A stretch of 64,000 nt of DNA from sequence record MZ443769.1; one strand, given 5' to 3'. Each line of letters opens with the position of its first letter. Within the stretch, counting starts at the first letter, position 1. The notes under the pieces were generated by a model. That model was not told the DNA's origin. It was given only the letters and a program-made list of their open reading frames with translations, and did no database searches. This document shows, one piece after another, positions 1 through 64,000 of this stretch. A program made the translations under genes and the position numbers.

Positions 1-1
1 A

Positions 2-580
2 ATACGGGTTTCTGTCTGTTCGTTCCGAAGATTCGAAAGCGGACAGTTCGATATCAAACGCATTGAGTTCCACTCGCTGCAACATCAGTGTACGGTTCAT
101 CTGTAGATCGAAGTCAACAGAAGCACCAGGCTGAATGTACGCACCTGCTTCATACTCAACAGTCTTGCGAACGCCCATGTTCTCGCTACCGCTCATGTCT
201 ACCCAGAACATCGTACCGTTTGCGCCTGATACAAGCGTCATGCCTGCGTATTCAGGTTCAGGTACTTGCGAACTTGGGTCAAGACCTACGACAGTTAAAC
301 CTGTTTCATCCACAGCAGTGACGAACGGTGACTCAAACTTATAAGCAGAGCCTCCGAACTTCGCATCCTTCCAAGTCACGTTGTCTACGTCCAACTGATA
401 CATCTTGTTGGTCTCGGTGACGTAACACAATGTCCCAGGCTTTTTATTACCAGCAGACATTGCATCACGATCAGCAAGAGTAGCCAGACAACGCATACCC
501 CCACGAAGGTACTTGTCTTCGAGGAGGTATGGAAGTGCTGTAGATGCAGGCAACAAGAACGAAGTCATGTTAACCGGCAT
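2..580 (-). CDS. Tail/fibre-associated protein, partial (runs off window start)
   Basis: Not in ORF track. ATG at 580 with SD GGAG(AAATAAG) upstream; frame open to position 2: MPVNMTSFLLPASTALPYLLEDKYLRGGMRCLATLADRDAMSAGNKKPGTLCYVTETNKMYQL. The GG-R-xxx-RD...G-L-YV motif is typical of fibre N-termini; follows the Ig-repeat gene. Confidence 0.7.
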   Translation of the reverse strand, partial: MPVNMTSFLLPASTALPYLLEDKYLRGGMRCLATLADRDAMSAGNKKPGTLCYVTETNKMYQLDVDNVTWKDAKFGGSAYKFESPFVTAVDETGLTVVGLDPSSQVPEPEYAGMTLVSGANGTMFWVDMSGSENMGVRKTVEYEAGAYIQPGASVDFDLQMNRTLMLQRVELNAFDIELSAFESSERTDRNPY

Positions 581-591
581 CTTATTTCTCC

Positions 592-3500
592 TTACGCGAT
601 ACCTGAACCAGGGTTCGTAGAACCGTAGGTCAGTTTAAACGTATAGGCCAGACTATCGAATGGGAAGTCGTTACGATAGATAACGTAATCGACACCGTTG
701 ATCTGCACTTCTGCTGGACCAGCAAAGTTGAAGTCATCAAACTCCAACGCACCATCCCAAGAACCTGCAAAGCCCTGCGCGGATTCGACGAAGTAACCAT
801 AGCCGAGAGACTTAGGCCAAGCTACATAGAAGAACACGTTGTTCGATGCGGTACTTGTATTCGCTGGACAGTTCAGCAACTGTTGACCAGTAGTCGTCAA
901 CTGCGTAGCCAGAGACTGTACGAACTGAGCATCATAACCAGATACGGCTTTCACTTTCGCATGAGAACCGAAGCGAGCGCCCAAGTCAGATACCTGCTCT
1001 TTCTTCACAGTAACGTCTTTGGTTGCTGTCACAGTCTTACCGTTCTGAGTATAAGAAACAGTAATCGTCACAACAGCATCAGCAGTCACAGCACCAGTTA
1101 CCAGAGAACCACCAACAACGGTCAGTGGACTTACTGTACCAGACTTAACAGCTACAGACCATGAGGCAGTAGTCGTCACATCAGGTGTTGTACCGTCAGA
1201 CAGAGTTGCAGTAGCAGTGTACGCAGTAGTAACGCCACCGATAACGCTCGTAGGTCCGTTGATAGTAACAGAGTCAGGAGTTGCAGGTGCTGGCGTGTTT
1301 GTCACAGTCAGGGTTGCTGTCTGCGCTACACCGCCATACGATGCAGTACCTGTGATGATAGCGGTCTGAACAGTGCTCACAGTATTACCTGTGATAGTGT
1401 TGTTTCCGTTGAACGTGAACGCTGTAGTAGAACCAGAGCTACGTGTAATCACAGGAGTCAGGTCAGACGTTGTACCGCTTGAGAATGTCAGGCGAAGAAT
1501 GTAAGTACCAGTCTCACCTTTGTTCACAGCAGTCGGACCAATCAGCTCGCGCTTCGTGATCGTTTCAGCCTGATTGATAATCTGAATCGTTTTCTCAGGT
1601 GTGTACGTTGTACCCTCGATCGTCACAGCAGCAGCACGTAACGTAGCGGTCTGATTCTGCGTGATGGAGTTTGCAGGCACAGTCACTTTGATACGAGATG
1701 GCAGAGTACCGACAGACAGTTGAGCGTATGCACCACCCTGAGGTAATGACCACGATGGAGTTGATGCAACGTATTCAAACGTTGTACCTGACAGACGTGT
1801 AGCACGAACGAGATACTCACCAGCAACGCTACCCTCAGTCACAGTATCTGGACCGATGATTTCAACTGTGCTTACTGTATCAGTAGGACCAGTAACGGTG
1901 AACGACACGCTACCTGTCTTAGACACAGCACCAACAGTCGCAGCAACAGAGAGCTGGAATGTCAGAGTACCGTAGAAGCCGGTCAGTGCTTTCTTAACGC
2001 GAATGCGCCAGCCAGTCGTTCCACCAGCAACGATCTCAAAGTATTCTTGAGCAGCGGTGTTGAGTGTATACGACAGTTCACCACTTGTACCTTCACGTGA
2101 AGTAGAATCAGAGAAGGTCAGGGTTGTATGCAGGTCACGCGCATCACCAACGATAGCACCGAATGCAAACACAGGACTTGGTGCGAGCGGTTGAGCAGTC
2201 ATCAACGAGATAACGATGATGTTCTTAACCAGCACGGACTTCTGTGCAGTACGACCATCGTAAGCAGCACGAATCAGCACTGTGGTATCTTGCGTTACTT
2301 CACCAGCAGACAGAACACCAGTTTGTGCGATTGATGCAACTGCGCTACCTTGAATAACAGACCACACAGGTGCAGTAACCTGACGTGAAGAACCGTCTGA
2401 AAGAACTTCCCATGCAGCGAATGTCTGCGTGGTGTTTTCGTTCATTTGGTCAACGCCGCGAATCTCAAGTGAAGTAACAACAGGCGGGTTACCGACGATT
2501 GAAACATCCAGAGTCGCGTTCTTCGTGATACCGTTTTCAGTGTATGCAGCGTAAATGCTCACGCTTGAACTTGCTACGTTCACAGCACCAACAGTCAGCG
2601 TTGCGTTAGCAAATGTCGCGTACTGGTTAGTGGCTTGCAGACGGAATTCAGACGGCGTGATTGTTGCAGTATGACCATCAGAGTAAGTAGCGAGAACCGT
2701 GTACGGAGTCTGCGACTTCTCTTGAACAGAAGAAGGTCCGATGATTTGAATCTTCGTCAGGTCAACAACAGGAATCACATTGACGATAGTGATATCCAGA
2801 GTTGCGTTAACAGTCTTACCAGCTTCGGTGTACGATGCAGACAGTTTCACAGGGATATCAGAAGATACCGTACCTGCGTTAACAGTCTTGTTCACAATCG
2901 TAACGATATCCTGTCGGTCCGACGTGAATGTCGCTGGGTTAACAGTCTTGGTAGTCGTGTCACTGTACGTTGCGAGGAACGTGTAGTTCGCACTCTCACC
3001 ACTACGAATTGTGTTAGCACCCTGAATAGCCAGAGACACAACGAACGGCACTTCGACTTCGTGCAAGATCGTGATGTTCTTCGTGGCCTGAACTGTCTGG
3101 CCATTTGCGATGTACGTTGCAGACAGAACAACAGCGCGGTCCTGAACAGTTTCTTTCTTCGCAGTCACAACGTTTGCACTGATGGTCGTGTACGTCGCTG
3201 GGCTGGCTTGGAAAGCGTTCGGCGTTACGAATTCAATATCACCATTTGACCAAGTGATCTTGAACGTGTAGCTCGCGTTACCCTGTGAAGCGATTGATTC
3301 AGCACCAACGATTTCGAGCTTGGTGATGGACTGTGCTTTCACTGTCACGTTTTTGTTTGCTGTGAACGTCTGGCCGTTATAGACATACGTTGCCGTCAGC
3401 TTCGTAACAGTATCGGTAGCAACTTGTTTCGCAGTACCAACAAGTCCAACAAGACCCAGGGCATCAGGCTTGTCCACTTCGAAGTTCGAAGGCTGGATTG

Positions 3501-4599
3501 CTGCAACAGCGCCAGAAGCAAAACGACCAGTTACGGTGTACGTTTCTTTCTGCTTGAAGAACAGGCTGTCAGCACCAATGATTGAGATAGAAACCAGCGC
3601 ATCGTCAGGGATGAACGTGTTTTTGATCAACAGGTCATAAGTAGCAGTCACCCAAGTTCCATACACAGGGTCACGCAGTTTAGCAGTCACTTTCAGCACA
3701 ACGTCAGCAGGCAAATCAGGAGCAGACACTGTACCGTCTTCACTGATTGTCACGCCGATAACGTTGTCTTCGATAGACCACACAACACCAACAGGATCGT
3801 GCTCAATGCGGTCTTCCCATTCAGCATCAGCTTTAAGCTTGACGCTTGAGTTGTCCGACATGTAGCTCGCATTGCCCGGCAGTGAGATACGCAGGTTAAG
3901 CAGACGAGATGAAGACCACTCAACGTTTTCGGCAGTCGCTTTAATCCACTTACCGATATATTTATTCGGGTTAGTAGGTGACTGGTCAACGATAGCTAGA
4001 ACGAAACCTTCTTGAGGTTCATTAGAGCTTGCGACTTCAACGAACGCATTGCTATTCAGACGAATCATTGTACGCGGATAGTCAGCGTGGTCATGATTGG
4101 TAGGATAGCGAGCATCAGACATGCGCGGGTCTGAATCAGACACAGCTTCCGGATCGTTCGGGTCAGTAGGTTCTACCTTCGTTACGACAGAGCCGAGACG
4201 AGAAGTAGACGCATGAGGAATTGACAGGTCACCAGTTTCGATACCCAAGTCAGCGGCGTTCTCTACAACCTTACGGAAGAACTGTCTTGATTTAAACAGT
4301 TGTGAGTAGTCAGTCAGCGTTACCCACGAGCCACGGTGATTACCGTCAGATACGTGAGAGGTACGCAGCAACACATACTGATACTGTGGACTGCCTGTGT
4401 TAGCATCAATCCAGATCAGGTTATACGGCTTATCAGCAAACGATGGCTCAGTGAGTGACACAACAACCTGATACACATCAGTCTGATCGTTCGCGTTCGG
4501 ACGAAACAGGAATGTAATCGGGTTACGTGGTGTCAGCCCTCGGGTACGAGCCAGACCGATATACTGTTTTGCAAAGCCATCAATCGTGGTCACACTCAT
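592..4599 (-). CDS. Large Ig-like repeat virion fibre protein (1335 aa)
   Basis: About 9-10 repeats of roughly 95 aa with pattern I-x-G..Y..Y-x-DG..V..W..A-x-Y..T..V-x-I; T/V/S/A-rich; lies downstream of the tail sheath gene. Confidence 0.8.
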   Translation of the reverse strand: MSVTTIDGFAKQYIGLARTRGLTPRNPITFLFRPNANDQTDVYQVVVSLTEPSFADKPYNLIWIDANTGSPQYQYVLLRTSHVSDGNHRGSWVTLTDYSQLFKSRQFFRKVVENAADLGIETGDLSIPHASTSRLGSVVTKVEPTDPNDPEAVSDSDPRMSDARYPTNHDHADYPRTMIRLNSNAFVEVASSNEPQEGFVLAIVDQSPTNPNKYIGKWIKATAENVEWSSSRLLNLRISLPGNASYMSDNSSVKLKADAEWEDRIEHDPVGVVWSIEDNVIGVTISEDGTVSAPDLPADVVLKVTAKLRDPVYGTWVTATYDLLIKNTFIPDDALVSISIIGADSLFFKQKETYTVTGRFASGAVAAIQPSNFEVDKPDALGLVGLVGTAKQVATDTVTKLTATYVYNGQTFTANKNVTVKAQSITKLEIVGAESIASQGNASYTFKITWSNGDIEFVTPNAFQASPATYTTISANVVTAKKETVQDRAVVLSATYIANGQTVQATKNITILHEVEVPFVVSLAIQGANTIRSGESANYTFLATYSDTTTKTVNPATFTSDRQDIVTIVNKTVNAGTVSSDIPVKLSASYTEAGKTVNATLDITIVNVIPVVDLTKIQIIGPSSVQEKSQTPYTVLATYSDGHTATITPSEFRLQATNQYATFANATLTVGAVNVASSSVSIYAAYTENGITKNATLDVSIVGNPPVVTSLEIRGVDQMNENTTQTFAAWEVLSDGSSRQVTAPVWSVIQGSAVASIAQTGVLSAGEVTQDTTVLIRAAYDGRTAQKSVLVKNIIVISLMTAQPLAPSPVFAFGAIVGDARDLHTTLTFSDSTSREGTSGELSYTLNTAAQEYFEIVAGGTTGWRIRVKKALTGFYGTLTFQLSVAATVGAVSKTGSVSFTVTGPTDTVSTVEIIGPDTVTEGSVAGEYLVRATRLSGTTFEYVASTPSWSLPQGGAYAQLSVGTLPSRIKVTVPANSITQNQTATLRAAAVTIEGTTYTPEKTIQIINQAETITKRELIGPTAVNKGETGTYILRLTFSSGTTSDLTPVITRSSGSTTAFTFNGNNTITGNTVSTVQTAIITGTASYGGVAQTATLTVTNTPAPATPDSVTINGPTSVIGGVTTAYTATATLSDGTTPDVTTTASWSVAVKSGTVSPLTVVGGSLVTGAVTADAVVTITVSYTQNGKTVTATKDVTVKKEQVSDLGARFGSHAKVKAVSGYDAQFVQSLATQLTTTGQQLLNCPANTSTASNNVFFYVAWPKSLGYGYFVESAQGFAGSWDGALEFDDFNFAGPAEVQINGVDYVIYRNDFPFDSLAYTFKLTYGSTNPGSGIA

Positions 4600-5228
4600 G
4601 CGTTGTTCTCCAGGATATCAGTTGCAACCAGATGGCCATACGACGCTTTCACGTTTGTATCAGCGACGAACGTTGAACCGTCATCACCAACAGTGGCATC
4701 CATATTCACTTTGTTTTCTACAGTCTTCACTTCTACCAGAGGCTTCTCTGGGTGCATTGAATCATGCGGAAGTGGAGTACGCTTGTCAGTGTTACGCGGG
4801 TCAGTCACAGAGACAAACGTCGGACGGCCAACGGACTTCGGCTCAGTAGTCAGACGTGCAATACCGTATTCGTCAACAGACGCATTAGGAATATCATTGC
4901 CGCCACCGATATCAGATGGGTCGTAATACTGAGGTGCCCAGAATGAGTTGAAGTTCTTCACTTCTTCCCATGTATTCTGGTACTGGCCGGACGGCGTCTT
5001 GTTCTTACGCGCAATGAACTTACGGTAGAACGCGCTGTTAACGTCCATGCACAACCAGATAACGTTCATCGGAAGTACAACGCCCACAGGTTCTTGTGAC
5101 GCGATGATGTGCGTACAGCTAATGTTCAGCACTGGATTGATCTGACGAACAATCTGATCTTTTGTCAGGTCGTCAGCAAAGCCAGTAACGCTTAACAGAG
5201 CAGTAGCGAGATCGTTCAAAGTAGTCAT
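4596..5228 (-). CDS. Virion fibre-associated protein, paralogue of the N-terminus of 592..4599
   Basis: ORF track start 5270; ATG 5228 preferred (GGAG SD just after upstream stop). Shares NVIWL..IPNAS..G..DPRNTDKRTP-x-HDSMH module. Confidence 0.7.
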   Translation of the reverse strand: MTTLNDLATALLSVTGFADDLTKDQIVRQINPVLNISCTHIIASQEPVGVVLPMNVIWLCMDVNSAFYRKFIARKNKTPSGQYQNTWEEVKNFNSFWAPQYYDPSDIGGGNDIPNASVDEYGIARLTTEPKSVGRPTFVSVTDPRNTDKRTPLPHDSMHPEKPLVEVKTVENKVNMDATVGDDGSTFVADTNVKASYGHLVATDILENNA

Positions 5229-5238
5229 GGCTGCTCCA

Positions 5239-5877
5239 TTAATCAGTCGGTTGACCAAGTTCAGACTCACGAACTTTACGCCATTGAAGCGTATCGTCTT
5301 CGAGAACCATTACTTGATTCAGTTGCGGTACCAGCTGGTCTTTGATAGGAACGAACTGTTCACCGTAGCTACCGTTGATGCTTACCATAGTGGCAGGCTT
5401 CTCAGGATGCGTATGATCTTTCGGGTCACGGTCATTCGTCAGAGTTTCATCGTTCTCCAGAATAACGCGAGACTCCGCTTCTGGATACGACAGATAACCA
5501 ACACCACGAGTGATGCTCGTAGCCAGTGGAGGTAAGCTCTGGTTGATGATTTGCAGATCGTTCGGGTCATACGTTTGTTCGGCCATCGCATCGTCGTAGA
5601 AATACAATGCAGTCCAAACATCTTGGTATGGGTCTGAGTCATTCTTCGCAGTACGCTTAAACGCAGTGCGGAAAGTATCAGACTCGGGATTCAAGTCAAT
5701 CCAAATCGCATTGATTGGAAGGACCACGTAACGAGGCGTTGAATACGAGCAGAAGAACAAAAGCCCCAACTGAGAACCATCTTTTGGTAGACGGAACATG
5801 ATGGGGTTCTTATTCTGCTGGTGGATATTCGTGAGCACCTCAACGTTACTGATGAACTGTTCAAGTTTCAGTTCCAT
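5239..5877 (-). CDS. Virion fibre-associated protein, same paralogue family
   Basis: 212 aa, SD GGAGAG, motif NAIWIDL..PPLAT..G..NDRDPKDHTHPEKP; CTAATTTT motif upstream. Confidence 0.7.
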   Translation of the reverse strand: MELKLEQFISNVEVLTNIHQQNKNPIMFRLPKDGSQLGLLFFCSYSTPRYVVLPINAIWIDLNPESDTFRTAFKRTAKNDSDPYQDVWTALYFYDDAMAEQTYDPNDLQIINQSLPPLATSITRGVGYLSYPEAESRVILENDETLTNDRDPKDHTHPEKPATMVSINGSYGEQFVPIKDQLVPQLNQVMVLEDDTLQWRKVRESELGQPTD

Positions 5878-5924
5878 TGTACTCTCCGTTTAACAAGAAG
5901 CAGGTGATTAAAATTAGTGATATA

Positions 5925-6620
5925 TCAAACAGGGTCGCCCGACTTAGGACTCGTCGAACCGTATTTAATGCGGAACACGTAGTCGAGACTATCGAACGGG
6001 AAATCGTTTCGATACACTACATAATCAAATCCACCGAGAGATACTTCTGCTGCACCTTCAAAGTTGAAGTCGTTAAACTCCATAGCCCCGTCCCACGAAC
6101 CAGAGAAGCCTTGAGCTGTCTCTTGAAAGTAGCCATAAAGCAAACGCTTAGGCCAAGCGACATAGAAGAAGCGATTGTTATCAGAAGTAGATTCATTAGG
6201 AGGGCAGGTAATAAGCTGAGGACTCTCTTCACCTAGAATAGTAGGGAGCGCACGGAAGAATGCGTCATTGTAATCGATCAACGACATTACTTTATCGAGA
6301 ACACCGAAACGAGGTCCGTACTCGCCGCTAAATGGAACAGACACGCGCACACGATTGGACGTAGCATTCAGCGTTGTACTTACGTTATATGCTTTGGCTA
6401 CGATATCATGCTCGCCTGTATCGAACGGTACAGTGAAGTCGAAGTCAGCAACGGTACCTGTGGTAGGCATAGCAACTGTCTTCAATACTTTCCCGCTGCT
6501 GTTCTCAATCTGGAGTGTACCACGAAGAGGTGGTGAATCCAGATGAACGACGAAGCGAAGATTCTTGTTTCGCTGCGAGAAGCAATACTCCAAGTTACCT
6601 TGAATGGCAAGAGTAAACAT
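5925..6620 (-). CDS. Virion protein sharing its C-terminal domain with the 1335-aa protein
   Basis: C-terminal ~95 aa (FFYVAWPK..YGYF.E..QGF.GSWDGA.EF.DFNF.G.AEV..YRNDFPFDSL.Y) closely matches the end of 592..4599. Confidence 0.75.
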   Translation of the reverse strand: MFTLAIQGNLEYCFSQRNKNLRFVVHLDSPPLRGTLQIENSSGKVLKTVAMPTTGTVADFDFTVPFDTGEHDIVAKAYNVSTTLNATSNRVRVSVPFSGEYGPRFGVLDKVMSLIDYNDAFFRALPTILGEESPQLITCPPNESTSDNNRFFYVAWPKRLLYGYFQETAQGFSGSWDGAMEFNDFNFEGAAEVSLGGFDYVVYRNDFPFDSLDYVFRIKYGSTSPKSGDPV

Positions 6621-6636
6621 AAAGCCTCACAATACG

Positions 6637-6661
6637 AAAAAGGAGGACCGAAGCCCTCCTT
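6637..6661 (-). terminator. Rho-independent terminator after sheath gene
   Basis: Minus strand AAGGAGGGCTTCGGTCCTCCTT followed by T-run. Confidence 0.8.
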
Positions 6662-6669
6662 GCTGTGGA

Positions 6670-8349
6670 TTACAGAGACAATGACGTGGAGGTACTGCCT
6701 GACGGATTGATGTTGAAGCGATAGATCAAACGCTTCGCAGCGCGTGTCGGGTCGAGCACGATATCAAGAATCAGGTCGCCATTGGCAATTGACTGATTAG
6801 TGTTGTTCGTGCTATCGCAGACCACAACATAGCCCTGACTACCAGAGTTACCGCCACGCAGACCGCGAGCGAGCTTGATAGTTTCGAGGAAGCGTTCAAC
6901 CATACCTTTCAGATAGTCACGCAGAATCTGGTCGTTCGGATCAAACAGACCGACACGACAAGTTCTCTGACAGATTTCGAGCACGTAGCCTACCATGCGC
7001 TGAATCTGAATCTGCTGGAATGCAGAGTTCTGATTGTACAGAGTATTCGATTCCCACACAGCGTAACCGCCACCAGAGATATCAGGCAGTTTACGGATGT
7101 AGTTCACTTGCTCGCGTGTCATTGCATCACGGTCATCTTGATCGTATTTCTGAGTAAGACCTACGAAGTCGAGAACCTGAGAAGCAGTGATACCAGCCGG
7201 TGCGAACCAGCTACCGCGATTGTTATCAGTGAATGCGAACACAGCACAAATCTGACCAACGTTTGGCACAGTGAAGTAACGCCCAGTATCTTCATCGAAG
7301 ATCTTAACATCAGGAGTATACAGCGCCATGTTTTTGTTGTTCAGGTTCAGTGTCTGACGACGATAGCGAATCGCTTTGGCAACGGATTGCTGGTCAGATG
7401 GAACGGCTGCGACAACGAAACAGTTGATGTGGTTGTTTGCAGCAAGCGCCATACCGCGATGAACGATATAGTCTTCAATGCCGCCAGACACAAGCAACGT
7501 CACACGGATTTCTTCTGGGTCAGAGTAGTACGTCTGATATGCAGCAGCAAGCTGGTCAGAAGTAACACGCGCACCATCAGAACCACCCTGGAAGAAGATG
7601 AAGTCTGAGGTGAAGAAATCAATGTCAGTCGTGAAGTACGGGTTCTGGATGAAGCGGAAGTTTGAGCTTTCGTTTTCCATCACAGTACCGATGCGATACT
7701 GACGGTCGAACTCATCCTTGTAGTCAGTTAAGCTACACTGATAAGTATTCACTGGAGCACTACCCGCCTGATAGTTTTCGTACTCGTCGATGTAAAACAG
7801 TTTAGTGTTATACTTCGTACGGTCATCAAACGCGCTCAGACCTTTAGGCACAGCAGGACGAATCTGCATAGCCATGAAGTTGTTCCAGTCTCCTGGGTTT
7901 TCGAGAATAACGTAGCCGATGACGTTATCATTCAGAGGGTCAGTTGGCAAGAAGCCAAGACGATCTGGTGAATCGACACCTACAACATTACCGTCTTCGT
8001 CAGTATATGGAGTCAGACGAATAACAGGCTGCAATGCAGTCGGATCATCAACAGTGAGAACGCCGACAGCGTACAGCGCACCGTTAGTGATACGAACATA
8101 GTTCAGTTGGTTGGTTTGTTTTGCAATTGGCTCTGCGATATACAGGCCCAAACCGTACTTTGGATCTTTAAGACCGAAGATGTTTTTCAGGTCGTCTTTA
8201 CCACGTACAGGGACACGTTGGTTAACAGGACCGCGTCGACCCTGCCCCACCATGCCCACAACAGACGTAGATAAAGACGTTGCACCCACGGACAAGTCTC
8301 GAACGCCAGTGTAAACACCAGCGGAGGAATGTGTCGAGTTTACGGGCAT
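6670..8349 (-). CDS. Contractile tail sheath protein
   Basis: 559 aa; N-terminal SAGVYTGVRDLS, GMVGQGRRGPVN, FQGGSDG, WFAPAG and C-terminal FDPND..LR motifs typical of T4 gp18-like sheaths. Confidence 0.92.
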   Translation of the reverse strand: MPVNSTHSSAGVYTGVRDLSVGATSLSTSVVGMVGQGRRGPVNQRVPVRGKDDLKNIFGLKDPKYGLGLYIAEPIAKQTNQLNYVRITNGALYAVGVLTVDDPTALQPVIRLTPYTDEDGNVVGVDSPDRLGFLPTDPLNDNVIGYVILENPGDWNNFMAMQIRPAVPKGLSAFDDRTKYNTKLFYIDEYENYQAGSAPVNTYQCSLTDYKDEFDRQYRIGTVMENESSNFRFIQNPYFTTDIDFFTSDFIFFQGGSDGARVTSDQLAAAYQTYYSDPEEIRVTLLVSGGIEDYIVHRGMALAANNHINCFVVAAVPSDQQSVAKAIRYRRQTLNLNNKNMALYTPDVKIFDEDTGRYFTVPNVGQICAVFAFTDNNRGSWFAPAGITASQVLDFVGLTQKYDQDDRDAMTREQVNYIRKLPDISGGGYAVWESNTLYNQNSAFQQIQIQRMVGYVLEICQRTCRVGLFDPNDQILRDYLKGMVERFLETIKLARGLRGGNSGSQGYVVVCDSTNNTNQSIANGDLILDIVLDPTRAAKRLIYRFNINPSGSTSTSLSL

Positions 8350-8404
8350 AACATGTCTCCTTATATTGACTGTCTGAAATTATCGTAAGCGCACACCAAA
8401 ACGT

Positions 8405-8430
8405 AAAAAGGGCACCCGCAGGCACCCTTT
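8405..8430 (-). terminator. Rho-independent terminator
   Basis: Minus strand AAAGGGTGCCTGCGGGTGCCCTTTTT. Confidence 0.75.
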
Positions 8431-8436
8431 AGTTTG

Positions 8437-9486
8437 TTAGCAGTCGCAGCCCACAGAATCAAAGGCAAGATTCAGGTCTGGATAAAGTCGTTTAAACTCT
8501 TCTGCATCCATATTGAACCCAGCAGCATTGATGTGACCTTCACCGCCTTGAGATTGAGCTATGTGTTTTGCACTGCCCGCAACGTTTTCTGTGTAGCCAG
8601 ACGAACGTACTGAAACAAACACACGACTCGGGTCACGATGACCAAGACGCGGCAGCAACACTGTTTGGAAGTGCGCATAGTTTTCATATACGTGAGTACC
8701 GAGTTCAGAAGCAATGCCTTTGTCACATGGCACTACTGCATGTTTAACCGGCACCAAATCGTTCGGCTCTGCGAATACGCTGTTGGTATCAATGAGATGT
8801 TTAATCTTTTCATCACGCTCAACGATGTTTTTAAAACCATCAGCAATGATTGTTTCGATGTTACCATCAACAATGATATCAAAGGCTTTCTTAACAGTAG
8901 GTGGCATCTCGTCAAAGATAACACCTGACTTCTCAACTTCGCTGAACACGTCCTTAGAATATCCTTCATAGAAGGCAAAGGCGCGTTTGTTAGATCGTCG
9001 CCAGCAATCGCGGTCAGACACTAACTGAGCGATACGGATAATGTTGTTTACGAACACATATCCGCTGTTGAGAAATTGAGTAACATGATCGAGGTATGCA
9101 AGTAACGCACCTGAACCCGCAGCAGTAAAGACAAGCGGCAATGGAGTTACATCACCAAGCTTTGCACATTCTGCTTTATACAGTTCATGGGTGCGAACAT
9201 TGTGGTGGTCGAGAACTTTGAAGTTCCCTTTATAGTGCTGAGTGAACACCGCCATCTGCCGCTCTGTGAAAGAGAAGTCAACAACGATTACACGCTCATA
9301 GTCGAAGATGCCAGTCAATTCGTCCAGCTTTATACCATCAGCGTTTACGATATCGCCGTTGTCTTTTGAGTAGACAGCAGGCAGATAGTGTTTCGCGTCT
9401 GTAGGGAAAGCAAGTGCGATAATGGCAGCAGCAAACGATCCATCAGCACAACCTTGATGATAGACAACAAGTGTAGTCATGACCAC
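8437..9486 (-). CDS. DHH/DHHA1 phosphoesterase (NrnB/oligoribonuclease-like)
   Basis: VYHQGCADG, VVDFSF, LDHH, VSDRDCW and C-terminal SVRS..GGEGHINAAGF motifs. Confidence 0.85.
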   Translation of the reverse strand: MVMTTLVVYHQGCADGSFAAAIIALAFPTDAKHYLPAVYSKDNGDIVNADGIKLDELTGIFDYERVIVVDFSFTERQMAVFTQHYKGNFKVLDHHNVRTHELYKAECAKLGDVTPLPLVFTAAGSGALLAYLDHVTQFLNSGYVFVNNIIRIAQLVSDRDCWRRSNKRAFAFYEGYSKDVFSEVEKSGVIFDEMPPTVKKAFDIIVDGNIETIIADGFKNIVERDEKIKHLIDTNSVFAEPNDLVPVKHAVVPCDKGIASELGTHVYENYAHFQTVLLPRLGHRDPSRVFVSVRSSGYTENVAGSAKHIAQSQGGEGHINAAGFNMDAEEFKRLYPDLNLAFDSVGCDC

Positions 9487-10343
9487 GTCCAGTTATTCGG
9501 GCTTGTTGATGGGTTTAGCATCAGCTTTAAGCCTTCGAGGGTTTGTTCCAGAGATTTACGGTACTGTTCATCAGCAACGCTCTCTCCGTATCGTAACGCA
9601 AGACAGAATAACTGCCATTCGGATGTACCGCGTAGTTCTTCGATTTGAAGTCTAAGCTGTTCACGTCGTTGGCGAGCCATCATCAAGCGCTCTATTAAAT
9701 TAACTACACTGTGCGCTTTGGCAAAAACTTTTATGTGAATTTCTTCAAGAAGATCGTAGTTCAAATCATCCATAGCTTTTCGGGCTTCGATGAACAAACG
9801 GTTACGTTCTTCACGCACATCTTTAGGGAGATGACGGCACTTGTCTGGATGTGTACCACGAGCGATAGCACGATACACATTACCACAACGTCTATTTAAA
9901 TCCATTGCAGTCAGAATTTCGTCAACAACTTCGCTATCCGCATCACCTTCGTTGTCTTGAGTCTCATGCTCAGTATCAGGCAGAAGTGCGTCCATAGCTT
10001 TCTTGCGTTCTTCTGCTTCAAGCTGGTCTTCAAGATCATCTGACTTGGCCTGCTCTTCCTGTTTCGCTATCAGGTCTGCATGAAGGCGCTCGATAGAAGC
10101 AATCAGTGGTGCGTTCGATACGTTCAGCTTTTTAATCAGAGTTTCACAGCGCTCTGTATCAGCAGCAAGGCGCATCTCCAGAGAAGCAACCTGACGTTGT
10201 ACCTCTTCGAAGTTATCTTGAGCAAACTCCACATCGTCTGCGCTGTACTCAATTTCTTCGACGTTATCCTGTGCAGCAACTTCCGTGTTGTCGTGCTTCA
10301 CTAGCGACTGGCCGGTAACAACCATTAGCTCTGTGTTGGGCAT
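9477..10343 (-). CDS. J-domain (DnaJ-like) coiled-coil protein
   Basis: YRAIARGTHPDKC..RLFIEARKA matches J-domain helix II-HPD-helix III; acidic coiled-coil N-terminus. Confidence 0.65.
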   Translation of the reverse strand: MPNTELMVVTGQSLVKHDNTEVAAQDNVEEIEYSADDVEFAQDNFEEVQRQVASLEMRLAADTERCETLIKKLNVSNAPLIASIERLHADLIAKQEEQAKSDDLEDQLEAEERKKAMDALLPDTEHETQDNEGDADSEVVDEILTAMDLNRRCGNVYRAIARGTHPDKCRHLPKDVREERNRLFIEARKAMDDLNYDLLEEIHIKVFAKAHSVVNLIERLMMARQRREQLRLQIEELRGTSEWQLFCLALRYGESVADEQYRKSLEQTLEGLKLMLNPSTSPNNWTWS

Positions 10344-10534
10344 GGGCGCGTAAGCTCCGAGATAGGTTTAGCGAGCAACTCAAGGAGTCGTGGCGGACAG
10401 GTTGGGTTGCGTTTCAAGTTCTTATGCAACCATTGCAGATTAGAACCAGATGCAGTTACCTCAGAGCGAAAGCTGGGTAACTTCAAGTCCTTACTCTGTT
10501 TGGCCAGCAACGCATTGAGTTCGTTCAGTAGCAT
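10325..10534 (-). CDS. Hypothetical protein (69 aa)
   Basis: SD AAGG upstream; fits operon spacing. Confidence 0.65.
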   Translation of the reverse strand: MLLNELNALLAKQSKDLKLPSFRSEVTASGSNLQWLHKNLKRNPTCPPRLLELLAKPISELTRPCPTQS

Positions 10535-10544
10535 GATTGTTCCT

Positions 10545-11171
10545 TTATAAAGTCATGAGGTCGAGGATGTTTGATACAACGTGTGTTGGTCCAATCGAGA
10601 TACCTGCTTGAACAGGTAGATGCACACGCTTAGTAAATAGTTCCATCGGGTCAAGGCCACCGCCTGTGACAACGATGCGAGGAATCTTCGGGAACATCTC
10701 AAGAATATCTCGCAGTCTTTCGACCCTGTACGATGTACTCTCAAGGGTTACATTGGATATTACTAATAACGACGGTCGCTTGCTTTTGAGTTGTTCATAG
10801 TCGAAGCGATCTCCGTACAGCGTAACCCAGCGAGGTTTGAGTGCAGTCGTCGCACTATCTTCTACAGCCGAGTTAAAGATATTCAGTGCAGCCATCTTAG
10901 CACGGGCATCAGATGGGAAACTGCTTATCACAGTAATTCGTGGATCAGAACCGAACGGGTTTGTGATCATTTGAGCGAGGTGTCGAAGCTGTTTGGTCTT
11001 CGAAAACACTTTACCCTTGAAGTACGGAGAGAGCGGCTTGAAATCTTGTGCGGCTTCTTCAATCACGTACTCGTCTTTCTTTCCATACAGCAGTTGAGGG
11101 TCTACACCCAACGTCTGCATTTGCTTGGCCACATCTGGTTCAAAGTTGAAAGTTAACACTATACCCTCCAT
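10545..11171 (-). CDS. Hypothetical protein, possibly degenerate DnaC/IstB-like P-loop protein
   Basis: PSLLVISNV..ERLRDILE..PRIVVT resembles the DnaC Walker B to sensor region, but no Walker A is present. Confidence 0.55.
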   Translation of the reverse strand: MEGIVLTFNFEPDVAKQMQTLGVDPQLLYGKKDEYVIEEAAQDFKPLSPYFKGKVFSKTKQLRHLAQMITNPFGSDPRITVISSFPSDARAKMAALNIFNSAVEDSATTALKPRWVTLYGDRFDYEQLKSKRPSLLVISNVTLESTSYRVERLRDILEMFPKIPRIVVTGGGLDPMELFTKRVHLPVQAGISIGPTHVVSNILDLMTL

Positions 11172-11185
11172 ATGTTTCTATCAGC

Positions 11186-11194
11186 TATTTACAG
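11186..11194 (-). promoter_or_regulatory. CTGTAAATA motif (putative middle promoter)
   Basis: Exact motif in intergenic space 14 nt upstream of the 11171 start; recurs at 8 other gene starts. Confidence 0.7.
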
Positions 11195-11211
11195 TTTTAG
11201 CAGCAGAAGGT

Positions 11212-11239
11212 AAAAGAGCCGGACCGAAGCCCAGCTCTT
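11212..11239 (-). terminator. Rho-independent terminator
   Basis: Minus strand AAGAGCTGGGCTTCGGTCCGGCTCTTTT. Confidence 0.75.
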
Positions 11240-11246
11240 AGTGTCA

Positions 11247-11618
11247 TTACATCAGAGCCAGTTCAGGGTCAATGTACGTGTATTTGAACACGACAATAAA
11301 TCCTGATGGTACTGAACTTGTAGGCATGATCTGATAGCCGTAAAGCATGAACTTGCCTTTGGTATCAGGTTCGAGCAGCGGGTTGAATTCGAGATAAGAA
11401 GGTTCGAGCTTCAACTTCTCTGCGATATCAAGGGCCCAGCCATCGAAATCATAATCGGTATCAGGTACTTCCCACGAGATGGAGTACTTGTTCCAGTGGT
11501 CTGCCTGCATGTCTGTATCTTTTGAGATCCAGATAAGATTATCGTATCCCAGATGATAGCAGATAGCGTTAGCCAGACCACGTTCGTTCATGTGGCGCTG
11601 TAATTGATCTAAACGCAT
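11247..11618 (-). CDS. Hypothetical protein
   Basis: Start MRLDQLQRH at 11618 with GGAG SD (ORF track extends to 11702). Confidence 0.7.
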   Translation of the reverse strand: MRLDQLQRHMNERGLANAICYHLGYDNLIWISKDTDMQADHWNKYSISWEVPDTDYDFDGWALDIAEKLKLEPSYLEFNPLLEPDTKGKFMLYGYQIMPTSSVPSGFIVVFKYTYIDPELALM

Positions 11619-11623
11619 TCGAG

Positions 11624-11914
11624 TTACTCCTTTGTGCGTTGTGGTGCAGCTACCATAATGACTCTGGTAGAAGAACCCTCTGCATGATTTGTAACTGAGC
11701 ACAGGTCAATGCGCTTGCTGCCTAGTGTTTTGGACAGCAGCGTTGCAACGATAGCAGACGCAGACATAGGGTGAGTGAAGTTAGACACAACACCCTCGAC
11801 AGTCTGTACATCTACCAGTTCCGATTGCTCTGCAAACTCAATCACAATTCCTGCGCGTGTTGCCTCTGCCTTGATATCATCCATGGTAAGGCTTTGGGGT
11901 AAACGCTCTTTCAT
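11624..11914 (-). CDS. Hypothetical protein
   Basis: Start MKERL at 11914 with GGAG SD; ORF track start 11926. Confidence 0.7.
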   Translation of the reverse strand: MKERLPQSLTMDDIKAEATRAGIVIEFAEQSELVDVQTVEGVVSNFTHPMSASAIVATLLSKTLGSKRIDLCSVTNHAEGSSTRVIMVAAPQRTKE

Positions 11915-11953
11915 GTTTAACTCCATATAGACTGCAAAGAGACAGACTATAAA

Positions 11954-12379
11954 TTAGTTGCTGAGTCCCTTTAACAGCGCATTCACGCTTTCGATAAAGA
12001 TCGTTTGCTTTTCAGGAGGCAGCGTACGGAAGTTTGCCAGAGCATCGTCAACAAACGTCTCAGGCACAGGCTGAGGTTCTACAGCTTCAACAGGTGCAGT
12101 AACGCGAAGCTTGAACGTGCCGTTAAACACATGGCCGTACGCCAGACGGTTACGAACAGAGTTCAGGTCAGAGAGAGACTCGATAACGAAACCGTTAGGG
12201 AACGCAGCGAAGATTTCTGACAGATCGATAACGGCTTTATTGTCCGGTGCAGGTGCCTTCGCTTCGAAGTGAACAGTGTATTCAATACCATACGAATCAT
12301 CTTTCTGTTGGTGGCTGAAAGTAACTTTTTCAGTTGCAGATAATGTTTCGTAGAGAAATGTTATCAACGAATCTGACAT
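11954..12379 (-). CDS. Hypothetical protein (141 aa)
   Basis: GAGG SD; collinear operon. Confidence 0.75.
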   Translation of the reverse strand: MSDSLITFLYETLSATEKVTFSHQQKDDSYGIEYTVHFEAKAPAPDNKAVIDLSEIFAAFPNGFVIESLSDLNSVRNRLAYGHVFNGTFKLRVTAPVEAVEPQPVPETFVDDALANFRTLPPEKQTIFIESVNALLKGLSN

Positions 12380-12386
12380 ATAGACC

Positions 12387-12902
12387 TCAATTGGATTTTA
12401 GATTGTCGCACAGCATCCGAGTGAACTGTTCGAAGTTGATGCGCTTGAGTTCTGACAGCTCGGACCATGCAGGAAGCTTAGGGTCGTGAGCCATGAAACT
12501 TAGATACAGAGTAGGTGCGGATGTTCGTTCCGCTATCGGCTTTTTCACACGGGCACACGAAGAGATAACACATCCACGAAGAATGAAGCCCTGATTAGGA
12601 AGGTCTTTGATACGAGGCTCGACGTGATCAATTGAATGCAGCATCAGATACTCACCGAACTCCTGACGCAACTCATTCATGTTCAGGATGCGATGCACTA
12701 TATCAGAAACACATACACGACCGGCACACGAACCCACATAGGTTGTAGCGATAGGAATATCCACTTTACGAGGGCTGCTTACAGACAGGTAGTTTTCATT
12801 TGACGAATTAACAAAGAAGACTGTCAGGTAATTAACATCAGCCAAGTCAGGCAGGATATATCTGTCGAGCACCTCTTGGACGTCAATAGGTTGGGCTCTC
12901 AT
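12387..12902 (-). CDS. Hypothetical protein
   Basis: TAATG stop/start coupling at 12902. Confidence 0.7.
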   Translation of the reverse strand: MRAQPIDVQEVLDRYILPDLADVNYLTVFFVNSSNENYLSVSSPRKVDIPIATTYVGSCAGRVCVSDIVHRILNMNELRQEFGEYLMLHSIDHVEPRIKDLPNQGFILRGCVISSCARVKKPIAERTSAPTLYLSFMAHDPKLPAWSELSELKRINFEQFTRMLCDNLKSN

Positions 12903-13186
12903 TAGAGTAGCCCTTGGTCGAAGCACTGAATCACAGTGAAGTTGATTTCCATATCACTGTGATTAACAGGGCTGCCCGGATAGAAAGTGACTGCACCTGT
13001 AGTCTCAACGTTTGTGATTACGCACACGTCTTTCAACAGCATGAAACCTAAGTCCAAATCGAACTTAGTTTCAGGCAGTGCTGCGTCAAACACATGACAA
13101 TTAACAGCAGCACTGTGATGATCCATCAGAATCTTATGCAGACTCTGGCTGAAAGGAATCTTGTGTTGTGTCTGAATAGTTCGCAT
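12902..13186 (-). CDS. Hypothetical protein
   Basis: TGATG coupling to the helicase stop. Confidence 0.65.
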   Translation of the reverse strand: MRTIQTQHKIPFSQSLHKILMDHHSAAVNCHVFDAALPETKFDLDLGFMLLKDVCVITNVETTGAVTFYPGSPVNHSDMEINFTVIQCFDQGLL

Positions 13187-14784
13187 CAAAATCTCCTCAA
13201 GCCCAAGTTAGAAGGGAGTCCTTTCTTAGGCGCTTCTGGTTCGAAGTAGTCTGGGAGTTCTGCGGACATTGCTTCGTCTCGCGCTACAACGCCCATCCAA
13301 TCTCGAAGTTTCTTCGGAGTACGTTTCGCTTTACCATACCCAAACTTCCAGCACATCTTGAGAACAGACCGAGCACACTGCATCGACTTGTCCATGTTCT
13401 CGTCAATGAACATGCGAATGACAGGCGTTCGCTTGTTATCCATAGGAGTTAGAATACGACACGATTCCTGTTTCCAGTTCGGTTCGTTATTCATAGGCAT
13501 GATGTAGTACAACGTATCCCACTTAGGTACGTTCAGGCCACGCTGCATCAGTCGGCGCATACCAACTACACAACGAATCTTACCTGCACGTGCATCGTCG
13601 ATGATTTGCTTACGACGCTTCGCATGACCACCACCAAGGAACACGGAAGCAATCTCTTCTCCGTAGTGCTCATTGATACGACGCACAAGTTTCTGCGCTT
13701 GGTCAGTAAACATGATCGGAATCGCAATCGAACGACCAGCATCGAGATCTTTGATAATCCATTCGAAGATCTTATCGTTACGGTCTGGATGTGCTGCAAG
13801 GAATTTACAGAAGCGTACCCAACCGCTCTTGTTATTGTAGTTCGCTTTCGTTTGAACCAACTTACTCGTCTTATGTAGCGTGACTTTCGGTACGAGTTCT
13901 TCAACGAAGGCTTCTGCAACAACAGGTCCGATGATTGACGTGATCAGATAATCACGTTTGTCCTTACGCCACGGTGTTGCTGTCAGACCAAAGCGATACT
14001 TCATCTTTAGACTGGCGAGTGTCTGACTATAACACTGAGCACCACCAGCGTGGACTTCATCAATGAACAGCGTTCCGTAGTTCTTGTTCAACAGCTTGAG
14101 GCGCTGCTTGGAAGTTTTGCTGTCACTGATCAACGACTGATAAGTAACGAGAATAATCTGGAAGTTCTCGTAGTCATCGAGTGTCTTCGGGAACCCGTAT
14201 AACTTCTTGCCGTACTTCTCTTCAAGTTCAGGCAAGTTAGTCATTTGCTCAATCGTCTCTAAGAAACCATCGAGGAAGTCTTTCTGGTCAGCCATGATGA
14301 TTGTGCGGAAACCAGAGTGACAAGCGCCAGCAGTACCGATGACTGTTTTACCAGAACGAGGAGGTGCTTTAAACACACCACACAATTCACCGAAGAGATC
14401 TTTAAACGGTTGTTGCTGATAATCACGAAGCGAGCCTGTGAACTTCACTTTATAATCAAACGGCACACGACTCGTACCGTTGATGAACTTCACTTCTGAC
14501 AGGTCAAGACCAGAAGTCTTTTCGAAGCGGTGCATCTCACCGTACGGAATTGATACATAGCGCTTGCCTTTGATTTCAGAATACTTGGCGAGCACTGTGA
14601 TATCGAGAAGACCGCCCTTAGAACAAGAGCGACATTCCGTAGATGGTCTAATGGAACGAAACTCGCAACCCTTACAGGCTGCGTTATCGAACTCATAATG
14701 CGTCATCTTCTTTATGATGTTGTCAGCGTCCACACACTTCACTGGAATGTGCAGACGGCTGTCGACCAGTACTTTGGCTGTCAC
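13186..14784 (-). CDS. Superfamily 2 DExH helicase, UvsW-like
   Basis: LRDYQQ Q-motif, APPRSGKT Walker A, DEVH, GLTATP, RGLNVP, QESCRILT; N-terminal CxxC..CxxC. Confidence 0.9.
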   Translation of the reverse strand: MTAKVLVDSRLHIPVKCVDADNIIKKMTHYEFDNAACKGCEFRSIRPSTECRSCSKGGLLDITVLAKYSEIKGKRYVSIPYGEMHRFEKTSGLDLSEVKFINGTSRVPFDYKVKFTGSLRDYQQQPFKDLFGELCGVFKAPPRSGKTVIGTAGACHSGFRTIIMADQKDFLDGFLETIEQMTNLPELEEKYGKKLYGFPKTLDDYENFQIILVTYQSLISDSKTSKQRLKLLNKNYGTLFIDEVHAGGAQCYSQTLASLKMKYRFGLTATPWRKDKRDYLITSIIGPVVAEAFVEELVPKVTLHKTSKLVQTKANYNNKSGWVRFCKFLAAHPDRNDKIFEWIIKDLDAGRSIAIPIMFTDQAQKLVRRINEHYGEEIASVFLGGGHAKRRKQIIDDARAGKIRCVVGMRRLMQRGLNVPKWDTLYYIMPMNNEPNWKQESCRILTPMDNKRTPVIRMFIDENMDKSMQCARSVLKMCWKFGYGKAKRTPKKLRDWMGVVARDEAMSAELPDYFEPEAPKKGLPSNLGLRRF

Positions 14785-14786
14785 AT

Positions 14787-15335
14787 CTATTTCCTTGAGT
14801 TCGGCAGTCCGTACTCACGCTGATTGATAAGACCGAGAGTATCGACAAGCGCACGGTACGCAAACCCGCACTTATCAATATCTTTAATGTACAAATCAAG
14901 TTCTTCAAGAAGCATCTGCAACTGATCAGCGTAGCGGTAGTATTCGGCCATTATGTTTCTGATACAGCGCTCACGTTCTTTCGCAGCGCCGATGGATTTC
15001 AGATCTTTTGCATATTCAACCGACGCATAATCTTGAAAACGCTCCAGCATATCTTTTAACAGCTTTGAGGCTGCACTGACATGGGTAATGATTTCAGTCA
15101 TGCGTGATCGATACGACTGATCTTGAATTATCGACTCTGCTACTTTGCTCAGTGCGTTAGGGTCAGATATGTTTAACGTTCGGACCTTACGCATCTTGAA
15201 CAGTTTACGCGCTTCTTCCTGATACTCACCAAGCGGCATCTGAAACAATGAGTTGGTTTTATAAATATCACGGAGCTTCGCGTAGCGCTTGTTCGCTCTT
15301 ACTTTCAATCGAATGCGTTTTAAGTCATCCATCAT
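14787..15335 (-). CDS. Putative UvsY-like recombination mediator
   Basis: Helical protein adjacent to the UvsW-like helicase, as in T4; C-terminal IKDIDKCGFAYRALVD resembles the UvsY I..RGF.IK motif. Confidence 0.5.
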   Translation of the reverse strand: MMDDLKRIRLKVRANKRYAKLRDIYKTNSLFQMPLGEYQEEARKLFKMRKVRTLNISDPNALSKVAESIIQDQSYRSRMTEIITHVSAASKLLKDMLERFQDYASVEYAKDLKSIGAAKERERCIRNIMAEYYRYADQLQMLLEELDLYIKDIDKCGFAYRALVDTLGLINQREYGLPNSRK

Positions 15336-15766
15336 TCACCCCTGTCAGTCACAAGCAACGGACTGCTCAGTGTTTTGTTAGGGAGAGCGAAGAACGAACC
15401 ATGATCGTCTCGATACACTAAAATCCCACCAGAGTGAGATTCAGTTGGGCATGTGAAGTTGAACAGCTTTTCGAGAGGAGGCATGTAGCCTACAGACACA
15501 TCATTGAACGTGCACCACTTGGCGGATACTTCCAGCATAGAACCTACAACGGTATCAGCCAGACGCAGGTACGATTGTTTGAAGTGATAGCTGTGTTCAA
15601 TCGGGGCAACACTGTCTATGATCAATTCATTACCGTACACTGCTTTATAAACAATGATAAAGCGACGACGCCCACGAGGAGCATCGTTTATTTCATACAG
15701 AACATCGTGTATGAGTGAGGAGACGTCCCCGACAAGGACGTTCTTCTTAACTTTCAGATCATTCAC
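15332..15766 (-). CDS. Hypothetical protein (144 aa)
   Basis: ATGA coupling on both sides. Confidence 0.7.
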   Translation of the reverse strand: MNDLKVKKNVLVGDVSSLIHDVLYEINDAPRGRRRFIIVYKAVYGNELIIDSVAPIEHSYHFKQSYLRLADTVVGSMLEVSAKWCTFNDVSVGYMPPLEKLFNFTCPTESHSGGILVYRDDHGSFFALPNKTLSSPLLVTDRGE

Positions 15767-16941
15767 GCCGGCAGGTAACCGAAGTACAACAGGCTGTACG
15801 CATCGAACTTATAGTTCAGGCTGAATGCGTTCAGTTGATTGATACTTGAACCGTGGAAACCCATCGCATGACGTTCTTCACGACCGATAGACTTCAACAG
15901 CTCACGCATGATACGCAGGTCTAGGTTCGCAGTCAGTTCACGCTCTACAGGTTTAGCCAGAGTCAAACTGTCTTGCACACTACCGCTATCGTTTCCGAAT
16001 TTGAGTCTAAACTCTTTCTTCTTCAACAACAGCTTGGCGTTCGTGTTACCCTTCTTCTCAATCAGCGTTGAGATGTTAGCGAACGGTGCGGACAGATCCC
16101 CCTTGACAACACAACCCATCAACGGTTTACCGAGTTGAGCCAACATGTTGTCCATGTAGCGATAGTCTTCGTCCGATGCTTGAATCGGAGGCAGAGTAAG
16201 TACGAACGTATCGGACTCGGCAGCGAACGCTGTGCTGTCCACATGGAACGTTACTTTCTCTTCACCACAGAAACGATAAATCAGATCGAACATCTCACCA
16301 GTCAAAGAGAAGCGGAAAGGTTCTGCTTTCTTCTTCAACTCACCTTTGTAACGAGATGAAGTCCAATGACCTGGGCTGATGATGCTTACGCTCTTACCAT
16401 CACACACAACACGGCAGATGATCGACTGGTTCGTGATCGTATCTTTCAAGCGAGTAAGACGCACACCCTGAGTCAGGCAGTCGATTACTTCACGAGCCAT
16501 CGGATGACCACCTTCAAGATGGTGACGCAGACCAGTTTCAACCATCGGTATCTGTTCGTCAGACACTGGACGGAGTTTGATAACTGATTTGTACTTGCCG
16601 CTCACTTCGTTGATGTTCAACTCTTTACCTGTGAACTCAACGGTCAGCTCTTTACGTTTGTTGATCAGACCGGTCAACTGAACAGGGTCGATGTTGATGA
16701 TCGTATCGCTGTCGGCAGTTGCGTTAGGAACCAGATAAGCAACGAACGTATCTGGTGTACGACCGAGAATAAACACATCGGACTTGTACGTCACCAGAAG
16801 ATGGATGTGCGTCAGTTTATCGGCAGACTCAGAGAAACGAGTGACGCTATCGACACGCTTTAAGATATCAGACAGGATAGTACCTGTCAGAGTTATGTTG
16901 CATTGTTTCGCTGGTGATTTAGGCAGTCGGCAAGTCTTCAT
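15763..16941 (-). CDS. Putative DNA sliding clamp (beta-clamp-like)
   Basis: 392 aa with repeating alpha/beta pattern of beta-clamp size; lies in the polymerase operon; a DnaX gene is in the same window. Confidence 0.6.
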   Translation of the reverse strand: MKTCRLPKSPAKQCNITLTGTILSDILKRVDSVTRFSESADKLTHIHLLVTYKSDVFILGRTPDTFVAYLVPNATADSDTIINIDPVQLTGLINKRKELTVEFTGKELNINEVSGKYKSVIKLRPVSDEQIPMVETGLRHHLEGGHPMAREVIDCLTQGVRLTRLKDTITNQSIICRVVCDGKSVSIISPGHWTSSRYKGELKKKAEPFRFSLTGEMFDLIYRFCGEEKVTFHVDSTAFAAESDTFVLTLPPIQASDEDYRYMDNMLAQLGKPLMGCVVKGDLSAPFANISTLIEKKGNTNAKLLLKKKEFRLKFGNDSGSVQDSLTLAKPVERELTANLDLRIMRELLKSIGREERHAMGFHGSSINQLNAFSLNYKFDAYSLLYFGYLPA

Positions 16942-17206
16942 CTCTGTCCTCTAAAACGAATTGTAGTATACCCTCTACATTTACAGCCTTTAATCTCTTC
17001 GAGGTAGGCATAAGCATACCGTTGAGAAGGCCAAGCAAGTCTGCACTGTGGCAGTCAGGTGCAATCTGGTGAACGTAGATATCTTCGGGAATATCCTGAG
17101 GGTTAAGCTGCCAAGCAGTACGCAAGGCAGCACCCATGAAAGCAGGACGTTCCACCAAATGTCTGTTCAAGAAAGAACAAATGTCTTCGGCGGTTAGTGC
17201 TGTCAT
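16919..17206 (-). CDS. Hypothetical protein (95 aa)
   Basis: ATGA coupling to the polymerase stop. Confidence 0.65.
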   Translation of the reverse strand: MTALTAEDICSFLNRHLVERPAFMGAALRTAWQLNPQDIPEDIYVHQIAPDCHSADLLGLLNGMLMPTSKRLKAVNVEGILQFVLEDRDEDLPTA

Positions 17207-20200
17207 TTCTTCGTTATACCCTTCAACGCTGATTTAAGAATCTTACTGCTGATTTTGATTTTCTTCTTAGCACCATCAACAGAAGCCGCTGCTTTCTTCG
17301 CTGCTTCTTCTGCTTCGTACTTCTCAAACATTTTTGTGTTCTTCGGCAATTCTTTCTGCCAAAGCTCGATGTTCTTTTTGTCTTTGTTGGTCAGCGGATT
17401 CACTTTAGACATTGAACGGATCTTAATGTTGTTTGCCCAAAGTTGTTTCTGCATCCAGTCAGACATGAGGTGATACTGATCTTCCATAATGCTATCAGTT
17501 GTCGCCTCTACATCGAGGTCAGGTTCATTCAGTTCATCACGCTTGATGATCAGACCATTCGTAATCAGCTTGCGTAAGTTTGTGAATGAGAAGTCCCAAC
17601 CTTTAACGTCTTTCTCGGTAGCACCGATTTCGAAGTCGATTTCAGGTACGGAAGTAAATTCAAATCCAGGATGACGTTGCTGTACGACTTCGACCACTGC
17701 GCTTGTCATGGCTCGTTCGATCATATCGAGTGCGAGGAATATCCACTTGTAGTCACAGTCAACGGTCAAGGAGTCATGTACAGATACGTTCATATCGAAG
17801 TCAGGATATTCTCCATGCGACTTCCAGTATTCATATTTCATTCGGTCGAGAATACGAATCGCGGACATCATCAAGTCTGAACCGAAGCCCTGCACTGGAC
17901 TGTTTACCGCACGTCTATCACACGCAGCATGAACGATGTTCGATTCTTTGTGCGACTCAGGAAGCATGAAGCCCCACAAGTGGCGACGACGACCAACTGG
18001 TGATTCAACAAAGAAGTTCTCATGAGCAAACTTCTTAATCTTATCAAACCATTTCAATCCGATAGGGAATCTGTCGAGGAACTTACTCTTGATCTCGACG
18101 ATCTCTTTCACATCACGACCAGTAGACTTCGCAAGACCTTTATCACCCTGCTGATAAATCAAGCCGAAGATAACTGTCTTAACCGCGTTACGAATCGCTT
18201 TCGTAACTTCCATCACAGGGATACCGAAGAAGTATGCGGCGTTAATCTTATGCACGTCCCCTTCGACTTCTACTAAGTGACTAATCCATGGATCTGGAAC
18301 AGTACGATAACGATGGCGAAGTTTACGACCTTGTTCGAATACGTCAGCAACGCCTTGGTCACCTGAGATGATAGACCAGCCCCTTACTTCGTGGGCTGAG
18401 TAGTCGACCTTGATAAGTAAACGGTTCTTACGCGAGATAAGAATACGCTTGATCAACTTACCCATCTCACTACGACTCGGCACCTGCTGTAAGTTCGGGT
18501 CAGATGCAGATGTACGACCTGTCACAACTTTCAGATAGCTGTACGTTGGTCGAATCGATCTGTCGTGTCTAAAGTCATCGGATGTTCCCCACAACTTCAA
18601 CAGGCTGTTAACGTAGGCGTTCTTGAGTTTGTACGCTTTACCCAGCTTCGTATACAGTGCAACAATCGTAACGTCTGCATACGCTGCTTGGAAGTCTTTA
18701 TCGAGCTTACCAGCTTTCTTACCGTTCTCACGGACTTGGCTGTCGCTCTCTTTAAGAGGCTTGAGCTTCATCACGTCAAAGAACAGGACTTGCTTGTGCT
18801 CGGACTTGGACATATCAAACTTCGTTACTTCGACAGCGCCCATAAGACCCATCTTAGGAACATTGTCGTCAACGCAGATTGCTTTGTTTGCAGCACGTAC
18901 CTCAGGACTCGACATGAACTCTCGTTCAACGTTTCGAATCTCTTCATTGATAGGACTGTTAGGCAGGTTCAGCTTAAACAGGTAATCAATGTCAGCGCCA
19001 GCACCTGTTACTTCCAGAATACTGAACGCATGAATCTGGTCAGAGATTTGTTCACGCACCATCGACTCATACTTCTTGTACTTAATGTCTCTGGCTCGTT
19101 GAATCTGTTTCTCTGCAATACGGAATGGAATGATAACGTCAAGGCCAGCATATTCCTGAACGTTTTCATCAAGTTCAACGTCAGCAATGGTTGCTCGCAT
19201 CTCTTTACCGAACGACACTTCATGGTAAACAGTACACCCGTACTGCATCGTGAGGTTCGCTAAGTTGTAATAACCTTGACCGGTAACAGACAGCAGTGAC
19301 TTGGCGTTTTCGTCAAAGGCAAACTCACCTGCTTGAATATCCCACACGTCGGCGGCATAACTACGAATGCCGAAGTTAGAGCGCATAACGTTCAGGTCGA
19401 ACTTCGCATTGGTATAGATCTGATAATCGTTTTCGTTCTCTTCGAAGTAGTCACGAAACATCTCTTTGATCTTGCGCAGTTCTTTCGGACTGAATGGACT
19501 GTCCTTGTGATACACAGGAATCACATACGCTTTCTTGCCATCGTCCGATAACTGCACCGTCAAGATTTTATTCTTGATACGATTCAGGTTCTCGGTTTCT
19601 GTATCGACTGCAACCTTCTTGGCGCGCTTCATACGCTTCAAGATCTTTTCGAGTTGCTTGACCTTCGTTACATACACGAGGTCCCAGTTACGCTTCTTAC
19701 CACACGTCACTGTGTCGATCTTATACTTCATACCCTTGTTGAGCCAAGGCAACATCCAACGACTCATATAACCAATCGTATACGATGATGCACTGATAAG
19801 TCCAGGGTTCAGTACAATGTTATAGCTAACGTTAGGCAAGTGGATGAAGCTATGCTTACGACCATCTGCTTTTACTTTAGTTGGAATCTCAACACCGTAC
19901 CAGTGTTCATAGTGCTCTTTCGAGAACTGAATCTTTTCGTTGTTCAAGGCTTTGAACGGAGCCTTACCAAAAGTCAGAACATAGTCTGGCTTATAGTCAA
20001 CGATGATTCCTTTCAGACGTTCTGCAAATGCTGCGTCTGCATCGTCTTTATACTGCTCGGTCTTCTCATACGTCTTAAACATGTTGTATGAGATAACCAA
20101 GAAGTTCCAATCATCCAGAGTAGTCTTGGTGCGAAACACATCTTCAAGATACTGAACCTGATTCAGAAATAACTCACCCTCAGTCGAACTGAATATCTTA

Positions 20201-20367
20201 CCGTTACGCAAGTCATCAGAAGGCATATGGTCGAGGACGATTAGTGCTTTACCGCCTTTGGCACTCGTACTGAGGCCTTTAAGAATTCGAACACCATCAT
20301 ACGTCTGCACGTCTGCAAACTGTTTGGGAGGGTCGAAGTCGATAGCTATGTGCTTGGTCTTCACCAT
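17203..20367 (-). CDS. polA: Family A DNA polymerase with N-terminal UDG-like and 3'-5' exonuclease domains
   Basis: Exo I AVDTET, Exo II NAKFD, TGRTSASDPNLQQVP, motif A DYSAHEVR, motif B RNAVKTVIFGLIY, motif C VHDS. N-terminal ~230 aa with KPDYVLTFGKAPF resembles a UDG fold. Confidence 0.95.
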   Translation of the reverse strand: MVKTKHIAIDFDPPKQFADVQTYDGVRILKGLSTSAKGGKALIVLDHMPSDDLRNGKIFSSTEGELFLNQVQYLEDVFRTKTTLDDWNFLVISYNMFKTYEKTEQYKDDADAAFAERLKGIIVDYKPDYVLTFGKAPFKALNNEKIQFSKEHYEHWYGVEIPTKVKADGRKHSFIHLPNVSYNIVLNPGLISASSYTIGYMSRWMLPWLNKGMKYKIDTVTCGKKRNWDLVYVTKVKQLEKILKRMKRAKKVAVDTETENLNRIKNKILTVQLSDDGKKAYVIPVYHKDSPFSPKELRKIKEMFRDYFEENENDYQIYTNAKFDLNVMRSNFGIRSYAADVWDIQAGEFAFDENAKSLLSVTGQGYYNLANLTMQYGCTVYHEVSFGKEMRATIADVELDENVQEYAGLDVIIPFRIAEKQIQRARDIKYKKYESMVREQISDQIHAFSILEVTGAGADIDYLFKLNLPNSPINEEIRNVEREFMSSPEVRAANKAICVDDNVPKMGLMGAVEVTKFDMSKSEHKQVLFFDVMKLKPLKESDSQVRENGKKAGKLDKDFQAAYADVTIVALYTKLGKAYKLKNAYVNSLLKLWGTSDDFRHDRSIRPTYSYLKVVTGRTSASDPNLQQVPSRSEMGKLIKRILISRKNRLLIKVDYSAHEVRGWSIISGDQGVADVFEQGRKLRHRYRTVPDPWISHLVEVEGDVHKINAAYFFGIPVMEVTKAIRNAVKTVIFGLIYQQGDKGLAKSTGRDVKEIVEIKSKFLDRFPIGLKWFDKIKKFAHENFFVESPVGRRRHLWGFMLPESHKESNIVHAACDRRAVNSPVQGFGSDLMMSAIRILDRMKYEYWKSHGEYPDFDMNVSVHDSLTVDCDYKWIFLALDMIERAMTSAVVEVVQQRHPGFEFTSVPEIDFEIGATEKDVKGWDFSFTNLRKLITNGLIIKRDELNEPDLDVEATTDSIMEDQYHLMSDWMQKQLWANNIKIRSMSKVNPLTNKDKKNIELWQKELPKNTKMFEKYEAEEAAKKAAASVDGAKKKIKISSKILKSALKGITKK

Positions 20368-20396
20368 CTAGTCCTATGCGTATCAGTGATGGTTGT

Positions 20397-20405
20397 TATT
20401 TACAG
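20397..20405 (-). promoter_or_regulatory. CTGTAAATA motif upstream of DNA polymerase
   Basis: Exact motif 29 nt upstream of the start, directly after a terminator. Confidence 0.7.
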
Positions 20406-20416
20406 ATTTAGAAATG

Positions 20417-20441
20417 AAAATGGGCAGCCGAAGCCACCCAT
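20417..20441 (-). terminator. Rho-independent terminator
   Basis: Minus strand ATGGGTGGCTTCGGCTGCCCATTTT. Confidence 0.8.
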
Positions 20442-20449
20442 GTATTCAT

Positions 20450-21676
20450 TTATTGTGCGAACTTTTTCAGTGTTTTTTCCAGTGCCGCGTAGAACTCGTC
20501 ATAGGTCTTAAACACACCCTGCTGTTTGAAATGATTCATAGGCAGGTCAGTAGGCAGTTCACCGCCGTCGCGTGTCCACGTAACGATTGTGTACATGCCA
20601 CTACCTTTCAGATCACGCAGATTATCAGTGAAGCCGTTGCTCTTACCGAACAGAACACCAGACTTGGCTTGACTGTCGTTCAGGCCGATAGCAACTTCTG
20701 AACCACCGTAGCTTGCTTCAAAAGCATAGGTCTTACTGTTCTTAGGCTTGAGGCCGAAGATTGACAGCAGGTTCTTCGCATCGCTATGCGCACCACGCTC
20801 AGAAGAGGTGGTATCTTGAATCTGTTCAAACAGCATGTTCATGTCATACTGCTTTTTAGAATTCTTCGCAGCAGCGCCAGAACTAATCAGACCCTTAATG
20901 CCTTTAGCCAGAGTAGCAGCAGTCGGACGTTTGAAGTCTTGGCCTACAAAGATACCGCCAGACTTATCGACGCATGAGATCTGCCATGTAGCAGCACCTT
21001 TACTTGTGCGTGAATTGAATGGCGGGTCGATGGACACTGACTTATATTTAGCGCTAGGGTTCTGCGCTTCGAAAGTCCACGGACTTGACTGACCGTTCGT
21101 TTCTGAGTAATGACCGACGAAGGCCAAACCAGTTGCAGAAGAGAGTTGAGCAGCAATGGCATCAATCTTGGCTTGATTGATGGTTTCCATAGTGCGACCA
21201 GTGACTGTAGCCAAATCAACTTTAGGAAGCGCTGCATTTTTGTCTACGCGAGTAGCAACAACTTTTACTTTCTCGGTAGGCTTACCGACAGCAGCCGCGT
21301 CTTCTTTGACAGGGCGAGTTGTCTTAGAAGGTGTGATGTTACCCGCAGTTACCTTGATACGGATAGCGCGTAACGCATTGATGGTAGCCACCAGCGTCTT
21401 AGCTTTGTACAGGTTCTTTACGGCAGTAACGAGAGTCTTACCAGAAGCCTTCTTCATGAAAGCAGTGGCAGTCGCTTCGTCAGCAATCACATCAAAGATA
21501 GCGGAGAGTTTTGACGTCTCCAGCTCTTTGATTTTGATCAGTTCTTCGAGACGCTTGAGAATGATAGCGGAGTTGCGTCCGAACAGGATTGCACCTGTTT
21601 CAATCTGCTTTTTAGTAACAGCAGAAGTGGATTCAACAACATCCCCATCGAGATTACCCAATTTAATCAGAGACAT
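20450..21676 (-). CDS. Basic hypothetical protein, probable internal virion protein
   Basis: 408 aa, K/A-rich; leader MSLIKLGNLDGDVVESTSA is shared with other proteins in this window. Confidence 0.75.
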   Translation of the reverse strand: MSLIKLGNLDGDVVESTSAVTKKQIETGAILFGRNSAIILKRLEELIKIKELETSKLSAIFDVIADEATATAFMKKASGKTLVTAVKNLYKAKTLVATINALRAIRIKVTAGNITPSKTTRPVKEDAAAVGKPTEKVKVVATRVDKNAALPKVDLATVTGRTMETINQAKIDAIAAQLSSATGLAFVGHYSETNGQSSPWTFEAQNPSAKYKSVSIDPPFNSRTSKGAATWQISCVDKSGGIFVGQDFKRPTAATLAKGIKGLISSGAAAKNSKKQYDMNMLFEQIQDTTSSERGAHSDAKNLLSIFGLKPKNSKTYAFEASYGGSEVAIGLNDSQAKSGVLFGKSNGFTDNLRDLKGSGMYTIVTWTRDGGELPTDLPMNHFKQQGVFKTYDEFYAALEKTLKKFAQ

Positions 21677-21685
21677 GTTCGTTCC

Positions 21686-22234
21686 TTATTTGCGCTTTTT
21701 AGTCCAGTTGCTGTTATGGTTGTTGCGGTTCTGATTTTGAGTATCATCAGCGCCGGCATCAATCTCTTCGTCTTCTTCTGACTCGTCTTCTAACTCAGGC
21801 TCGTCTTCGGCCTCAATCTTTGACGTGTCGAGCACTTGCGCCTGCAGTGGTTGCTGCGATACAGTGCTTGCAACAGCAACATGCTCAGGTGCTTTCTGTT
21901 CTTCAACAGTCTTATCACCAAACACATGAGCGTGAACGTGGTCACAAGTAAGCAGTGCGCCTTTCTCTTTCAGAATGGCTTGTGCGCGTTCTTCATCCCA
22001 ATTAGCCCAAATAATATCAAGGCCTTTGTACGCATAGTGCATACCTTTAGGTAGCTTGCCACGACCATTGAACGGCAGGCCATTCGAAGGTACAGCAGGC
22101 TCGAACTCGTCAAGCATTTCCCACTTGCGTTTCGCTTCGATGCACTTAGGGCCCCACACACCATCGCACTGGCCATCGTACAGGCCAAGCAATGTCATGA
22201 TGATTTGAATCTTCTGATAGAAGGTACTAAGCAT
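21686..22234 (-). CDS. Hypothetical protein with possible peptidoglycan-binding helix motif
   Basis: LLGLYDGQCDGVWGPKC resembles the PG_binding_1 DG-x-x-G-P-x-T motif; acidic tail. Confidence 0.65.
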   Translation of the reverse strand: MLSTFYQKIQIIMTLLGLYDGQCDGVWGPKCIEAKRKWEMLDEFEPAVPSNGLPFNGRGKLPKGMHYAYKGLDIIWANWDEERAQAILKEKGALLTCDHVHAHVFGDKTVEEQKAPEHVAVASTVSQQPLQAQVLDTSKIEAEDEPELEDESEEDEEIDAGADDTQNQNRNNHNSNWTKKRK

Positions 22235-22250
22235 TGATATGTCCTCTGTG

Positions 22251-22274
22251 AAGAAGGGGCCGAAGCCCCATTCT
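22251..22274 (-). terminator. Rho-independent terminator
   Basis: Minus strand AGAATGGGGCTTCGGCCCCTTCTT. Confidence 0.7.
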
Positions 22275-22275
22275 A

Positions 22276-25200
22276 TTATACCGACTTGTTCTTAGAAGCA
22301 GTCAGTTTCAACTTGTCGAGCGACTGGATGCACTTCTTCAAGTTCGTGATAGTGTAACCTGCTTTCACGATCTTGTTGATGCGAGCCTTAGCACCAGAGA
22401 CGTTTTTCACGAAACCAATCCACATGCCGGTAGCAATATCAAACGTACCAAACTTACGAGTGTTCGGAACTTTGGTGCCAACGAAACGTTTCATTTTCGG
22501 GTTCGTGTTCAGGTCGAACATGATGCGCAGACGATCTTCCATCACCATCGGATATGCCTTGACGTGTTGCTTGTCGTTAGCAGTCTTGTGGCGTACAAGG
22601 AAGAACTGTTTCAACTGCGATTGCAGTTTAACAGCCAGCTTGTAGTTGAAGCTCAGACGCGGTGTTGATTCGTCGAAACTGTCCATGATGAACTCAAGAC
22701 GTTTAGCCGATGCGTTATCGAATTCCAATTTCTTGGAGTAGATGAAGTCCATCATCTTTTCGAAGTCCGCATAGTAAGCACAGTCGAAGTAGACGTAATC
22801 ACCAAACTCGGTGAAGTCGAAGTCTTTCAGTGCTTTCGCGTCAGGGTCTGTCGCGTCTGCATACAGCGCTACGAAGCCGTTGTATACGGTAGGCGTCAGG
22901 TCCATTGCCATGTCAGTACCGCTATCATCAAGAGTAATGATGCTGGCACCAGGCTTGGCTTTACGCACAGTGTTCGGCAGTGGAGGTAATTCAGATGCAC
23001 GGCGACGGCGTACTTTGCCCGCTGCTTCCTGAACACCTTCATTAACAGGCTTACCTGCTGCTACGTTCTCACGGCGCTTCTTAACGCGAACGGTCTTGCG
23101 TTCCTGAATCTCAACCTTCTCTTCTGTGGCGCGAGTGTCAGCAGTCTGTGATTCATCGGCGATGGTGTCTTCGACTTCAACACGACTTGCTTCCGCTTCG
23201 GCACGTTTGCGATCTTGAGCAGTAGCCCAAGGCTTACGCACAGAGAAGAACTTCTTGAGATCTGCTTTGCCCACAGCAGTAGCAACGTGGACTTTGTTTG
23301 CAGGAACAGTAACGAGATCTTCTGTACCAGACAAACGCACACGCACTGTGGTGATAGGCGAGTCAGCACGGAGTTTACCGTCAACAACACGAGCAGTAAC
23401 ACCGACAATCAGACCATTACCGAATTCAGTAACGACAGGCATCTTGTCCATCGCTGCTTTCATCATCGGACCGTCCGCGAAGTTCTGGTTACGTGCCCAA
23501 TCCAGCAGACGCTGTAAGCCCCAGCCATGACGGTCTGGAATCTTCTGGTTTGCTACGACAGGTGCTTGCTCCAGTACGCGGAAGTTTTTCAGAGGCGGTG
23601 TTTCCGGCAGAGGCATCATTGCTGCAACTGTCGTTGTACGCATCTCGTGGAACTCTTGCGATTCGATATCGTTCAGGTCTTTCTTCGCGCGGAAGTATTC
23701 GATGAAGTCTTCCATCGTGTTGTTATCGATCAACAACTTCGCGCTCATTTTGATCGGGTCAAGCTTGTATTCGTCCAGCTTGTCGTACTTAGGATTACCC
23801 TTTTCATCGAAGCGGGTTTTCTCAAGCGTCTTCCACATCAGACGAGCAACCTTACCAACTTCTAAGGTCTTGTTCGTCATCACCCAGTCAATGAATACGA
23901 CTTCACGAGGCATATCACCCGGCTTACCGTTTTCATCAAGTTGCGCAGCAGAAACATCAGGACGGAAGATACGAGCAGTAGACTGATCGTAAGTACCTGG
24001 TGACCACGGTGTATCACAGCGGATAATACGACTACCCATCTGCATGTTGTGGCCTTCACTGATAGCCTGTTCGTTCGCAATCAGAATCTGAACAGCGTTG
24101 TCAGTTTTGAATGCGTCGAGGTTAGCGTCTTTGCTTTGGCCGAGCTTACCGACTTCGCCGTGATAGAGAGCAGCAATCTTCTTGTAGTTCTCAGGCAGTG
24201 CGTTGTAGATAGCGTTAGCAGCACGAACATAACGAGTGAAGACGATCAGCTTACCTTGTGTTTCAGGTTTCCAGTAATCTGTGTCATCACTTGGTGGAAC
24301 GTTGGACGGCGGCAGATACTGACGTTTGAACGCATCGGTCTGCTTACGCGCAAGATACTTCTGACCTTGATAGACAGCAATATCCAGCTCACGAGGTTCT
24401 ACGCCCGGACGCCATTCGAAGATCTGTTGGTCAGACTGATTGTTTGGATCAGTATCACGCTCAGGCTGTACTTCGAAGTGTTTCTTAATACGGTTGATGA
24501 TAGCGACAACTTTCGCACTGACAAAGTTAGTCACACCAGCATCTTCAAACGTCAGGCGCGCTACGTCATCACCCATTGGGTCAGTCAGTAACATCTCCAT
24601 ACGCTGGAAGTACATGTTCAGGTCAGCGTTACCTGCGAGCAGCGCACCGAGATCATCACCTTCTTCAATCTCAGATACGTCGATGCCGCTTTCTTCATCT
24701 GGACCATCTGCATCACCACCGTCATCTTCGTCGTCTTCCATCGCACGTCTACGCGCTTTAGCCGAGTTAGATGCCTCTTGCAGTTTCTCCAACACTTGAG
24801 AGTACATCGCTTGATATACTTCCATGTGCAAGTTGGAGTTAGGCACGGATGGATCATCAATCTCTACCTGAATGAAGGTGTCGATTGGGTTAGGCAGCAT
24901 GAACGCCCAGTGCTTACGCTTGAACTGAATGAACGCTGTGTGGTTTGCCATACGAGAGTGAGCACGACGAATCATTTCGATATCGTCTTTCGCACCGTCA
25001 TACGCTACGTCGAGTGAGTCACCGAACATAGCAGGTGTCATCAACGCGGCTTGACCAACAATGTCACGCACACGGTCTGTTACCAACGTACCAGTAGCGA
25101 TACGCGCATAACGAACAGAAGGCGCAGTGAATACTGCTTTCGTGTTGAAGTGCACCTGACTACCAGACTGACCGCCGCTGTAGTTCTTAACTTTGTGCGA

Positions 25201-28131
25201 CTCATCCAGCAACACGTAGCTGAAATTGAAGCGGTTAACGAACTCAACAGCACCACGTACGCGAATACGGACGCCACCGATATCAACGTCGATTGTACCT
25301 GTTTGCAGGAAGCTCAGGCCAACGATGAAGATGGTGTTCTGTGGAGCTTGAGAGATAACATCGTACAGACGTTCTTCGCCCCAAGTGTTCACAGTGTCAG
25401 ACGTGATAGGCACTGCGTTCCAACCGTCTGCGATCTTATGCAGGTCATCACACCAGTTAGCAACAAGGTTAGACGGACAGATGATCAGAGGACGAATGTT
25501 CTCTTCACCCAAGTCGTTCAACTCTTGAATGGTCGCAGCGATATCGGTCAGGCCGATAATCGTTTTACCACCACCAGGCGCGATAAAGATAGTCGCATAA
25601 CGAGGACGTTTACGCAGAGTTTTGTGCGCTTCGAGCTGGTGAGGCAGCAGAGCAGAACCTGCTTTCAGACCAGGAATACGAATGTCTTCGATAGTGATTG
25701 AACTATCAGGCTGGAGCTTATCAATTTCGTTTTCAGCCGCTTCGAAGATTTCCAGAGACTTAGGAATAACGTCGCTGTACATCGTTGCGAATGGCAGGAT
25801 GATTTGTTGCAGACGATCAGAAGCTGGAGCAGTGTCAGAACCCGCGAGAGAACTGAACAGCGCTTTACGATCACCGTTCTTAATCGCTTCACACATCTGG
25901 CGATACAGAGCACCACCGAAGTAGTTGTTCAGTCGAGCCATGTCCATCAGCTTAGAACCAGAACCCATCACGAAGTAGTGCGTGTGAGAAGGCATTGATT
26001 CCATTGCAGTGGTCATGTCACCAGATTCAGCGATTGACTGTGCAGCCAAGTTAGAGCCACGCAGACCAGACGCATCGTTCAGTACGCGAATCATAATACG
26101 CAACATAGTCAGCGCAGGACGATCGTTCGCAATCTCAGGAACGGAGAAGTCGTTCTCAACAAGATTCTGATACAAGCTCTTGTCCATAGGACTTTCGTCG
26201 AGAGAAGCGTTCTCTGCATCCATACCAACAGAAGCACGGGCGGACTGTACGAGGCTACGCAGGTCAGTAACGTTCTTACTGCCGAGCATGAACTCGTAGG
26301 TCTGACAGGTCTGTGCGATGATGTTCAGCAACTCGAATACTTTGCTGTTCTCCGTAGAGTTAAACACAATACGGTTTTCAGTAACACCATCAATTAGTCG
26401 GCCACGGCCTTGCTCCGCTTTCGCAGCTTCGATCAACAGATCGTTAGCAGGCTTGAATGACACCATACCAGAAGAACTCTGGTTTGAACTGATTGCTGCG
26501 ATAACAGACGACGCAGAACGGAAGTTCGGTGCTTCACCAGGTTGAGCGAAGTCATACCCAAGTGAGTCAGCAACGTCCAGTGCAGAAGGTGCTTTCATAC
26601 CAACTGTACGAGTTTCTGAAACAGACAGACCACCGCCGTTAGACGTGTTCACCACCAGCGCAAAGTCAGGGTCGATACCGATACAGATGTTGCTGAATCG
26701 TGCGAGTGATTTCGCTTTGGTCTGAATGTCTTTGTCGAAGTCGAGGTTCTTGTTCTGAATCGCGTAGATGTTTGTACGCAATGTATCGTGGTCAGTAGAC
26801 AACGGTACGCCTTTCTCAAACAAGTCTTCCAGCACTTGGTTCAGCGTAGACTCATACGACTTAACCATTTCGACGTCAATCTGGTCACGCGTAGGCAGCA
26901 CAGACAGCGTACCGTTCGGCATGATAGTCATACCGTTATCATCAGCAACAACATCGTGCACACCGTAGCCGAACTTCTCACGAAGCGTTTTCAGCATAGG
27001 CAGCATTGTGGCAGACGTAACGTAACGCGGGATACGCGCAGCACGACGAATACCAGTACGAGTTGTGTTAGACACACGGAAGTAATACGAACTCCAACCC
27101 TGGAACCAGCGATACAGACACATGGTCTGGGCTTCTGCGCCTTGAGAAATGTATTCAACCATTTCTTTTTCGAGGCTAACAATCAGACCACCTTCTGCAC
27201 GGACGTCAGTTTTGAGTGCAACGTCATTGAACTCAACAGGTGTATCGTTGCTGATCTTCATCGCCTGAATTTTGCGATCAAGCATTGCTTTGCCCGGAAT
27301 CGAACGAACACCAATCATCATGAAGTCGCCTAAGGCATCGACAACATTTTTATCCAGATTAGCGAACAGGTCGATATCGAGACGGTTCATTGACGGGTCG
27401 ATTGAACGCAGCAGCGCGTTATAGATAGACCAGTCTTTGTCGAGAGGTACACGGACTACTTTGGTGTCAAAGGCGTTTGCGTTTGTACGTGCTTCACCGA
27501 AGATATCTTTGTACAGAGTACGTGCGGCTTCGATAGCGCGTTGTGCGATATCAGAGCTGTACACGTTCATGTTGGTTGATTCGAACTGTGCGTCTTTATC
27601 GACACGCGGACGGTCTGAACCAGCATCACCTAACAGGTTGAAGTTACCATAACCAGCCAGAGGGCTAGTTGCACACGGCGTACCGGCCATGATGATATCT
27701 TTACCGCCAGGGAAGCGCGTACTGTTTTCGATGATAGCGCCAGATGTTCCGCCGAGATGCTGACTCAAAGAGTTCTTGATCTCACGGCTCAACTTACTAC
27801 CATTGAGCTGGGTATTGATACGCATGGTCGCCATTTCGATATTCGCTTTAACACGCTTCACGAAATCATCAGGACTTACTTCCAGCATATCTTCGAATTC
27901 AGCACCGTGAGCAACGATGTAGTTGATCAGGTCGAAGGCCGCATAGATACGAGAGACAGTTGCAGCAGCAAACAGCGCAAGCGGTTCATAGTAATGACGC
28001 GCCTTACTGTTGGTGTACATCTTCGTCATCTTCGCATCAAACTCAGGAGGCAAGGACTTAACAGCAAGAGCCTCATTGAATGATTCGGCAATTTGCTGAG
28101 TAGCCGTAGCGGACGTACTGATATTAATCAT
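22276..28131 (-). CDS. Giant SNF2-family helicase/translocase (1951 aa)
   Basis: LLPHQLEA, APGGGKT, LIICPSNLVANW, DESHKVKN, TGT, SEGHNMQ, PWSPGTYDQSTARIFR; about 800-aa N-terminal and 500-aa C-terminal extensions. Confidence 0.88.
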   Translation of the reverse strand: MINISTSATATQQIAESFNEALAVKSLPPEFDAKMTKMYTNSKARHYYEPLALFAAATVSRIYAAFDLINYIVAHGAEFEDMLEVSPDDFVKRVKANIEMATMRINTQLNGSKLSREIKNSLSQHLGGTSGAIIENSTRFPGGKDIIMAGTPCATSPLAGYGNFNLLGDAGSDRPRVDKDAQFESTNMNVYSSDIAQRAIEAARTLYKDIFGEARTNANAFDTKVVRVPLDKDWSIYNALLRSIDPSMNRLDIDLFANLDKNVVDALGDFMMIGVRSIPGKAMLDRKIQAMKISNDTPVEFNDVALKTDVRAEGGLIVSLEKEMVEYISQGAEAQTMCLYRWFQGWSSYYFRVSNTTRTGIRRAARIPRYVTSATMLPMLKTLREKFGYGVHDVVADDNGMTIMPNGTLSVLPTRDQIDVEMVKSYESTLNQVLEDLFEKGVPLSTDHDTLRTNIYAIQNKNLDFDKDIQTKAKSLARFSNICIGIDPDFALVVNTSNGGGLSVSETRTVGMKAPSALDVADSLGYDFAQPGEAPNFRSASSVIAAISSNQSSSGMVSFKPANDLLIEAAKAEQGRGRLIDGVTENRIVFNSTENSKVFELLNIIAQTCQTYEFMLGSKNVTDLRSLVQSARASVGMDAENASLDESPMDKSLYQNLVENDFSVPEIANDRPALTMLRIMIRVLNDASGLRGSNLAAQSIAESGDMTTAMESMPSHTHYFVMGSGSKLMDMARLNNYFGGALYRQMCEAIKNGDRKALFSSLAGSDTAPASDRLQQIILPFATMYSDVIPKSLEIFEAAENEIDKLQPDSSITIEDIRIPGLKAGSALLPHQLEAHKTLRKRPRYATIFIAPGGGKTIIGLTDIAATIQELNDLGEENIRPLIICPSNLVANWCDDLHKIADGWNAVPITSDTVNTWGEERLYDVISQAPQNTIFIVGLSFLQTGTIDVDIGGVRIRVRGAVEFVNRFNFSYVLLDESHKVKNYSGGQSGSQVHFNTKAVFTAPSVRYARIATGTLVTDRVRDIVGQAALMTPAMFGDSLDVAYDGAKDDIEMIRRAHSRMANHTAFIQFKRKHWAFMLPNPIDTFIQVEIDDPSVPNSNLHMEVYQAMYSQVLEKLQEASNSAKARRRAMEDDEDDGGDADGPDEESGIDVSEIEEGDDLGALLAGNADLNMYFQRMEMLLTDPMGDDVARLTFEDAGVTNFVSAKVVAIINRIKKHFEVQPERDTDPNNQSDQQIFEWRPGVEPRELDIAVYQGQKYLARKQTDAFKRQYLPPSNVPPSDDTDYWKPETQGKLIVFTRYVRAANAIYNALPENYKKIAALYHGEVGKLGQSKDANLDAFKTDNAVQILIANEQAISEGHNMQMGSRIIRCDTPWSPGTYDQSTARIFRPDVSAAQLDENGKPGDMPREVVFIDWVMTNKTLEVGKVARLMWKTLEKTRFDEKGNPKYDKLDEYKLDPIKMSAKLLIDNNTMEDFIEYFRAKKDLNDIESQEFHEMRTTTVAAMMPLPETPPLKNFRVLEQAPVVANQKIPDRHGWGLQRLLDWARNQNFADGPMMKAAMDKMPVVTEFGNGLIVGVTARVVDGKLRADSPITTVRVRLSGTEDLVTVPANKVHVATAVGKADLKKFFSVRKPWATAQDRKRAEAEASRVEVEDTIADESQTADTRATEEKVEIQERKTVRVKKRRENVAAGKPVNEGVQEAAGKVRRRRASELPPLPNTVRKAKPGASIITLDDSGTDMAMDLTPTVYNGFVALYADATDPDAKALKDFDFTEFGDYVYFDCAYYADFEKMMDFIYSKKLEFDNASAKRLEFIMDSFDESTPRLSFNYKLAVKLQSQLKQFFLVRHKTANDKQHVKAYPMVMEDRLRIMFDLNTNPKMKRFVGTKVPNTRKFGTFDIATGMWIGFVKNVSGAKARINKIVKAGYTITNLKKCIQSLDKLKLTASKNKSV

Positions 28132-28628
28132 TAGTCACCCAGTTTAATGTAGTTTTGAATCACTGACTGCCAAACATCTGGAACAGGCAGGCGACGATCG
28201 GCCGCGATATCAGACAGCACATGAGCCATCGCATATGCACGAACCGGTTTCAATCCTTCGAAAACGTCACGAGTGAACATTGAAGTCAGTTGCTCGTTGG
28301 TCAATGACGAGAACATATTCCGATATTCAGACAGGTAGTTGCTGTATGCGCCGTCTTCAACAGGAGTTGTGTCAGGCGTACTCTGAATGTACAGCAAAGT
28401 CTTTGCCATTGCATCCATAATAAGCAACAGGTCTTGTTGATCAAAAGGTTGAACATCAGGAACACCGAGAGAACCCATGAGTTCAAGCACGGATTGCGGC
28501 AGTTGAATCGGTTCACGCGATTCTGAAATGGACTCAAGAATACTCCCAGCCGCACCTGCATAAGAACGATCGCTTTGCGAGATGCTGGTCAGAAGTGTTG
28601 TGAGTCGCTTATTAACTTCTAAGGTCAC
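28131..28628 (-). CDS. Hypothetical protein (165 aa)
   Basis: GGAG SD, GTG start, TAATG coupling to the SNF2 gene. Confidence 0.7.
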   Translation of the reverse strand: MTLEVNKRLTTLLTSISQSDRSYAGAAGSILESISESREPIQLPQSVLELMGSLGVPDVQPFDQQDLLLIMDAMAKTLLYIQSTPDTTPVEDGAYSNYLSEYRNMFSSLTNEQLTSMFTRDVFEGLKPVRAYAMAHVLSDIAADRRLPVPDVWQSVIQNYIKLGD

Positions 28629-28638
28629 GGTTCTTCTC

Positions 28639-29421
28639 CTAAATGAAAATGCTCCTGACTAAACTGTTGAGTTTCTTCTCGATCATGTGGCGTCGATTAG
28701 AACCTAAGAAACAGCACAGTCGGCGGGATTGTATGTGTATCGCAAACGCATTACCTTTGACGCGCATACACTCAACACCGATATCCAAATTCCACAAATG
28801 CCACAGTCTCGAATCGAGCATGGCTTGATGGATTGAGGGGTAGGTATCTGTCACAACAGGCGTAGGAGACTTTGCCAGTTTCATTGTCAAATTATCAGTT
28901 TTAAACAATGCTTTCGGTCGTTTGTTCGAAAACCAGTAAGGAACTTGCTTGTTCAGCATCTCACCGACTTTCGGAATACCTTTCGTTGTCGTCTGAGGCA
29001 CATACACCAGATAGATATCGATCGTGGTGTTAATGCTGTTAGCGACACGGTTATATTCGCTACTAGTGCGAGACAACACTTCGGCCAAACGCAATTGCTT
29101 TGAGAACTGAATACGCTGTTGCCACTTCTTGAGTGCTTGGTATTGCAGAGTAAGTAATGCCCTTGCTTCTTTGATCGAAACAGAAGAAGGACCGGGAACA
29201 GCGCGTATCAGGAACTTCGTTGAAGTCTTAGACAGCGACGACAAGAAGCCTTCAACTACACGCTGCATACCCATGGGTTGAGGCAGTGAGTGGAACAGAT
29301 CGACTGCGGTTTGCGTTGTGATATAAGCACCCCAAGCTTCGAGATACTCTGGGTCAACGCAGTCGGGGAAGTTCTTAATCTCAAGACCAACATCGGAACC
29401 GTATTGACGTAAACGTGTCAC
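28639..29421 (-). CDS. Hypothetical protein (260 aa)
   Basis: GGAGGT SD, GTGA coupling. Confidence 0.7.
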   Translation of the reverse strand: MTRLRQYGSDVGLEIKNFPDCVDPEYLEAWGAYITTQTAVDLFHSLPQPMGMQRVVEGFLSSLSKTSTKFLIRAVPGPSSVSIKEARALLTLQYQALKKWQQRIQFSKQLRLAEVLSRTSSEYNRVANSINTTIDIYLVYVPQTTTKGIPKVGEMLNKQVPYWFSNKRPKALFKTDNLTMKLAKSPTPVVTDTYPSIHQAMLDSRLWHLWNLDIGVECMRVKGNAFAIHIQSRRLCCFLGSNRRHMIEKKLNSLVRSIFI

Positions 29422-29783
29422 CGTCTACCTCCATGAAGCAGTCTTGAACCTCTACGGTTCGCGCTACCTATTTGATTGTTGTCGCACTTATGGCACAGCA
29501 ATTCGAGGTTATGTTTCAAATCAGAACCGCCGTTAGCGTGTGCAACTTTGTGGTTGAGTATCAATTGTCTTGTTGCAGTACCACAACGTTCACAGCGTTC
29601 ACCACGTTCGTCGATGATACGCATCTTGTACGCAGTCCATTCAGTACGGTCCATACGCACATGAGTACCGACACGCGCACGTTCAATACCCGTAATACCT
29701 GCAAGGCGCTGTGATGTAGACATACTGCGACCACGACCACTGTTCTGTCGAGCAGCGATACCGCCCTTTGGTCTGTAAGCCAT
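29418..29783 (-). CDS. Small HNH endonuclease
   Basis: CERCG..LNHKVAHANGGSDLKHNLELLCHKCDN: CxxC, beta-beta-alpha core, CxxC. Confidence 0.85.
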   Translation of the reverse strand: MAYRPKGGIAARQNSGRGRSMSTSQRLAGITGIERARVGTHVRMDRTEWTAYKMRIIDERGERCERCGTATRQLILNHKVAHANGGSDLKHNLELLCHKCDNNQIGSANRRGSRLLHGGRR

Positions 29784-29808
29784 ACTGTTCTCCTAATAGA
29801 TTCAATTC

Positions 29809-29817
29809 TATTTACAG
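29809..29817 (-). promoter_or_regulatory. CTGTAAATA motif
   Basis: Exact motif 25 nt upstream of the HNH start. Confidence 0.7.
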
Positions 29818-29819
29818 TT

Positions 29820-30650
29820 CTAGGCAGACGCGGAGAAGATACCGACAGTCTTATCTAGACCTGCTTGATACGCCTGTTCAATGTCTTTCGCAGCAGATCG
29901 AATGATCTGTTGAGTAGCGGCATGGGCGTTAGCAATCGAATCAACATCAAGATTGTTTTTGTTCCATGCTGTGATAGCGTGGAAAACAGAGATAAGGATT
30001 GTGCCTGCGGATTCAGCAAATGGCCCGAGTACTTCACTATTAAGAATCTCACCAAGCTGGTTAACGTCACGCAGCGCACGAAGGTCAGCAATGATCTCAC
30101 GCATCTGGTTGTACAGTTGCATAAGAGCGTAAATGTCTTTACTCTGCTTTGATACTTCATACTGCTTTTCACAGATACGAGCAATCGACTGGCACTTGGT
30201 GAACATGGTGATATATTCTTGGAGCTGTTCATTCTCCTGCTTGATAACGTCTGGAATATCATCAAGCACTTCCATCAATTGACCTTCTAATGCAGCAAGG
30301 TCTGTCGTCTTCGCAGGCTTATCGCGTTTCTTCTTCGCTTTCTTGATGGTGTCTACAGCGTTCTCTTTTTTCTTCTTTTTCTTTTTCTTCGGTGCGTCGT
30401 CTTCTGCCTGCTTCTTAGCAGTTGCAGCAGCGATCTCCGAGTACATCGAATCAGCATCAATCAGAGTAGGCATCAGGTCGAGTGCAGGGTCACGCTTCTT
30501 TTTCTTCTTAGCGCGAATGCCTTTACTCACTACCTTAACTGATTTGGCTTTCTTGATAGAAGTCGCTGCCTTGACAGTTGCTTTACTCGTCTTCTTTTTC
30601 GGACGTGCTTGGGCACTGGAGCCAATATCATCCAAGCTTATGGCTGGCAT
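29820..30650 (-). CDS. Hypothetical protein with poly-Lys N-terminal half and helical C-terminal half
   Basis: 276 aa with runs such as AKKKKKRD and PKKKKKKKKE. Confidence 0.75.
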   Translation of the reverse strand: MPAISLDDIGSSAQARPKKKTSKATVKAATSIKKAKSVKVVSKGIRAKKKKKRDPALDLMPTLIDADSMYSEIAAATAKKQAEDDAPKKKKKKKKENAVDTIKKAKKKRDKPAKTTDLAALEGQLMEVLDDIPDVIKQENEQLQEYITMFTKCQSIARICEKQYEVSKQSKDIYALMQLYNQMREIIADLRALRDVNQLGEILNSEVLGPFAESAGTILISVFHAITAWNKNNLDVDSIANAHAATQQIIRSAAKDIEQAYQAGLDKTVGIFSASA

Positions 30651-30672
30651 AGTGAATTCCTCAGTAGAAACG

Positions 30673-30700
30673 AAAAAGGGAACCCCGCGAGGCTCCCTTT
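30673..30700 (-). terminator. Rho-independent terminator
   Basis: Minus strand AAAGGGAGCCTCGCGGGGTTCCCTTTTT. Confidence 0.8.
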
Positions 30701-30710
30701 AGGGTTTTGA

Positions 30711-31523
30711 TTAGAAGCTGTAGTTCTTGATGATGGTTGCCAGCTTGGCGTAGTAGTCCGGGCTGTAACGATACACTTTCGCGTAGTAGTCGAGCAGCTT
30801 CGGTACGTCGATGCCAGCGGCAGCAGACACGGAATCAACAGCAGGCATGTGGTTCTGGTCCAGTTCATCACCAGACAGAATCGCAACCATTGACAGTGCG
30901 CTTACTTGCTCGCTTTCGCCAGCTTCATCGACCATCAGAACGCTGTTATCATCAGTAACGCGAGCAGCGATGAAACCAACTTTCAGTTCACCAGACTGAG
31001 ACACGTAGCTGGCCATGTCACCACCAACAGCAGCAGAAAGCTGTGCGTCATGGATGCTCATAGCCTGCGCAACGTGCGGCAGAGTTGCGTTGATGTTCAG
31101 AGTGCTTGCACCAGACACGGAGCGAATCATATCGATCAGATCCGCGTTGTCGTTTGCTTCGCTACTGCGAACCAGAACTTGCTCACCACCTTCGTTAGTG
31201 CGCAGCGACCACATGCGTTCGCTCTTGTCCATATACATGTTGCTGGACAGAGCACGGAATTCGTTCGCAGTGTCGGCCTGAGCCAGCGGAACGATATCCT
31301 GCATACGAGTCATGATAGTACGAACGTAGGTACTGGTTTTGCCAGCTTCAAGAACAGAAGCAGCGCCCTGAACAGGCAGATACTCACGATTGCAAGAAGC
31401 GCTAACGATTGCACCGAAGTTCTCTGCAATGTTCTCGTTGGCGGCGTGGGTCAGATGTACGATAGCCACACTCTGATTGTCAGAGAGCTGGTCAATCTTT
31501 TGGATGAAAGCCTTCATTGTCAT
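30711..31523 (-). CDS. Putative virion structural or scaffold-like protein (270 aa)
   Basis: Codon bias like highly expressed genes, own CTAATTTT motif and terminator, internal SVSG and SVSA sites. Confidence 0.7.
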   Translation of the reverse strand: MTMKAFIQKIDQLSDNQSVAIVHLTHAANENIAENFGAIVSASCNREYLPVQGAASVLEAGKTSTYVRTIMTRMQDIVPLAQADTANEFRALSSNMYMDKSERMWSLRTNEGGEQVLVRSSEANDNADLIDMIRSVSGASTLNINATLPHVAQAMSIHDAQLSAAVGGDMASYVSQSGELKVGFIAARVTDDNSVLMVDEAGESEQVSALSMVAILSGDELDQNHMPAVDSVSAAAGIDVPKLLDYYAKVYRYSPDYYAKLATIIKNYSF

Positions 31524-31546
31524 CTCCTGAGATGTTTAGACAACTG

Positions 31547-31554
31547 AAAATTAG
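31547..31554 (-). promoter_or_regulatory. CTAATTTT motif (putative late promoter)
   Basis: Intergenic, 23 nt upstream of the start; recurs before virion and lysis genes. Confidence 0.65.
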
Positions 31555-31569
31555 TATTTCGAGGAAGAG

Positions 31570-32730
31570 TTACGTGACTCGATAGCGAGCATTTACCCAG
31601 ATGTTTCGGTTACCCATAGTAGACCACTTAGTAGTCGGACTGTTGGTAACACCCAGCTTACCAAGCGAACGAGCACCGTCAATCGCTTTAGCACCTTGAG
31701 AACCATCACCTTCATTGAGACCGGCTTTAGACAGCTTGTTCTTCAGGTTAGTTACTGGGCCTTGTATCTGAGTTTCGAGTCTGCCTAAAGCAGCTTCGAT
31801 AGAGGGAGTGCGGTCCATGTTCAAGTTAACTACTTGACCAGTGAAGTCGAAAGCCATTTGACCTTCTGCTTGTAGCTGTGCAGCAAGTGCATAGTAACAG
31901 GCACACGTAATCCAACCATCGAGAATGGTTCCCTGCATGTTCGTACCAGCCCAACCAGTAACGCGAGGGCCAATCATGTTGAACAGAGCAAGTCCACGAT
32001 ACAGATAGCCAATGATATCGCCTTGACTATACTCCAACTCAGGTATCACGTTATACGCGCGGGCTTTGTTGATATGGTCTTCAACAAGGGATGCTGCAAT
32101 GAGAACTTGCGGCGTCACTACCCACAGCTTATACGTGTACATCTTCGTTGTTTTGCGAGTGTTAGAAGTGTGCATGGCAATCAGCGATATCGGCTCAAGG
32201 CGTCTTGTCGCTACCCACACAGGAACTTTGAACACGCAGGTCTTAGCGCGGTTTGCAATCATCTTCACGCCAGCATCGGATGATTCGATGTTGTCAGCGA
32301 TCATCTGGTTGTTAAGCGCCAGTTGGAATCTTAACTTATCACCGCGTACGTCGAAGTGAAACGGAAGAGTCAGCTCAAACGTTTCTTCATCGCCAAACAA
32401 ACACACAATGTCTGTCACGCGGTTTTCAGTTAGAGGCTCAACGATTAATTCTTCGCGAGCCTGTACAAGACCTTCCTCAGACTCATAGCGCCATGTAACA
32501 GACAGACGCTTGTCATCGGTGAGTCCCATGTTCGGTACAGCTAGGTCAGCAGTCCACGTTCCCGGAATCTCTCCCGGCGTGGCAACCACTTGAGCTATGA
32601 CCGAACGATCTTCAGGGTCAATAAGACTTACTACAGGTCCCATATCATCTGATTGAGGATATAGCGGCTGGTCTAAGTCATCAAAGAAACTTTCCTCGAC
32701 GACTACGACGCTACCTTCTGTCGTGCGCAT
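31570..32730 (-). CDS. Putative neck/head-tail adaptor protein
   Basis: C-terminal YLYRGLALFN..ALAAQLQAEGQMAFDFTGQVVNLNMDR resembles gp13-type adaptors; judged by eye. Confidence 0.5.
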   Translation of the reverse strand: MRTTEGSVVVVEESFFDDLDQPLYPQSDDMGPVVSLIDPEDRSVIAQVVATPGEIPGTWTADLAVPNMGLTDDKRLSVTWRYESEEGLVQAREELIVEPLTENRVTDIVCLFGDEETFELTLPFHFDVRGDKLRFQLALNNQMIADNIESSDAGVKMIANRAKTCVFKVPVWVATRRLEPISLIAMHTSNTRKTTKMYTYKLWVVTPQVLIAASLVEDHINKARAYNVIPELEYSQGDIIGYLYRGLALFNMIGPRVTGWAGTNMQGTILDGWITCACYYALAAQLQAEGQMAFDFTGQVVNLNMDRTPSIEAALGRLETQIQGPVTNLKNKLSKAGLNEGDGSQGAKAIDGARSLGKLGVTNSPTTKWSTMGNRNIWVNARYRVT

Positions 32731-32731
32731 G

Positions 32732-33838
32732 TCAGCCTGCCTTAGTGAGCCCTAATGTCTCAATCAAGTTACGCAACTGATCATGGTACCCACCAGAAAT
32801 GAGTGCCCGCGCCATTGCAACGTGGTTACTACCAGCATAGCGAACGATCTTCGCCTGATACTCAGGAACGTTCTGCATGTTCTGATTCAGGTTATAGAAG
32901 AAACTCCGAATGAAGTTCACGCGCTCTACGTTGCTAGATTCCATGTCTGACGTGTCTTGAGTCGGCGTAAGCAACAGGTACATTGCTGCGGTCAGTTCAG
33001 GACTTTGATCGACGTTCTGCGATGCAATAGAAGCACTAAGCTTCATCAAGCCTTTCGCAAGGAAGTCTACAACAGGTCCGTCGATATACGCAGTGCCTGT
33101 CTTGCCAACATCAGGTAGGTACAGAGCTTGCAGAATGTAGATGCAGAAGTACAGCGGGAATTCTTTCTGCATTACATCCGTAACGAGCATCTCACTGTAT
33201 TCGCGCCACATCGCCAAGTTGTAATGCCACTCGTCGTACGGAATAGTCCGCATACAAATAGACACAGCCTTGTTTAAGTTCTGACTGGCGCGACTCGACA
33301 GGTCTTGCGTGTTAGTAGCAGGACCGAATGAAGAGTTACTTACCAGTTGAACGTAGTTGCGAGTGATAGCCCCGATAGAGTTATAAATAACATTCAGGAA
33401 CTCAACGCCATTACCGTTCAGACCAAACACGATTGAACGAGGTACAGAGATTGTCAGATACTCGTTATTATTGTCAACACCCCACAAGCGCCAGTAGCGG
33501 CCTCGACCAACTTGAGTCATTGGTGCAGGCAGAATACGATGCGCTTTAGACTGTAGGCAGAACGTGAAAGCAATACCGCTGTCGACCATGATCACTGAAT
33601 CATCGGGACGATTCGAATAACCCATCGACATTTCGTTATCGGTAGAGTACACGTTGACCAGAGTAAAGTTCAGAGCCTTAGTGAAAGGCATCTGTGCCTC
33701 AATCATCTGGGTGATGACTTGGCGTATGATAGAGTCAAGCACGTATGGGCTTGCGTTACGCATTTGCTGAGGACGATACATCCCGCTATACGTGTTCGGC
33801 TTAAACGTGCGCTCTACCTTGAAGTGAGTCAACGCCAT
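32732..33838 (-). CDS. Hypothetical, probable virion protein (368 aa)
   Basis: Long ORF in the operon behind a CTAATTTT motif; TAATG coupling. Confidence 0.75.
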   Translation of the reverse strand: MALTHFKVERTFKPNTYSGMYRPQQMRNASPYVLDSIIRQVITQMIEAQMPFTKALNFTLVNVYSTDNEMSMGYSNRPDDSVIMVDSGIAFTFCLQSKAHRILPAPMTQVGRGRYWRLWGVDNNNEYLTISVPRSIVFGLNGNGVEFLNVIYNSIGAITRNYVQLVSNSSFGPATNTQDLSSRASQNLNKAVSICMRTIPYDEWHYNLAMWREYSEMLVTDVMQKEFPLYFCIYILQALYLPDVGKTGTAYIDGPVVDFLAKGLMKLSASIASQNVDQSPELTAAMYLLLTPTQDTSDMESSNVERVNFIRSFFYNLNQNMQNVPEYQAKIVRYAGSNHVAMARALISGGYHDQLRNLIETLGLTKAG

Positions 33839-35121
33839 TACTTAACGGATTGTTTCAGTAAACGTTTCTGCTGCGGGTTGAGACCCATAACTTCTGCGAT
33901 CTGGTCAATCTTCGCAAGAGTCATAACACCCTTAGCAGTACCGGAAGAAGAGGTCAGGCTGATCTTAACGAACTCACGACCGTTACGACCTTTGACAATC
34001 TGATGGATAAGATTGTTCTTGCCACCACGACCAGCACGAAGTACGCTTGACGCCATACCCAGGATTTCAACAACTGCTTCACGCTTCTCATTCGCTGTAA
34101 GTCCAGGAACGAGACGCACATACAGGCTGTCGTTTTGCACACGCACGTTGTCGAAGATTTCACGCTTCTTACCGCGAATCGTGTGTTCAGCTTGACCCAG
34201 CATCGAAGTATCACGCAGGTTCTGTGTGGTACGGTTGATAGGCTTACGCTCGCTGTAGTTCAAGAAACCGTCCACAGCTAACAGACTGTTGATAGCACGT
34301 TTCAGTGAAGGACCTGTTTCGACTAAGCGTCCCATTGGGAATGAACCCGGAACCTTTTCGTCTACCAGAGTAGTCACGTAGTTGCTACTGATGCCGGATG
34401 CGATTGCGATCTGAGTAGACAGCACGACTGCATACGCAGGGTAGTGCATGTTGTCAGAGTTAACGAACCCGTCAACGAACACGTAGGTCTGGAATACAAT
34501 CGGGTCAGTACCAGACGCGATGAAAGTACGTGTACGAATTTTGGTGTACTGCTCTTTGTTCAGAATCTTTTTCAGGTAAGTAGCGATTGCACCTACCAGT
34601 TTAAGATGTTCTTGTGGAGCGCCGTTCTTAACGTCAATGCTCATGAGGCGGACGAACTGCGATTGCTGTTCTTTAGCCTGAGTAATAACGTTCAACAACG
34701 ACTTAGCCGCGCTACCCTGATCTTTGAAAGCAGTGAAGGTGCGGCTGTTCAGAATTTGATATGCTACGGACAACTCACTGATTGCCTGAGTCAACTGAGC
34801 AACCTGCGCGTTATATTTCGCTTTATTCTGCACGTCAGAGATATCAATCTTGGACAGATCGATAACCTGATTAAGCTCAATTGATTTTGCCTGTTTGCCT
34901 TTGATTGAACCTTCGATATCGGCAAGTTCAATCGTCTTAGCACTAAGGGACTGTAGCTTCTTGGGGATGGTAACAGACGTGGCGGTAGAGACAATGTGCT
35001 CTACAACAGAGCGGAATTCCTTGGCTGTACGTGCACCACGCAATGCGACCATGTTCCCAGAGGCATAGTTAACAGCAGTGCTGATACTGCTAACTTCATT
35101 GTTTTTGGCAATCTTAGCCAT
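33838..35121 (-). CDS. Hypothetical, probable virion protein
   Basis: Start MAKIAK at 35121 (SD GAGG); contains SSISTA and LQSLSA sites. Confidence 0.75.
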   Translation of the reverse strand: MAKIAKNNEVSSISTAVNYASGNMVALRGARTAKEFRSVVEHIVSTATSVTIPKKLQSLSAKTIELADIEGSIKGKQAKSIELNQVIDLSKIDISDVQNKAKYNAQVAQLTQAISELSVAYQILNSRTFTAFKDQGSAAKSLLNVITQAKEQQSQFVRLMSIDVKNGAPQEHLKLVGAIATYLKKILNKEQYTKIRTRTFIASGTDPIVFQTYVFVDGFVNSDNMHYPAYAVVLSTQIAIASGISSNYVTTLVDEKVPGSFPMGRLVETGPSLKRAINSLLAVDGFLNYSERKPINRTTQNLRDTSMLGQAEHTIRGKKREIFDNVRVQNDSLYVRLVPGLTANEKREAVVEILGMASSVLRAGRGGKNNLIHQIVKGRNGREFVKISLTSSSGTAKGVMTLAKIDQIAEVMGLNPQQKRLLKQSVK

Positions 35122-35158
35122 GATCATCCTCTACTGGGTTTAGTATTCATGTCGTGTA

Positions 35159-35166
35159 AAAATTAG
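35159..35166 (-). promoter_or_regulatory. CTAATTTT(TAC) motif
   Basis: CTAATTTTTACA, 37 nt upstream of the start. Confidence 0.65.
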
Positions 35167-35253
35167 CGTTAAGGTAGTGAAATTACCAACATGATCACTT
35201 TACATTTATTAAAAGCAGTGTAGGCGATTAATAAAAAATTCGTGTAGAAAAAC

Positions 35254-35281
35254 AAAAAGGGCAGCCGAAGCCACCCTTTTT
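35254..35281 (-). terminator. Rho-independent terminator
   Basis: Minus strand AAAAAGGGTGGCTTCGGCTGCCCTTTTTG. Confidence 0.85.
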
Positions 35282-35312
35282 GAATCGTACAGTGTTAGAC
35301 CGGGATTACCGA

Positions 35313-35990
35313 TTAAACAGTCACTTTGCCTTTCGCTTTAGTCTTGGTCGCTTTCTTAGCGCCAGTCTTCTGCGCAGCAGTACCAGTGTGGTGTACTGCT
35401 TTAGTTGTCACTTGCTTGCCACCCTTCAGGCGCGGCATTGGTTTCAACTTAGGCTTTTTCAGAGTCACGGAAGCTGGTTTAACTTTTGGAGTTACCAGTT
35501 TGCCAGACTTGATAGACGGCTTACGCGCTTTACGAGCGGCCAGACGTGCTTTCTGTTTTGCGATCAGGTTGCTGTAACCAGCTTTCTGTTTCGCGGCCAG
35601 GTTGGAGCGAGCTACTTTCTGACGAGCGATCAGCAGTTTGCGGATTGCTGCCTGAGATTTGGTAGTTGCTTTCAGACCGGCGGTGTATTTGTTCAGACGT
35701 TCTTTCAGGCGCTGCTCCAGGGATTTACCTTTCGCTTTAGCACGTTGACCTTTCAGGTGTTTCGCACGTTCGCCATCGAATTTTTTGTCAGCAGCATCTT
35801 TCTTAGCGGCTGGCTTTTTGGTTGCTTTGGCTTTGGCCGCTTTCGGCTTAGCAGTTTTGGCTGCTTTAGGCTTAGCGGCTTTCGCAGCTTTCGGCTTAGC
35901 AGTTTTGGCTGCTTTAGGTTTTGCTTTAGCCTTAGAACCACCTTTAACAGGGTCTTTAGGGCTGGTCAGTTTACGATTTACTTTAGCCAT
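35313..35990 (-). CDS. Histone H1-like Lys/Ala-rich DNA-binding protein
   Basis: 225 aa, very K/A-rich with tandem AAKxAKPK repeats; own promoter motif and terminator. Confidence 0.8.
   Translation of the reverse strand: MAKVNRKLTSPKDPVKGGSKAKAKPKAAKTAKPKAAKAAKPKAAKTAKPKAAKAKATKKPAAKKDAADKKFDGERAKHLKGQRAKAKGKSLEQRLKERLNKYTAGLKATTKSQAAIRKLLIARQKVARSNLAAKQKAGYSNLIAKQKARLAARKARKPSIKSGKLVTPKVKPASVTLKKPKLKPMPRLKGGKQVTTKAVHHTGTAAQKTGAKKATKTKAKGKVTV
35841..35912. repeat. Three 24-nt tandem units encoding AAKxAKPK
   Basis: Units at 35841 and 35889 are identical (tttcggcttagcagttttggctgc); the middle unit is degenerate. Confidence 0.85.
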
Positions 35991-36059
35991 GATTATATCC
36001 TCGAAGTTACATGGAATGCTTTTGTCCTGCTGGACATTTAAGTTTCAAATCAGCATGTA

Positions 36060-36067
36060 AAAATTAG
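36060..36067 (-). promoter_or_regulatory. CTAATTTT(TAC) motif
   Basis: CTAATTTTTACATG upstream of the H1-like gene. Confidence 0.65.
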
Positions 36068-36110
36068 TATAATCTCCGCGATTTACCTGCAGGATTATTC
36101 CGAAATATTT

Positions 36111-37187
36111 CTACACAGCAGTATACCCAATCTCAGATAACACCGCGTTCAGTTCTTTACGCGCACTAACTCGCAAAGACTTTTTAATTCCTGATGCCTT
36201 TAGGTAATCCTTAAGGCCATCGCGTGGATCAATGTCTGCAAGCTGTAGCTCGCTAACATCAACTGTATCTATATTATCGAGATCGACTGATTTATTCGTG
36301 GAATTGATTTGGGAAATATTCGGCACACGAGTACGAATATCAGCAGGTATTGACACTTCATCTTTAACGATAGCACGATAACGAATCGCAGGATTTACTT
36401 CCAGCTTAGACCAATCTTTCTGCTTCTCAATCAGCACGGTCTCAAGTCTAAAGCCGGGTTTGCTATCGACGAACTTTTGTTTTACTTCGAGTTGTTTGTC
36501 CTTCGTATAGCGAACGCGGATGTGCGAGAAGCCTTTAGGCAGAGCTTCACCGAATGTCTTTTGATACGGTGAACCGCAGTAAGAGAAACGCTTCTTCGCA
36601 AGTATCTGTGCAAGATGGATGTGACCACTGATCGTATAGTCACGCGGGTCTACAGCGATATCCTTCTTAGTACGCAGCGGTCGTCCGTTATCACCGAGTG
36701 CACCTACAGCTTCAACGTGACAGAAGTTAAGACAAGGCTTCTTGTGCTTGATGCTGGACTTAGCAGGGTGCGGCAGGAAGTTAACTACGATGCCTTCAAT
36801 CTCTACTTGCTCAGGACGCAGATAGATATGCAACGACTTGAGGAAGTCCCACTCGGTGAACGTCTTGATAAGGTCCATAGACGTCTCAGACATATCCGCC
36901 CAGTCGTGGTTGCCGCCACAGTACCAACTGTCGATGATACCTTCATACTTCAAGAAGAACTGGAGAAGCTTGCGCTTAGTCTCGTCAGCCATCTTGAACT
37001 TGTCAGTGATATCACCGGGAATGAATATATGGCGTATGCCGTGTTCAATAGCATACTGATAGATGCGGTCAATCGTTTCGAGTTGGCGATCAACGTGATC
37101 TGTTGGGAAGTGAGCAGCAAGTCCTTCTAAATGCCAATCAGATGTTACAAGTGCTTCAAGGAAAGCCGCTACTTTATTCTTTTTCAT
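36111..37187 (-). CDS. sbcD: SbcD/Mre11-like recombination nuclease (T4 gp47-like)
   Basis: Metallophosphoesterase motifs TSDWH, PGD, GGNHD, CHVE, SGHIH, YCGSPYQ. Confidence 0.88.
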   Translation of the reverse strand: MKKNKVAAFLEALVTSDWHLEGLAAHFPTDHVDRQLETIDRIYQYAIEHGIRHIFIPGDITDKFKMADETKRKLLQFFLKYEGIIDSWYCGGNHDWADMSETSMDLIKTFTEWDFLKSLHIYLRPEQVEIEGIVVNFLPHPAKSSIKHKKPCLNFCHVEAVGALGDNGRPLRTKKDIAVDPRDYTISGHIHLAQILAKKRFSYCGSPYQKTFGEALPKGFSHIRVRYTKDKQLEVKQKFVDSKPGFRLETVLIEKQKDWSKLEVNPAIRYRAIVKDEVSIPADIRTRVPNISQINSTNKSVDLDNIDTVDVSELQLADIDPRDGLKDYLKASGIKKSLRVSARKELNAVLSEIGYTAV

Positions 37188-37217
37188 TCGAAGTGTTCCA
37201 CATGTTCTGTTGACTGC

Positions 37218-37226
37218 TATTTACAG
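37218..37226 (-). promoter_or_regulatory. CTGTAAATA motif
   Basis: Exact motif immediately after the terminator, upstream of sbcD. Confidence 0.7.
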
Positions 37227-37254
37227 AAAAATGGGCAACCCGAAGGCCGCCCAT
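37227..37254 (-). terminator. Rho-independent terminator
   Basis: Minus strand ATGGGCGGCCTTCGGGTTGCCCATTTTT. Confidence 0.8.
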
Positions 37255-37267
37255 GTGGTTTATTTAT

Positions 37268-38398
37268 TTATTTCTTGCCTATGCTTTTAGAGAATTCGTC
37301 TCGCGATTTAAGCTCAGCTTTAGCGGCGTCACGAGCGGCCTTATGCTTAGGATCGGCAGCTTTACCTTTATCGTCATGGTGTTTAACCATACCAGTTAAA
37401 TCATCATGGTTCAGGTACTTAATCCGTTTAGGATTCTTTGTTACCTCATTTAAATGATTCTCACGCGTCTCTGCAAACTTCTTAGCGAAGAACTCACCAC
37501 GAGAACCTTTTGTATGTATACCACGACGACCAGCTTCACGGTCTAACTCGTCTTTTGCTTCACTCTCTGCCCGATATTTGGCACGGTCGCCTTTGATTAC
37601 GCCCAGATTCGCTTTATACTCCGCAGCATGTTTAGCATCTGCATGTTTAATAGCGCCGGTCAGTTGAGAGTCAGTCAGTTTGCGAATCTTCGTAGGGTCT
37701 TTGGTAACTTTATCAAAAGTCGCTTCACCAGCAGTAACTTTCTTGCTTGCTTCCTTTTCTGCGCCCTTACGCTTGGCGGCGATCTTTTCTTCGGTTCGCT
37801 TCACGCCACGTCGGACAGACTCTGCGTGACTAGGCTTTTTCTTAGCGGCATCCGCATTGGCTTTCATTGCAGCTTTAGTCAGACCGATCAGCATAAACTT
37901 CTCGTTAGGAACGAACTTAGGCTTGAATACACCACGCTTGCCTGCAACACTGAACTCAGTGGACTTAGCCGTCTTCAACACTTTCGGGTCGAACACTGTC
38001 TCAGCATTAACAGAGAAGGTCAGGCCACCAAGACCGTGCTTACGCGCAGCAGCATTAGCAGCTTTCAGATCGAGTTTGGCGTGCTTACGGTTGTTCGCAG
38101 CAAGGGCGCGAGCTTCTTTAGCGTCCTGACGTGCGTCAGCCTTTTCGAAGCTTTTTGTTTTCGGGTTCTTCGCTTTAGCCACGGCCTTATCAGTAAGGGT
38201 TTTATACTTCACGTACCCTTTACCGAAAGCGATTGCACTTTTAATCTTGCCTGCAACTTCGGTCAAAGCAGCGCGTTTGCTACTTGGGATTACCAGTTCA
38301 GTTTTACCTGAAATCTTAGCAGTCTTATAGCCGGGTTCTTTGGCAGCGGATTCAGAAACGATATTGCTACCGTCGAGTTTTAAACGAATGAGTGACAT
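37268..38398 (-). CDS. Lys/Ala-rich basic protein, probable internal head protein
   Basis: 376 aa; leader MSLIRLKLDGSNIVSESAA; two similar C-terminal segments, KDPTKIRKLTDSQLTG and KNPKRIKYLNHDDLTG. Confidence 0.8.
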   Translation of the reverse strand: MSLIRLKLDGSNIVSESAAKEPGYKTAKISGKTELVIPSSKRAALTEVAGKIKSAIAFGKGYVKYKTLTDKAVAKAKNPKTKSFEKADARQDAKEARALAANNRKHAKLDLKAANAAARKHGLGGLTFSVNAETVFDPKVLKTAKSTEFSVAGKRGVFKPKFVPNEKFMLIGLTKAAMKANADAAKKKPSHAESVRRGVKRTEEKIAAKRKGAEKEASKKVTAGEATFDKVTKDPTKIRKLTDSQLTGAIKHADAKHAAEYKANLGVIKGDRAKYRAESEAKDELDREAGRRGIHTKGSRGEFFAKKFAETRENHLNEVTKNPKRIKYLNHDDLTGMVKHHDDKGKAADPKHKAARDAAKAELKSRDEFSKSIGKK

Positions 38399-38433
38399 GG
38401 TATGCCTCTAATGAATGAGTTTGCTGTGATTGA

Positions 38434-38441
38434 AAAATTAG
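38434..38441 (-). promoter_or_regulatory. CTAATTTT motif
   Basis: 35 nt upstream of the start. Confidence 0.65.
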
Positions 38442-38444
38442 CAT

Positions 38445-38972
38445 CTACCGTCTTCTAACGCGGTCTTGATACTCATTAAATCTTAGCCAGTCGTTCCACA
38501 AATAAGTCACAGGTTTAGAATTCTTTAGTGCGTAGTCGATACAGTTCTGAGTACCGGAAGGTGCACCGCAACAAAGAGCGAGTAGTCTATCCGTGTTATC
38601 AACCATATAGTGATTGCGCTTGTTCAACGCAAACCCAGCTTGACCGTCCATATGAACCCAGTCTTCTTTAGACGTGACTATACGAACTTCGTGGCTTCTG
38701 TTCAGCAACACGTCCAGCTCCCACACACTATCGAGAGGCCAACGAGCATTGAAGCCCAAGAAAGGAATACACGATATGACTTTGTGCCCTTGTTCGATAG
38801 CAGCAGTGGCAACAGCCATGTCCCAACCTAAAGCACAGCCTACCCACAGTTCAACTTCCTTGTCTAGCTTCAAAAGCGGTCTGTGGGCAAACTTATAGAG
38901 GCGCTTCTTGGCCTCAGAACCATATCCACCTAAATACTGTGGGCGGTGACCTGTGAAAGAGTATTTATTCAT
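38445..38972 (-). CDS. YspA/DUF1273-like SLOG-family protein
   Basis: SFTGHRP, GCALGWD, LNKRNHYMVDNTD, SGTQNCIDYA motifs. Confidence 0.8.
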   Translation of the reverse strand: MNKYSFTGHRPQYLGGYGSEAKKRLYKFAHRPLLKLDKEVELWVGCALGWDMAVATAAIEQGHKVISCIPFLGFNARWPLDSVWELDVLLNRSHEVRIVTSKEDWVHMDGQAGFALNKRNHYMVDNTDRLLALCCGAPSGTQNCIDYALKNSKPVTYLWNDWLRFNEYQDRVRRR

Positions 38973-38978
38973 GCAGTA

Positions 38979-38987
38979 TATTTACAG
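38979..38987 (-). promoter_or_regulatory. CTGTAAATA motif
   Basis: Exact motif only 6 nt upstream of the ATG at 38972. Confidence 0.65.
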
Positions 38988-38990
38988 ATA

Positions 38991-39833
38991 CTACAGGGTA
39001 GTGACTAGACCTGAGTTGAACGCGAAACTTGGGCGAGTTCCTGGAGAGAGCGGGTTATTAGATTGTCCCGATACTAAAATTTCATTGGCAACAAACTTAA
39101 TCAACATACCATCTACAGGACTTGTAATCGCATCAGTCATTGTAGGAGTTTCATCTGAACCAACGTTGTCTATCATCATAGTAACTTCTGCGGCACGTTG
39201 TATAAATGCTCCGCCATATCCAGGCTGAGTGTGTCCAGATGCGTAGAAGCCTGTGATGATTGTTTGATCAGTACCTCCAGAAAGATTCAGTGCCTGTGTA
39301 GGTCGGTTGAACGTACGGTTCTCATATTGAGAAGGTGCGCCGGAATAGACTGTGTAGTTTTGTGGAGTACCTGAACCCCGCATCACAGTCATGTTGATGA
39401 AGCTGTCGCCGGGTCTGTATGCACCAAGCTGACCAAATTCAGGATAGGTAACGTCAATAGATGTGGTTTCATTTGTGTGCAACGCACTTGGCACCATTGA
39501 ACAAACGTTTGGGCTGTATGGCAATACATAGTCAGCACTGAGAGAACCTGAACTGATATTGTTTGCGCCCGTCTGAGGACTATCTATCTTAGCAGCAAAG
39601 GTAGTGCCTCCTAAGTATTTAAAGTTGGTGCAGTAATACTTGTTGCTCTTGCGTCCGGAAACGACATTAACAATCCCTTTTCCTACAATACCTCGGGCCT
39701 TAGGTGCAACCGTTTTAAGCGTTGTCCTATCTACAATGCTGTCAATATCAACACCGTCAGCTCTATCGAACAGAAAGATTTCAGGGAAGATATCCGTCAC
39801 AGCAAGATGATTTGCAGTTGAGATAAATTGCAT
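38991..39833 (-). CDS. Hypothetical beta-rich protein in an AT-richer segment
   Basis: 280 aa, G/T/S/P-rich; SD AAGGA; starts MQFISTAN. Confidence 0.7.
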   Translation of the reverse strand: MQFISTANHLAVTDIFPEIFLFDRADGVDIDSIVDRTTLKTVAPKARGIVGKGIVNVVSGRKSNKYYCTNFKYLGGTTFAAKIDSPQTGANNISSGSLSADYVLPYSPNVCSMVPSALHTNETTSIDVTYPEFGQLGAYRPGDSFINMTVMRGSGTPQNYTVYSGAPSQYENRTFNRPTQALNLSGGTDQTIITGFYASGHTQPGYGGAFIQRAAEVTMMIDNVGSDETPTMTDAITSPVDGMLIKFVANEILVSGQSNNPLSPGTRPSFAFNSGLVTTL

Positions 39834-39901
39834 ACGATATTCCTTTTACTAATCAGGTCAGGGCCTGCGCGGAACGCAAGCTTACTGAACTTTGGTAGGA
39901 G

Positions 39902-40837
39902 TTAACTATTAAGTGAGAGAGCGTATGTTGTATTCAAACGCAACTTAGGACGAGAGCCGGGGACAATAGGAGTAGATAAATCCCAATCCGCTTTAGATAG
40001 TTTCAACATCGTTGTCACATCAAGCCAAGTTAGGCCAACGTCCAAATCAATTTCTTCGCTCGGCATAGAAGACACAGGTGTACCAGTAACTGGATCTGTC
40101 AGATACACAAGACCATCAGATTCACCATTAAAAGAGATATTAAAACCGCTACTGCCTGTGGGTGTTACATCTGTTAGTGCATTCAAATACTGAGTACCTA
40201 TCGTAAAGCCGTTTGCTGAATTTGGATAGAGATAATCTGAATCAGACACGGCAGGAACTACCAAGCCTGTCTGACTATTATAGCCATAACTTTGTAGGTT
40301 GTAGTTCGAACTGGCTGTAGGGCGTACTATGGAGAAGGCCCAATAGCTATAGAAAAGAGTCAGGGCGGACCCGTTATAGTTCCTAAGTTTGTATTTAGGA
40401 AGATTGATTTTCACATTTGCTTGAGGTGAGGTGAATACTGTAGGCACTGGGGTAATGACGTTGTATCCCTGGGCATACGGATAATTCTGCTCAATAGAAC
40501 CATCTGCTTTAGCTTTAGAAGTCCAGAGTGTAGGACTCTTTGCTACAGTCGTATGGTTATCCAAATAGTGTTGGCCTAGCATTCTGTAATCAGTCTTATT
40601 ATCATAGCCGTAGAATGACCAACGTAAAAAAGTTAAGTAATACTTACCGTCAGCGTTTTTACCTCTAACAGGATTCAAATAACCATCATTACCCATAAAA
40701 GTTCTTGCGTCCTGCAGAGCTATGGATATGCGTGAGATGTTTGATAAAAGGCTAAAATCTATAGGGTCTTTCTGCGTATCGAAGAAAGCAATCTCATACG
40801 TGTTAAGATCTATTGAAGGTTTCATTATGAATTGCAT
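39902..40837 (-). CDS. Hypothetical Y/N/S/T-rich protein in an AT-richer segment, possible receptor-binding or decoration protein
   Basis: Start MQFIMKPS at 40837 with GAGG SD (ORF track start 40858). Confidence 0.65.
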   Translation of the reverse strand: MQFIMKPSIDLNTYEIAFFDTQKDPIDFSLLSNISRISIALQDARTFMGNDGYLNPVRGKNADGKYYLTFLRWSFYGYDNKTDYRMLGQHYLDNHTTVAKSPTLWTSKAKADGSIEQNYPYAQGYNVITPVPTVFTSPQANVKINLPKYKLRNYNGSALTLFYSYWAFSIVRPTASSNYNLQSYGYNSQTGLVVPAVSDSDYLYPNSANGFTIGTQYLNALTDVTPTGSSGFNISFNGESDGLVYLTDPVTGTPVSSMPSEEIDLDVGLTWLDVTTMLKLSKADWDLSTPIVPGSRPKLRLNTTYALSLNS

Positions 40838-40876
40838 AGAGTAATCCTCAAAGCACATCCTTGTGCTTGGGTGGTA

Positions 40877-41242
40877 TTATGCTACTACTTCGAGATCGTG
40901 ATCACCTGAGTTCCAAATGAGTTCACGAATGTTGCGTGGCATAATGATGCAGCCGCTCGATGCAGTACCAGGAGCTTTGATGCTATCACCGTGAATCTGG
41001 AAAGACGAGCGGCCGAACATCACGTTGTCTTTGTTCGGATCAAGGGGCATTGCGTAAGGACCTGTCTGAGCACTTGTGCGTGGAGCAGTGATAACGTACT
41101 TACCTACAGGCAAAGGACCTACGCCAACGAGATTCTGATCAGCGTGTTTGTTCTTGTGCTCGCCCTTACCAGCATAGCCTGTAGCTACAAGCTTACCTGT
41201 CTTGGCGTACATACGACCTGTTGATTGTTCATATTTCCACAT
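40877..41242 (-). CDS. Tlde1/DUF2778-like L,D-transpeptidase-fold protein
   Basis: GYAG..GPLPVGKY..FGRSSFQIHGD..ASSGCI, carrying the catalytic H..SxGC motif. Confidence 0.8.
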   Translation of the reverse strand: MWKYEQSTGRMYAKTGKLVATGYAGKGEHKNKHADQNLVGVGPLPVGKYVITAPRTSAQTGPYAMPLDPNKDNVMFGRSSFQIHGDSIKAPGTASSGCIIMPRNIRELIWNSGDHDLEVVA

Positions 41243-41271
41243 GAGTATTGCCTCTGCGTTGGATAAAAAAC

Positions 41272-41305
41272 AAAAGGGCCTACACCTCTCGATGCAAGCC
41301 CCTTT
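41272..41305 (-). terminator. Probable terminator
   Basis: Minus strand AAAGGGGCTTGCA..TGTAGGCCCTTTTG with an imperfect stem. Confidence 0.55.
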
Positions 41306-41306
41306 C

Positions 41307-41447
41307 TTATAAAATGATTGTCACGAACTCGTTGCGATTCTTCTTAGGGTTAAACCATACTTCATCTATGATCTTTCCCATACCGAAGTTGATCATGCAC
41401 ACAGTGCGTCTACTGACTAACTGCCAATGCTTTTTACGATCAAACAT
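41307..41447 (-). CDS. Small hypothetical protein (46 aa)
   Basis: Not in ORF track. TGATG coupling; MFDRKKHWQLVSRRTVCMINFGMGKIIDEVWFNPKKNRNEFVTIIL. Confidence 0.5.
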   Translation of the reverse strand: MFDRKKHWQLVSRRTVCMINFGMGKIIDEVWFNPKKNRNEFVTIIL

Positions 41448-41959
41448 CACTGGTCCTTAATCATTTTGACTCTGGTGTGATTGAATATTCCATACGTCGG
41501 AACATCGTGGTTCGCACCTTCGTTACCTAAGATGGAGTCATATTCAGCGGAAGCAAGAATCCGACTTATCTCTGCATACTCGTCCCACCACATATAGACA
41601 CGCTTATGCGTAGAGGCAGGAATGAGATGTGAGAGTTTGTCCAGACGTTCAATAAGTTTAAGTGCTTCATCACGACCAACAAGCTTCTGTTGGAATGACT
41701 CCATGATAAGAGCTTTAACCCGCCTATAGATTTCAGCAAACTTCACTTCTGTCCAGAGGGAACGGAAGTTCAGACTAGCGGTGCGGCCTGGGTCTGCATG
41801 AAAACTGTAGAGTCGCCCATCTTCTGCATACATTTCAGCATACGCACGGTCTTGAGTTACCCAAGTCATGTGTAGCTTCTTCGCTTGTTCTTCGGACCAG
41901 TCGGAGGCTAGCCCTCGGTAGAAGATTTTGGGCGATGACAGACTAACGAAAATTTGCAT
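41447..41959 (-). CDS. Putative ADP-ribosyltransferase-fold protein (ART-PolyVal-like)
   Basis: TAATG-coupled start MQIFVSLSS; FYRG, WVTQDRAYAEMYA and YDSI..TYGIFN..VK follow the ART strand motifs. Confidence 0.55.
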   Translation of the reverse strand: MQIFVSLSSPKIFYRGLASDWSEEQAKKLHMTWVTQDRAYAEMYAEDGRLYSFHADPGRTASLNFRSLWTEVKFAEIYRRVKALIMESFQQKLVGRDEALKLIERLDKLSHLIPASTHKRVYMWWDEYAEISRILASAEYDSILGNEGANHDVPTYGIFNHTRVKMIKDQ

Positions 41960-43014
41960 TAGCGACCGGAAGTGCCTTTTTCCCAAGCTGTCTGTGAATC
42001 TATGCGATTAGGCTTCTCGTACTGGCTAAGAGCTTTTACAGCACCGCGTAGTTGTTTACGAGCAGTGGCTTCTGGCACAGGTGAATTGGAACCACCACCG
42101 TTGCCTCCAAAGTTTGCATACAGTTTCCACCTGCCGTCAGGCTGTTTCGACATACGGAAGCTACCTGTACCATGCTTGTATTCGAATGAGTTACCAGATG
42201 CAATAATCTTGCCGCGTGATACACCATCTTTAGTAGTCATGGTCTTGATCAGGCTCTCCATTTTCGGTGAAGGGTTTGTGCCTGAAACTTTCACTGCACC
42301 TGCTTTCTTACCTGTTAAGGCAGCAGTGCGCTTTTCTTTCAGCTCTTTTGCTTTAGCCTTAGTCATCGCACCAGTCACTGCATCTTTGCGTTTGACAGTC
42401 TTCGGTGCATCAACCGGCTTCGGCTTGTCGCTCGGCTTAGCTCCTGGTGTAGATTTCTTAGCAGCAGAGGAAGCACCGATCTTATCGAACTTATCACCTG
42501 TTGCAAAACGAGGTTTGAGTAACGATGGACTGCGATTCGTACCGCTCGCTTTTACCCAGAAGCTATCAGCCTTAGCTTTACCGATCTTACTGATCGTGTA
42601 ATCAGGTTGCGTCGAAGTGATGTAAGACGGACGGATAGGCGTGGACAAAACTTTCAAGCCCGCTTTGGCGAGTGAAGCGATTGCAGATGCAGCCAGCTTC
42701 TTAGCGGCAGTAACATCCTTTTTAATCACAGCGTTGTTGGCTTTGATCTTAGCGCTGATAGGAGCTTTCTTCTCAGTGTCTCGCGTTGCTTTCAACTTGA
42801 GTTTCAGCTTTGCAGTAGCCTGACCAAGTTTAGCAGCAGCCACGCCTAAGGTCTTCGCTTGCTTCAATGAAGTAGCGGCCTTAGCAACAACAGGCTTGTA
42901 CTTAGAGTTGATAACAATCGTCGGGCCGTTAGAAGATTTGACGATGTGATACGAAGGTTTCTTTACAGCAGATTCTGAGGCCAATGTCTCAGCCACATTA
43001 AGTTTGATTTTCAT
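41959..43014 (-). CDS. Lys/Ala-rich basic protein, probable internal head protein
   Basis: 351 aa; leader MKIKLNVAETLASESAV. Confidence 0.8.
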   Translation of the reverse strand: MKIKLNVAETLASESAVKKPSYHIVKSSNGPTIVINSKYKPVVAKAATSLKQAKTLGVAAAKLGQATAKLKLKLKATRDTEKKAPISAKIKANNAVIKKDVTAAKKLAASAIASLAKAGLKVLSTPIRPSYITSTQPDYTISKIGKAKADSFWVKASGTNRSPSLLKPRFATGDKFDKIGASSAAKKSTPGAKPSDKPKPVDAPKTVKRKDAVTGAMTKAKAKELKEKRTAALTGKKAGAVKVSGTNPSPKMESLIKTMTTKDGVSRGKIIASGNSFEYKHGTGSFRMSKQPDGRWKLYANFGGNGGGSNSPVPEATARKQLRGAVKALSQYEKPNRIDSQTAWEKGTSGR

Positions 43015-43022
43015 TTTAGTCC

Positions 43023-43625
43023 TTACACCAAGGCTCGTGCTGGTGCATCAAAGTTTTTGCCTGCCGAGTAATCACCGAGAGCAGCGTACAGAGAATCACG
43101 CATCATGTTCTGGATGATATCAGAGTTATGTGCTGACGCATCTTGAAACGCGACTTCAATCGCCAGAGTGCGAGGGTTGACCACAGCATAACGAATAGGT
43201 GCGATACCCTGACAGCGACCCCAAGAGTCTACACGATCTTGCAGGCCAGCACTGAACGGGATTTTGAAGTCAGTCAACTGAAACACAGCAGACTGAATTG
43301 GAGGTGGAGCAGAGAGCGACATGAATTTACCTGTCGGACTCAGCTTCTCCATAGTTGTAGACGCATCAAACACGGACTGGAAGTTGTCTGCGATTGATGT
43401 GATGTTCTTCAACTTATAGCTGTTTGTCGAAAGGCCCTTGCGAATCAACTGTGCTACCTGAACTTCGTAGTCACCAGTATCGCCTTGAGCATAAGAGACA
43501 AAAGCGTAGAGAGCAACACCATTGTCTTCACGCAGCAGACGATGATCGAGTACACGGAACCCGACCACTTTAGTCAATGCTTGCGCGTTCATTTGGGTTG
43601 CTGCCAAAGAAACGAAGATCTTCAT
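43023..43625 (-). CDS. Hypothetical protein with M-x-I-F-V-S-L leader
   Basis: 200 aa, MKIFVSLAA, internal FMSLSA; TAATG coupling. Confidence 0.75.
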   Translation of the reverse strand: MKIFVSLAATQMNAQALTKVVGFRVLDHRLLREDNGVALYAFVSYAQGDTGDYEVQVAQLIRKGLSTNSYKLKNITSIADNFQSVFDASTTMEKLSPTGKFMSLSAPPPIQSAVFQLTDFKIPFSAGLQDRVDSWGRCQGIAPIRYAVVNPRTLAIEVAFQDASAHNSDIIQNMMRDSLYAALGDYSAGKNFDAPARALV

Positions 43626-43957
43626 TAACGCATCTTGCTCAGTGCGTCTTTGGCTTTGGCCAGAGTAGGTTGAACATCGGAATCACCGAACTCAGCATTG
43701 ATAGTGATACCGACTTCGATCACGTTGAAGCCTTCATCTTCGTCCGCCATAACAACACCGAAGCGAGCAGTTTCACCATTGTACTTGATGAAACGGTAGT
43801 CGAGGATATCGTTCGGACCAGAGATATCAGACGGCATACCATCAGCCACTAACATGGCGTACAGAGATTTCTTGTCCAGACCTTTCATGAAGAAAGCTGT
43901 AGGGACGCTTGACTCAGATGGTACTGCGTCTTTCAAATTCAATTTAATAACGGTCAT
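43625..43957 (-). CDS. Hypothetical protein with SESS leader
   Basis: 110 aa, MTVIKLNLKDAVPSESSV. Confidence 0.75.
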   Translation of the reverse strand: MTVIKLNLKDAVPSESSVPTAFFMKGLDKKSLYAMLVADGMPSDISGPNDILDYRFIKYNGETARFGVVMADEDEGFNVIEVGITINAEFGDSDVQPTLAKAKDALSKMR

Positions 43958-43959
43958 GA

Positions 43960-44529
43960 TCAGACTCCAACCTGTTTTGTGATTGTGATAACACGCTGGT
44001 ACCAGCCGTAGATGTTATCTTCTTGTGTCTCGTCTGCCTTAGCGATGTTCTTGAGTTTCGCAATACGACAGCCATTAAAAGCATAGGCCAGGACTTTGAT
44101 ATCACGGACCTTACAGTAAGCAGCAAGAGCGGCCAACGTCTTAGGACCGATGTTCGCAGCAGGCGCAAAGTCGGGATAGAGTTTGCCACGTTGATTCAGG
44201 ATGTTCAACTGATCTTGCAGTTCAGCAATAGCAGCAGGTGGGCCTGAGTTAACAGCGTAATCGAACATCCACAGTGCAAGCTCTTGGCTGTACTTGGCAA
44301 TTTCGTCACACTTGCAGAAGTCCCAGAAGTTAGCGCTGTAGATCGCATAAGCAATCTCATACGGCAGATTCTGCATATCGCCTTTATAGCCATACGCACG
44401 GGCATTCTTTTCAGTAACGCCCCAACGAGTTGGACCGCCACGGTCAGCAGCGCGGTTTGTGTACTTCGAGCCACCTTCGCGATCAATAACCTCAGCAATC
44501 GCGTTCTTTCTAAACGTCAGAGCGTCCAT
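43960..44529 (-). CDS. Endolysin, glycoside hydrolase family 108 with PG_binding_3 domain
   Basis: REGG..DRGGPTRWGVT catalytic motif, YW-equivalent ANFW, FDYAVNSG, and C-terminal ..YGWYQRV. Confidence 0.92.
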   Translation of the reverse strand: MDALTFRKNAIAEVIDREGGSKYTNRAADRGGPTRWGVTEKNARAYGYKGDMQNLPYEIAYAIYSANFWDFCKCDEIAKYSQELALWMFDYAVNSGPPAAIAELQDQLNILNQRGKLYPDFAPAANIGPKTLAALAAYCKVRDIKVLAYAFNGCRIAKLKNIAKADETQEDNIYGWYQRVITITKQVGV

Positions 44530-44556
44530 AATAAATCCTCTATGTCATTACGCTTA

Positions 44557-44564
44557 AAAATTAG
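44557..44564 (-). promoter_or_regulatory. CTAATTTT motif upstream of the endolysin operon
   Basis: 27 nt upstream of the start, directly after a terminator. Confidence 0.65.
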
Positions 44565-44574
44565 CGTCAGAAAC

Positions 44575-44600
44575 AAAAAGGGCAGCCGAAGCCACCCTTT
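44575..44600 (-). terminator. Rho-independent terminator
   Basis: Minus strand AAAGGGTGGCTTCGGCTGCCCTTTTT; same stem as at 35254. Confidence 0.85.
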
Positions 44601-44603
44601 AGT

Positions 44604-44939
44604 TTAGAACCAGCGTATAGACCAGATAAGAATAGAAGACCACAGACCTATGTGCGCAAGATATGCGAATCGTAAAACATATCCTTGAACATATTTGTTT
44701 AGGCCACCATCGTACATGCCGCCATAGATTCCACCGAATGCAGTAAACGCAAATACCATAAGCATTGATTGAAACTGAGGTAGCTCCGCCCAAAACACGC
44801 AGAACTGAGCGAGCACCAAGTTAATGACGATCAGATAGATAGTTGTACGATACGTCCATTGCGTACAGTAAACGATATCGTACATGAACATGCTCAACGC
44901 AACTGCAAACAACAGGAGGGCCTGATAGTCAGCGGACAT
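44604..44939 (-). CDS. Small membrane protein (3-4 hydrophobic segments)
   Basis: 111 aa, hydrophobic; TAATG coupling. Confidence 0.7.
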   Translation of the reverse strand: MSADYQALLLFAVALSMFMYDIVYCTQWTYRTTIYLIVINLVLAQFCVFWAELPQFQSMLMVFAFTAFGGIYGGMYDGGLNKYVQGYVLRFAYLAHIGLWSSILIWSIRWF

Positions 44940-45652
44940 TATACCCCCTGATTCGCAACATACGTGTCGGTTATGTTTGCAGTCTTCTCCACGTTGCCAC
45001 GGATGTAACCGATCTCAAACACCTGCACGTTATGCTTCACCACTGCTTCACCGACAGTCTCACACGCATTGCTATGAATATCTAGGAACGCTTGACACAG
45101 ACGATCAGCAACAGGCTTCGCAAGAATCTTCATCAGTGTGTGGCGCTGTATCGCAGTCAGCTTGATAGGCAGAGCATCAATCTCACGACCGATATCTTTT
45201 CTACCACCACCGAATATCCAACGACAAATGGTATTCGTCAAAGGCTTCTGGTGAGTCTTCGATGGTAGCTTGTAGATGAACGTCATCAGACTGTAGAACA
45301 GGCTTCCGTCAACAGCACGTTTCTTGAGGTCATCGAGATACGTACCGATAGGAACTAAGCGACCACGCTCTGGTTCCATGTCATCAAGTTTACGATCAAC
45401 TGTCAGACCGAACTTGTTGATTACTTCTGAGTGACCGAACACAAAGAAGATATGATCAACGAGTTCACGGATAGCGATGGAGTTGCGCGAGTATTGCTTA
45501 GTGCCGATAATAAAAATGTGCTTACGATATTTCTTCGATGGGTCGAGAACACCTGACAGAGGAACGAACGTCACTTGGTCTGCTTCACCACGAGATTTGA
45601 GCCAGCCCAGAACCTGCTCTGGGCTTTGTCGTGTAACAGCAATTACTGGCAT
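44939..45652 (-). CDS. Hypothetical protein (237 aa)
   Basis: Collinear ORF in the sbcC operon. Confidence 0.7.
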   Translation of the reverse strand: MPVIAVTRQSPEQVLGWLKSRGEADQVTFVPLSGVLDPSKKYRKHIFIIGTKQYSRNSIAIRELVDHIFFVFGHSEVINKFGLTVDRKLDDMEPERGRLVPIGTYLDDLKKRAVDGSLFYSLMTFIYKLPSKTHQKPLTNTICRWIFGGGRKDIGREIDALPIKLTAIQRHTLMKILAKPVADRLCQAFLDIHSNACETVGEAVVKHNVQVFEIGYIRGNVEKTANITDTYVANQGV

Positions 45653-45891
45653 GATTTACCTGTGTTCACGTTTACTTCTGGGTTGTCTGCAACGAACGCA
45701 GCGACCTTCTGACGAACATCAGCTTCGGTGCTGCCGTAGAAAGTATGCTGCACGTCATGGCCACGAGTCGATGGATACTTGACAGAGCACGACCAAGACT
45801 CGCAGTAGAAAGACGGTGGGTATACTTTGTCTTTCGGTTCTTTGAGTCCAGCGTTAGGCAGGTCTAAATCTTCTTTGTTGAATACGCACAT
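45643..45891 (-). CDS. Hypothetical protein (82 aa)
   Basis: GGAA SD; operon spacing. Confidence 0.6.
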   Translation of the reverse strand: MCVFNKEDLDLPNAGLKEPKDKVYPPSFYCESWSCSVKYPSTRGHDVQHTFYGSTEADVRQKVAAFVADNPEVNVNTGKSCQ

Positions 45892-45893
45892 GG

Positions 45894-46202
45894 TTATTCC
45901 ACCGTGTCGAGTGCTTTTGCTGTGTACTCACGCAGAGTACGTTCGATATCCTGAGCAACATCCGGATGACAGATTAACTGAGAGCCTCGGATGAATACAC
46001 GCTGAGAGGGTTTCAGTATCGTACGCGGCTTACGCAGAAAGCGAGCAAGAATATTCCGTTCGTCTTGCTTGAACTCGTCCATGCACTGGATGTTAGGAAT
46101 CACATCATACTTGGCGTAAATGTCTACGCTCTTTTTGATGTAGTTGATCGACACAGGAATGCTGTGCTTCTCATGGTCGCGATTGAGTTGACCGAAGATC
46201 AT
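45894..46202 (-). CDS. Hypothetical protein (102 aa)
   Basis: TAATG coupling to sbcC. Confidence 0.65.
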   Translation of the reverse strand: MIFGQLNRDHEKHSIPVSINYIKKSVDIYAKYDVIPNIQCMDEFKQDERNILARFLRKPRTILKPSQRVFIRGSQLICHPDVAQDIERTLREYTAKALDTVE

Positions 46203-48535
46203 TATACCACCTTACGAGTCAATGCAGAGGTACCACCCTGCTTGGTGACTGTCCATTGATTGTGAGAGAAGTGCTCGACGTCATTCGGAGTTATCCAATA
46301 GATGTTCGGGATAATCTGTTTGAGTATCGGCAGGAAGTTATTGATGATGTGCTCACTCACTGCTGGGCTGCAACTGTTATCAGGCTCGTCGAGTATGATA
46401 AAGTTCGTACGGCGATTAGCAGGAATGAACGGCATGATCGCAACAGCAAACAACAGTCGGAAACAGTTAGTCTCCGCACCACTCATGATTGCAATGTCGG
46501 TTGTCTTCTTCGACACCATGCGCGTCACAGTAGCACCAACACCCTGCTTCGTAGTGAACAGTTCGAAACGCATAGGCTCAGGGAATACCAATGACGAGTA
46601 TTCGTTCAGCTTATTCTCAATCTGTTTCAGACGACCTTCAACTGCTTTCAACTTGAGAGCGGTGTTCGAGTAAGCCTTGTACAGGACTTCGAATACTTTG
46701 CGCTTATCAATCAGAGGCTGGAGCTTGGACAGTTTGAGACGAAGTTCCTTCAAGGTTTCTTCGTAGTGCTCATGCTCCTGAATGCGCATCTGCATGCCTT
46801 GCGCTTTACGTTCCTTCTTATCAATGTCGGTCGTCAGAGCAGTTACTTCCTTCTCAATGCGTTTGTAGTCGGCATCGAGAGAGTAGAATGGATTAGCAGG
46901 CTCACCGACGGCTTTCATTGCAGCGGTCAGGTCTTTCAGAATTTCAAGATCACGAATGCGACTCTTGATTGCTGTACGACCTTTCTTAGGCTTCTTAACT
47001 TCCTTCGGCTTCTTGAGTGCGGACTTACGTGCAATCAATTTCTCATAACGCTTAGACGCTTCGAACTGCTGTTCGATTTCGTCAAGGCTTGTGCCGATAG
47101 TTTTGAGTTGTGATTTAAGTTCTTTGCGATTGTGCTTAGGCTTCTTAACCTTCTGGTCTTTCAACGCAGCGAGTTGAGCATCCAACTTGTGATAGTCGAT
47201 GGCTTCAATGCACTCGTCGATAACAGACTGGGCTTTCGTTGCAGCACGGGACATTGCTTTAATGTCAACGTCTTGACCGCACGTAGGACAGGAGTTACCA
47301 TCATGGTCATGTTCCTGTAGAGCACGATACGCTTGAACTATTGCTTTGGATTCTGCTCGGCCATCCTGTGCCTCTTCCTGAGTTCGTTTAGGACTTTTGA
47401 GCTTAGAGAGTCTTTTACCGAGCTTGTCACAGGCTTCTCGCCATTCGTCGTACTCTTCTTGCTGTCCATCAACTTTCTCCAACAGTTCTTGCAAACTCTC
47501 TTCCTGTTGAACAAGCTTGCCATGCTTCTTGCGTAGCTTCTTGTTGTCGAGGTCTGCAACGTCTCCGAGAGCTTTGATTTTCTTTTTAACGTCAGCGAGT
47601 TCTGTGTCATACTCTTCCTGAGCTTCAACATAATTGTCGTAACGATCATGTTTCGCAAGGAAGTCACGCAGGTCTTTGAGCTCCTGCTTAATGTCATCGG
47701 ACTCAATGCCTAACGTGTCGAGCTGGTGCTTTAACTTCTCATACTTACGCGCATTGCTGCGTTCAGTAGACAGGTCAATAAGTTGTTCACCAAGTTGGTT
47801 ACGTCTGGCCTTCATTTTATCCAGATGCTCAACAATCTTGGCTAGCTGGTTCTTCTCCTGAGCATGAATGTCCAGTGCGTTCTGCTTACGCTGAGTAACG
47901 TCCAGCATATCAGCAAGCCCTTTAGATTCTGTCTCTGCATCTTTGGCCAGGTCCAGTTTCTTCTTTAGTGCCTGACGAATGTTATCAAACACGTCAAGGT
48001 TAAACAGGCTTGTCAAATACTTGAGACGATCAGCAGGTGCAGCGCGTTGGAAAGGATGGGTAATCTGAGACTGCACATAGCAGTAGCTGTAGAACTCTTC
48101 CTTCGAAAGAGGCCAGTGCTTCGACACCCAAGAACGTGCTACGTCCTGACGATCGACCTTCTGATCTTCATTGTTGTAGTACACCTTATACTTCTTGGCT
48201 GTCTGCACGATACGCACAATACCGCCTAGAGGTGACTGCCACGAAATGTCGATTGAACTGTCTTTGCCGAGCATGTTCCCTTTGTCTTTCTTTTTAAGAG
48301 CAAGGGGATCAGCTTCGTATAACAAAGTTGGGATAGCGCCGAACAGCAAACTCTTTCCAACACCGTTCGTATTATCTTTAACGTTCGGGCTGTCGAGGTT
48401 CTTACCGCAAATAGTTGCGAACCCTTCTTTGTCGAGCTTAACGAGGTCGAGTTCCTTGTACGTACCAACATCGCGCAAGTGAATCTCTTTCAGACCGATG
48501 CCGTGTAGCTGATTCTGCCGCTTTGTTTTAGACAT
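46202..48535 (-). CDS. sbcC: SbcC/Rad50-like SMC ATPase (T4 gp46-like)
   Basis: Walker A NGVGKS, Q-loop YVQSQ, long coiled coil with CPTCGQ zinc hook, signature MSGAE, Walker B ILDEPD. Confidence 0.92.
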   Translation of the reverse strand: MSKTKRQNQLHGIGLKEIHLRDVGTYKELDLVKLDKEGFATICGKNLDSPNVKDNTNGVGKSLLFGAIPTLLYEADPLALKKKDKGNMLGKDSSIDISWQSPLGGIVRIVQTAKKYKVYYNNEDQKVDRQDVARSWVSKHWPLSKEEFYSYCYVQSQITHPFQRAAPADRLKYLTSLFNLDVFDNIRQALKKKLDLAKDAETESKGLADMLDVTQRKQNALDIHAQEKNQLAKIVEHLDKMKARRNQLGEQLIDLSTERSNARKYEKLKHQLDTLGIESDDIKQELKDLRDFLAKHDRYDNYVEAQEEYDTELADVKKKIKALGDVADLDNKKLRKKHGKLVQQEESLQELLEKVDGQQEEYDEWREACDKLGKRLSKLKSPKRTQEEAQDGRAESKAIVQAYRALQEHDHDGNSCPTCGQDVDIKAMSRAATKAQSVIDECIEAIDYHKLDAQLAALKDQKVKKPKHNRKELKSQLKTIGTSLDEIEQQFEASKRYEKLIARKSALKKPKEVKKPKKGRTAIKSRIRDLEILKDLTAAMKAVGEPANPFYSLDADYKRIEKEVTALTTDIDKKERKAQGMQMRIQEHEHYEETLKELRLKLSKLQPLIDKRKVFEVLYKAYSNTALKLKAVEGRLKQIENKLNEYSSLVFPEPMRFELFTTKQGVGATVTRMVSKKTTDIAIMSGAETNCFRLLFAVAIMPFIPANRRTNFIILDEPDNSCSPAVSEHIINNFLPILKQIIPNIYWITPNDVEHFSHNQWTVTKQGGTSALTRKVV

Positions 48536-48735
48536 TAAATATACTCGAAGGATTTTTCCTGAATCAAACCTTTACCGTGAATCTGTTCGAATACTTCGAT
48601 TTCTTCTTCGGTGTATGGCTCGGCTGCCTCTGCGACCACATGGTACGATACTGATTCGTCCCGGGATTTTTCGCCATAGCTGTGTACGGTTCTCAACACA
48701 CGCCACACAGGTAATGCAATTAGTTCACGTTCCAT
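48535..48735 (-). CDS. Hypothetical protein
   Basis: TAATG coupling at both ends (start MERELIAL). Confidence 0.6.
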   Translation of the reverse strand: MERELIALPVWRVLRTVHSYGEKSRDESVSYHVVAEAAEPYTEEEIEVFEQIHGKGLIQEKSFEYI

Positions 48736-48944
48736 TAATGAAACACTCCTGATGCTTCGACCCACAGGTCAGTTGCGTTATACTTCGCACGGAGTTCAGC
48801 AAGCTTCGTTTCATCGAGAGGCTTTTCTGAGACAAAGATGCACTGAGGGACTTTCTCTTCAAGTCCAGTTACAGGGTGAATGTCACGGTCGTTGCGCATG
48901 ACGTTCCAGCGTTTGTTGGTACGGGTATTGAATGTCTGTTCCAT
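48735..48944 (-). CDS. Hypothetical protein (69 aa)
   Basis: First gene after the CTGTAAATA motif at 48984. Confidence 0.65.
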   Translation of the reverse strand: MEQTFNTRTNKRWNVMRNDRDIHPVTGLEEKVPQCIFVSEKPLDETKLAELRAKYNATDLWVEASGVFH

Positions 48945-48983
48945 AGTGGTAATGCCTATGTATAGTATATAAAAGATACTTGC

Positions 48984-48992
48984 TATTTACAG
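48984..48992 (-). promoter_or_regulatory. CTGTAAATA motif heading the sbcC operon
   Basis: Exact motif after a terminator. Confidence 0.7.
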
Positions 48993-49011
48993 TTTTTGAG
49001 GACACAGATAG

Positions 49012-49043
49012 AAAGAAGGGCCACCATTAGGCAGCCCCGTCTT
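49012..49043 (-). terminator. Rho-independent terminator
   Basis: Minus strand GGGCTGCC-TAAT-GGTGGCCC-TTCTTT. Confidence 0.7.
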
Positions 49044-49479
49044 AATACTTCTTAGGTTTCTTAATTGTGGATTTAGGTCGCTTGATTTTACGCAGCGCTT
49101 TACGAGCCTCAACAATATCTTTGGCCAGAGTAGCACGACGAGCTTTGGTCTGCTCTGTGTCTTGCTCTGTACCTTTAAGTTTGTCGAGACGATTCCACTC
49201 GCTAACAAGACGGTCAACGACAGCCGCTCTGCTTACACGCTGCTGGTTAACGCGAACGATATCCTGATTCGTTTTAACGGAGCGTTGTGTGTCTTGCACT
49301 TCGGTACGTGCAGACTTCACGCCCTTAGTATCACCGTCAGATTGTTTGTCGTTGAGCTTCTTACGCGCAAGCTGTGATCTACGTTGTGCACCTTTCAAGT
49401 CATCCTTAGAGTTCTCCAAGCTGACCTTCGTATCTTCAAGAGGACTTGTGCGAGCACTCAGGCTGATAAGAATTTTCAT
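49042..49479 (-). CDS. Basic coiled-coil protein with MKILISLSA leader
   Basis: Start 49479 with AGGAG SD (ORF track start 49542 crosses a terminator). Confidence 0.75.
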   Translation of the reverse strand: MKILISLSARTSPLEDTKVSLENSKDDLKGAQRRSQLARKKLNDKQSDGDTKGVKSARTEVQDTQRSVKTNQDIVRVNQQRVSRAAVVDRLVSEWNRLDKLKGTEQDTEQTKARRATLAKDIVEARKALRKIKRPKSTIKKPKKY

Positions 49480-49496
49480 ACATGCTCCTGAAAGAG

Positions 49497-49520
49497 AAAA
49501 GGGCGGCCGAAGCCACCCTC
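49497..49520 (-). terminator. Rho-independent terminator
   Basis: Minus strand GAGGGTGGCTTCGGCCGCCCTTTT. Confidence 0.75.
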
Positions 49521-49620
49521 TGTTAGATGGCGCGCTATGCACCCGACTTGTTAGGTCTTCTACTCTTATTTAGCCTCGTTGTAGTCTACGAGGAGATATG
49601 GATCACCTCCCCAGATGGTA

Positions 49621-50154
49621 CTACAATTCGAGTTCTTCGTGCTCGGCTTCCATTTCAGCGGCAGACCAAGAACGAATCACGGATGCGTTACCACGATTAC
49701 CAGTCAGCATTGTTTTAACTGCTGGTGATGCTTCTACTTCTGCGTAGTGGTTGGCGAGAGCTTTCTCGTCTTTGAACCACATAAGTGCCGATGCACCTTT
49801 TGAGCATACTAAGAACTGAACAGGCTTTCCATTACCGACGTTCAACGTCATGTAATAATCACCAACGCCATTAACACTGAGCATAGGCATGGGCTTCATC
49901 ACGTATTGGAAGTCGTCCGCTGTTTTAAGCGTCTTATCGCCGAGCAACCAGATAGCACCTTCTTCACCTGAGCGAATAGCACTGAGTTGACCGCGGCGCG
50001 TAGAGATTGTACCAAACGTTTCTTGATCGAAACGGGACAGACCGAAGATAAGGCTCGCAAGCTTCTTCAGGTCAGGAGTCGTGCAAGGACTATGAATTAT
50101 AGCCTTACCCTCAGACTCAAGTATGATTTTTGAAAGGGAAACAAAGATTTCCAT
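49621..50154 (-). CDS. Hypothetical protein with MEIFVSLSK leader
   Basis: 177 aa; CTAATTTC motif upstream. Confidence 0.75.
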   Translation of the reverse strand: MEIFVSLSKIILESEGKAIIHSPCTTPDLKKLASLIFGLSRFDQETFGTISTRRGQLSAIRSGEEGAIWLLGDKTLKTADDFQYVMKPMPMLSVNGVGDYYMTLNVGNGKPVQFLVCSKGASALMWFKDEKALANHYAEVEASPAVKTMLTGNRGNASVIRSWSAAEMEAEHEELEL

Positions 50155-50187
50155 CAGCTTAGATTCCGGTTGCAGGTAATTGTACTC

Positions 50188-50195
50188 GAAATTAG
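50188..50195 (-). promoter_or_regulatory. CTAATTTC variant of the late motif
   Basis: 33 nt upstream of the start; GACGCTAATTT context identical to 44557. Confidence 0.6.
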
Positions 50196-50219
50196 CGTCT
50201 GATCAGACTTTTCTGAAAT

Positions 50220-50250
50220 AAAAATGGGCAGCTCATTGGCCACCCATTTT
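50220..50250 (-). terminator. Rho-independent terminator
   Basis: Minus strand AAAATGGGTGGCCAATGAGCTGCCCATTTTT. Confidence 0.75.
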
Positions 50251-50254
50251 ATGC

Positions 50255-51547
50255 TTATTTAGAAGACTTCTTCTTCTTTTTCTTCTTAGGTTTTTCTTCG
50301 TCGTCTTCTTGTTGATCGCCGAATGAGACGTTCAACTGACCGCTATAAATCTGCGCCATCAATTCAGTCACAGTTGATTCCAACATGATATCGGCAGGCA
50401 CAGAAGTTGAGTTGAATGCAATCTCTGCATTAGCCAACGCTTTCTGCAAAAAGATCAAGCGTACTAAGTTCACACTGATCTTATCTTGCTTAACCATGTT
50501 CAGGAACATCTTGAGTCCAGCAGACTGCCACTTGTTTGTTTCGGCGTAATGACCGAGAACACCATGCAGCACCCAACGAGCTTTCACTACGATAGCACGA
50601 GGGTTGTTCGCTTCACGTAAGAACTGAATCACACCAATAAGATCCATCTCGTGGAATGCACCAATGACTTGAACAGCTTTGGCTTCCATTTCAATTTCAG
50701 GATCGGCTGCTGCAAGTTCTGCAACCAGCTTCTTATCGAAGTCTTCACCACCGAGCACGGACGAGTAAACGTTTTGCAACATCGAGATTGCACCACGCAT
50801 CTGACCACCAGCGTATTCAGCAATCTGGTGCATTGCTGCTTCTGCTTTCTCACGCGCTTTATCTTTCTTAGGCAGGATTTCGAGCTTGCCTGCGATTTCA
50901 ATCAAACGAGTGTGAATGATATCAGTCGGTACAGGTCTGATTGGAAGCTGAGTCATACGACCGACCATCGTACCTTTCATCTTCTCTGGGTTCGTCGTAA
51001 TGAAGATGAACACAACGTGAGCTGGCGGCTCTTCCGTAATCTTCAAGAACTTCGACTCTGCGGCACTGGACATTAAGTGGCATTCGTCGAGAATGAATAC
51101 ACGGCGTTTGAACAGCGCGTTACGAGATGCAGAGTCAACGATGTTCTGGCTACCGTCAACTTTACCTGCATCACCACCCATATCGTATTCTTGAATATCA
51201 GGATGTGAGTCAGGACCTGCATCAGCCATCTGACAGGAACGACATTTACCACATGCGCTGAACGTGTCGCAGTTGATGTACTTAGCAACCATACGACCGA
51301 ACGTTGTTTTGCCTGCGCCTGTGTGACCACTGATCAGAATAGTTGAGGGGATGACACCAGACTTCTTCCAGCCACGAAAGATTTTGACAATGTGATCTTG
51401 ACCAACATAGTCTTCAATACGACGTGGACGGAACTGAGCACCGAAGTTAATAGTCTTGAGTTCTACAACGTCCGTGCTCTTACTTTTCTTTGAAGGCTTA
51501 TCGTCACTGAATGCACGAGCCTTCTTTTTCTTTTCTACTTTCGCCAT
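50255..51547 (-). CDS. dnaX: Clamp-loader ATPase, DNA polymerase III gamma/tau-like
   Basis: FRPRRIEDYVGQ, GHTGAGKT, zinc CDTFSACGKCRSC, FILDECH, GGQMRGA; start MAKVEKK at 51547. Confidence 0.9.
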   Translation of the reverse strand: MAKVEKKKKARAFSDDKPSKKSKSTDVVELKTINFGAQFRPRRIEDYVGQDHIVKIFRGWKKSGVIPSTILISGHTGAGKTTFGRMVAKYINCDTFSACGKCRSCQMADAGPDSHPDIQEYDMGGDAGKVDGSQNIVDSASRNALFKRRVFILDECHLMSSAAESKFLKITEEPPAHVVFIFITTNPEKMKGTMVGRMTQLPIRPVPTDIIHTRLIEIAGKLEILPKKDKAREKAEAAMHQIAEYAGGQMRGAISMLQNVYSSVLGGEDFDKKLVAELAAADPEIEMEAKAVQVIGAFHEMDLIGVIQFLREANNPRAIVVKARWVLHGVLGHYAETNKWQSAGLKMFLNMVKQDKISVNLVRLIFLQKALANAEIAFNSTSVPADIMLESTVTELMAQIYSGQLNVSFGDQQEDDEEKPKKKKKKKSSK

Positions 51548-51582
51548 TTTAAATCGCCCTTTGATTTTGTCTCTACTCGCTA

Positions 51583-51591
51583 TATTTACAG
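51583..51591 (-). promoter_or_regulatory. CTGTAAATA motif upstream of dnaX
   Basis: Exact motif after a terminator. Confidence 0.7.
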
Positions 51592-51610
51592 TATTCGGCA
51601 GTGTACAGAC

Positions 51611-51648
51611 AAAAAGAAAGGACCACATCCCAAAGCGGGAGGGTCCTT
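51611..51648 (-). terminator. Probable terminator
   Basis: Minus strand AAGGACC..GGTCCTTTCTTTTT. Confidence 0.6.
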
Positions 51649-51701
51649 ATGATCGAGACATAAAATGGTGATAACAACTATCGGCAGTGGGCGCTGGCGA
51701 T

Positions 51702-51899
51702 TCAGGCAAAACTCAACTCCCAACGAGGTACAACTCGGGAGAAGGTTTTAAAGTGGCTTGGTGGATTTCGTTTGAGTTGAGCAACAGAGCGTTCAACTTC
51801 ATCATAGTCTTTGATATCACTCGCAACGGTGTGAGTGACGAACGTACCGTCAGCATGAATCAAATCAGCGACAACACGGTATCGTGGGATTCTAAACAT
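51702..51899 (-). CDS. Hypothetical protein (65 aa)
   Basis: Strong AGGAG SD; CTGTAAATA at 51941-51949. Confidence 0.7.
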   Translation of the reverse strand: MFRIPRYRVVADLIHADGTFVTHTVASDIKDYDEVERSVAQLKRNPPSHFKTFSRVVPRWELSFA

Positions 51900-51940
51900 G
51901 TATTCTCCTGCTATAAAAAATTCTCGTCGTTATTGAATTA

Positions 51941-51949
51941 TATTTACAG
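51941..51949 (-). promoter_or_regulatory. CTGTAAATA motif
   Basis: Exact motif 41 nt upstream of the start. Confidence 0.7.
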
Positions 51950-51989
51950 TTAAATCCAGTTCAAATCCTGAACTAAAGTAAGACTAATC

Positions 51990-52340
51990 TTAAACTCCAA
52001 TATGCTCTCGTAAAAACATATTGGAGTTAGCCCTCGACAGATGACGGTCTATCGAAGACTATCCCCCTGCACTCTTGTATGTACGTCAGTGCAGGAACGT
52101 TCGCGGTCTTATGCGCTATATCTCGCAGCAGGGTTGGCAGCAGGTAGCAGGGTCCCTCGCTGCATAGCGCGGCCGCACTTCGGCCATCAGTGTTACGCGG
52201 TGTTACGCGGTGTTACACTGAGCGGCCTTGACTCTTTGGCCGAGTCGGTACAAAAAAGTGTCTGGCCCACAATGAAGGCATGAAGCATTCGGGCCAGACC
52301 AAAACTTTCGAAGCAAACTCCTTATGCCTCGTTTTGTACA
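51990..52340 (-). ncRNA. Candidate structured non-coding RNA or origin-like locus
   Basis: No credible ORF; at least six inverted repeats of 5-12 bp, a 10-nt tandem repeat, and a CTAATTTTTAC motif at 52342-52352 pointing into it. Confidence 0.45.
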
Positions 52341-52344
52341 TGTA

Positions 52345-52352
52345 AAAATTAG
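52345..52352 (-). promoter_or_regulatory. CTAATTTT(TAC) motif with no downstream ORF
   Basis: CTAATTTTTACATG, the same 14-mer as before the H1-like gene. Confidence 0.6.
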
Positions 52353-52379
52353 AAACATCTCGCAATATTCAGACAATTC

Positions 52380-52967
52380 TTAGTCTAACATTGGAATAAA
52401 GTTTTCGAGGAAATGCTGGCGATCAAACGAGCTAATACGATGCGGATGATCGATGTGCGCGTTCCATGGTTGGGTGAACAGCAATACGTTCTTCGGAAGT
52501 GCTGATACATCTCCGACGCGAGTAAAGTTGTTCGTTACCTGAGTACGTGGGTTGTCGTCAATCAGGTAGTAACCGTCTTCACCGTGAATTGAATTCAAGA
52601 AAGCAATCTTATCAGGATGCTCTGCTGGATTCAGTACGTGAATGTGATCGAACATCGACAGGTGAGGAGCCAGAGCTTTGCGAGTATAACGTTCACCTTT
52701 CTCATGATAACCACGATGCGTACAAACACCGAGAGAGAATCCTTCACGCAACAGGAAAGAAAGCGTTTGAATGAAGTAATCATTCATGTCAACTTCTAAC
52801 ATGAAGCGACCGCTCTCCAGCAGATCAACGAAAGGCTTGCCACCAATCTCAGGAGTGATGTAGCGATCTTCGACCATGATGCCGTGGCCTTGCAGATGGA
52901 GATTCATGTACAAGTGAGTACGGAATCCCGTGTCATCTAAGTCAACGTAAATAGGTTTCAAGTCCAT
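52380..52967 (-). CDS. HAD-superfamily 5'(3')-deoxyribonucleotidase-like protein
   Basis: IYVDLDDT (DxD), VCTHRG, LIDDNP, LFTQPWN motifs. Confidence 0.8.
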   Translation of the reverse strand: MDLKPIYVDLDDTGFRTHLYMNLHLQGHGIMVEDRYITPEIGGKPFVDLLESGRFMLEVDMNDYFIQTLSFLLREGFSLGVCTHRGYHEKGERYTRKALAPHLSMFDHIHVLNPAEHPDKIAFLNSIHGEDGYYLIDDNPRTQVTNNFTRVGDVSALPKNVLLFTQPWNAHIDHPHRISSFDRQHFLENFIPMLD

Positions 52968-53299
52968 TAGTGTCTCGTGCCATTTACCAAAATAGGTATG
53001 TTGTTGATACGACCGAGAGATAAGAAGTGCTTGTGGTGAAGCTGTCTCATTTCATCGGCATTCGTTACGAAGATGACTTCCTGATCGTAGTCCAGCTGGA
53101 AGCACGGTACTTCACGCAGTTCTACGATATCACCAATCTCACAGACGTGGTACGGGGCATTCAGCCAAACAGAACCGTTAGAACAATAAAGAATGTGACC
53201 CACGTAATAAACATCATCAAGTGAAATCATGTGAAGAGGTTCGAACATCAAGGCTTCGTTATCGTTGAAGTCGAAAGTGAAATCATCATCGTCAGGCAT
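52967..53299 (-). CDS. Hypothetical acidic protein (110 aa)
   Basis: GAGG SD; TAATG coupling. Confidence 0.7.
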   Translation of the reverse strand: MPDDDDFTFDFNDNEALMFEPLHMISLDDVYYVGHILYCSNGSVWLNAPYHVCEIGDIVELREVPCFQLDYDQEVIFVTNADEMRQLHHKHFLSLGRINNIPILVNGTRH

Positions 53300-53302
53300 A
53301 TG

Positions 53303-53875
53303 TTAAGACCTCAAATCAATCAGGATAGAAGCACTGAGATCACGAAGCATACTGCGACCTAGTGATGTGTACATAACCTGAGAAACAACAATGCGTTCGA
53401 GGAACAGACGAGAGCTTTCAACATCGTGACCTGTCTTACCGCGAACATATTCGATTATAGAGGAAGGTGGCTGTATGAGGAAGGTAAGTATTTCTGCATC
53501 ATGCAAAACAGAACCCATGTCAGTAACAGGGCGCATCTCTGTTTCCTGATCAAGGATGTATGCGAGAACACGCTCACCGTTACCAGTGATTGGATTTTGT
53601 TTGAAGAAAGAACGAGTAACGTCCACAGTGTGTTTAAAGTTGTAGTCGCTACTCGTTGGAAGACGCAAGAAAAGTGAAGCAAGTAAAAGGTTAATATCGA
53701 CCTGAGGGCCGCTTTCAATATTGAGCATCGCGTGAGAAGTGAGAACAACATTGAGAGCGAAATCCCTAGTGTACAGTGTATGCGCAGCCGCGTGTCTGTC
53801 ATAGAAGTCAAGGGCTTTCCGTAACCCTTGATTCATTAACAGATGTTCTGCTTTTATGCGGGCGAGGCGCTGCAC
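53303..53875 (-). CDS. Hypothetical protein, possibly degenerate HD-domain
   Basis: LLLASLFLR in place of LLxAALxHD; later VLHDAEIL resembles the xxDAD motif. Confidence 0.55.
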   Translation of the reverse strand: MQRLARIKAEHLLMNQGLRKALDFYDRHAAAHTLYTRDFALNVVLTSHAMLNIESGPQVDINLLLASLFLRLPTSSDYNFKHTVDVTRSFFKQNPITGNGERVLAYILDQETEMRPVTDMGSVLHDAEILTFLIQPPSSIIEYVRGKTGHDVESSRLFLERIVVSQVMYTSLGRSMLRDLSASILIDLRS

Positions 53876-53876
53876 T

Positions 53877-54848
53877 TTAGTTTTCCCCGCGGATTTCTTT
53901 AAGCGAGTTCTTCATCGCTTTGCGCAGAGACTTACCAACATCAATACCGTCGATGTGCTTCGCAAACACATGGGCGAACAATGTTGTTGGGTTTTTCATT
54001 ACTGCTTTGTCGAGATCAGGACGGCCACCAGCAATCTGAATCTCTCCAGGCCACAGGTCTGCAATAGCGGCAGAGTCCTGTCCTGCAATCAGTTCGAGTT
54101 CACGCACACTGATTGAGTTCTGACGTGCGATAGTACGGAAGATGATATCGACGAAAGGCAGAAGGTCTTCGGACACAACGTTCTTCACGTCTTTGGCATC
54201 ACCAGCACGTTGGAAATCTTCCATCAGTTCTGTCAGAGTTTTCTGATCGATCTTCTGAACGTTGCGCAGTTTCTTAAACATCACCATCCAGCGAACTTTA
54301 CGCTTAGAACTTACGAGGTGAGTCCAGACGCTTTCGCCTAATGCAAGGAGTAGACGATTATAAACATCCACACTAACGCAATCACGATCAACGAACACAG
54401 AGACTTCATCATGCCATTCATCCTTCCGGAACTTAGTTCGGAATGAATGCGTCTTCGAGCCTGACTGCTGAATGAAATTGATAGACGCCATACGTCTTAC
54501 AGCTTCACGCAGTTTGTACTTGTCGATCAGCTTAGGAAGTTTCTTCACGCCGATCATACAGGCTTTACGAACTTCCGATTCACGTCCGTACAGATGCAAC
54601 GCAGGCATATCAGAAATAGCAGGCAGACCTACGTGCGGACGAACAGTAACACCAAACACAGAACTGCCCGGCTCGGGGTCATCACCAAGTACGCACAACA
54701 GGTCAGTGCTTGGCAGGAATTTAATCACGACGGGTTCTGGCAGATGCAGCGAGTTAGCAGCAAGGCCAACTGTTTTACCTGTCGCTAGAACCAGAAGATT
54801 TTTATTACCCTGCCTTACGACAACATAATCTTTTTCACGATGTTTCAT
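53877..54848 (-). CDS. Hypothetical protein (323 aa)
   Basis: Long collinear ORF. Confidence 0.75.
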   Translation of the reverse strand: MKHREKDYVVVRQGNKNLLVLATGKTVGLAANSLHLPEPVVIKFLPSTDLLCVLGDDPEPGSSVFGVTVRPHVGLPAISDMPALHLYGRESEVRKACMIGVKKLPKLIDKYKLREAVRRMASINFIQQSGSKTHSFRTKFRKDEWHDEVSVFVDRDCVSVDVYNRLLLALGESVWTHLVSSKRKVRWMVMFKKLRNVQKIDQKTLTELMEDFQRAGDAKDVKNVVSEDLLPFVDIIFRTIARQNSISVRELELIAGQDSAAIADLWPGEIQIAGGRPDLDKAVMKNPTTLFAHVFAKHIDGIDVGKSLRKAMKNSLKEIRGEN

Positions 54849-54856
54849 AACGGCCT

Positions 54857-55333
54857 TTAGATTTGAGTTTCAGAAGAAAGAAGTCCGTGAGTCATACCAG
54901 CAGCAGGATGCCACTTGGTAGTTACGTTGAGGAGAGCTTGCTCTTCCCACGCATCATTGTCTTCAAGTTGTTCGCAGATCAGAGCGAGCGCCATGTTCTC
55001 GTCTTTGCCTAAGTGCGCGAAGTCAGCAACAACGATCTTAGGCTTAGACAGGTCTGCGATCTCTTCGAGACAGTATTGCAGTTCTTGCAGCGAGTTAACG
55101 GCATACGAACTGCAATCCATCAGACCAGCATATTCAGTTGGTCCAAAGTGAGTGATCGCAAAGTCAGGCGCGATATCATGCAAGCACAGGAAGTGCATCA
55201 GGTCAGTGGCAATCGACGGCTGAACTTGCATGTTAAGTACCGCGATTGAGCACGGTACGTCTGATACGATTTGAAGATCACATGATGTTCCAGCAAGGTC
55301 TTTGACGATGCTGTGTGCGAGAAGGTTGCTCAT
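54857..55333 (-). CDS. Hypothetical protein (158 aa)
   Basis: GAGG SD; collinear. Confidence 0.7.
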   Translation of the reverse strand: MSNLLAHSIVKDLAGTSCDLQIVSDVPCSIAVLNMQVQPSIATDLMHFLCLHDIAPDFAITHFGPTEYAGLMDCSSYAVNSLQELQYCLEEIADLSKPKIVVADFAHLGKDENMALALICEQLEDNDAWEEQALLNVTTKWHPAAGMTHGLLSSETQI

Positions 55334-55344
55334 GATGAAGCCCT

Positions 55345-55569
55345 CTATTTCTCTTCTGTTGGGTATGATACAGGACTAGAAGTCTTGTAGAAGTTAAAAT
55401 CCGTGTTGAAACGAACAGAGGCGCGAGACACTTCTGTTTGTGCCCGCACCGACTTCTGCTGTTTGCGTTTGTTGAGAGACTCACGACGATCGAGGTCGTC
55501 AAAGATACCAGACCGTCTGTGGTACTTGAACTTCGGATGCACTGAAATATCTTTGACGATAGCGGTCAT
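55345..55569 (-). CDS. Hypothetical basic protein (74 aa)
   Basis: ATGA coupling to the upstream gene. Confidence 0.6.
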   Translation of the reverse strand: MTAIVKDISVHPKFKYHRRSGIFDDLDRRESLNKRKQQKSVRAQTEVSRASVRFNTDFNFYKTSSPVSYPTEEK

Positions 55570-56591
55570 TTTTTATATTGTCCCGTTACTGAATAGATAA
55601 GAGATTTTTTGTACAGCCGAGCATTGACGATCAGATACTTAAACTCTTTGGTCACATCAAGCTCGCCTCCAACAACTTTGGAGATTGGAATATTTTCGAT
55701 ATCAGCAATAGTCAAGGCTGTACCCATCTCACTGAAAGAAAACGAAGAAGACAGGGAAAAGCTGTTCAACGATTTCTTTGAAATGTTCGATGGGTGTTTA
55801 CCATGTTGACGTTTTGCATCAAGCCAGTTCTGCCAGTCACTCGTTGCATGATTCATAGAACGAAGAATTAGCGAGCGTGGAACTGTACTTGGATATTTCT
55901 TACGAAACTCCGTGACGACAGTAGAGACAGGAGGACCTGCTGATACGCGACGTTTATCTTTGAGTACCTTTCTCAGGTAGTCAGACCAATGAGAATAAGC
56001 TTCGACTCGAATCTGGATATACTCGTCCAGACGAATCGCTTGCTCGATACTGCATTCAATTTCGAATGTCACCAAAGAACCGCGATGACGTTCTTGGTTT
56101 GGTTTGTGTCGCGCATCCTGTTTAGCAGCCTGAATTTCAGAAGACACTTTATCACGAACACACGAAGCCCAAGCATAAACGAGCGTGAGACGCATGTCAG
56201 GTCCGTCAACTAAAACTTCAGGATAGAATTCAAGCAGCAATGGAATTGCATATCCAATCGCGCATCTGCGCTCGATGTACGCGGACTTGAGTTCACCGAT
56301 ATTCAGTTTACCCTCGGCAGAAAACATCTCTTTGGTTTGTTTGTGTGAGTCGGCTATTGCACCGCCTTCCCCTAGAACATCAGCCACAGTCAGAGTAGAT
56401 TTTGCTATGGCTGCATATGCTTCTTCGATTGAAACATCAGGCCAAGTACGGTAACCAGTTTCATCGAGGACAAAAGTCCTACGACAATACAGCTCGTAGA
56501 TGTGCAAAAAGTCCGCGACAGACAGACTTGATGGGTACACGAATTTTTTAGTTACTTTCTTTGGCGTGATACCGGCTTTTTTCTTAATCAT
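55566..56591 (-). CDS. Hypothetical protein; C-terminal half resembles TnpB REC/WED without RuvC
   Basis: By-eye similarity of TFEIECSIEQAIRLD..TEFRKKYPSTVPRSLILRSMNHATSDWQNW..HP..SKK..SF to the IS200/IS605 TnpB N-terminus. Confidence 0.45.
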   Translation of the reverse strand: MIKKKAGITPKKVTKKFVYPSSLSVADFLHIYELYCRRTFVLDETGYRTWPDVSIEEAYAAIAKSTLTVADVLGEGGAIADSHKQTKEMFSAEGKLNIGELKSAYIERRCAIGYAIPLLLEFYPEVLVDGPDMRLTLVYAWASCVRDKVSSEIQAAKQDARHKPNQERHRGSLVTFEIECSIEQAIRLDEYIQIRVEAYSHWSDYLRKVLKDKRRVSAGPPVSTVVTEFRKKYPSTVPRSLILRSMNHATSDWQNWLDAKRQHGKHPSNISKKSLNSFSLSSSFSFSEMGTALTIADIENIPISKVVGGELDVTKEFKYLIVNARLYKKSLIYSVTGQYKK

Positions 56592-56598
56592 CGCTTTC

Positions 56599-58281
56599 TC
56601 ACTGGAGTTTACTAACTATTTTTTGATACTCTCTATTTACAGTTTCTATATCGGTAGAGAACCCTCTCTTCGTGAATAGATTACGTCTAACGGTACCCAT
56701 ACGCAAGCTGTTCTCCCACAAGCGCATAAACAACAGGCTATTAAGAGTCGGTGTCATGAAAGGTTTCTCTTTCAGTTCAACATCCCCTTTGTAATCCGTT
56801 AGCAGGATAGCACCATCGAATTCCGCACTACACCACTCGGTCTCAGCCAAGATCTTGAGAAGGTTATAGCTCTCTTGACCTTGAACATAATGACTAAGCA
56901 CGGTGTACTTGTCTTTGTTGAAGAGTTCGATCTTCACAGAGTGCGAACACTGGACGCTATTCTTAAAATGATATTCGCCGCCCCTGCAATACGAGGAGTC
57001 TCTGATTCTATCGCAGAGTTCAGAAACAACTTTACCTGCAGGCTCAAATAGTTTTTTCCATCTGTCCCAAATCCAATCAACGTAGTCCGCTAACTCCTTG
57101 TCATCGAACTTATTCTTTTCTGCAACACGTTGAATTTTCGGGTCGCTGCATAGTTGACGATAGATATCAGTTTTTACAGGACGTGGTTGCTCGTCATCAG
57201 ATCTGCTTTCAAAATGTTGACGGAACCACTGGCGATTACTCCAACCACTATAGATACCACCGTAGTTAAGAGTCTTCGCTGTGCCCCTGCTTATCTTCAA
57301 ATATTTAGCAACAGCATCGTGATCAAGTGCCTCAAGCTCAGGACATTCAAGCCCATACTCCGCCAAGAGTTCTATGAGCAGGACCATCTGAGCATTCGGC
57401 ATATCGAAGTTACGGCCATACGAATGATCGAAGCATAACAGCTTAACCAACTTAGGCATAGCAGCAGCAGTTCCAAAAAGCCTTGAGCCTGTTGGGTTCA
57501 TTTTGTATATGTCGTAAAACTCGACAAGCCTGTCATTCGGGTCGTCGTTAACGAGCTTAAACCCAAACTTGCACACGCGCTTTAAGAATATATCGAGACG
57601 GAAATGCAGGCCGTCTTTTCGATTTGTCTTAGCGTTTTTCATTATGTCAAGGAATCGGTCGAGATAGAATCTATACGGACGTTGATTCTTTTGAGCCTTG
57701 TTAATGAGTGTTATCAGTTCGGAGCTACGTCCCCTGTGCTGTGAAAAGTTATCAGGTCTGACGAACGGTTTTGGTTTTATCGACGTACGGAACGAGGACT
57801 CAACTAAATCTTTCTCGTTAACGTAAATAGGTCTACGCCTCAGAGGTTTCATCAGGTTGTACATGGGTTCATCTTCAACGCACAAACTCGTAAACGTGGA
57901 TAAAATCGTTTTATTGAGCGTGTACTTACGGGCAATCCCCTTAACGTAATCGTAACGTGTTCTGTCGACCCTTTTGTCCAACCAAGCTTGCACGGAATGC
58001 GCTTTCCATCGGACTAAGGCATATCGCATCTTTTCATGAGCCCGCATGTACGTGTAGGTGACTACGGTTTCATTATAAATGTTTCTACGGTCAGAAATCT
58101 TCGACTTATCGATCAGGTGCATGAAAAACCAAGCTAAACTCTCGTAAAACTTATCAGATTTAGCGTTCGGTGGCTTTGGACAGGAATAAATCATATCCCA
58201 GAAGTATTTATGCGCTGATCTTTGTACCGTGGCTGCCCACCCTGGTAGCTCGGCTTTCTTTTTGAACACGGCCTTGGCCAT
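56599..58281 (-). CDS. Minimal PolA-superfamily (TV-Pol-like) polymerase/primase
   Basis: GSRLF, motif A-like NFDMPNAQM, motif B RGTAKTLNYGGIY, YVQGQES, motif C-like EFDGAIL; no exonuclease motifs seen. Confidence 0.6.
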   Translation of the reverse strand: MAKAVFKKKAELPGWAATVQRSAHKYFWDMIYSCPKPPNAKSDKFYESLAWFFMHLIDKSKISDRRNIYNETVVTYTYMRAHEKMRYALVRWKAHSVQAWLDKRVDRTRYDYVKGIARKYTLNKTILSTFTSLCVEDEPMYNLMKPLRRRPIYVNEKDLVESSFRTSIKPKPFVRPDNFSQHRGRSSELITLINKAQKNQRPYRFYLDRFLDIMKNAKTNRKDGLHFRLDIFLKRVCKFGFKLVNDDPNDRLVEFYDIYKMNPTGSRLFGTAAAMPKLVKLLCFDHSYGRNFDMPNAQMVLLIELLAEYGLECPELEALDHDAVAKYLKISRGTAKTLNYGGIYSGWSNRQWFRQHFESRSDDEQPRPVKTDIYRQLCSDPKIQRVAEKNKFDDKELADYVDWIWDRWKKLFEPAGKVVSELCDRIRDSSYCRGGEYHFKNSVQCSHSVKIELFNKDKYTVLSHYVQGQESYNLLKILAETEWCSAEFDGAILLTDYKGDVELKEKPFMTPTLNSLLFMRLWENSLRMGTVRRNLFTKRGFSTDIETVNREYQKIVSKLQ

Positions 58282-58652
58282 TTTTAACCTCAGAACAACT
58301 TTCTTGGTTGATCTTTACAGAATCTCTGGCTGATCATGGTATATACGCTGTATAAATGCTTGTTCTAGCAATTCTCTACCCAAAGTTGATATCAGGAGGA
58401 TATCTATCAGATAGGTTAGGTACAGCTTCATCTACATGCAGCTTGAGCGCACTATAGTCACACGAAATTCATACCATAGACCGATGAGGGAGCGTCCAAA
58501 AGTATTCATTAGGCGAGTAGTGATATGTCCAGAGGTGCGAAAGGGCTAAACCGTCTATAGGCGCCTTTTTTGGTGTCAATTCGGGATTTTCTCAATCTAA
58601 CGTATGCGTGATTAAATCCTTGCACCTCTGGAGCGATTCTGTAGGGAGTCGG

Positions 58653-59309
58653 TTATTTTTTGCGCGAAACCTTCTGCCCCAGTTTTACGCCAATCTGCGT
58701 CATAATGCGCTTAACGGTATCTCCGTCATGCTCCGCCATAGCCTGCGCAAGCCTTTCGCCCTGCTCGCGTGAAAGTTCAGGCATAACCATTTTAAGCATA
58801 GTCGAACGCATTTGAGCGCTCTTGCTGCGCTTTTTCGACAGCGAGGTCGTTTCCATCTCCTGCGCTACTCGGCGCATTGTACGTTGGACGCGACGATCAG
58901 CGAAGATATCACCAAAGATATCGCCGAATAGGTCTTTGAACGACATACCGCCTCCCATTACATCGTCCTTTGTGAAACGAACAGGCTGTCCGAGCGCATT
59001 CGTTTTAGCGCAATGTGTAGATTCGACAGCGTTTTGAATGCGATCGCCCGTGCGCGTTACTTCGTCAGGACGTGACGGCTTGCCCTCTGCTCCAGGATTT
59101 GTATCACCGTTACGCAGCGCAGGGTCACCTTCAACTTGTTTGTTTTGATCAAACATGTCATCGGCTGTAGCGCTTTGATTCGGGTCAAACGGAATCTTGC
59201 CTGTAAGCTTGTTAGGGTCAGGATACGAACGAGGGATATCAGACGCAGGCTGAGGCATGTTCGTCATATCGCCGTTCTTTTCGCTATTCAAACTAATCAT
59301 TACTCGCAT
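58653..59309 (-). CDS. Hypothetical protein with MRVMISLNS leader
   Basis: Start 59309 with AAGGA SD; low-complexity N-terminal half. Confidence 0.7.
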   Translation of the reverse strand: MRVMISLNSEKNGDMTNMPQPASDIPRSYPDPNKLTGKIPFDPNQSATADDMFDQNKQVEGDPALRNGDTNPGAEGKPSRPDEVTRTGDRIQNAVESTHCAKTNALGQPVRFTKDDVMGGGMSFKDLFGDIFGDIFADRRVQRTMRRVAQEMETTSLSKKRSKSAQMRSTMLKMVMPELSREQGERLAQAMAEHDGDTVKRIMTQIGVKLGQKVSRKK

Positions 59310-59319
59310 TTTTCGTTCC

Positions 59320-60429
59320 TTATCGAATTTTATAGCCTTTGAAAATGTTGTACGCAACTTCTTTGCGCTGTACAGGACGAGTGACGCACACCCATTCCCA
59401 TTGATCGTTCTTCGCCGTACGCTTCTTAGGCGCTTCCATAACTTTCAGCACGTAGTTTTTGAAAGGCAGCACTAAGAAGTCTTCAGGCTCAATAGCTCCG
59501 CTACGTGCAGGCAGAACAACCGTGATGTTACCGACTGTCAGCTCCTGTTCGTAGTTCAACACGTTTGCTTCGTCGCTGATGTTGCCGTTAACAGGAGGCA
59601 CACCCAAGTCGAAGATCATCGCAACGTGCGTGAAAGACTCAACATTACGGATTCGTAGTGTTACGTGCTGCCCGCGAAAACGGTCCATGTTTGCGGCTGT
59701 CAATTCGACCTCTACGCCGTTCAGGAGCAGCATAGGGCGGGGAAAAGCGGGCAATAATCTTTCGTTCTCACGAATAGAATAAGTCGCCTGCGTAAAGTAT
59801 TTTGGAATAAGCTGATCGAAATCCGCGTGTGCATCTTTGCGTTGCTGTCTAAACGTGGACGGACTTGTTGATTGATCCAACGTATAGCCAGACAGCTCTT
59901 TGACGTGATGGTGCGTGACGATGTTATAGATATAGCCTGTTGCTGCGAATCCCGGGACAATACCCTGACGGAAACAAATGCCGCAGTTCGCAACGTTACC
60001 TGCATCACCTCTGACGTCAAACTCTTCGTCAGTGCCTGTACCCATAATGTCTGCTGCATCCATTGCTGCATCCATGCCGTCGTCGATATCATCGAACGCA
60101 ACAGTCTGGCGACCTCCACCGAACATTGTCTTTGACACAGTACCGAGTTTAACTCCACCAGCTACTTCGTTGGAGCTACGACCAAGACCCTTCAATGGAC
60201 CTTCTTGATCATCGAATTCATCGTTCTCAACCTTGTTGCAACTACAGGTAATACCCATCTTCGCTTTCTTGAAGATGACTACCTGCGTTGAATCGACAGC
60301 AAGCGCCTGTTCAACTTTGGACTGCACCACTTCTTGGATACTGTCTAAACGTTGTTGCACTCGTTCTGTTTCGTAGGTCTTATGACGGTTGTAACGGTTG
60401 GTGGGTTTACCACGTTCAATCCAGCTCAT
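59320..60429 (-). CDS. Putative neck/head-completion virion protein
   Basis: Start MSWIERG with GAGGAG SD; GITCSC..CGICF..G..PGF motif resembles jumbo-phage neck proteins; late motif upstream. Confidence 0.5.
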   Translation of the reverse strand: MSWIERGKPTNRYNRHKTYETERVQQRLDSIQEVVQSKVEQALAVDSTQVVIFKKAKMGITCSCNKVENDEFDDQEGPLKGLGRSSNEVAGGVKLGTVSKTMFGGGRQTVAFDDIDDGMDAAMDAADIMGTGTDEEFDVRGDAGNVANCGICFRQGIVPGFAATGYIYNIVTHHHVKELSGYTLDQSTSPSTFRQQRKDAHADFDQLIPKYFTQATYSIRENERLLPAFPRPMLLLNGVEVELTAANMDRFRGQHVTLRIRNVESFTHVAMIFDLGVPPVNGNISDEANVLNYEQELTVGNITVVLPARSGAIEPEDFLVLPFKNYVLKVMEAPKKRTAKNDQWEWVCVTRPVQRKEVAYNIFKGYKIR

Positions 60430-60450
60430 AATTGTCTCCTCTTTGTGCTT

Positions 60451-60458
60451 AAAATTAG
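60451..60458 (-). promoter_or_regulatory. CTAATTTT motif
   Basis: 21 nt upstream of the 60429 start. Confidence 0.65.
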
Positions 60459-60486
60459 TGTTAAATTTTTTAGGACATTGCACCTA

Positions 60487-60502
60487 GTAAATAGTTATTT
60501 AC
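60487..60502. promoter_or_regulatory. Palindromic pair of GTAAATA motifs at the strand switch
   Basis: GTAAATA-GT-TATTTAC between divergent genes. Confidence 0.55.
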
Positions 60503-60528
60503 AAGCACATTGAATTACGGAGTCGAAT

Positions 60529-61077
60529 ATGCGTATTCTTACAGGCGACCCTGGTAAAGTAAACTTTGCGTTGTCTGTTCAGGAGTTTAAGGACAATCGC
60601 ATAGACATACTGGGTACGAGGATGTTCCACAGTCCTATACAGAACCTTCATTACGATATGCGCGAACCGACCAAAGCGTTCATGAAAGAGCTTGAGGACA
60701 TGTGGAAACAGTACGGTCCGTTTGATGCAATGTGCTTCGAACGCTTTCAGTCGCGTGGTTTAGGTGGCAACACAATTGAAGCTATCAGTTTGATGCTCGG
60801 TGTTGCTTCCGTGTTCGCGCTTAAAAAGAAATGTCCGATTGATCTGATTACTGCGAGTCAGTGGAAAAATGCGTTCAACCGCACTATGAACCTGAAAGAG
60901 TATTACGCTCTCCACAATCTGACTTCAAAGAAAAGCAGGAAAGCTATTCACGAATTCGACGCAAGTCTTATTGGCGTGTACACTTTCTACAGACAATCAA
61001 ACATCAAACCATTCACGGGCTTCGCGCGTATCCTCAATACATACTGCACGAAGTTCCTTGCATCACCTGTTTTATAA
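60529..61077 (+). CDS. RuvC-like Holliday junction resolvase
   Basis: ILTGDPGKVNFAL (D), MCFERFQ (E), ITASQWK and IHEFDASLIG (D) follow the RuvC/RNase H-fold catalytic pattern. Confidence 0.8.
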   Translation: MRILTGDPGKVNFALSVQEFKDNRIDILGTRMFHSPIQNLHYDMREPTKAFMKELEDMWKQYGPFDAMCFERFQSRGLGGNTIEAISLMLGVASVFALKKKCPIDLITASQWKNAFNRTMNLKEYYALHNLTSKKSRKAIHEFDASLIGVYTFYRQSNIKPFTGFARILNTYCTKFLASPVL

Positions 61078-61086
61078 GGCAGGATC

Positions 61087-61431
61087 ATGACTCTGACCGA
61101 AAGTGTTATTGCGCAAAACATTATCCACCCTGTTCTTGAGATCTTCTTTAAAGCTGAGATTCGCTTTTTGAAGCAAGGCCAGCTTCCTGTAGATGCGTCT
61201 GGTAATGCTCTGACAGAAACTGAATTCAAATCAACGTGGCTCACTCCAAACAAGTTGATCCGTGATTTCCATGATACTATTGCCTGTCAGTTGTGGTCCA
61301 CACTCAATCCTGATATCGGTTGTGTATTTTGGATTCGTGACAATGGCACATTGAAGCAGGACGACAAAAACTTTACTCATTTTAATTACGCAGTTGATAC
61401 TCGTGGTTATGAGTCTGGTGCTTATTCCTGA
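61087..61431 (+). CDS. Hypothetical protein (114 aa)
   Basis: AGG SD; collinear. Confidence 0.7.
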   Translation: MTLTESVIAQNIIHPVLEIFFKAEIRFLKQGQLPVDASGNALTETEFKSTWLTPNKLIRDFHDTIACQLWSTLNPDIGCVFWIRDNGTLKQDDKNFTHFNYAVDTRGYESGAYS

Positions 61432-61468
61432 TTCAGTTTTTGCAATATCTTCTATTTAAGGTACGACC

Positions 61469-61858
61469 ATGATTAACGAAAAAGACGTAACGAATGTAAT
61501 CACAGAAGTTCTCAAAGGTTTCGGCGAAGTTCTGTTTCTGGATCGTGGCCACACAGGCAAAAACGATGCCACGTACTCGACGCACGAAACTCAAATCAGT
61601 TGTACCATCGCTGATAACGCTGATGCAGATACTTTCGGCGAAATGTTCTTTTCGAAGTTCAGCGATCAGCTCGAAGAGTATCGCAAGAAAACCACAGGGA
61701 CGGATGCACCAACTAATCCGACTCTGATCGTGAACAACCCTGTTTATACTTACCGTGAACCTCAAGTATTGTCTGCGCCAAATGGCCGTACTTTGATCGC
61801 GGTTTCTGTGGGCTTCCCCTTCATTGTTGACCCAGCACTGCCACGTATGGATCTGTAA
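61469..61858 (+). CDS. Hypothetical protein (129 aa)
   Basis: AAGG SD; collinear. Confidence 0.7.
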   Translation: MINEKDVTNVITEVLKGFGEVLFLDRGHTGKNDATYSTHETQISCTIADNADADTFGEMFFSKFSDQLEEYRKKTTGTDAPTNPTLIVNNPVYTYREPQVLSAPNGRTLIAVSVGFPFIVDPALPRMDL

Positions 61859-61861
61859 ATA
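61853..61861 (+). promoter_or_regulatory. CTGTAAATA motif on the plus strand
   Basis: Exact motif; its orientation follows the gene strand switch. Confidence 0.65.
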
Positions 61862-61892
61862 ACCATACTAGGTACTCTTGGGAAAATCTGTA

Positions 61893-62564
61893 ATGGCGAA
61901 GCTAAAGAAAGAACGAAAAGTTGAGACTAAAAAAGTCGCTGCGAAGAAAACAAATAAACGGAAAGCAATTCCAGTAACAGTAATTGCAGATACGCGCCCT
62001 ATCATCGTATGCCCTGAACTCGAAGAGACTGCACAGCCTTTCCGATTCAGAGGCCAATGTCCGATGGTCACTTGTCAGTATTGCACAAGAGAGACTATGA
62101 CAGGCTGCATGGCTCTTGACCGAAAAGAATCCGCTGATCGTTCTATCTCTAACAGGGAGATTGCTTATTACAAGCGTGGCCTCTTTCCTGAACTTAAAGA
62201 AATGGACCAAAAGCAATTGGACACGACAGTCCGTCGCGCACAAGCTCGTACCCGTACTGCTCTCTGTCTTAATATGTACATTGCTTCCATTGATGATTCT
62301 GATTGCGACCGTACTTTCTCCTTTGTAGAAGGCCGCTCACGAATCGTTGATCAGGTTCATAACTATCTGGTTCAAACATTTACTGACTACCGACCGTGGA
62401 TGCTCGCGTATCTCGATGATGAAGAACGCTTCAACACGTCAGTGGGCAAAGTAACCAATTCCGAATTCAATTTAGGTTACGCACTGCGCTTAACGCCTCG
62501 TAAGTATCAGACGTTCTGCCAGTCGCTAAAAGACCTCAAACAATCTGGAGAAAGACATGAGTAA
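61893..62564 (+). CDS. Hypothetical protein with basic N-terminus and Cys cluster
   Basis: ATG at 61893 (ORF track TTG 61878); CPMVTCQYC..C suggests possible zinc binding. Confidence 0.7.
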   Translation: MAKLKKERKVETKKVAAKKTNKRKAIPVTVIADTRPIIVCPELEETAQPFRFRGQCPMVTCQYCTRETMTGCMALDRKESADRSISNREIAYYKRGLFPELKEMDQKQLDTTVRRAQARTRTALCLNMYIASIDDSDCDRTFSFVEGRSRIVDQVHNYLVQTFTDYRPWMLAYLDDEERFNTSVGKVTNSEFNLGYALRLTPRKYQTFCQSLKDLKQSGERHE

Positions 62565-64000
62565 CTTTATTTCGTTGGATCAGTATCGTGCTATCATCCA
62601 ACGCAACATTCTCGTCGAGCCTGCAATGCTTGTCTCGAACCAAACGCAGCCGCTGGGTTCTATCACCTTCCAGTGTCCTGGCGACAATTTCCAAATGCGG
62701 GATATCACAATCCCTGCTTCGCGTAACGCAGTCGACCTGACTCAATATGCGCCTCTGGAAAATTTACTTGCGTGTTCTCAACTGAAATCTCTAATTCAGT
62801 TGCAGCGCATCGCGTTGTTGAATCCGGAAGACATGCCAACTCCTGGTGAAGGTATTCAGAAGCCTACGCTTTCTGTTGAACCTGTTGCTGGCGCTATGTC
62901 AGTTGATGGACAGACTATCCCGAATGCAACGATCATCGTTGAGCAGAACGGAAATGTTTGGACTGGTACTTCGAACGGTGCTGGTGTATTCACTGTTGAC
63001 GTTAGCGGACTCGAAGAAGGTTCGTTCTCAATCACAGTGACCGCAGAAGGCTTCACGCCAGCTCGCTTCACCTACGAAGCAGGTGAACAGCCTCTTCAAC
63101 CGTACCCAGTTCCTACTGCGACTGCTGTGTTTAAAGAAACCACAGTCAACGGTACGACTGTTCCTCTTGCGAACATTGTCGTTGCGTTCGACACTAAATC
63201 GTTTACCGGTCAAGCAGATGATCAAGGCGTGTTCGCTATTGATGTTGACCCAATTCCGTTTGATGCAATCAGCCTGCACTTCGAAGCTGAGGGCTATCTG
63301 GAATACAACACAACGATCAACGCTGCAAGCATTCCTGGTATCGCGTCTGTTACTGCGCTGAACTTCCTGACAACTAGCGTTGCAGGTACTGCGAGTCCGA
63401 ACGCAGAAGTTGAGATCTTGATTGATGGCCAGCCGAACGTGTTTGCTACTGCAAGCCCGACTGGTACATGGTCAGCAACTGTGTTGCCTGTTAAAGGCAC
63501 TGTGCTTGCGCGTAGTCTTGAAGTTGATGGCTATGATGAAGCAACGGCCACTGCCGTACCTTCTAAATTGAACTTCGGTGACGTTGTTGTTGATGACGCT
63601 GATCAATTCGGTGAGAACCGTACAACTGTGACCGGTACAATCGCAGGCTTGAGCCCTGATGCTACCGACATTGCTGTGACAGTTACTGTTCAGGCAGGTG
63701 TTTACGAAGGGACTGTTGACCTTGCTGCTGGCACGTTCAACATTACAGGCGTTGATGCTAAAGCGGGTGTTGGTTCTACTGGCGTTGTCGATGTTACTTC
63801 CGCATTCTACGAAGATGGCTCTGCTGCGTTCACGATTCTGGAAGAGTTCGCTGCGCCTACGCTGCAACAAGCTGTTGATGGTCAGACTGCTGTTGTCGGC
63901 GACACTGCTGCTTCAACCACAGTTAAAGTCACAATGAACGGCGAAACTAAAACTGCATCTTCTAATCCGCAAGGTGCGTTCTCTGTTGATGGCTTCACTA
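62557..64000 (+). CDS. Ig-like repeat virion protein, partial (runs off window end)
   Basis: Not in ORF track. ATG 62557 with GGAG SD; open to the end: MSNFISLDQYRAIIQRN..; repeats like VDGQTIPNATIIV..GTSNGAGVFTVDV and VAGTASPNAEVEI..TASPTGTWSATV. Confidence 0.8.
   Translation, partial: MSNFISLDQYRAIIQRNILVEPAMLVSNQTQPLGSITFQCPGDNFQMRDITIPASRNAVDLTQYAPLENLLACSQLKSLIQLQRIALLNPEDMPTPGEGIQKPTLSVEPVAGAMSVDGQTIPNATIIVEQNGNVWTGTSNGAGVFTVDVSGLEEGSFSITVTAEGFTPARFTYEAGEQPLQPYPVPTATAVFKETTVNGTTVPLANIVVAFDTKSFTGQADDQGVFAIDVDPIPFDAISLHFEAEGYLEYNTTINAASIPGIASVTALNFLTTSVAGTASPNAEVEILIDGQPNVFATASPTGTWSATVLPVKGTVLARSLEVDGYDEATATAVPSKLNFGDVVVDDADQFGENRTTVTGTIAGLSPDATDIAVTVTVQAGVYEGTVDLAAGTFNITGVDAKAGVGSTGVVDVTSAFYEDGSAAFTILEEFAAPTLQQAVDGQTAVVGDTAASTTVKVTMNGETKTASSNPQGAFSVDGFT

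Follow-up and report, generated by a model that had tools for sequence, protein, structure and literature searches.

Genes and features at the locus

The stretch of DNA analysed here (referred to as the window; 64,000 nucleotides from Erwinia phage pEp_SNUABM_52, MZ443769.1) carries a gene predicted to encode a polymerase without an exonuclease domain, which is directly followed by a partner gene and preceded by a non-coding leader, and all three reside in a cassette that is replaced in a related phage (Table 1). The record annotates the polymerase ORF as a hypothetical protein (QZE56079), and the genes are at present labelled 'hypothetical protein' or, wrongly, 'putative helicase'.

Table 1. 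Positions of the genes, predicted motifs and other features in the window
Feature	Position	Strand	Remarks
Replicative polymerase (PolA-exo), 1054 aa	17203-20367	minus	Pfam DNA_pol_A 2.7e-53 and DNA_pol_A_exo1 1.1e-15
Replaceable cassette, 3.1 kb (partner, polymerase, leader)	55570..58673		blastn against phage Y3
Partner gene, 341 aa	55566..56591	minus	starts 7 nt past the polymerase stop; modelled helical N-terminus and C-terminal all-beta domain
Predicted TV-Pol-type exonuclease-less family-A-like polymerase gene	56599..58281	minus	ORF with ATG start, 560 aa
Motif C, residues 485-493	56803..56829	minus	E487-F/H-D489-G490, turn of a beta-hairpin
Q-G block, residues 463-474	56860..56895	minus	S-H-x-x-Q467-G468-x-E470; equivalent of PolA N-x-P-x-Q-G; family-specific invariant Glu
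Motif B / O-helix equivalent, residues 332-346	57244..57288	minus	R332-x-x-x-K336-x-x-x-Y340-x-x-x-Y344
Motif A, residues 291-302	57376..57411	minus	N291-x-D293 closing a strand; Q298 at the steric-gate position
Arg block G-S-R267-L-F-G, residues 265-273	57463..57489	minus	beta-hairpin with invariant Arg; equivalent of PolA T-G-R
Non-coding leader, 371 nt	58282..58652	minus	no annotated ORF; conserved blocks; inside the swapped cassette
Inverted repeat, right arm GATTCTGTA	58316..58324	minus	about 40 nt upstream of the polymerase ATG
Inverted repeat, left arm TACAGAATC	58635..58643	minus	brackets the non-coding leader

The first-pass annotation had stated that the phage already possesses a full replicative PolA, and the 1054-aa ORF indeed matches both DNA_pol_A and DNA_pol_A_exo1. 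SNF2/ResIII helicases and a clamp loader are also encoded within the window, an SSB belongs to the repertoire of the phage, and a DnaG-type primase, 99% identical to Y3 gp227 (Zn-ribbon and Toprim domains), is located 1.1 kb outside the window. Since PolA-exo, DnaG-type primase, clamp loader, SSB and helicases are all present, the second polymerase is an accessory enzyme and not the replicase.

Motifs, fold and family of the second polymerase

All five PolA-type motifs named in the first-pass annotation were found in the order and at the positions given there, starting at residues 265 (GSRLF), 291 (NFDMPNAQMVLL), 332 (RGTAKTLNYGGIY), 465 (YVQGQES) and 487 (EFDGAIL). The 264 residues ahead of them are basic and aromatic, as had been described (pI 9.95; K+R 20%; F+W+Y 14%). 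Within the limits of sequence and model, the designation as exonuclease-less is likewise borne out: no exonuclease domain was identified in the 560-aa protein by Pfam search, the N-terminal part is mostly helical in the AlphaFold model, and its invariant positions include no acidic residue.

Conservation was counted over 158 relatives retrieved by an exhaustive HMM search (157 sequences in the case of R267). Seven residues, R267, D293, K336, G468, E470, D489 and G490, are conserved to 98-100%, and the same seven are invariant between two subfamilies with only about 20% identity, which places the motif set beyond chance. R267 is conserved in every sequence, is modelled in short strands (252-269) and aligns to T-G-R of T7 DNA polymerase (DNAP). 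In motif A (D293 99%, N291 97%, Q298 84% with His in 12%), the profile alignment equates D293 with T7 DNAP D475 and Q298 with E480, and a strand is modelled at 290-293. Motif B (K336 98%, Y340 67%; modelled helix 332-343) aligns to R518/K522/Y526/Y530 of T7 DNAP, whose K-x3-Y-x3-Y spacing it shares, and to motif B of Pol gamma. The Q-G block (G468 and E470 100%, Q467 79%) aligns to the L-Q-S block of T7 DNAP. In motif C, D489 and G490 are conserved in all relatives and residue 488 is His in 84%; D489, which is aligned to T7 DNAP D654 and T7 RNA polymerase (RNAP) D812, lies between modelled strands 483-487 and 490-493. Other positions are more variable. A basic residue stands at 332, the Arg position of RxxxK, in only about 45% of members, and residue 344, Tyr in the protein studied here, is Phe or Met in 77%; the equivalent Tyr is universally conserved in PolA and T7 RNAP. 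The steric-gate position 298 is occupied by Gln or His, never by Glu as in DNA Pol I and CcPol. With Gln or His at the gate and Phe or Met at 344, sugar selectivity is not readable from the sequence. The drift at the RxxxK Arg and, in most of the family, at Tyr344 might be taken to indicate an inactive polymerase-fold protein that is kept for a structural or binding role; however, sequences that otherwise share 15-20% identity retain the metal-binding Asp pair, the hairpin Arg, the Lys of motif B and the Q-G-x-E block at 98-100%, and we consider this explanation scarcely credible.

The first-pass annotation had proposed a Foldseek comparison. The top 42 consecutive matches of the AlphaFold model (pLDDT 82.5) against the PDB all belong to the PolA/T7-RNAP superfamily (probability 0.9-1.0) and comprise T7 RNAP, the Pol I enzymes of Taq, Bst and Aquifex, POLRMT, Pol gamma, T7 DNAP and Pol theta, so that the modelled fold is that of this superfamily. 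The best local superposition was obtained with T7 DNAP (1t7p; 229 columns, 4.7 A). The family profile aligns collinearly with a profile of T7-like DNAPs, with a score of 29.6 as opposed to 17.2 +/- 3.4 for 60 column shuffles (maximum 24.9; z 3.7), and this alignment puts R267, D293, K336 and D489 on catalytic residues of T7 DNAP. Pairwise sequence similarity to PolA is weak (E 0.008), and so were hhalign comparisons with individual sequences (T7 DNAP, T7 RNAP, the phage's own PolA), in which only motif B of T7 DNAP stood out (E 0.014). Searches of Pfam, NCBIfam, PADLOC and the PDB (phmmer and two profiles) returned no significant match, the sole lead being motif B of Pol gamma (E 0.2), and PF00476 (DNA_pol_A) matched neither the polymerase nor 76 relatives at E <= 1. 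As the PF00476 threshold is not reached and both the steric-gate Glu and an H-D-E motif C are lacking, the protein is not a canonical family A DNA polymerase, and its kinship is at the level of the superfamily only. A recent duplication of the phage's own PolA was also rejected (z 0.4 against a profile of the jumbo-phage PolA family).

A single-subunit RNA polymerase, which would transcribe a subset of phage genes or make RNA primers, has to be considered here; the first-pass annotation had named a special RNA polymerase among its options, and the authors of the divPolA2 study considered such a role for similar enzymes (PMC11348598). In its favour, T7 RNAP gives the best Foldseek E-values (1.2e-3) and POLRMT is among the matches, Gln or His stands where DNA polymerases have their steric-gate Glu, the H-D-G of motif C contains a single carboxylate, like H-D-S of T7 RNAP and unlike H-D-E, and the protein has a large, basic N-terminal region. 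However, the structural alignments with T7 RNAP extend over 700-800 columns but are of low quality (rmsd 20-25 A, TM 0.23-0.28) whereas those with DNAPs are compact, the family profile scored no better than shuffles against 76 T7-like RNAPs (hhalign, z about 0, compared with 3.7 for the DNAPs), and motif B has a Tyr (Tyr340) where single-subunit RNAPs have Met; membership in the T7-like RNAPs was rejected on these grounds. In addition, a sigma factor is encoded by the phage lineage itself, which presumably relies on the host RNAP, and the sole characterised TV-Pol uses dNTPs (PMC7581432). The conserved blocks upstream of the gene do not recur above chance as a promoter motif in the 64-kb window, so the link to 'novel promoters' that had been raised in the first-pass annotation finds no support; a scan for sigma-70 promoters in turn yielded fewer sites than shuffled sequences. 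Altogether, we regard the RNA polymerase role as quite improbable.

The first-pass annotation had also related the protein to the TV-Pols, and our results agree with this assignment in homology, in the arrangement of motifs and secondary structure, and in chromosomal context. The TV-Pol family was described in 2008 (Iyer, Abhiman & Aravind, PMC2579912), with cyanophage Ma-LMM01 named as a carrier, and predicted to represent the minimal type, close to the ancestor, of DNA Pol I and T7 RNA polymerase. The Erwinia-phage profile aligns with Ma-LMM01 gp030 over 329 columns (hhalign 96.2%, E 2.2e-9), a gene picked out by us, since PMC2579912 names the phage and not the gene; a wide family HMM matches gp030 at 7e-28, and phmmer connects it to the retrieved relatives with E-values down to 1e-14. 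Moreover, gp030 is a 506-aa hypothetical protein adjoining IS605-type tnpB/tnpA genes, a context like that in PMC2579912. A profile scan with a four-sequence subset of the alignment recovered genomes of cyanobacterial and environmental origin instead of the species named in the 2008 paper. TV-Pols are described as proteins of 400-600 residues that lack a nuclease domain and have an N-terminal thumb of two antiparallel helices and an extra helical N-terminal region (PMC2579912); the protein studied here has 560 residues, no Pfam nuclease domain, and modelled helices 207-219 and 223-239 directly before the Arg hairpin. An absolutely conserved Arg on a beta-hairpin precedes an RRM-like palm with two metal-binding Asp in the published family (PMC2579912), and R267 as well as D293 at a strand end and D489 in a hairpin turn correspond to these at the level of sequence and secondary structure. 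The fingers follow the first palm strand and present RxxxK on a helix of an HTH-like unit (PMC2579912), to which R332-x-x-x-K336 on helix 332-343, after helices 314-317 and 321-328, would correspond, albeit with the limited conservation of residue 332. The contexts reported for TV-Pols are a D5-like helicase, or a resolvase, integrase or IS605-IS630 transposase, often with Bro/KilA genes and in restriction-modification hot spots (PMC2579912). Similarly, chromosomal and distant relatives of the phage protein adjoin KilA-C/Rha, AntA, ParA, tyrosine integrases and restriction-modification islands, while in the pEp_SNUABM_52 cassette itself Pfam and annotation revealed no D5-like helicase, resolvase, integrase or transposase. 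The 560-aa protein is thus very probably a catalytically competent nucleic-acid polymerase of the TV-Pol group within the PolA/T7-RNAP superfamily, devoid of proofreading. Although the family comprises at least 416 representative clusters from phages and mobile elements, none of Pfam, NCBIfam, PHROG functions and PADLOC recognises it.

Cassette exchange, leader and partner

By blastn, the flanks of the cassette are nearly identical to phage Y3 (positions 50000-55569, 98.3%; 58674-61090, 97.2%) and nothing aligns between them; at this site Y3 has an equally long segment without DNA similarity. In all five type-A phages (5/5) the partner gene lies directly downstream of the polymerase gene, and identities to the copies in the window are 62/58/34/29% for the partner and 69/66/37/41% for the polymerase, compared with 58-78% for flanking genes. 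In the type-B modules (Y3, AD1 and pEa_SNUABM_32), two unrelated small proteins replace the 341-aa partner. The possibility that Y3 gp217 and gp218 represent a split version of this partner found no support (nothing by BLASTP; hhalign E 0.24 and 0.46). The type of the allele (A or B) does not track genome relatedness, and the slot is filled in all relatives examined (Erwinia, Dickeya and Yersinia phages), with no empty site seen. Leader, polymerase and partner evolve faster than their flanks and are exchanged between phages as a unit.

Two explanations centre on this turnover. In the first, the cassette is a conflict module for counter-defence or competition between phages: the product of the polymerase would interfere with host defence or a rival phage, and the turnover would reflect an arms race. 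This would be in line with the divergence of the polymerase and accessory genes, which is much faster than that of their neighbours and extends to wholesale replacement between near-identical phages, with the swapping of the accessory genes themselves between types A and B, and with the location of chromosomal relatives in restriction-modification or defence-island-like regions. However, there is no match to a PADLOC defence model or a known anti-defence family, and fast evolution is equally expected of non-essential or selfish genes; the explanation appears rather unlikely. In the second, a selfish TV-Pol element has become resident in the phage lineage, and the polymerase, as its replicase or primase, would serve propagation of the cassette, for example by copy-and-replace of rival alleles, and not the replication of the phage. 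TV-Pols are typical of transposon-like elements, one of them lying beside tnpB/tnpA in Ma-LMM01, relatives adjoin integrases, ParA, KilA-C and restriction-modification islands, the cassette has sharp borders within 97-98% identical flanks, its allele type is unlinked to genome relatedness, and the fold of the partner looks TnpB-derived. Against this, the slot is occupied in all relatives examined, Pfam and further searches detected no recombinase, transposase or nuclease gene in the cassette, and no terminal repeats were found at its ends, the only repeat being the one that brackets the leader. We consider a selfish element unlikely.

The leader contains blocks that are conserved in three type-A phages and measures 329-497 nt in all type-A relatives; an Rfam search yielded no match. 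In Yoloswag and pEa_SNUABM_5 the bracketing repeat keeps its position, with differing arm sequences. A perfect 11-nt inverted repeat (58528-58538 / 58622-58632; fold z -2.9) was dropped since it is not conserved in relatives.

Searches of Pfam, PHROG and the PDB with the partner sequence gave no match. A structural model (pLDDT 83.6), by contrast, retrieved TnpB, Cas12f, Cas12k and TranC as the top 15-20 or so Foldseek matches (probability about 1.0, E 2.5e-4 to 0.1), and the comparison with ISDra2 TnpB (8ex9_A, in which RuvC is unresolved) gave a TMt of 0.68. Only about 180-215 of the 341 residues align to TnpB/Cas12f folds; as modelled, the protein matches the non-nuclease WED-REC half of these proteins and resembles a nucleic-acid-binding module. 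The OrfB_IS605/RuvC and TNB zinc-ribbon Pfam domains are absent from the partner, whereas the genuine TnpB of Ma-LMM01 (gp031) has OrfB_IS605/TNB matches, and the two proteins show no sequence or profile similarity. Beside 16 other members of the polymerase family, no partner-like neighbour, TnpB or TnpA was identified. These 16 members and the type-B modules indicate that the partner is not a general requirement; likewise, a general linkage between TV-Pol and TnpB is unsupported, given the result for the 16 members and the dissimilarity in sequence to the Ma-LMM01 TnpB.

The occurrence of a structured non-coding region next to a TnpB-like partner is only suggestive of a guide RNA. It might be speculated that the cassette constitutes one RNA-directed machine, in which the bracketed leader RNA of about 300 nt is bound by the WED-REC-like partner and guides, primes or templates DNA synthesis by the polymerase, but we hold this to be very doubtful. 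The accompanying idea that such a module evolved from a pairing of TnpB and TV-Pol like the one found side by side in Ma-LMM01 is to be regarded with the same strong reservation.

Proposed function and comparison with known systems

The best explanation overall, to which we would give an even chance, is that of an accessory DNA primase-polymerase that works with the partner. How such an enzyme would operate is put forward more tentatively still, by analogy with described systems. The basic and mostly helical N-terminal region (residues 1 to about 250) would end in the hairpin 207-239 serving as thumb, and a beta-hairpin would present R267. D293, which closes the motif A strand, and D489, in the turn of the motif C hairpin, are predicted to bind two catalytic metals, and the incoming nucleotide would be bound by K336 and Y340 of the O-helix equivalent. 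The polymerase might then synthesise DNA on single-stranded DNA, with the 341-aa partner supplying nucleic-acid binding, in parallel to MP for CcPol. That the product is DNA and not RNA, that synthesis is initiated de novo, that polymerase and partner form a physical complex, and the biological role itself are inferred. As a conventional primase is already present, the need for a second one is not obvious, which counts against an accessory primase-polymerase.

The accessory status of the enzyme, the co-diverging partner, the leader and the cassette swap relative to Y3 are new. Throughout a lineage of lytic jumbo phages, a TV-Pol-type enzyme is retained at a single hypervariable locus in genomes that also encode complete replication machinery, and plaque formation, naturally swapped alleles and a defined partner make these phages a tractable system for the function of TV-Pols. 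Should the partner truly resemble the guide-binding half of TnpB, a polymerase-linked case would be added to the exaptations of TnpB. Nuclease-dead exaptations of TnpB/Cas12f (TldR, dCas12f-sigmaE) are known, some in phages, and a conserved TnpB-PrimPol operon is reported for Deinococcus (PMC10691335); the partner shares with TnpB, Cas12f and Cas12k the modelled fold of the WED-REC lobe.

With canonical family A polymerases (T7 gp5, Klenow/Taq; PF00476) the protein has in common the palm and fingers topology, the motif order TGR, A, B, QG, C and the catalytic residues; it differs in the lack of a 3'-5' exonuclease, Gln in place of the steric-gate Glu, H/F-D-G in place of H-D-E, and the invariant E470. 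The divPolA2 proteins of barbaviruses and Vibrio phages (PMC11348598) are similar in that a second, diverged and exonuclease-less PolA accompanies a regular replicase, with an unrecognisable N-terminal domain, a variable neighbourhood and fold matches to DNAPs and mitochondrial RNAP. Identity with divPolA2 (AUR84708, Vibrio phage 1.063.O) was rejected, as neither family HMM nor phmmer produced a match and hhalign (probability 1.9%, E 0.026) aligned only the G-G-R...Q-N-L-P turn.

The minimal PolA-like core without nuclease, the helical thumb, the hairpin Arg, the palm Asp pair and the fingers Lys are shared with the TV-Pol family (PMC2579912). In contrast to that family, the gene described here is a fixed, syntenic and hypervariable gene of lytic jumbo phages with full replication machinery, the RxxxK Arg is not family-wide, the partner protein is new, and helicase, integrase and transposase are missing from the cassette. 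The only biochemically characterised TV-Pol is CcPol of SCCmec, a dNTP-using primase that requires its two Asp and acquires this activity only when bound to the small partner MP (PMC7581432). According to their descriptions, CcPol-MP and the Pol-SSB pairs on mobile elements of Bacillota (PMC10061031) likewise combine an exonuclease-less A-family polymerase with the gene of a nucleic-acid-binding partner, a property that is suggested by the model for the partner described here. CcPol, as described, has a steric-gate Glu (E174) where the present family has Gln or His, and MP is a small OB-fold protein, while the partner here is a 341-aa protein with a predicted TnpB WED-REC-like fold, encoded in an operon without a helicase gene.

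Family membership and gene context

The source, Erwinia phage pEp_SNUABM_52 (record MZ443769, 261 kb), belongs to the species Sasquatchvirus Y3. Its polymerase ORF carries the five PolA-type motifs listed in the first-pass annotation, in that order, at residues 265, 291, 332, 465 and 487, and residues 1-264 are basic and aromatic as described there (pI 9.95, 20% K+R, 14% aromatics). The protein had no match in the Pfam, NCBIfam and PADLOC libraries and none by sequence in the PDB; its sole library match was PHROG 30690, of unknown function. Word-indexed searches returned two narrow subfamilies, one of the window type, with 11 clusters in Erwinia phages (Yoloswag and pEa_SNUABM_5 among them), and one of the Y3-gp219 type, whose 17 clusters take in Yersinia phage fHe-Yen9-02; the two are only ~20% identical yet share 30 invariant positions, among others R267, D293, K336, H464, G468, E470, E487, D489 and G490. 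When 1.84 billion representatives were searched exhaustively with an HMM, the relatives numbered 416 at E <= 1e-3 and 122 at E <= 1e-10, most of them 450-650 aa long. In the 158 relatives aligned to the profile, R267, G468, E470, D489 and G490 are conserved in 100%, D293 in 99%, K336 in 98% and N291 in 97%. The family of at least 416 representative clusters (P0029-P0176) has no curated model, and 76 sampled members matched no Pfam, NCBIfam or PADLOC family.

TV-Pols have been described as proteins of 400-600 residues without a nuclease, with a helical thumb, an invariant Arg on a beta-hairpin, two Asp in an RRM palm, and RxxxK in the fingers (PMC2579912). Their genes are found near D5-like helicases or near genes for a resolvase, an integrase or an IS605/IS630 transposase, frequently together with Bro/KilA-C genes in restriction-modification hot spots, and cyanophage Ma-LMM01 is named as an element carrier (PMC2579912). 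Ma-LMM01 gp030, a hypothetical protein of 506 aa, is matched by the Erwinia-phage profile (hhalign 96%, E 2e-9, 329 columns with all motif blocks inside) and by the wide family HMM (7e-28). Its gene lies directly downstream (~150 nt, same strand) of a genuine tnpB (gp031; OrfB_IS605 and TNB domains) and adjoins the divergent tnpA (gp032; Y1 transposase). Just upstream of the chromosomal members, found in Nostoc, Cuspidothrix, Blastocatellia and Rhodothermaceae, lies a gene of the KilA-C/Rha or AntA type, with tyrosine integrases and restriction-modification genes in the vicinity; metagenomic members adjoin terminase, HNH, integrase and ParE, integrase and ParA, or type I restriction genes. Because of the gp030 match, the structural features and this mobile-element context of its relatives, which bear out the earlier TV-Pol-like assignment, we file the polymerase as TV-Pol type, with two reservations: the PMC2579912 text names Ma-LMM01 without a gene number, and the RxxxK Arg is there in the window protein, but the position is basic in only ~45% of the family. 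The window polymerase represents a new branch, so far without annotation, of a family already known from computational work. The 'second PolA' described in 2024, divPolA2, was considered as the same family and is distinct.

Several observations accompany these relatives. Eight other Microcystis phage records contain gp030 with 97-100% conservation, and in cyanobacterial chromosomes the antirepressor-type gene and the polymerase could form a conserved two-gene unit. In pEa_SNUABM_5 the homolog carries the label 'putative helicase' in a family without helicase signal, and AD1_214 is annotated with 351 aa where an intact 545-aa ORF spans the whole polymerase.

Features in the window (record position 174000 corresponds to window position 50000) and, with L numbers, in retrieved relative loci
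Feature	Location	Strand	Remark
Replicative PolA	17203-20367		1054 aa
SNF2-type helicase	22276-28131		one 1951-aa ORF
Replaced segment	55570-58673		no DNA similarity to equally long Y3 segment
Polymerase ORF	56599-58281	-	560 aa, annotated 'hypothetical protein'
Leader	58282-58652		371 nt upstream of polymerase
Inverted repeat arm, one leader end	58635-58643		9 nt, TACAGAATC
Inverted repeat arm, other leader end	58316-58324		9 nt, GATTCTGTA
Perfect inverted repeat inside leader	58528-58538 / 58622-58632		11 nt, 83 nt between arms
Segment missing from Y3	61091-61456		366 bp
Ma-LMM01 gp030, tnpB, tnpA	L177, 22746-26129
Antirepressor-type genes, cyanobacteria	L203, 5046-5777; L207, 3691-4410
pEa_SNUABM_5 homolog	L006, 6013-7686
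AD1_214, Dickeya phage AD1	L200, 3384-5018
Y3 gp229	L178, 3811-4896

Fold, active site and predicted product

An AlphaFold2 model based on a 28-sequence alignment had a mean pLDDT of 82.5, exceeding 85 across most of residues 190-530. As anticipated for a PolA-superfamily fold, the first 42 Foldseek matches in the PDB all belonged to the PolA/T7-RNAP superfamily (T7 RNAP, Taq/Bst/Aquifex Pol I, POLRMT, Pol gamma, T7 DNAP and Pol theta), with marginal E values (1e-3 to 0.5) at probabilities of 0.9-1.0. Alignments to DNAPs were compact (1t7p, 229 columns at 4.7 A; 2y1i, 320 columns at 7.5 A) and those to RNAPs long and poor (700-800 columns, rmsd > 20 A). In the viral library the protein's own relatives came first (Yoloswag; Dickeya JA29, JA11 and JA13), followed by unnamed and giant-virus proteins, one Vibrio phage RNAP and many PolAs. 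In the model, D293 closes strand 290-293 and D489-G490 forms the turn between strands 483-487 and 490-493, which is the family-A arrangement; the predicted juxtaposition of the two palm Asp is thereby recovered at the topological level only, as strand end and hairpin turn.

Single-sequence templates gave alignments too weak for residue equivalences, and template profiles of T7-like DNAPs (n=75) and RNAPs (n=76) were built from viral contigs. The family profile was collinear with the DNAP profile across 388 columns, scoring 29.6 against 17.2 +/- 3.4 (maximum 24.9) for 60 column-shuffled templates; the T7-like RNAP profile and the phage's own PolA family scored no better than shuffles. In the profile alignment, G-S-R267 corresponds to T-G-R of T7 DNAP, D293 to D475, Q298 to the steric gate E480, R332/K336/Y340/Y344 to R518/K522/Y526/Y530, Q467 to the L-Q-S block and D489 to D654.

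Since the Arg hairpin, both Asp, the Lys/Tyr helix and the Q-G-x-E block are all conserved, the sequence argues strongly for what would be an active two-metal polymerase; an inactive protein is highly improbable. DNA as the product is favoured by several points: the profile resembles that of DNAPs rather than that of RNAPs, the spacing is K-x3-Y-x3-Y, and CcPol, the SCCmec TV-Pol primase, prefers dNTPs. An RNA polymerase, despite the T7 RNAP among the fold matches, is quite unlikely. The choice of sugar is less certain, as the steric-gate Glu is replaced by Gln/His across the family, motif C (H-D-G) has one carboxylate and position 344 is variable.

An exchanged cassette with a non-coding leader

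Between Y3 and pEp_SNUABM_52 both flanks of the replaced segment are 97-98% identical, and Y3 carries at this site the polymerase gp219, only 22% identical, followed by two small proteins. In all five type-A (window-type) phages a gene for a 325-344-aa partner lies within ~10 nt downstream of the polymerase; identity to the window copy is 62, 58, 34 and 29% for the partner, 69, 66, 37 and 41% for the polymerase of the same phages and 58-78% for the flanking genes. Type-B phages (Y3, AD1, pEa_SNUABM_32) have two proteins of ~170 and ~165 aa in the partner's place, unrelated to the 341-aa partner by BLASTP and by hhalign. The distribution of allele types does not track genome relatedness; the module therefore passes horizontally between phages. 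Such exchange, together with the restriction genes beside distant relatives, might suggest a conflict module, which we regard as unlikely. That the polymerase is the replicase of a resident selfish element, as the transposase and integrase neighbours of other members might suggest, is rather unlikely; no empty site was found among the relatives examined. Elsewhere in the otherwise 97-98% identical DNA, the segment missing from Y3 corresponds to an extra small annotated gene, pEaSNUABM52_00225 (114 aa).

The leader is part of the swapped cassette, holds blocks conserved among type-A phages and had no match in Rfam. The inverted repeat at its ends recurs at the same positions with other sequences in Yoloswag and pEa_SNUABM_5 (8 and 10 nt), and none was found in type-B phages. 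In positional shuffle controls the counts were 22/2000, 66/2000 and 3/2000 with search windows picked after the first case, so that the bracketing repeat is only suggestive as a meaningful feature. The 11-nt repeat inside the leader (136-nt fold, z -2.9) is missing from the closest relatives and is therefore probably not functional.

Replication setting, partner and known systems

The full replicative PolA already noted in the phage is present, with Pfam DNA_pol_A and 3'-5' exonuclease domains, and genes for a clamp loader and for helicases of the SNF2 and ResIII types also lie in the window. Some 1.1 kb past the window end is the gene for a DnaG-type primase that shares 99% identity with Y3 gp227 (CHC2 zinc ribbon and Toprim domains); genes for SSB, a sigma factor and a UvsX-like recombinase come farther on. 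Phages of this lineage are believed to rely on host RNAP together with a phage sigma factor. Given this complete conventional set, the TV-Pol-type enzyme is accessory.

Some of these genes have features of their own. In the SNF2-type helicase, the SNF2 and Helicase_C domains are confined to the middle of the protein (residues ~850-1390), and Pfam matched nothing in the long stretches on either side. In PolA, ~230 residues ahead of the exonuclease domain have no Pfam match; the related lineage is reported to have a uracil-DNA-glycosylase domain at this position (PaBG paper). Matches in several viral-contig PolA relatives (L193, L194, L199) are ~1.2 kb longer and could contain inserts such as inteins or introns. 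Y3 gp229, whose homolog lies just outside the window, adjoins the DnaG-type primase and is a PD-(D/E)XK, Cas4/RecB-like nuclease annotated 'CRISPR/Cas system associated'.

The partner model (pLDDT 83.6) comprises a helical part and a compact six-stranded C-terminal domain. Its top ~15-20 Foldseek PDB matches are all TnpB, Cas12f, Cas12k or TranC (probability ~1.0, best E 2.5e-4, 180-215 columns, rmsd 4-6 A). As the highest target-normalised TM (0.68) was to an ISDra2 TnpB structure with the RuvC domain unresolved, the partner would resemble, at the level of fold only, the WED-REC, guide- and target-binding half of TnpB. Pfam gave no RuvC or TNB signal, and profile comparison with the genuine Ma-LMM01 TnpB showed no similarity; read conservatively, the model suggests a nucleic-acid-binding protein with an OB-like beta domain and a helical bundle.

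As the best explanation, to which we give roughly an even chance, the polymerase would be an accessory primase-polymerase working with this partner. The novelty lies in a locus that is fixed in a lineage of lytic jumbo phages yet hypervariable, in the cassette of three parts and in a partner with a TnpB-like fold. There is precedent for TnpB derivatives that are nuclease-dead and for an operon of TnpB with PrimPol, and MP, the small partner of CcPol, likewise provides the OB-like, nucleic-acid-binding function proposed for the phage partner.
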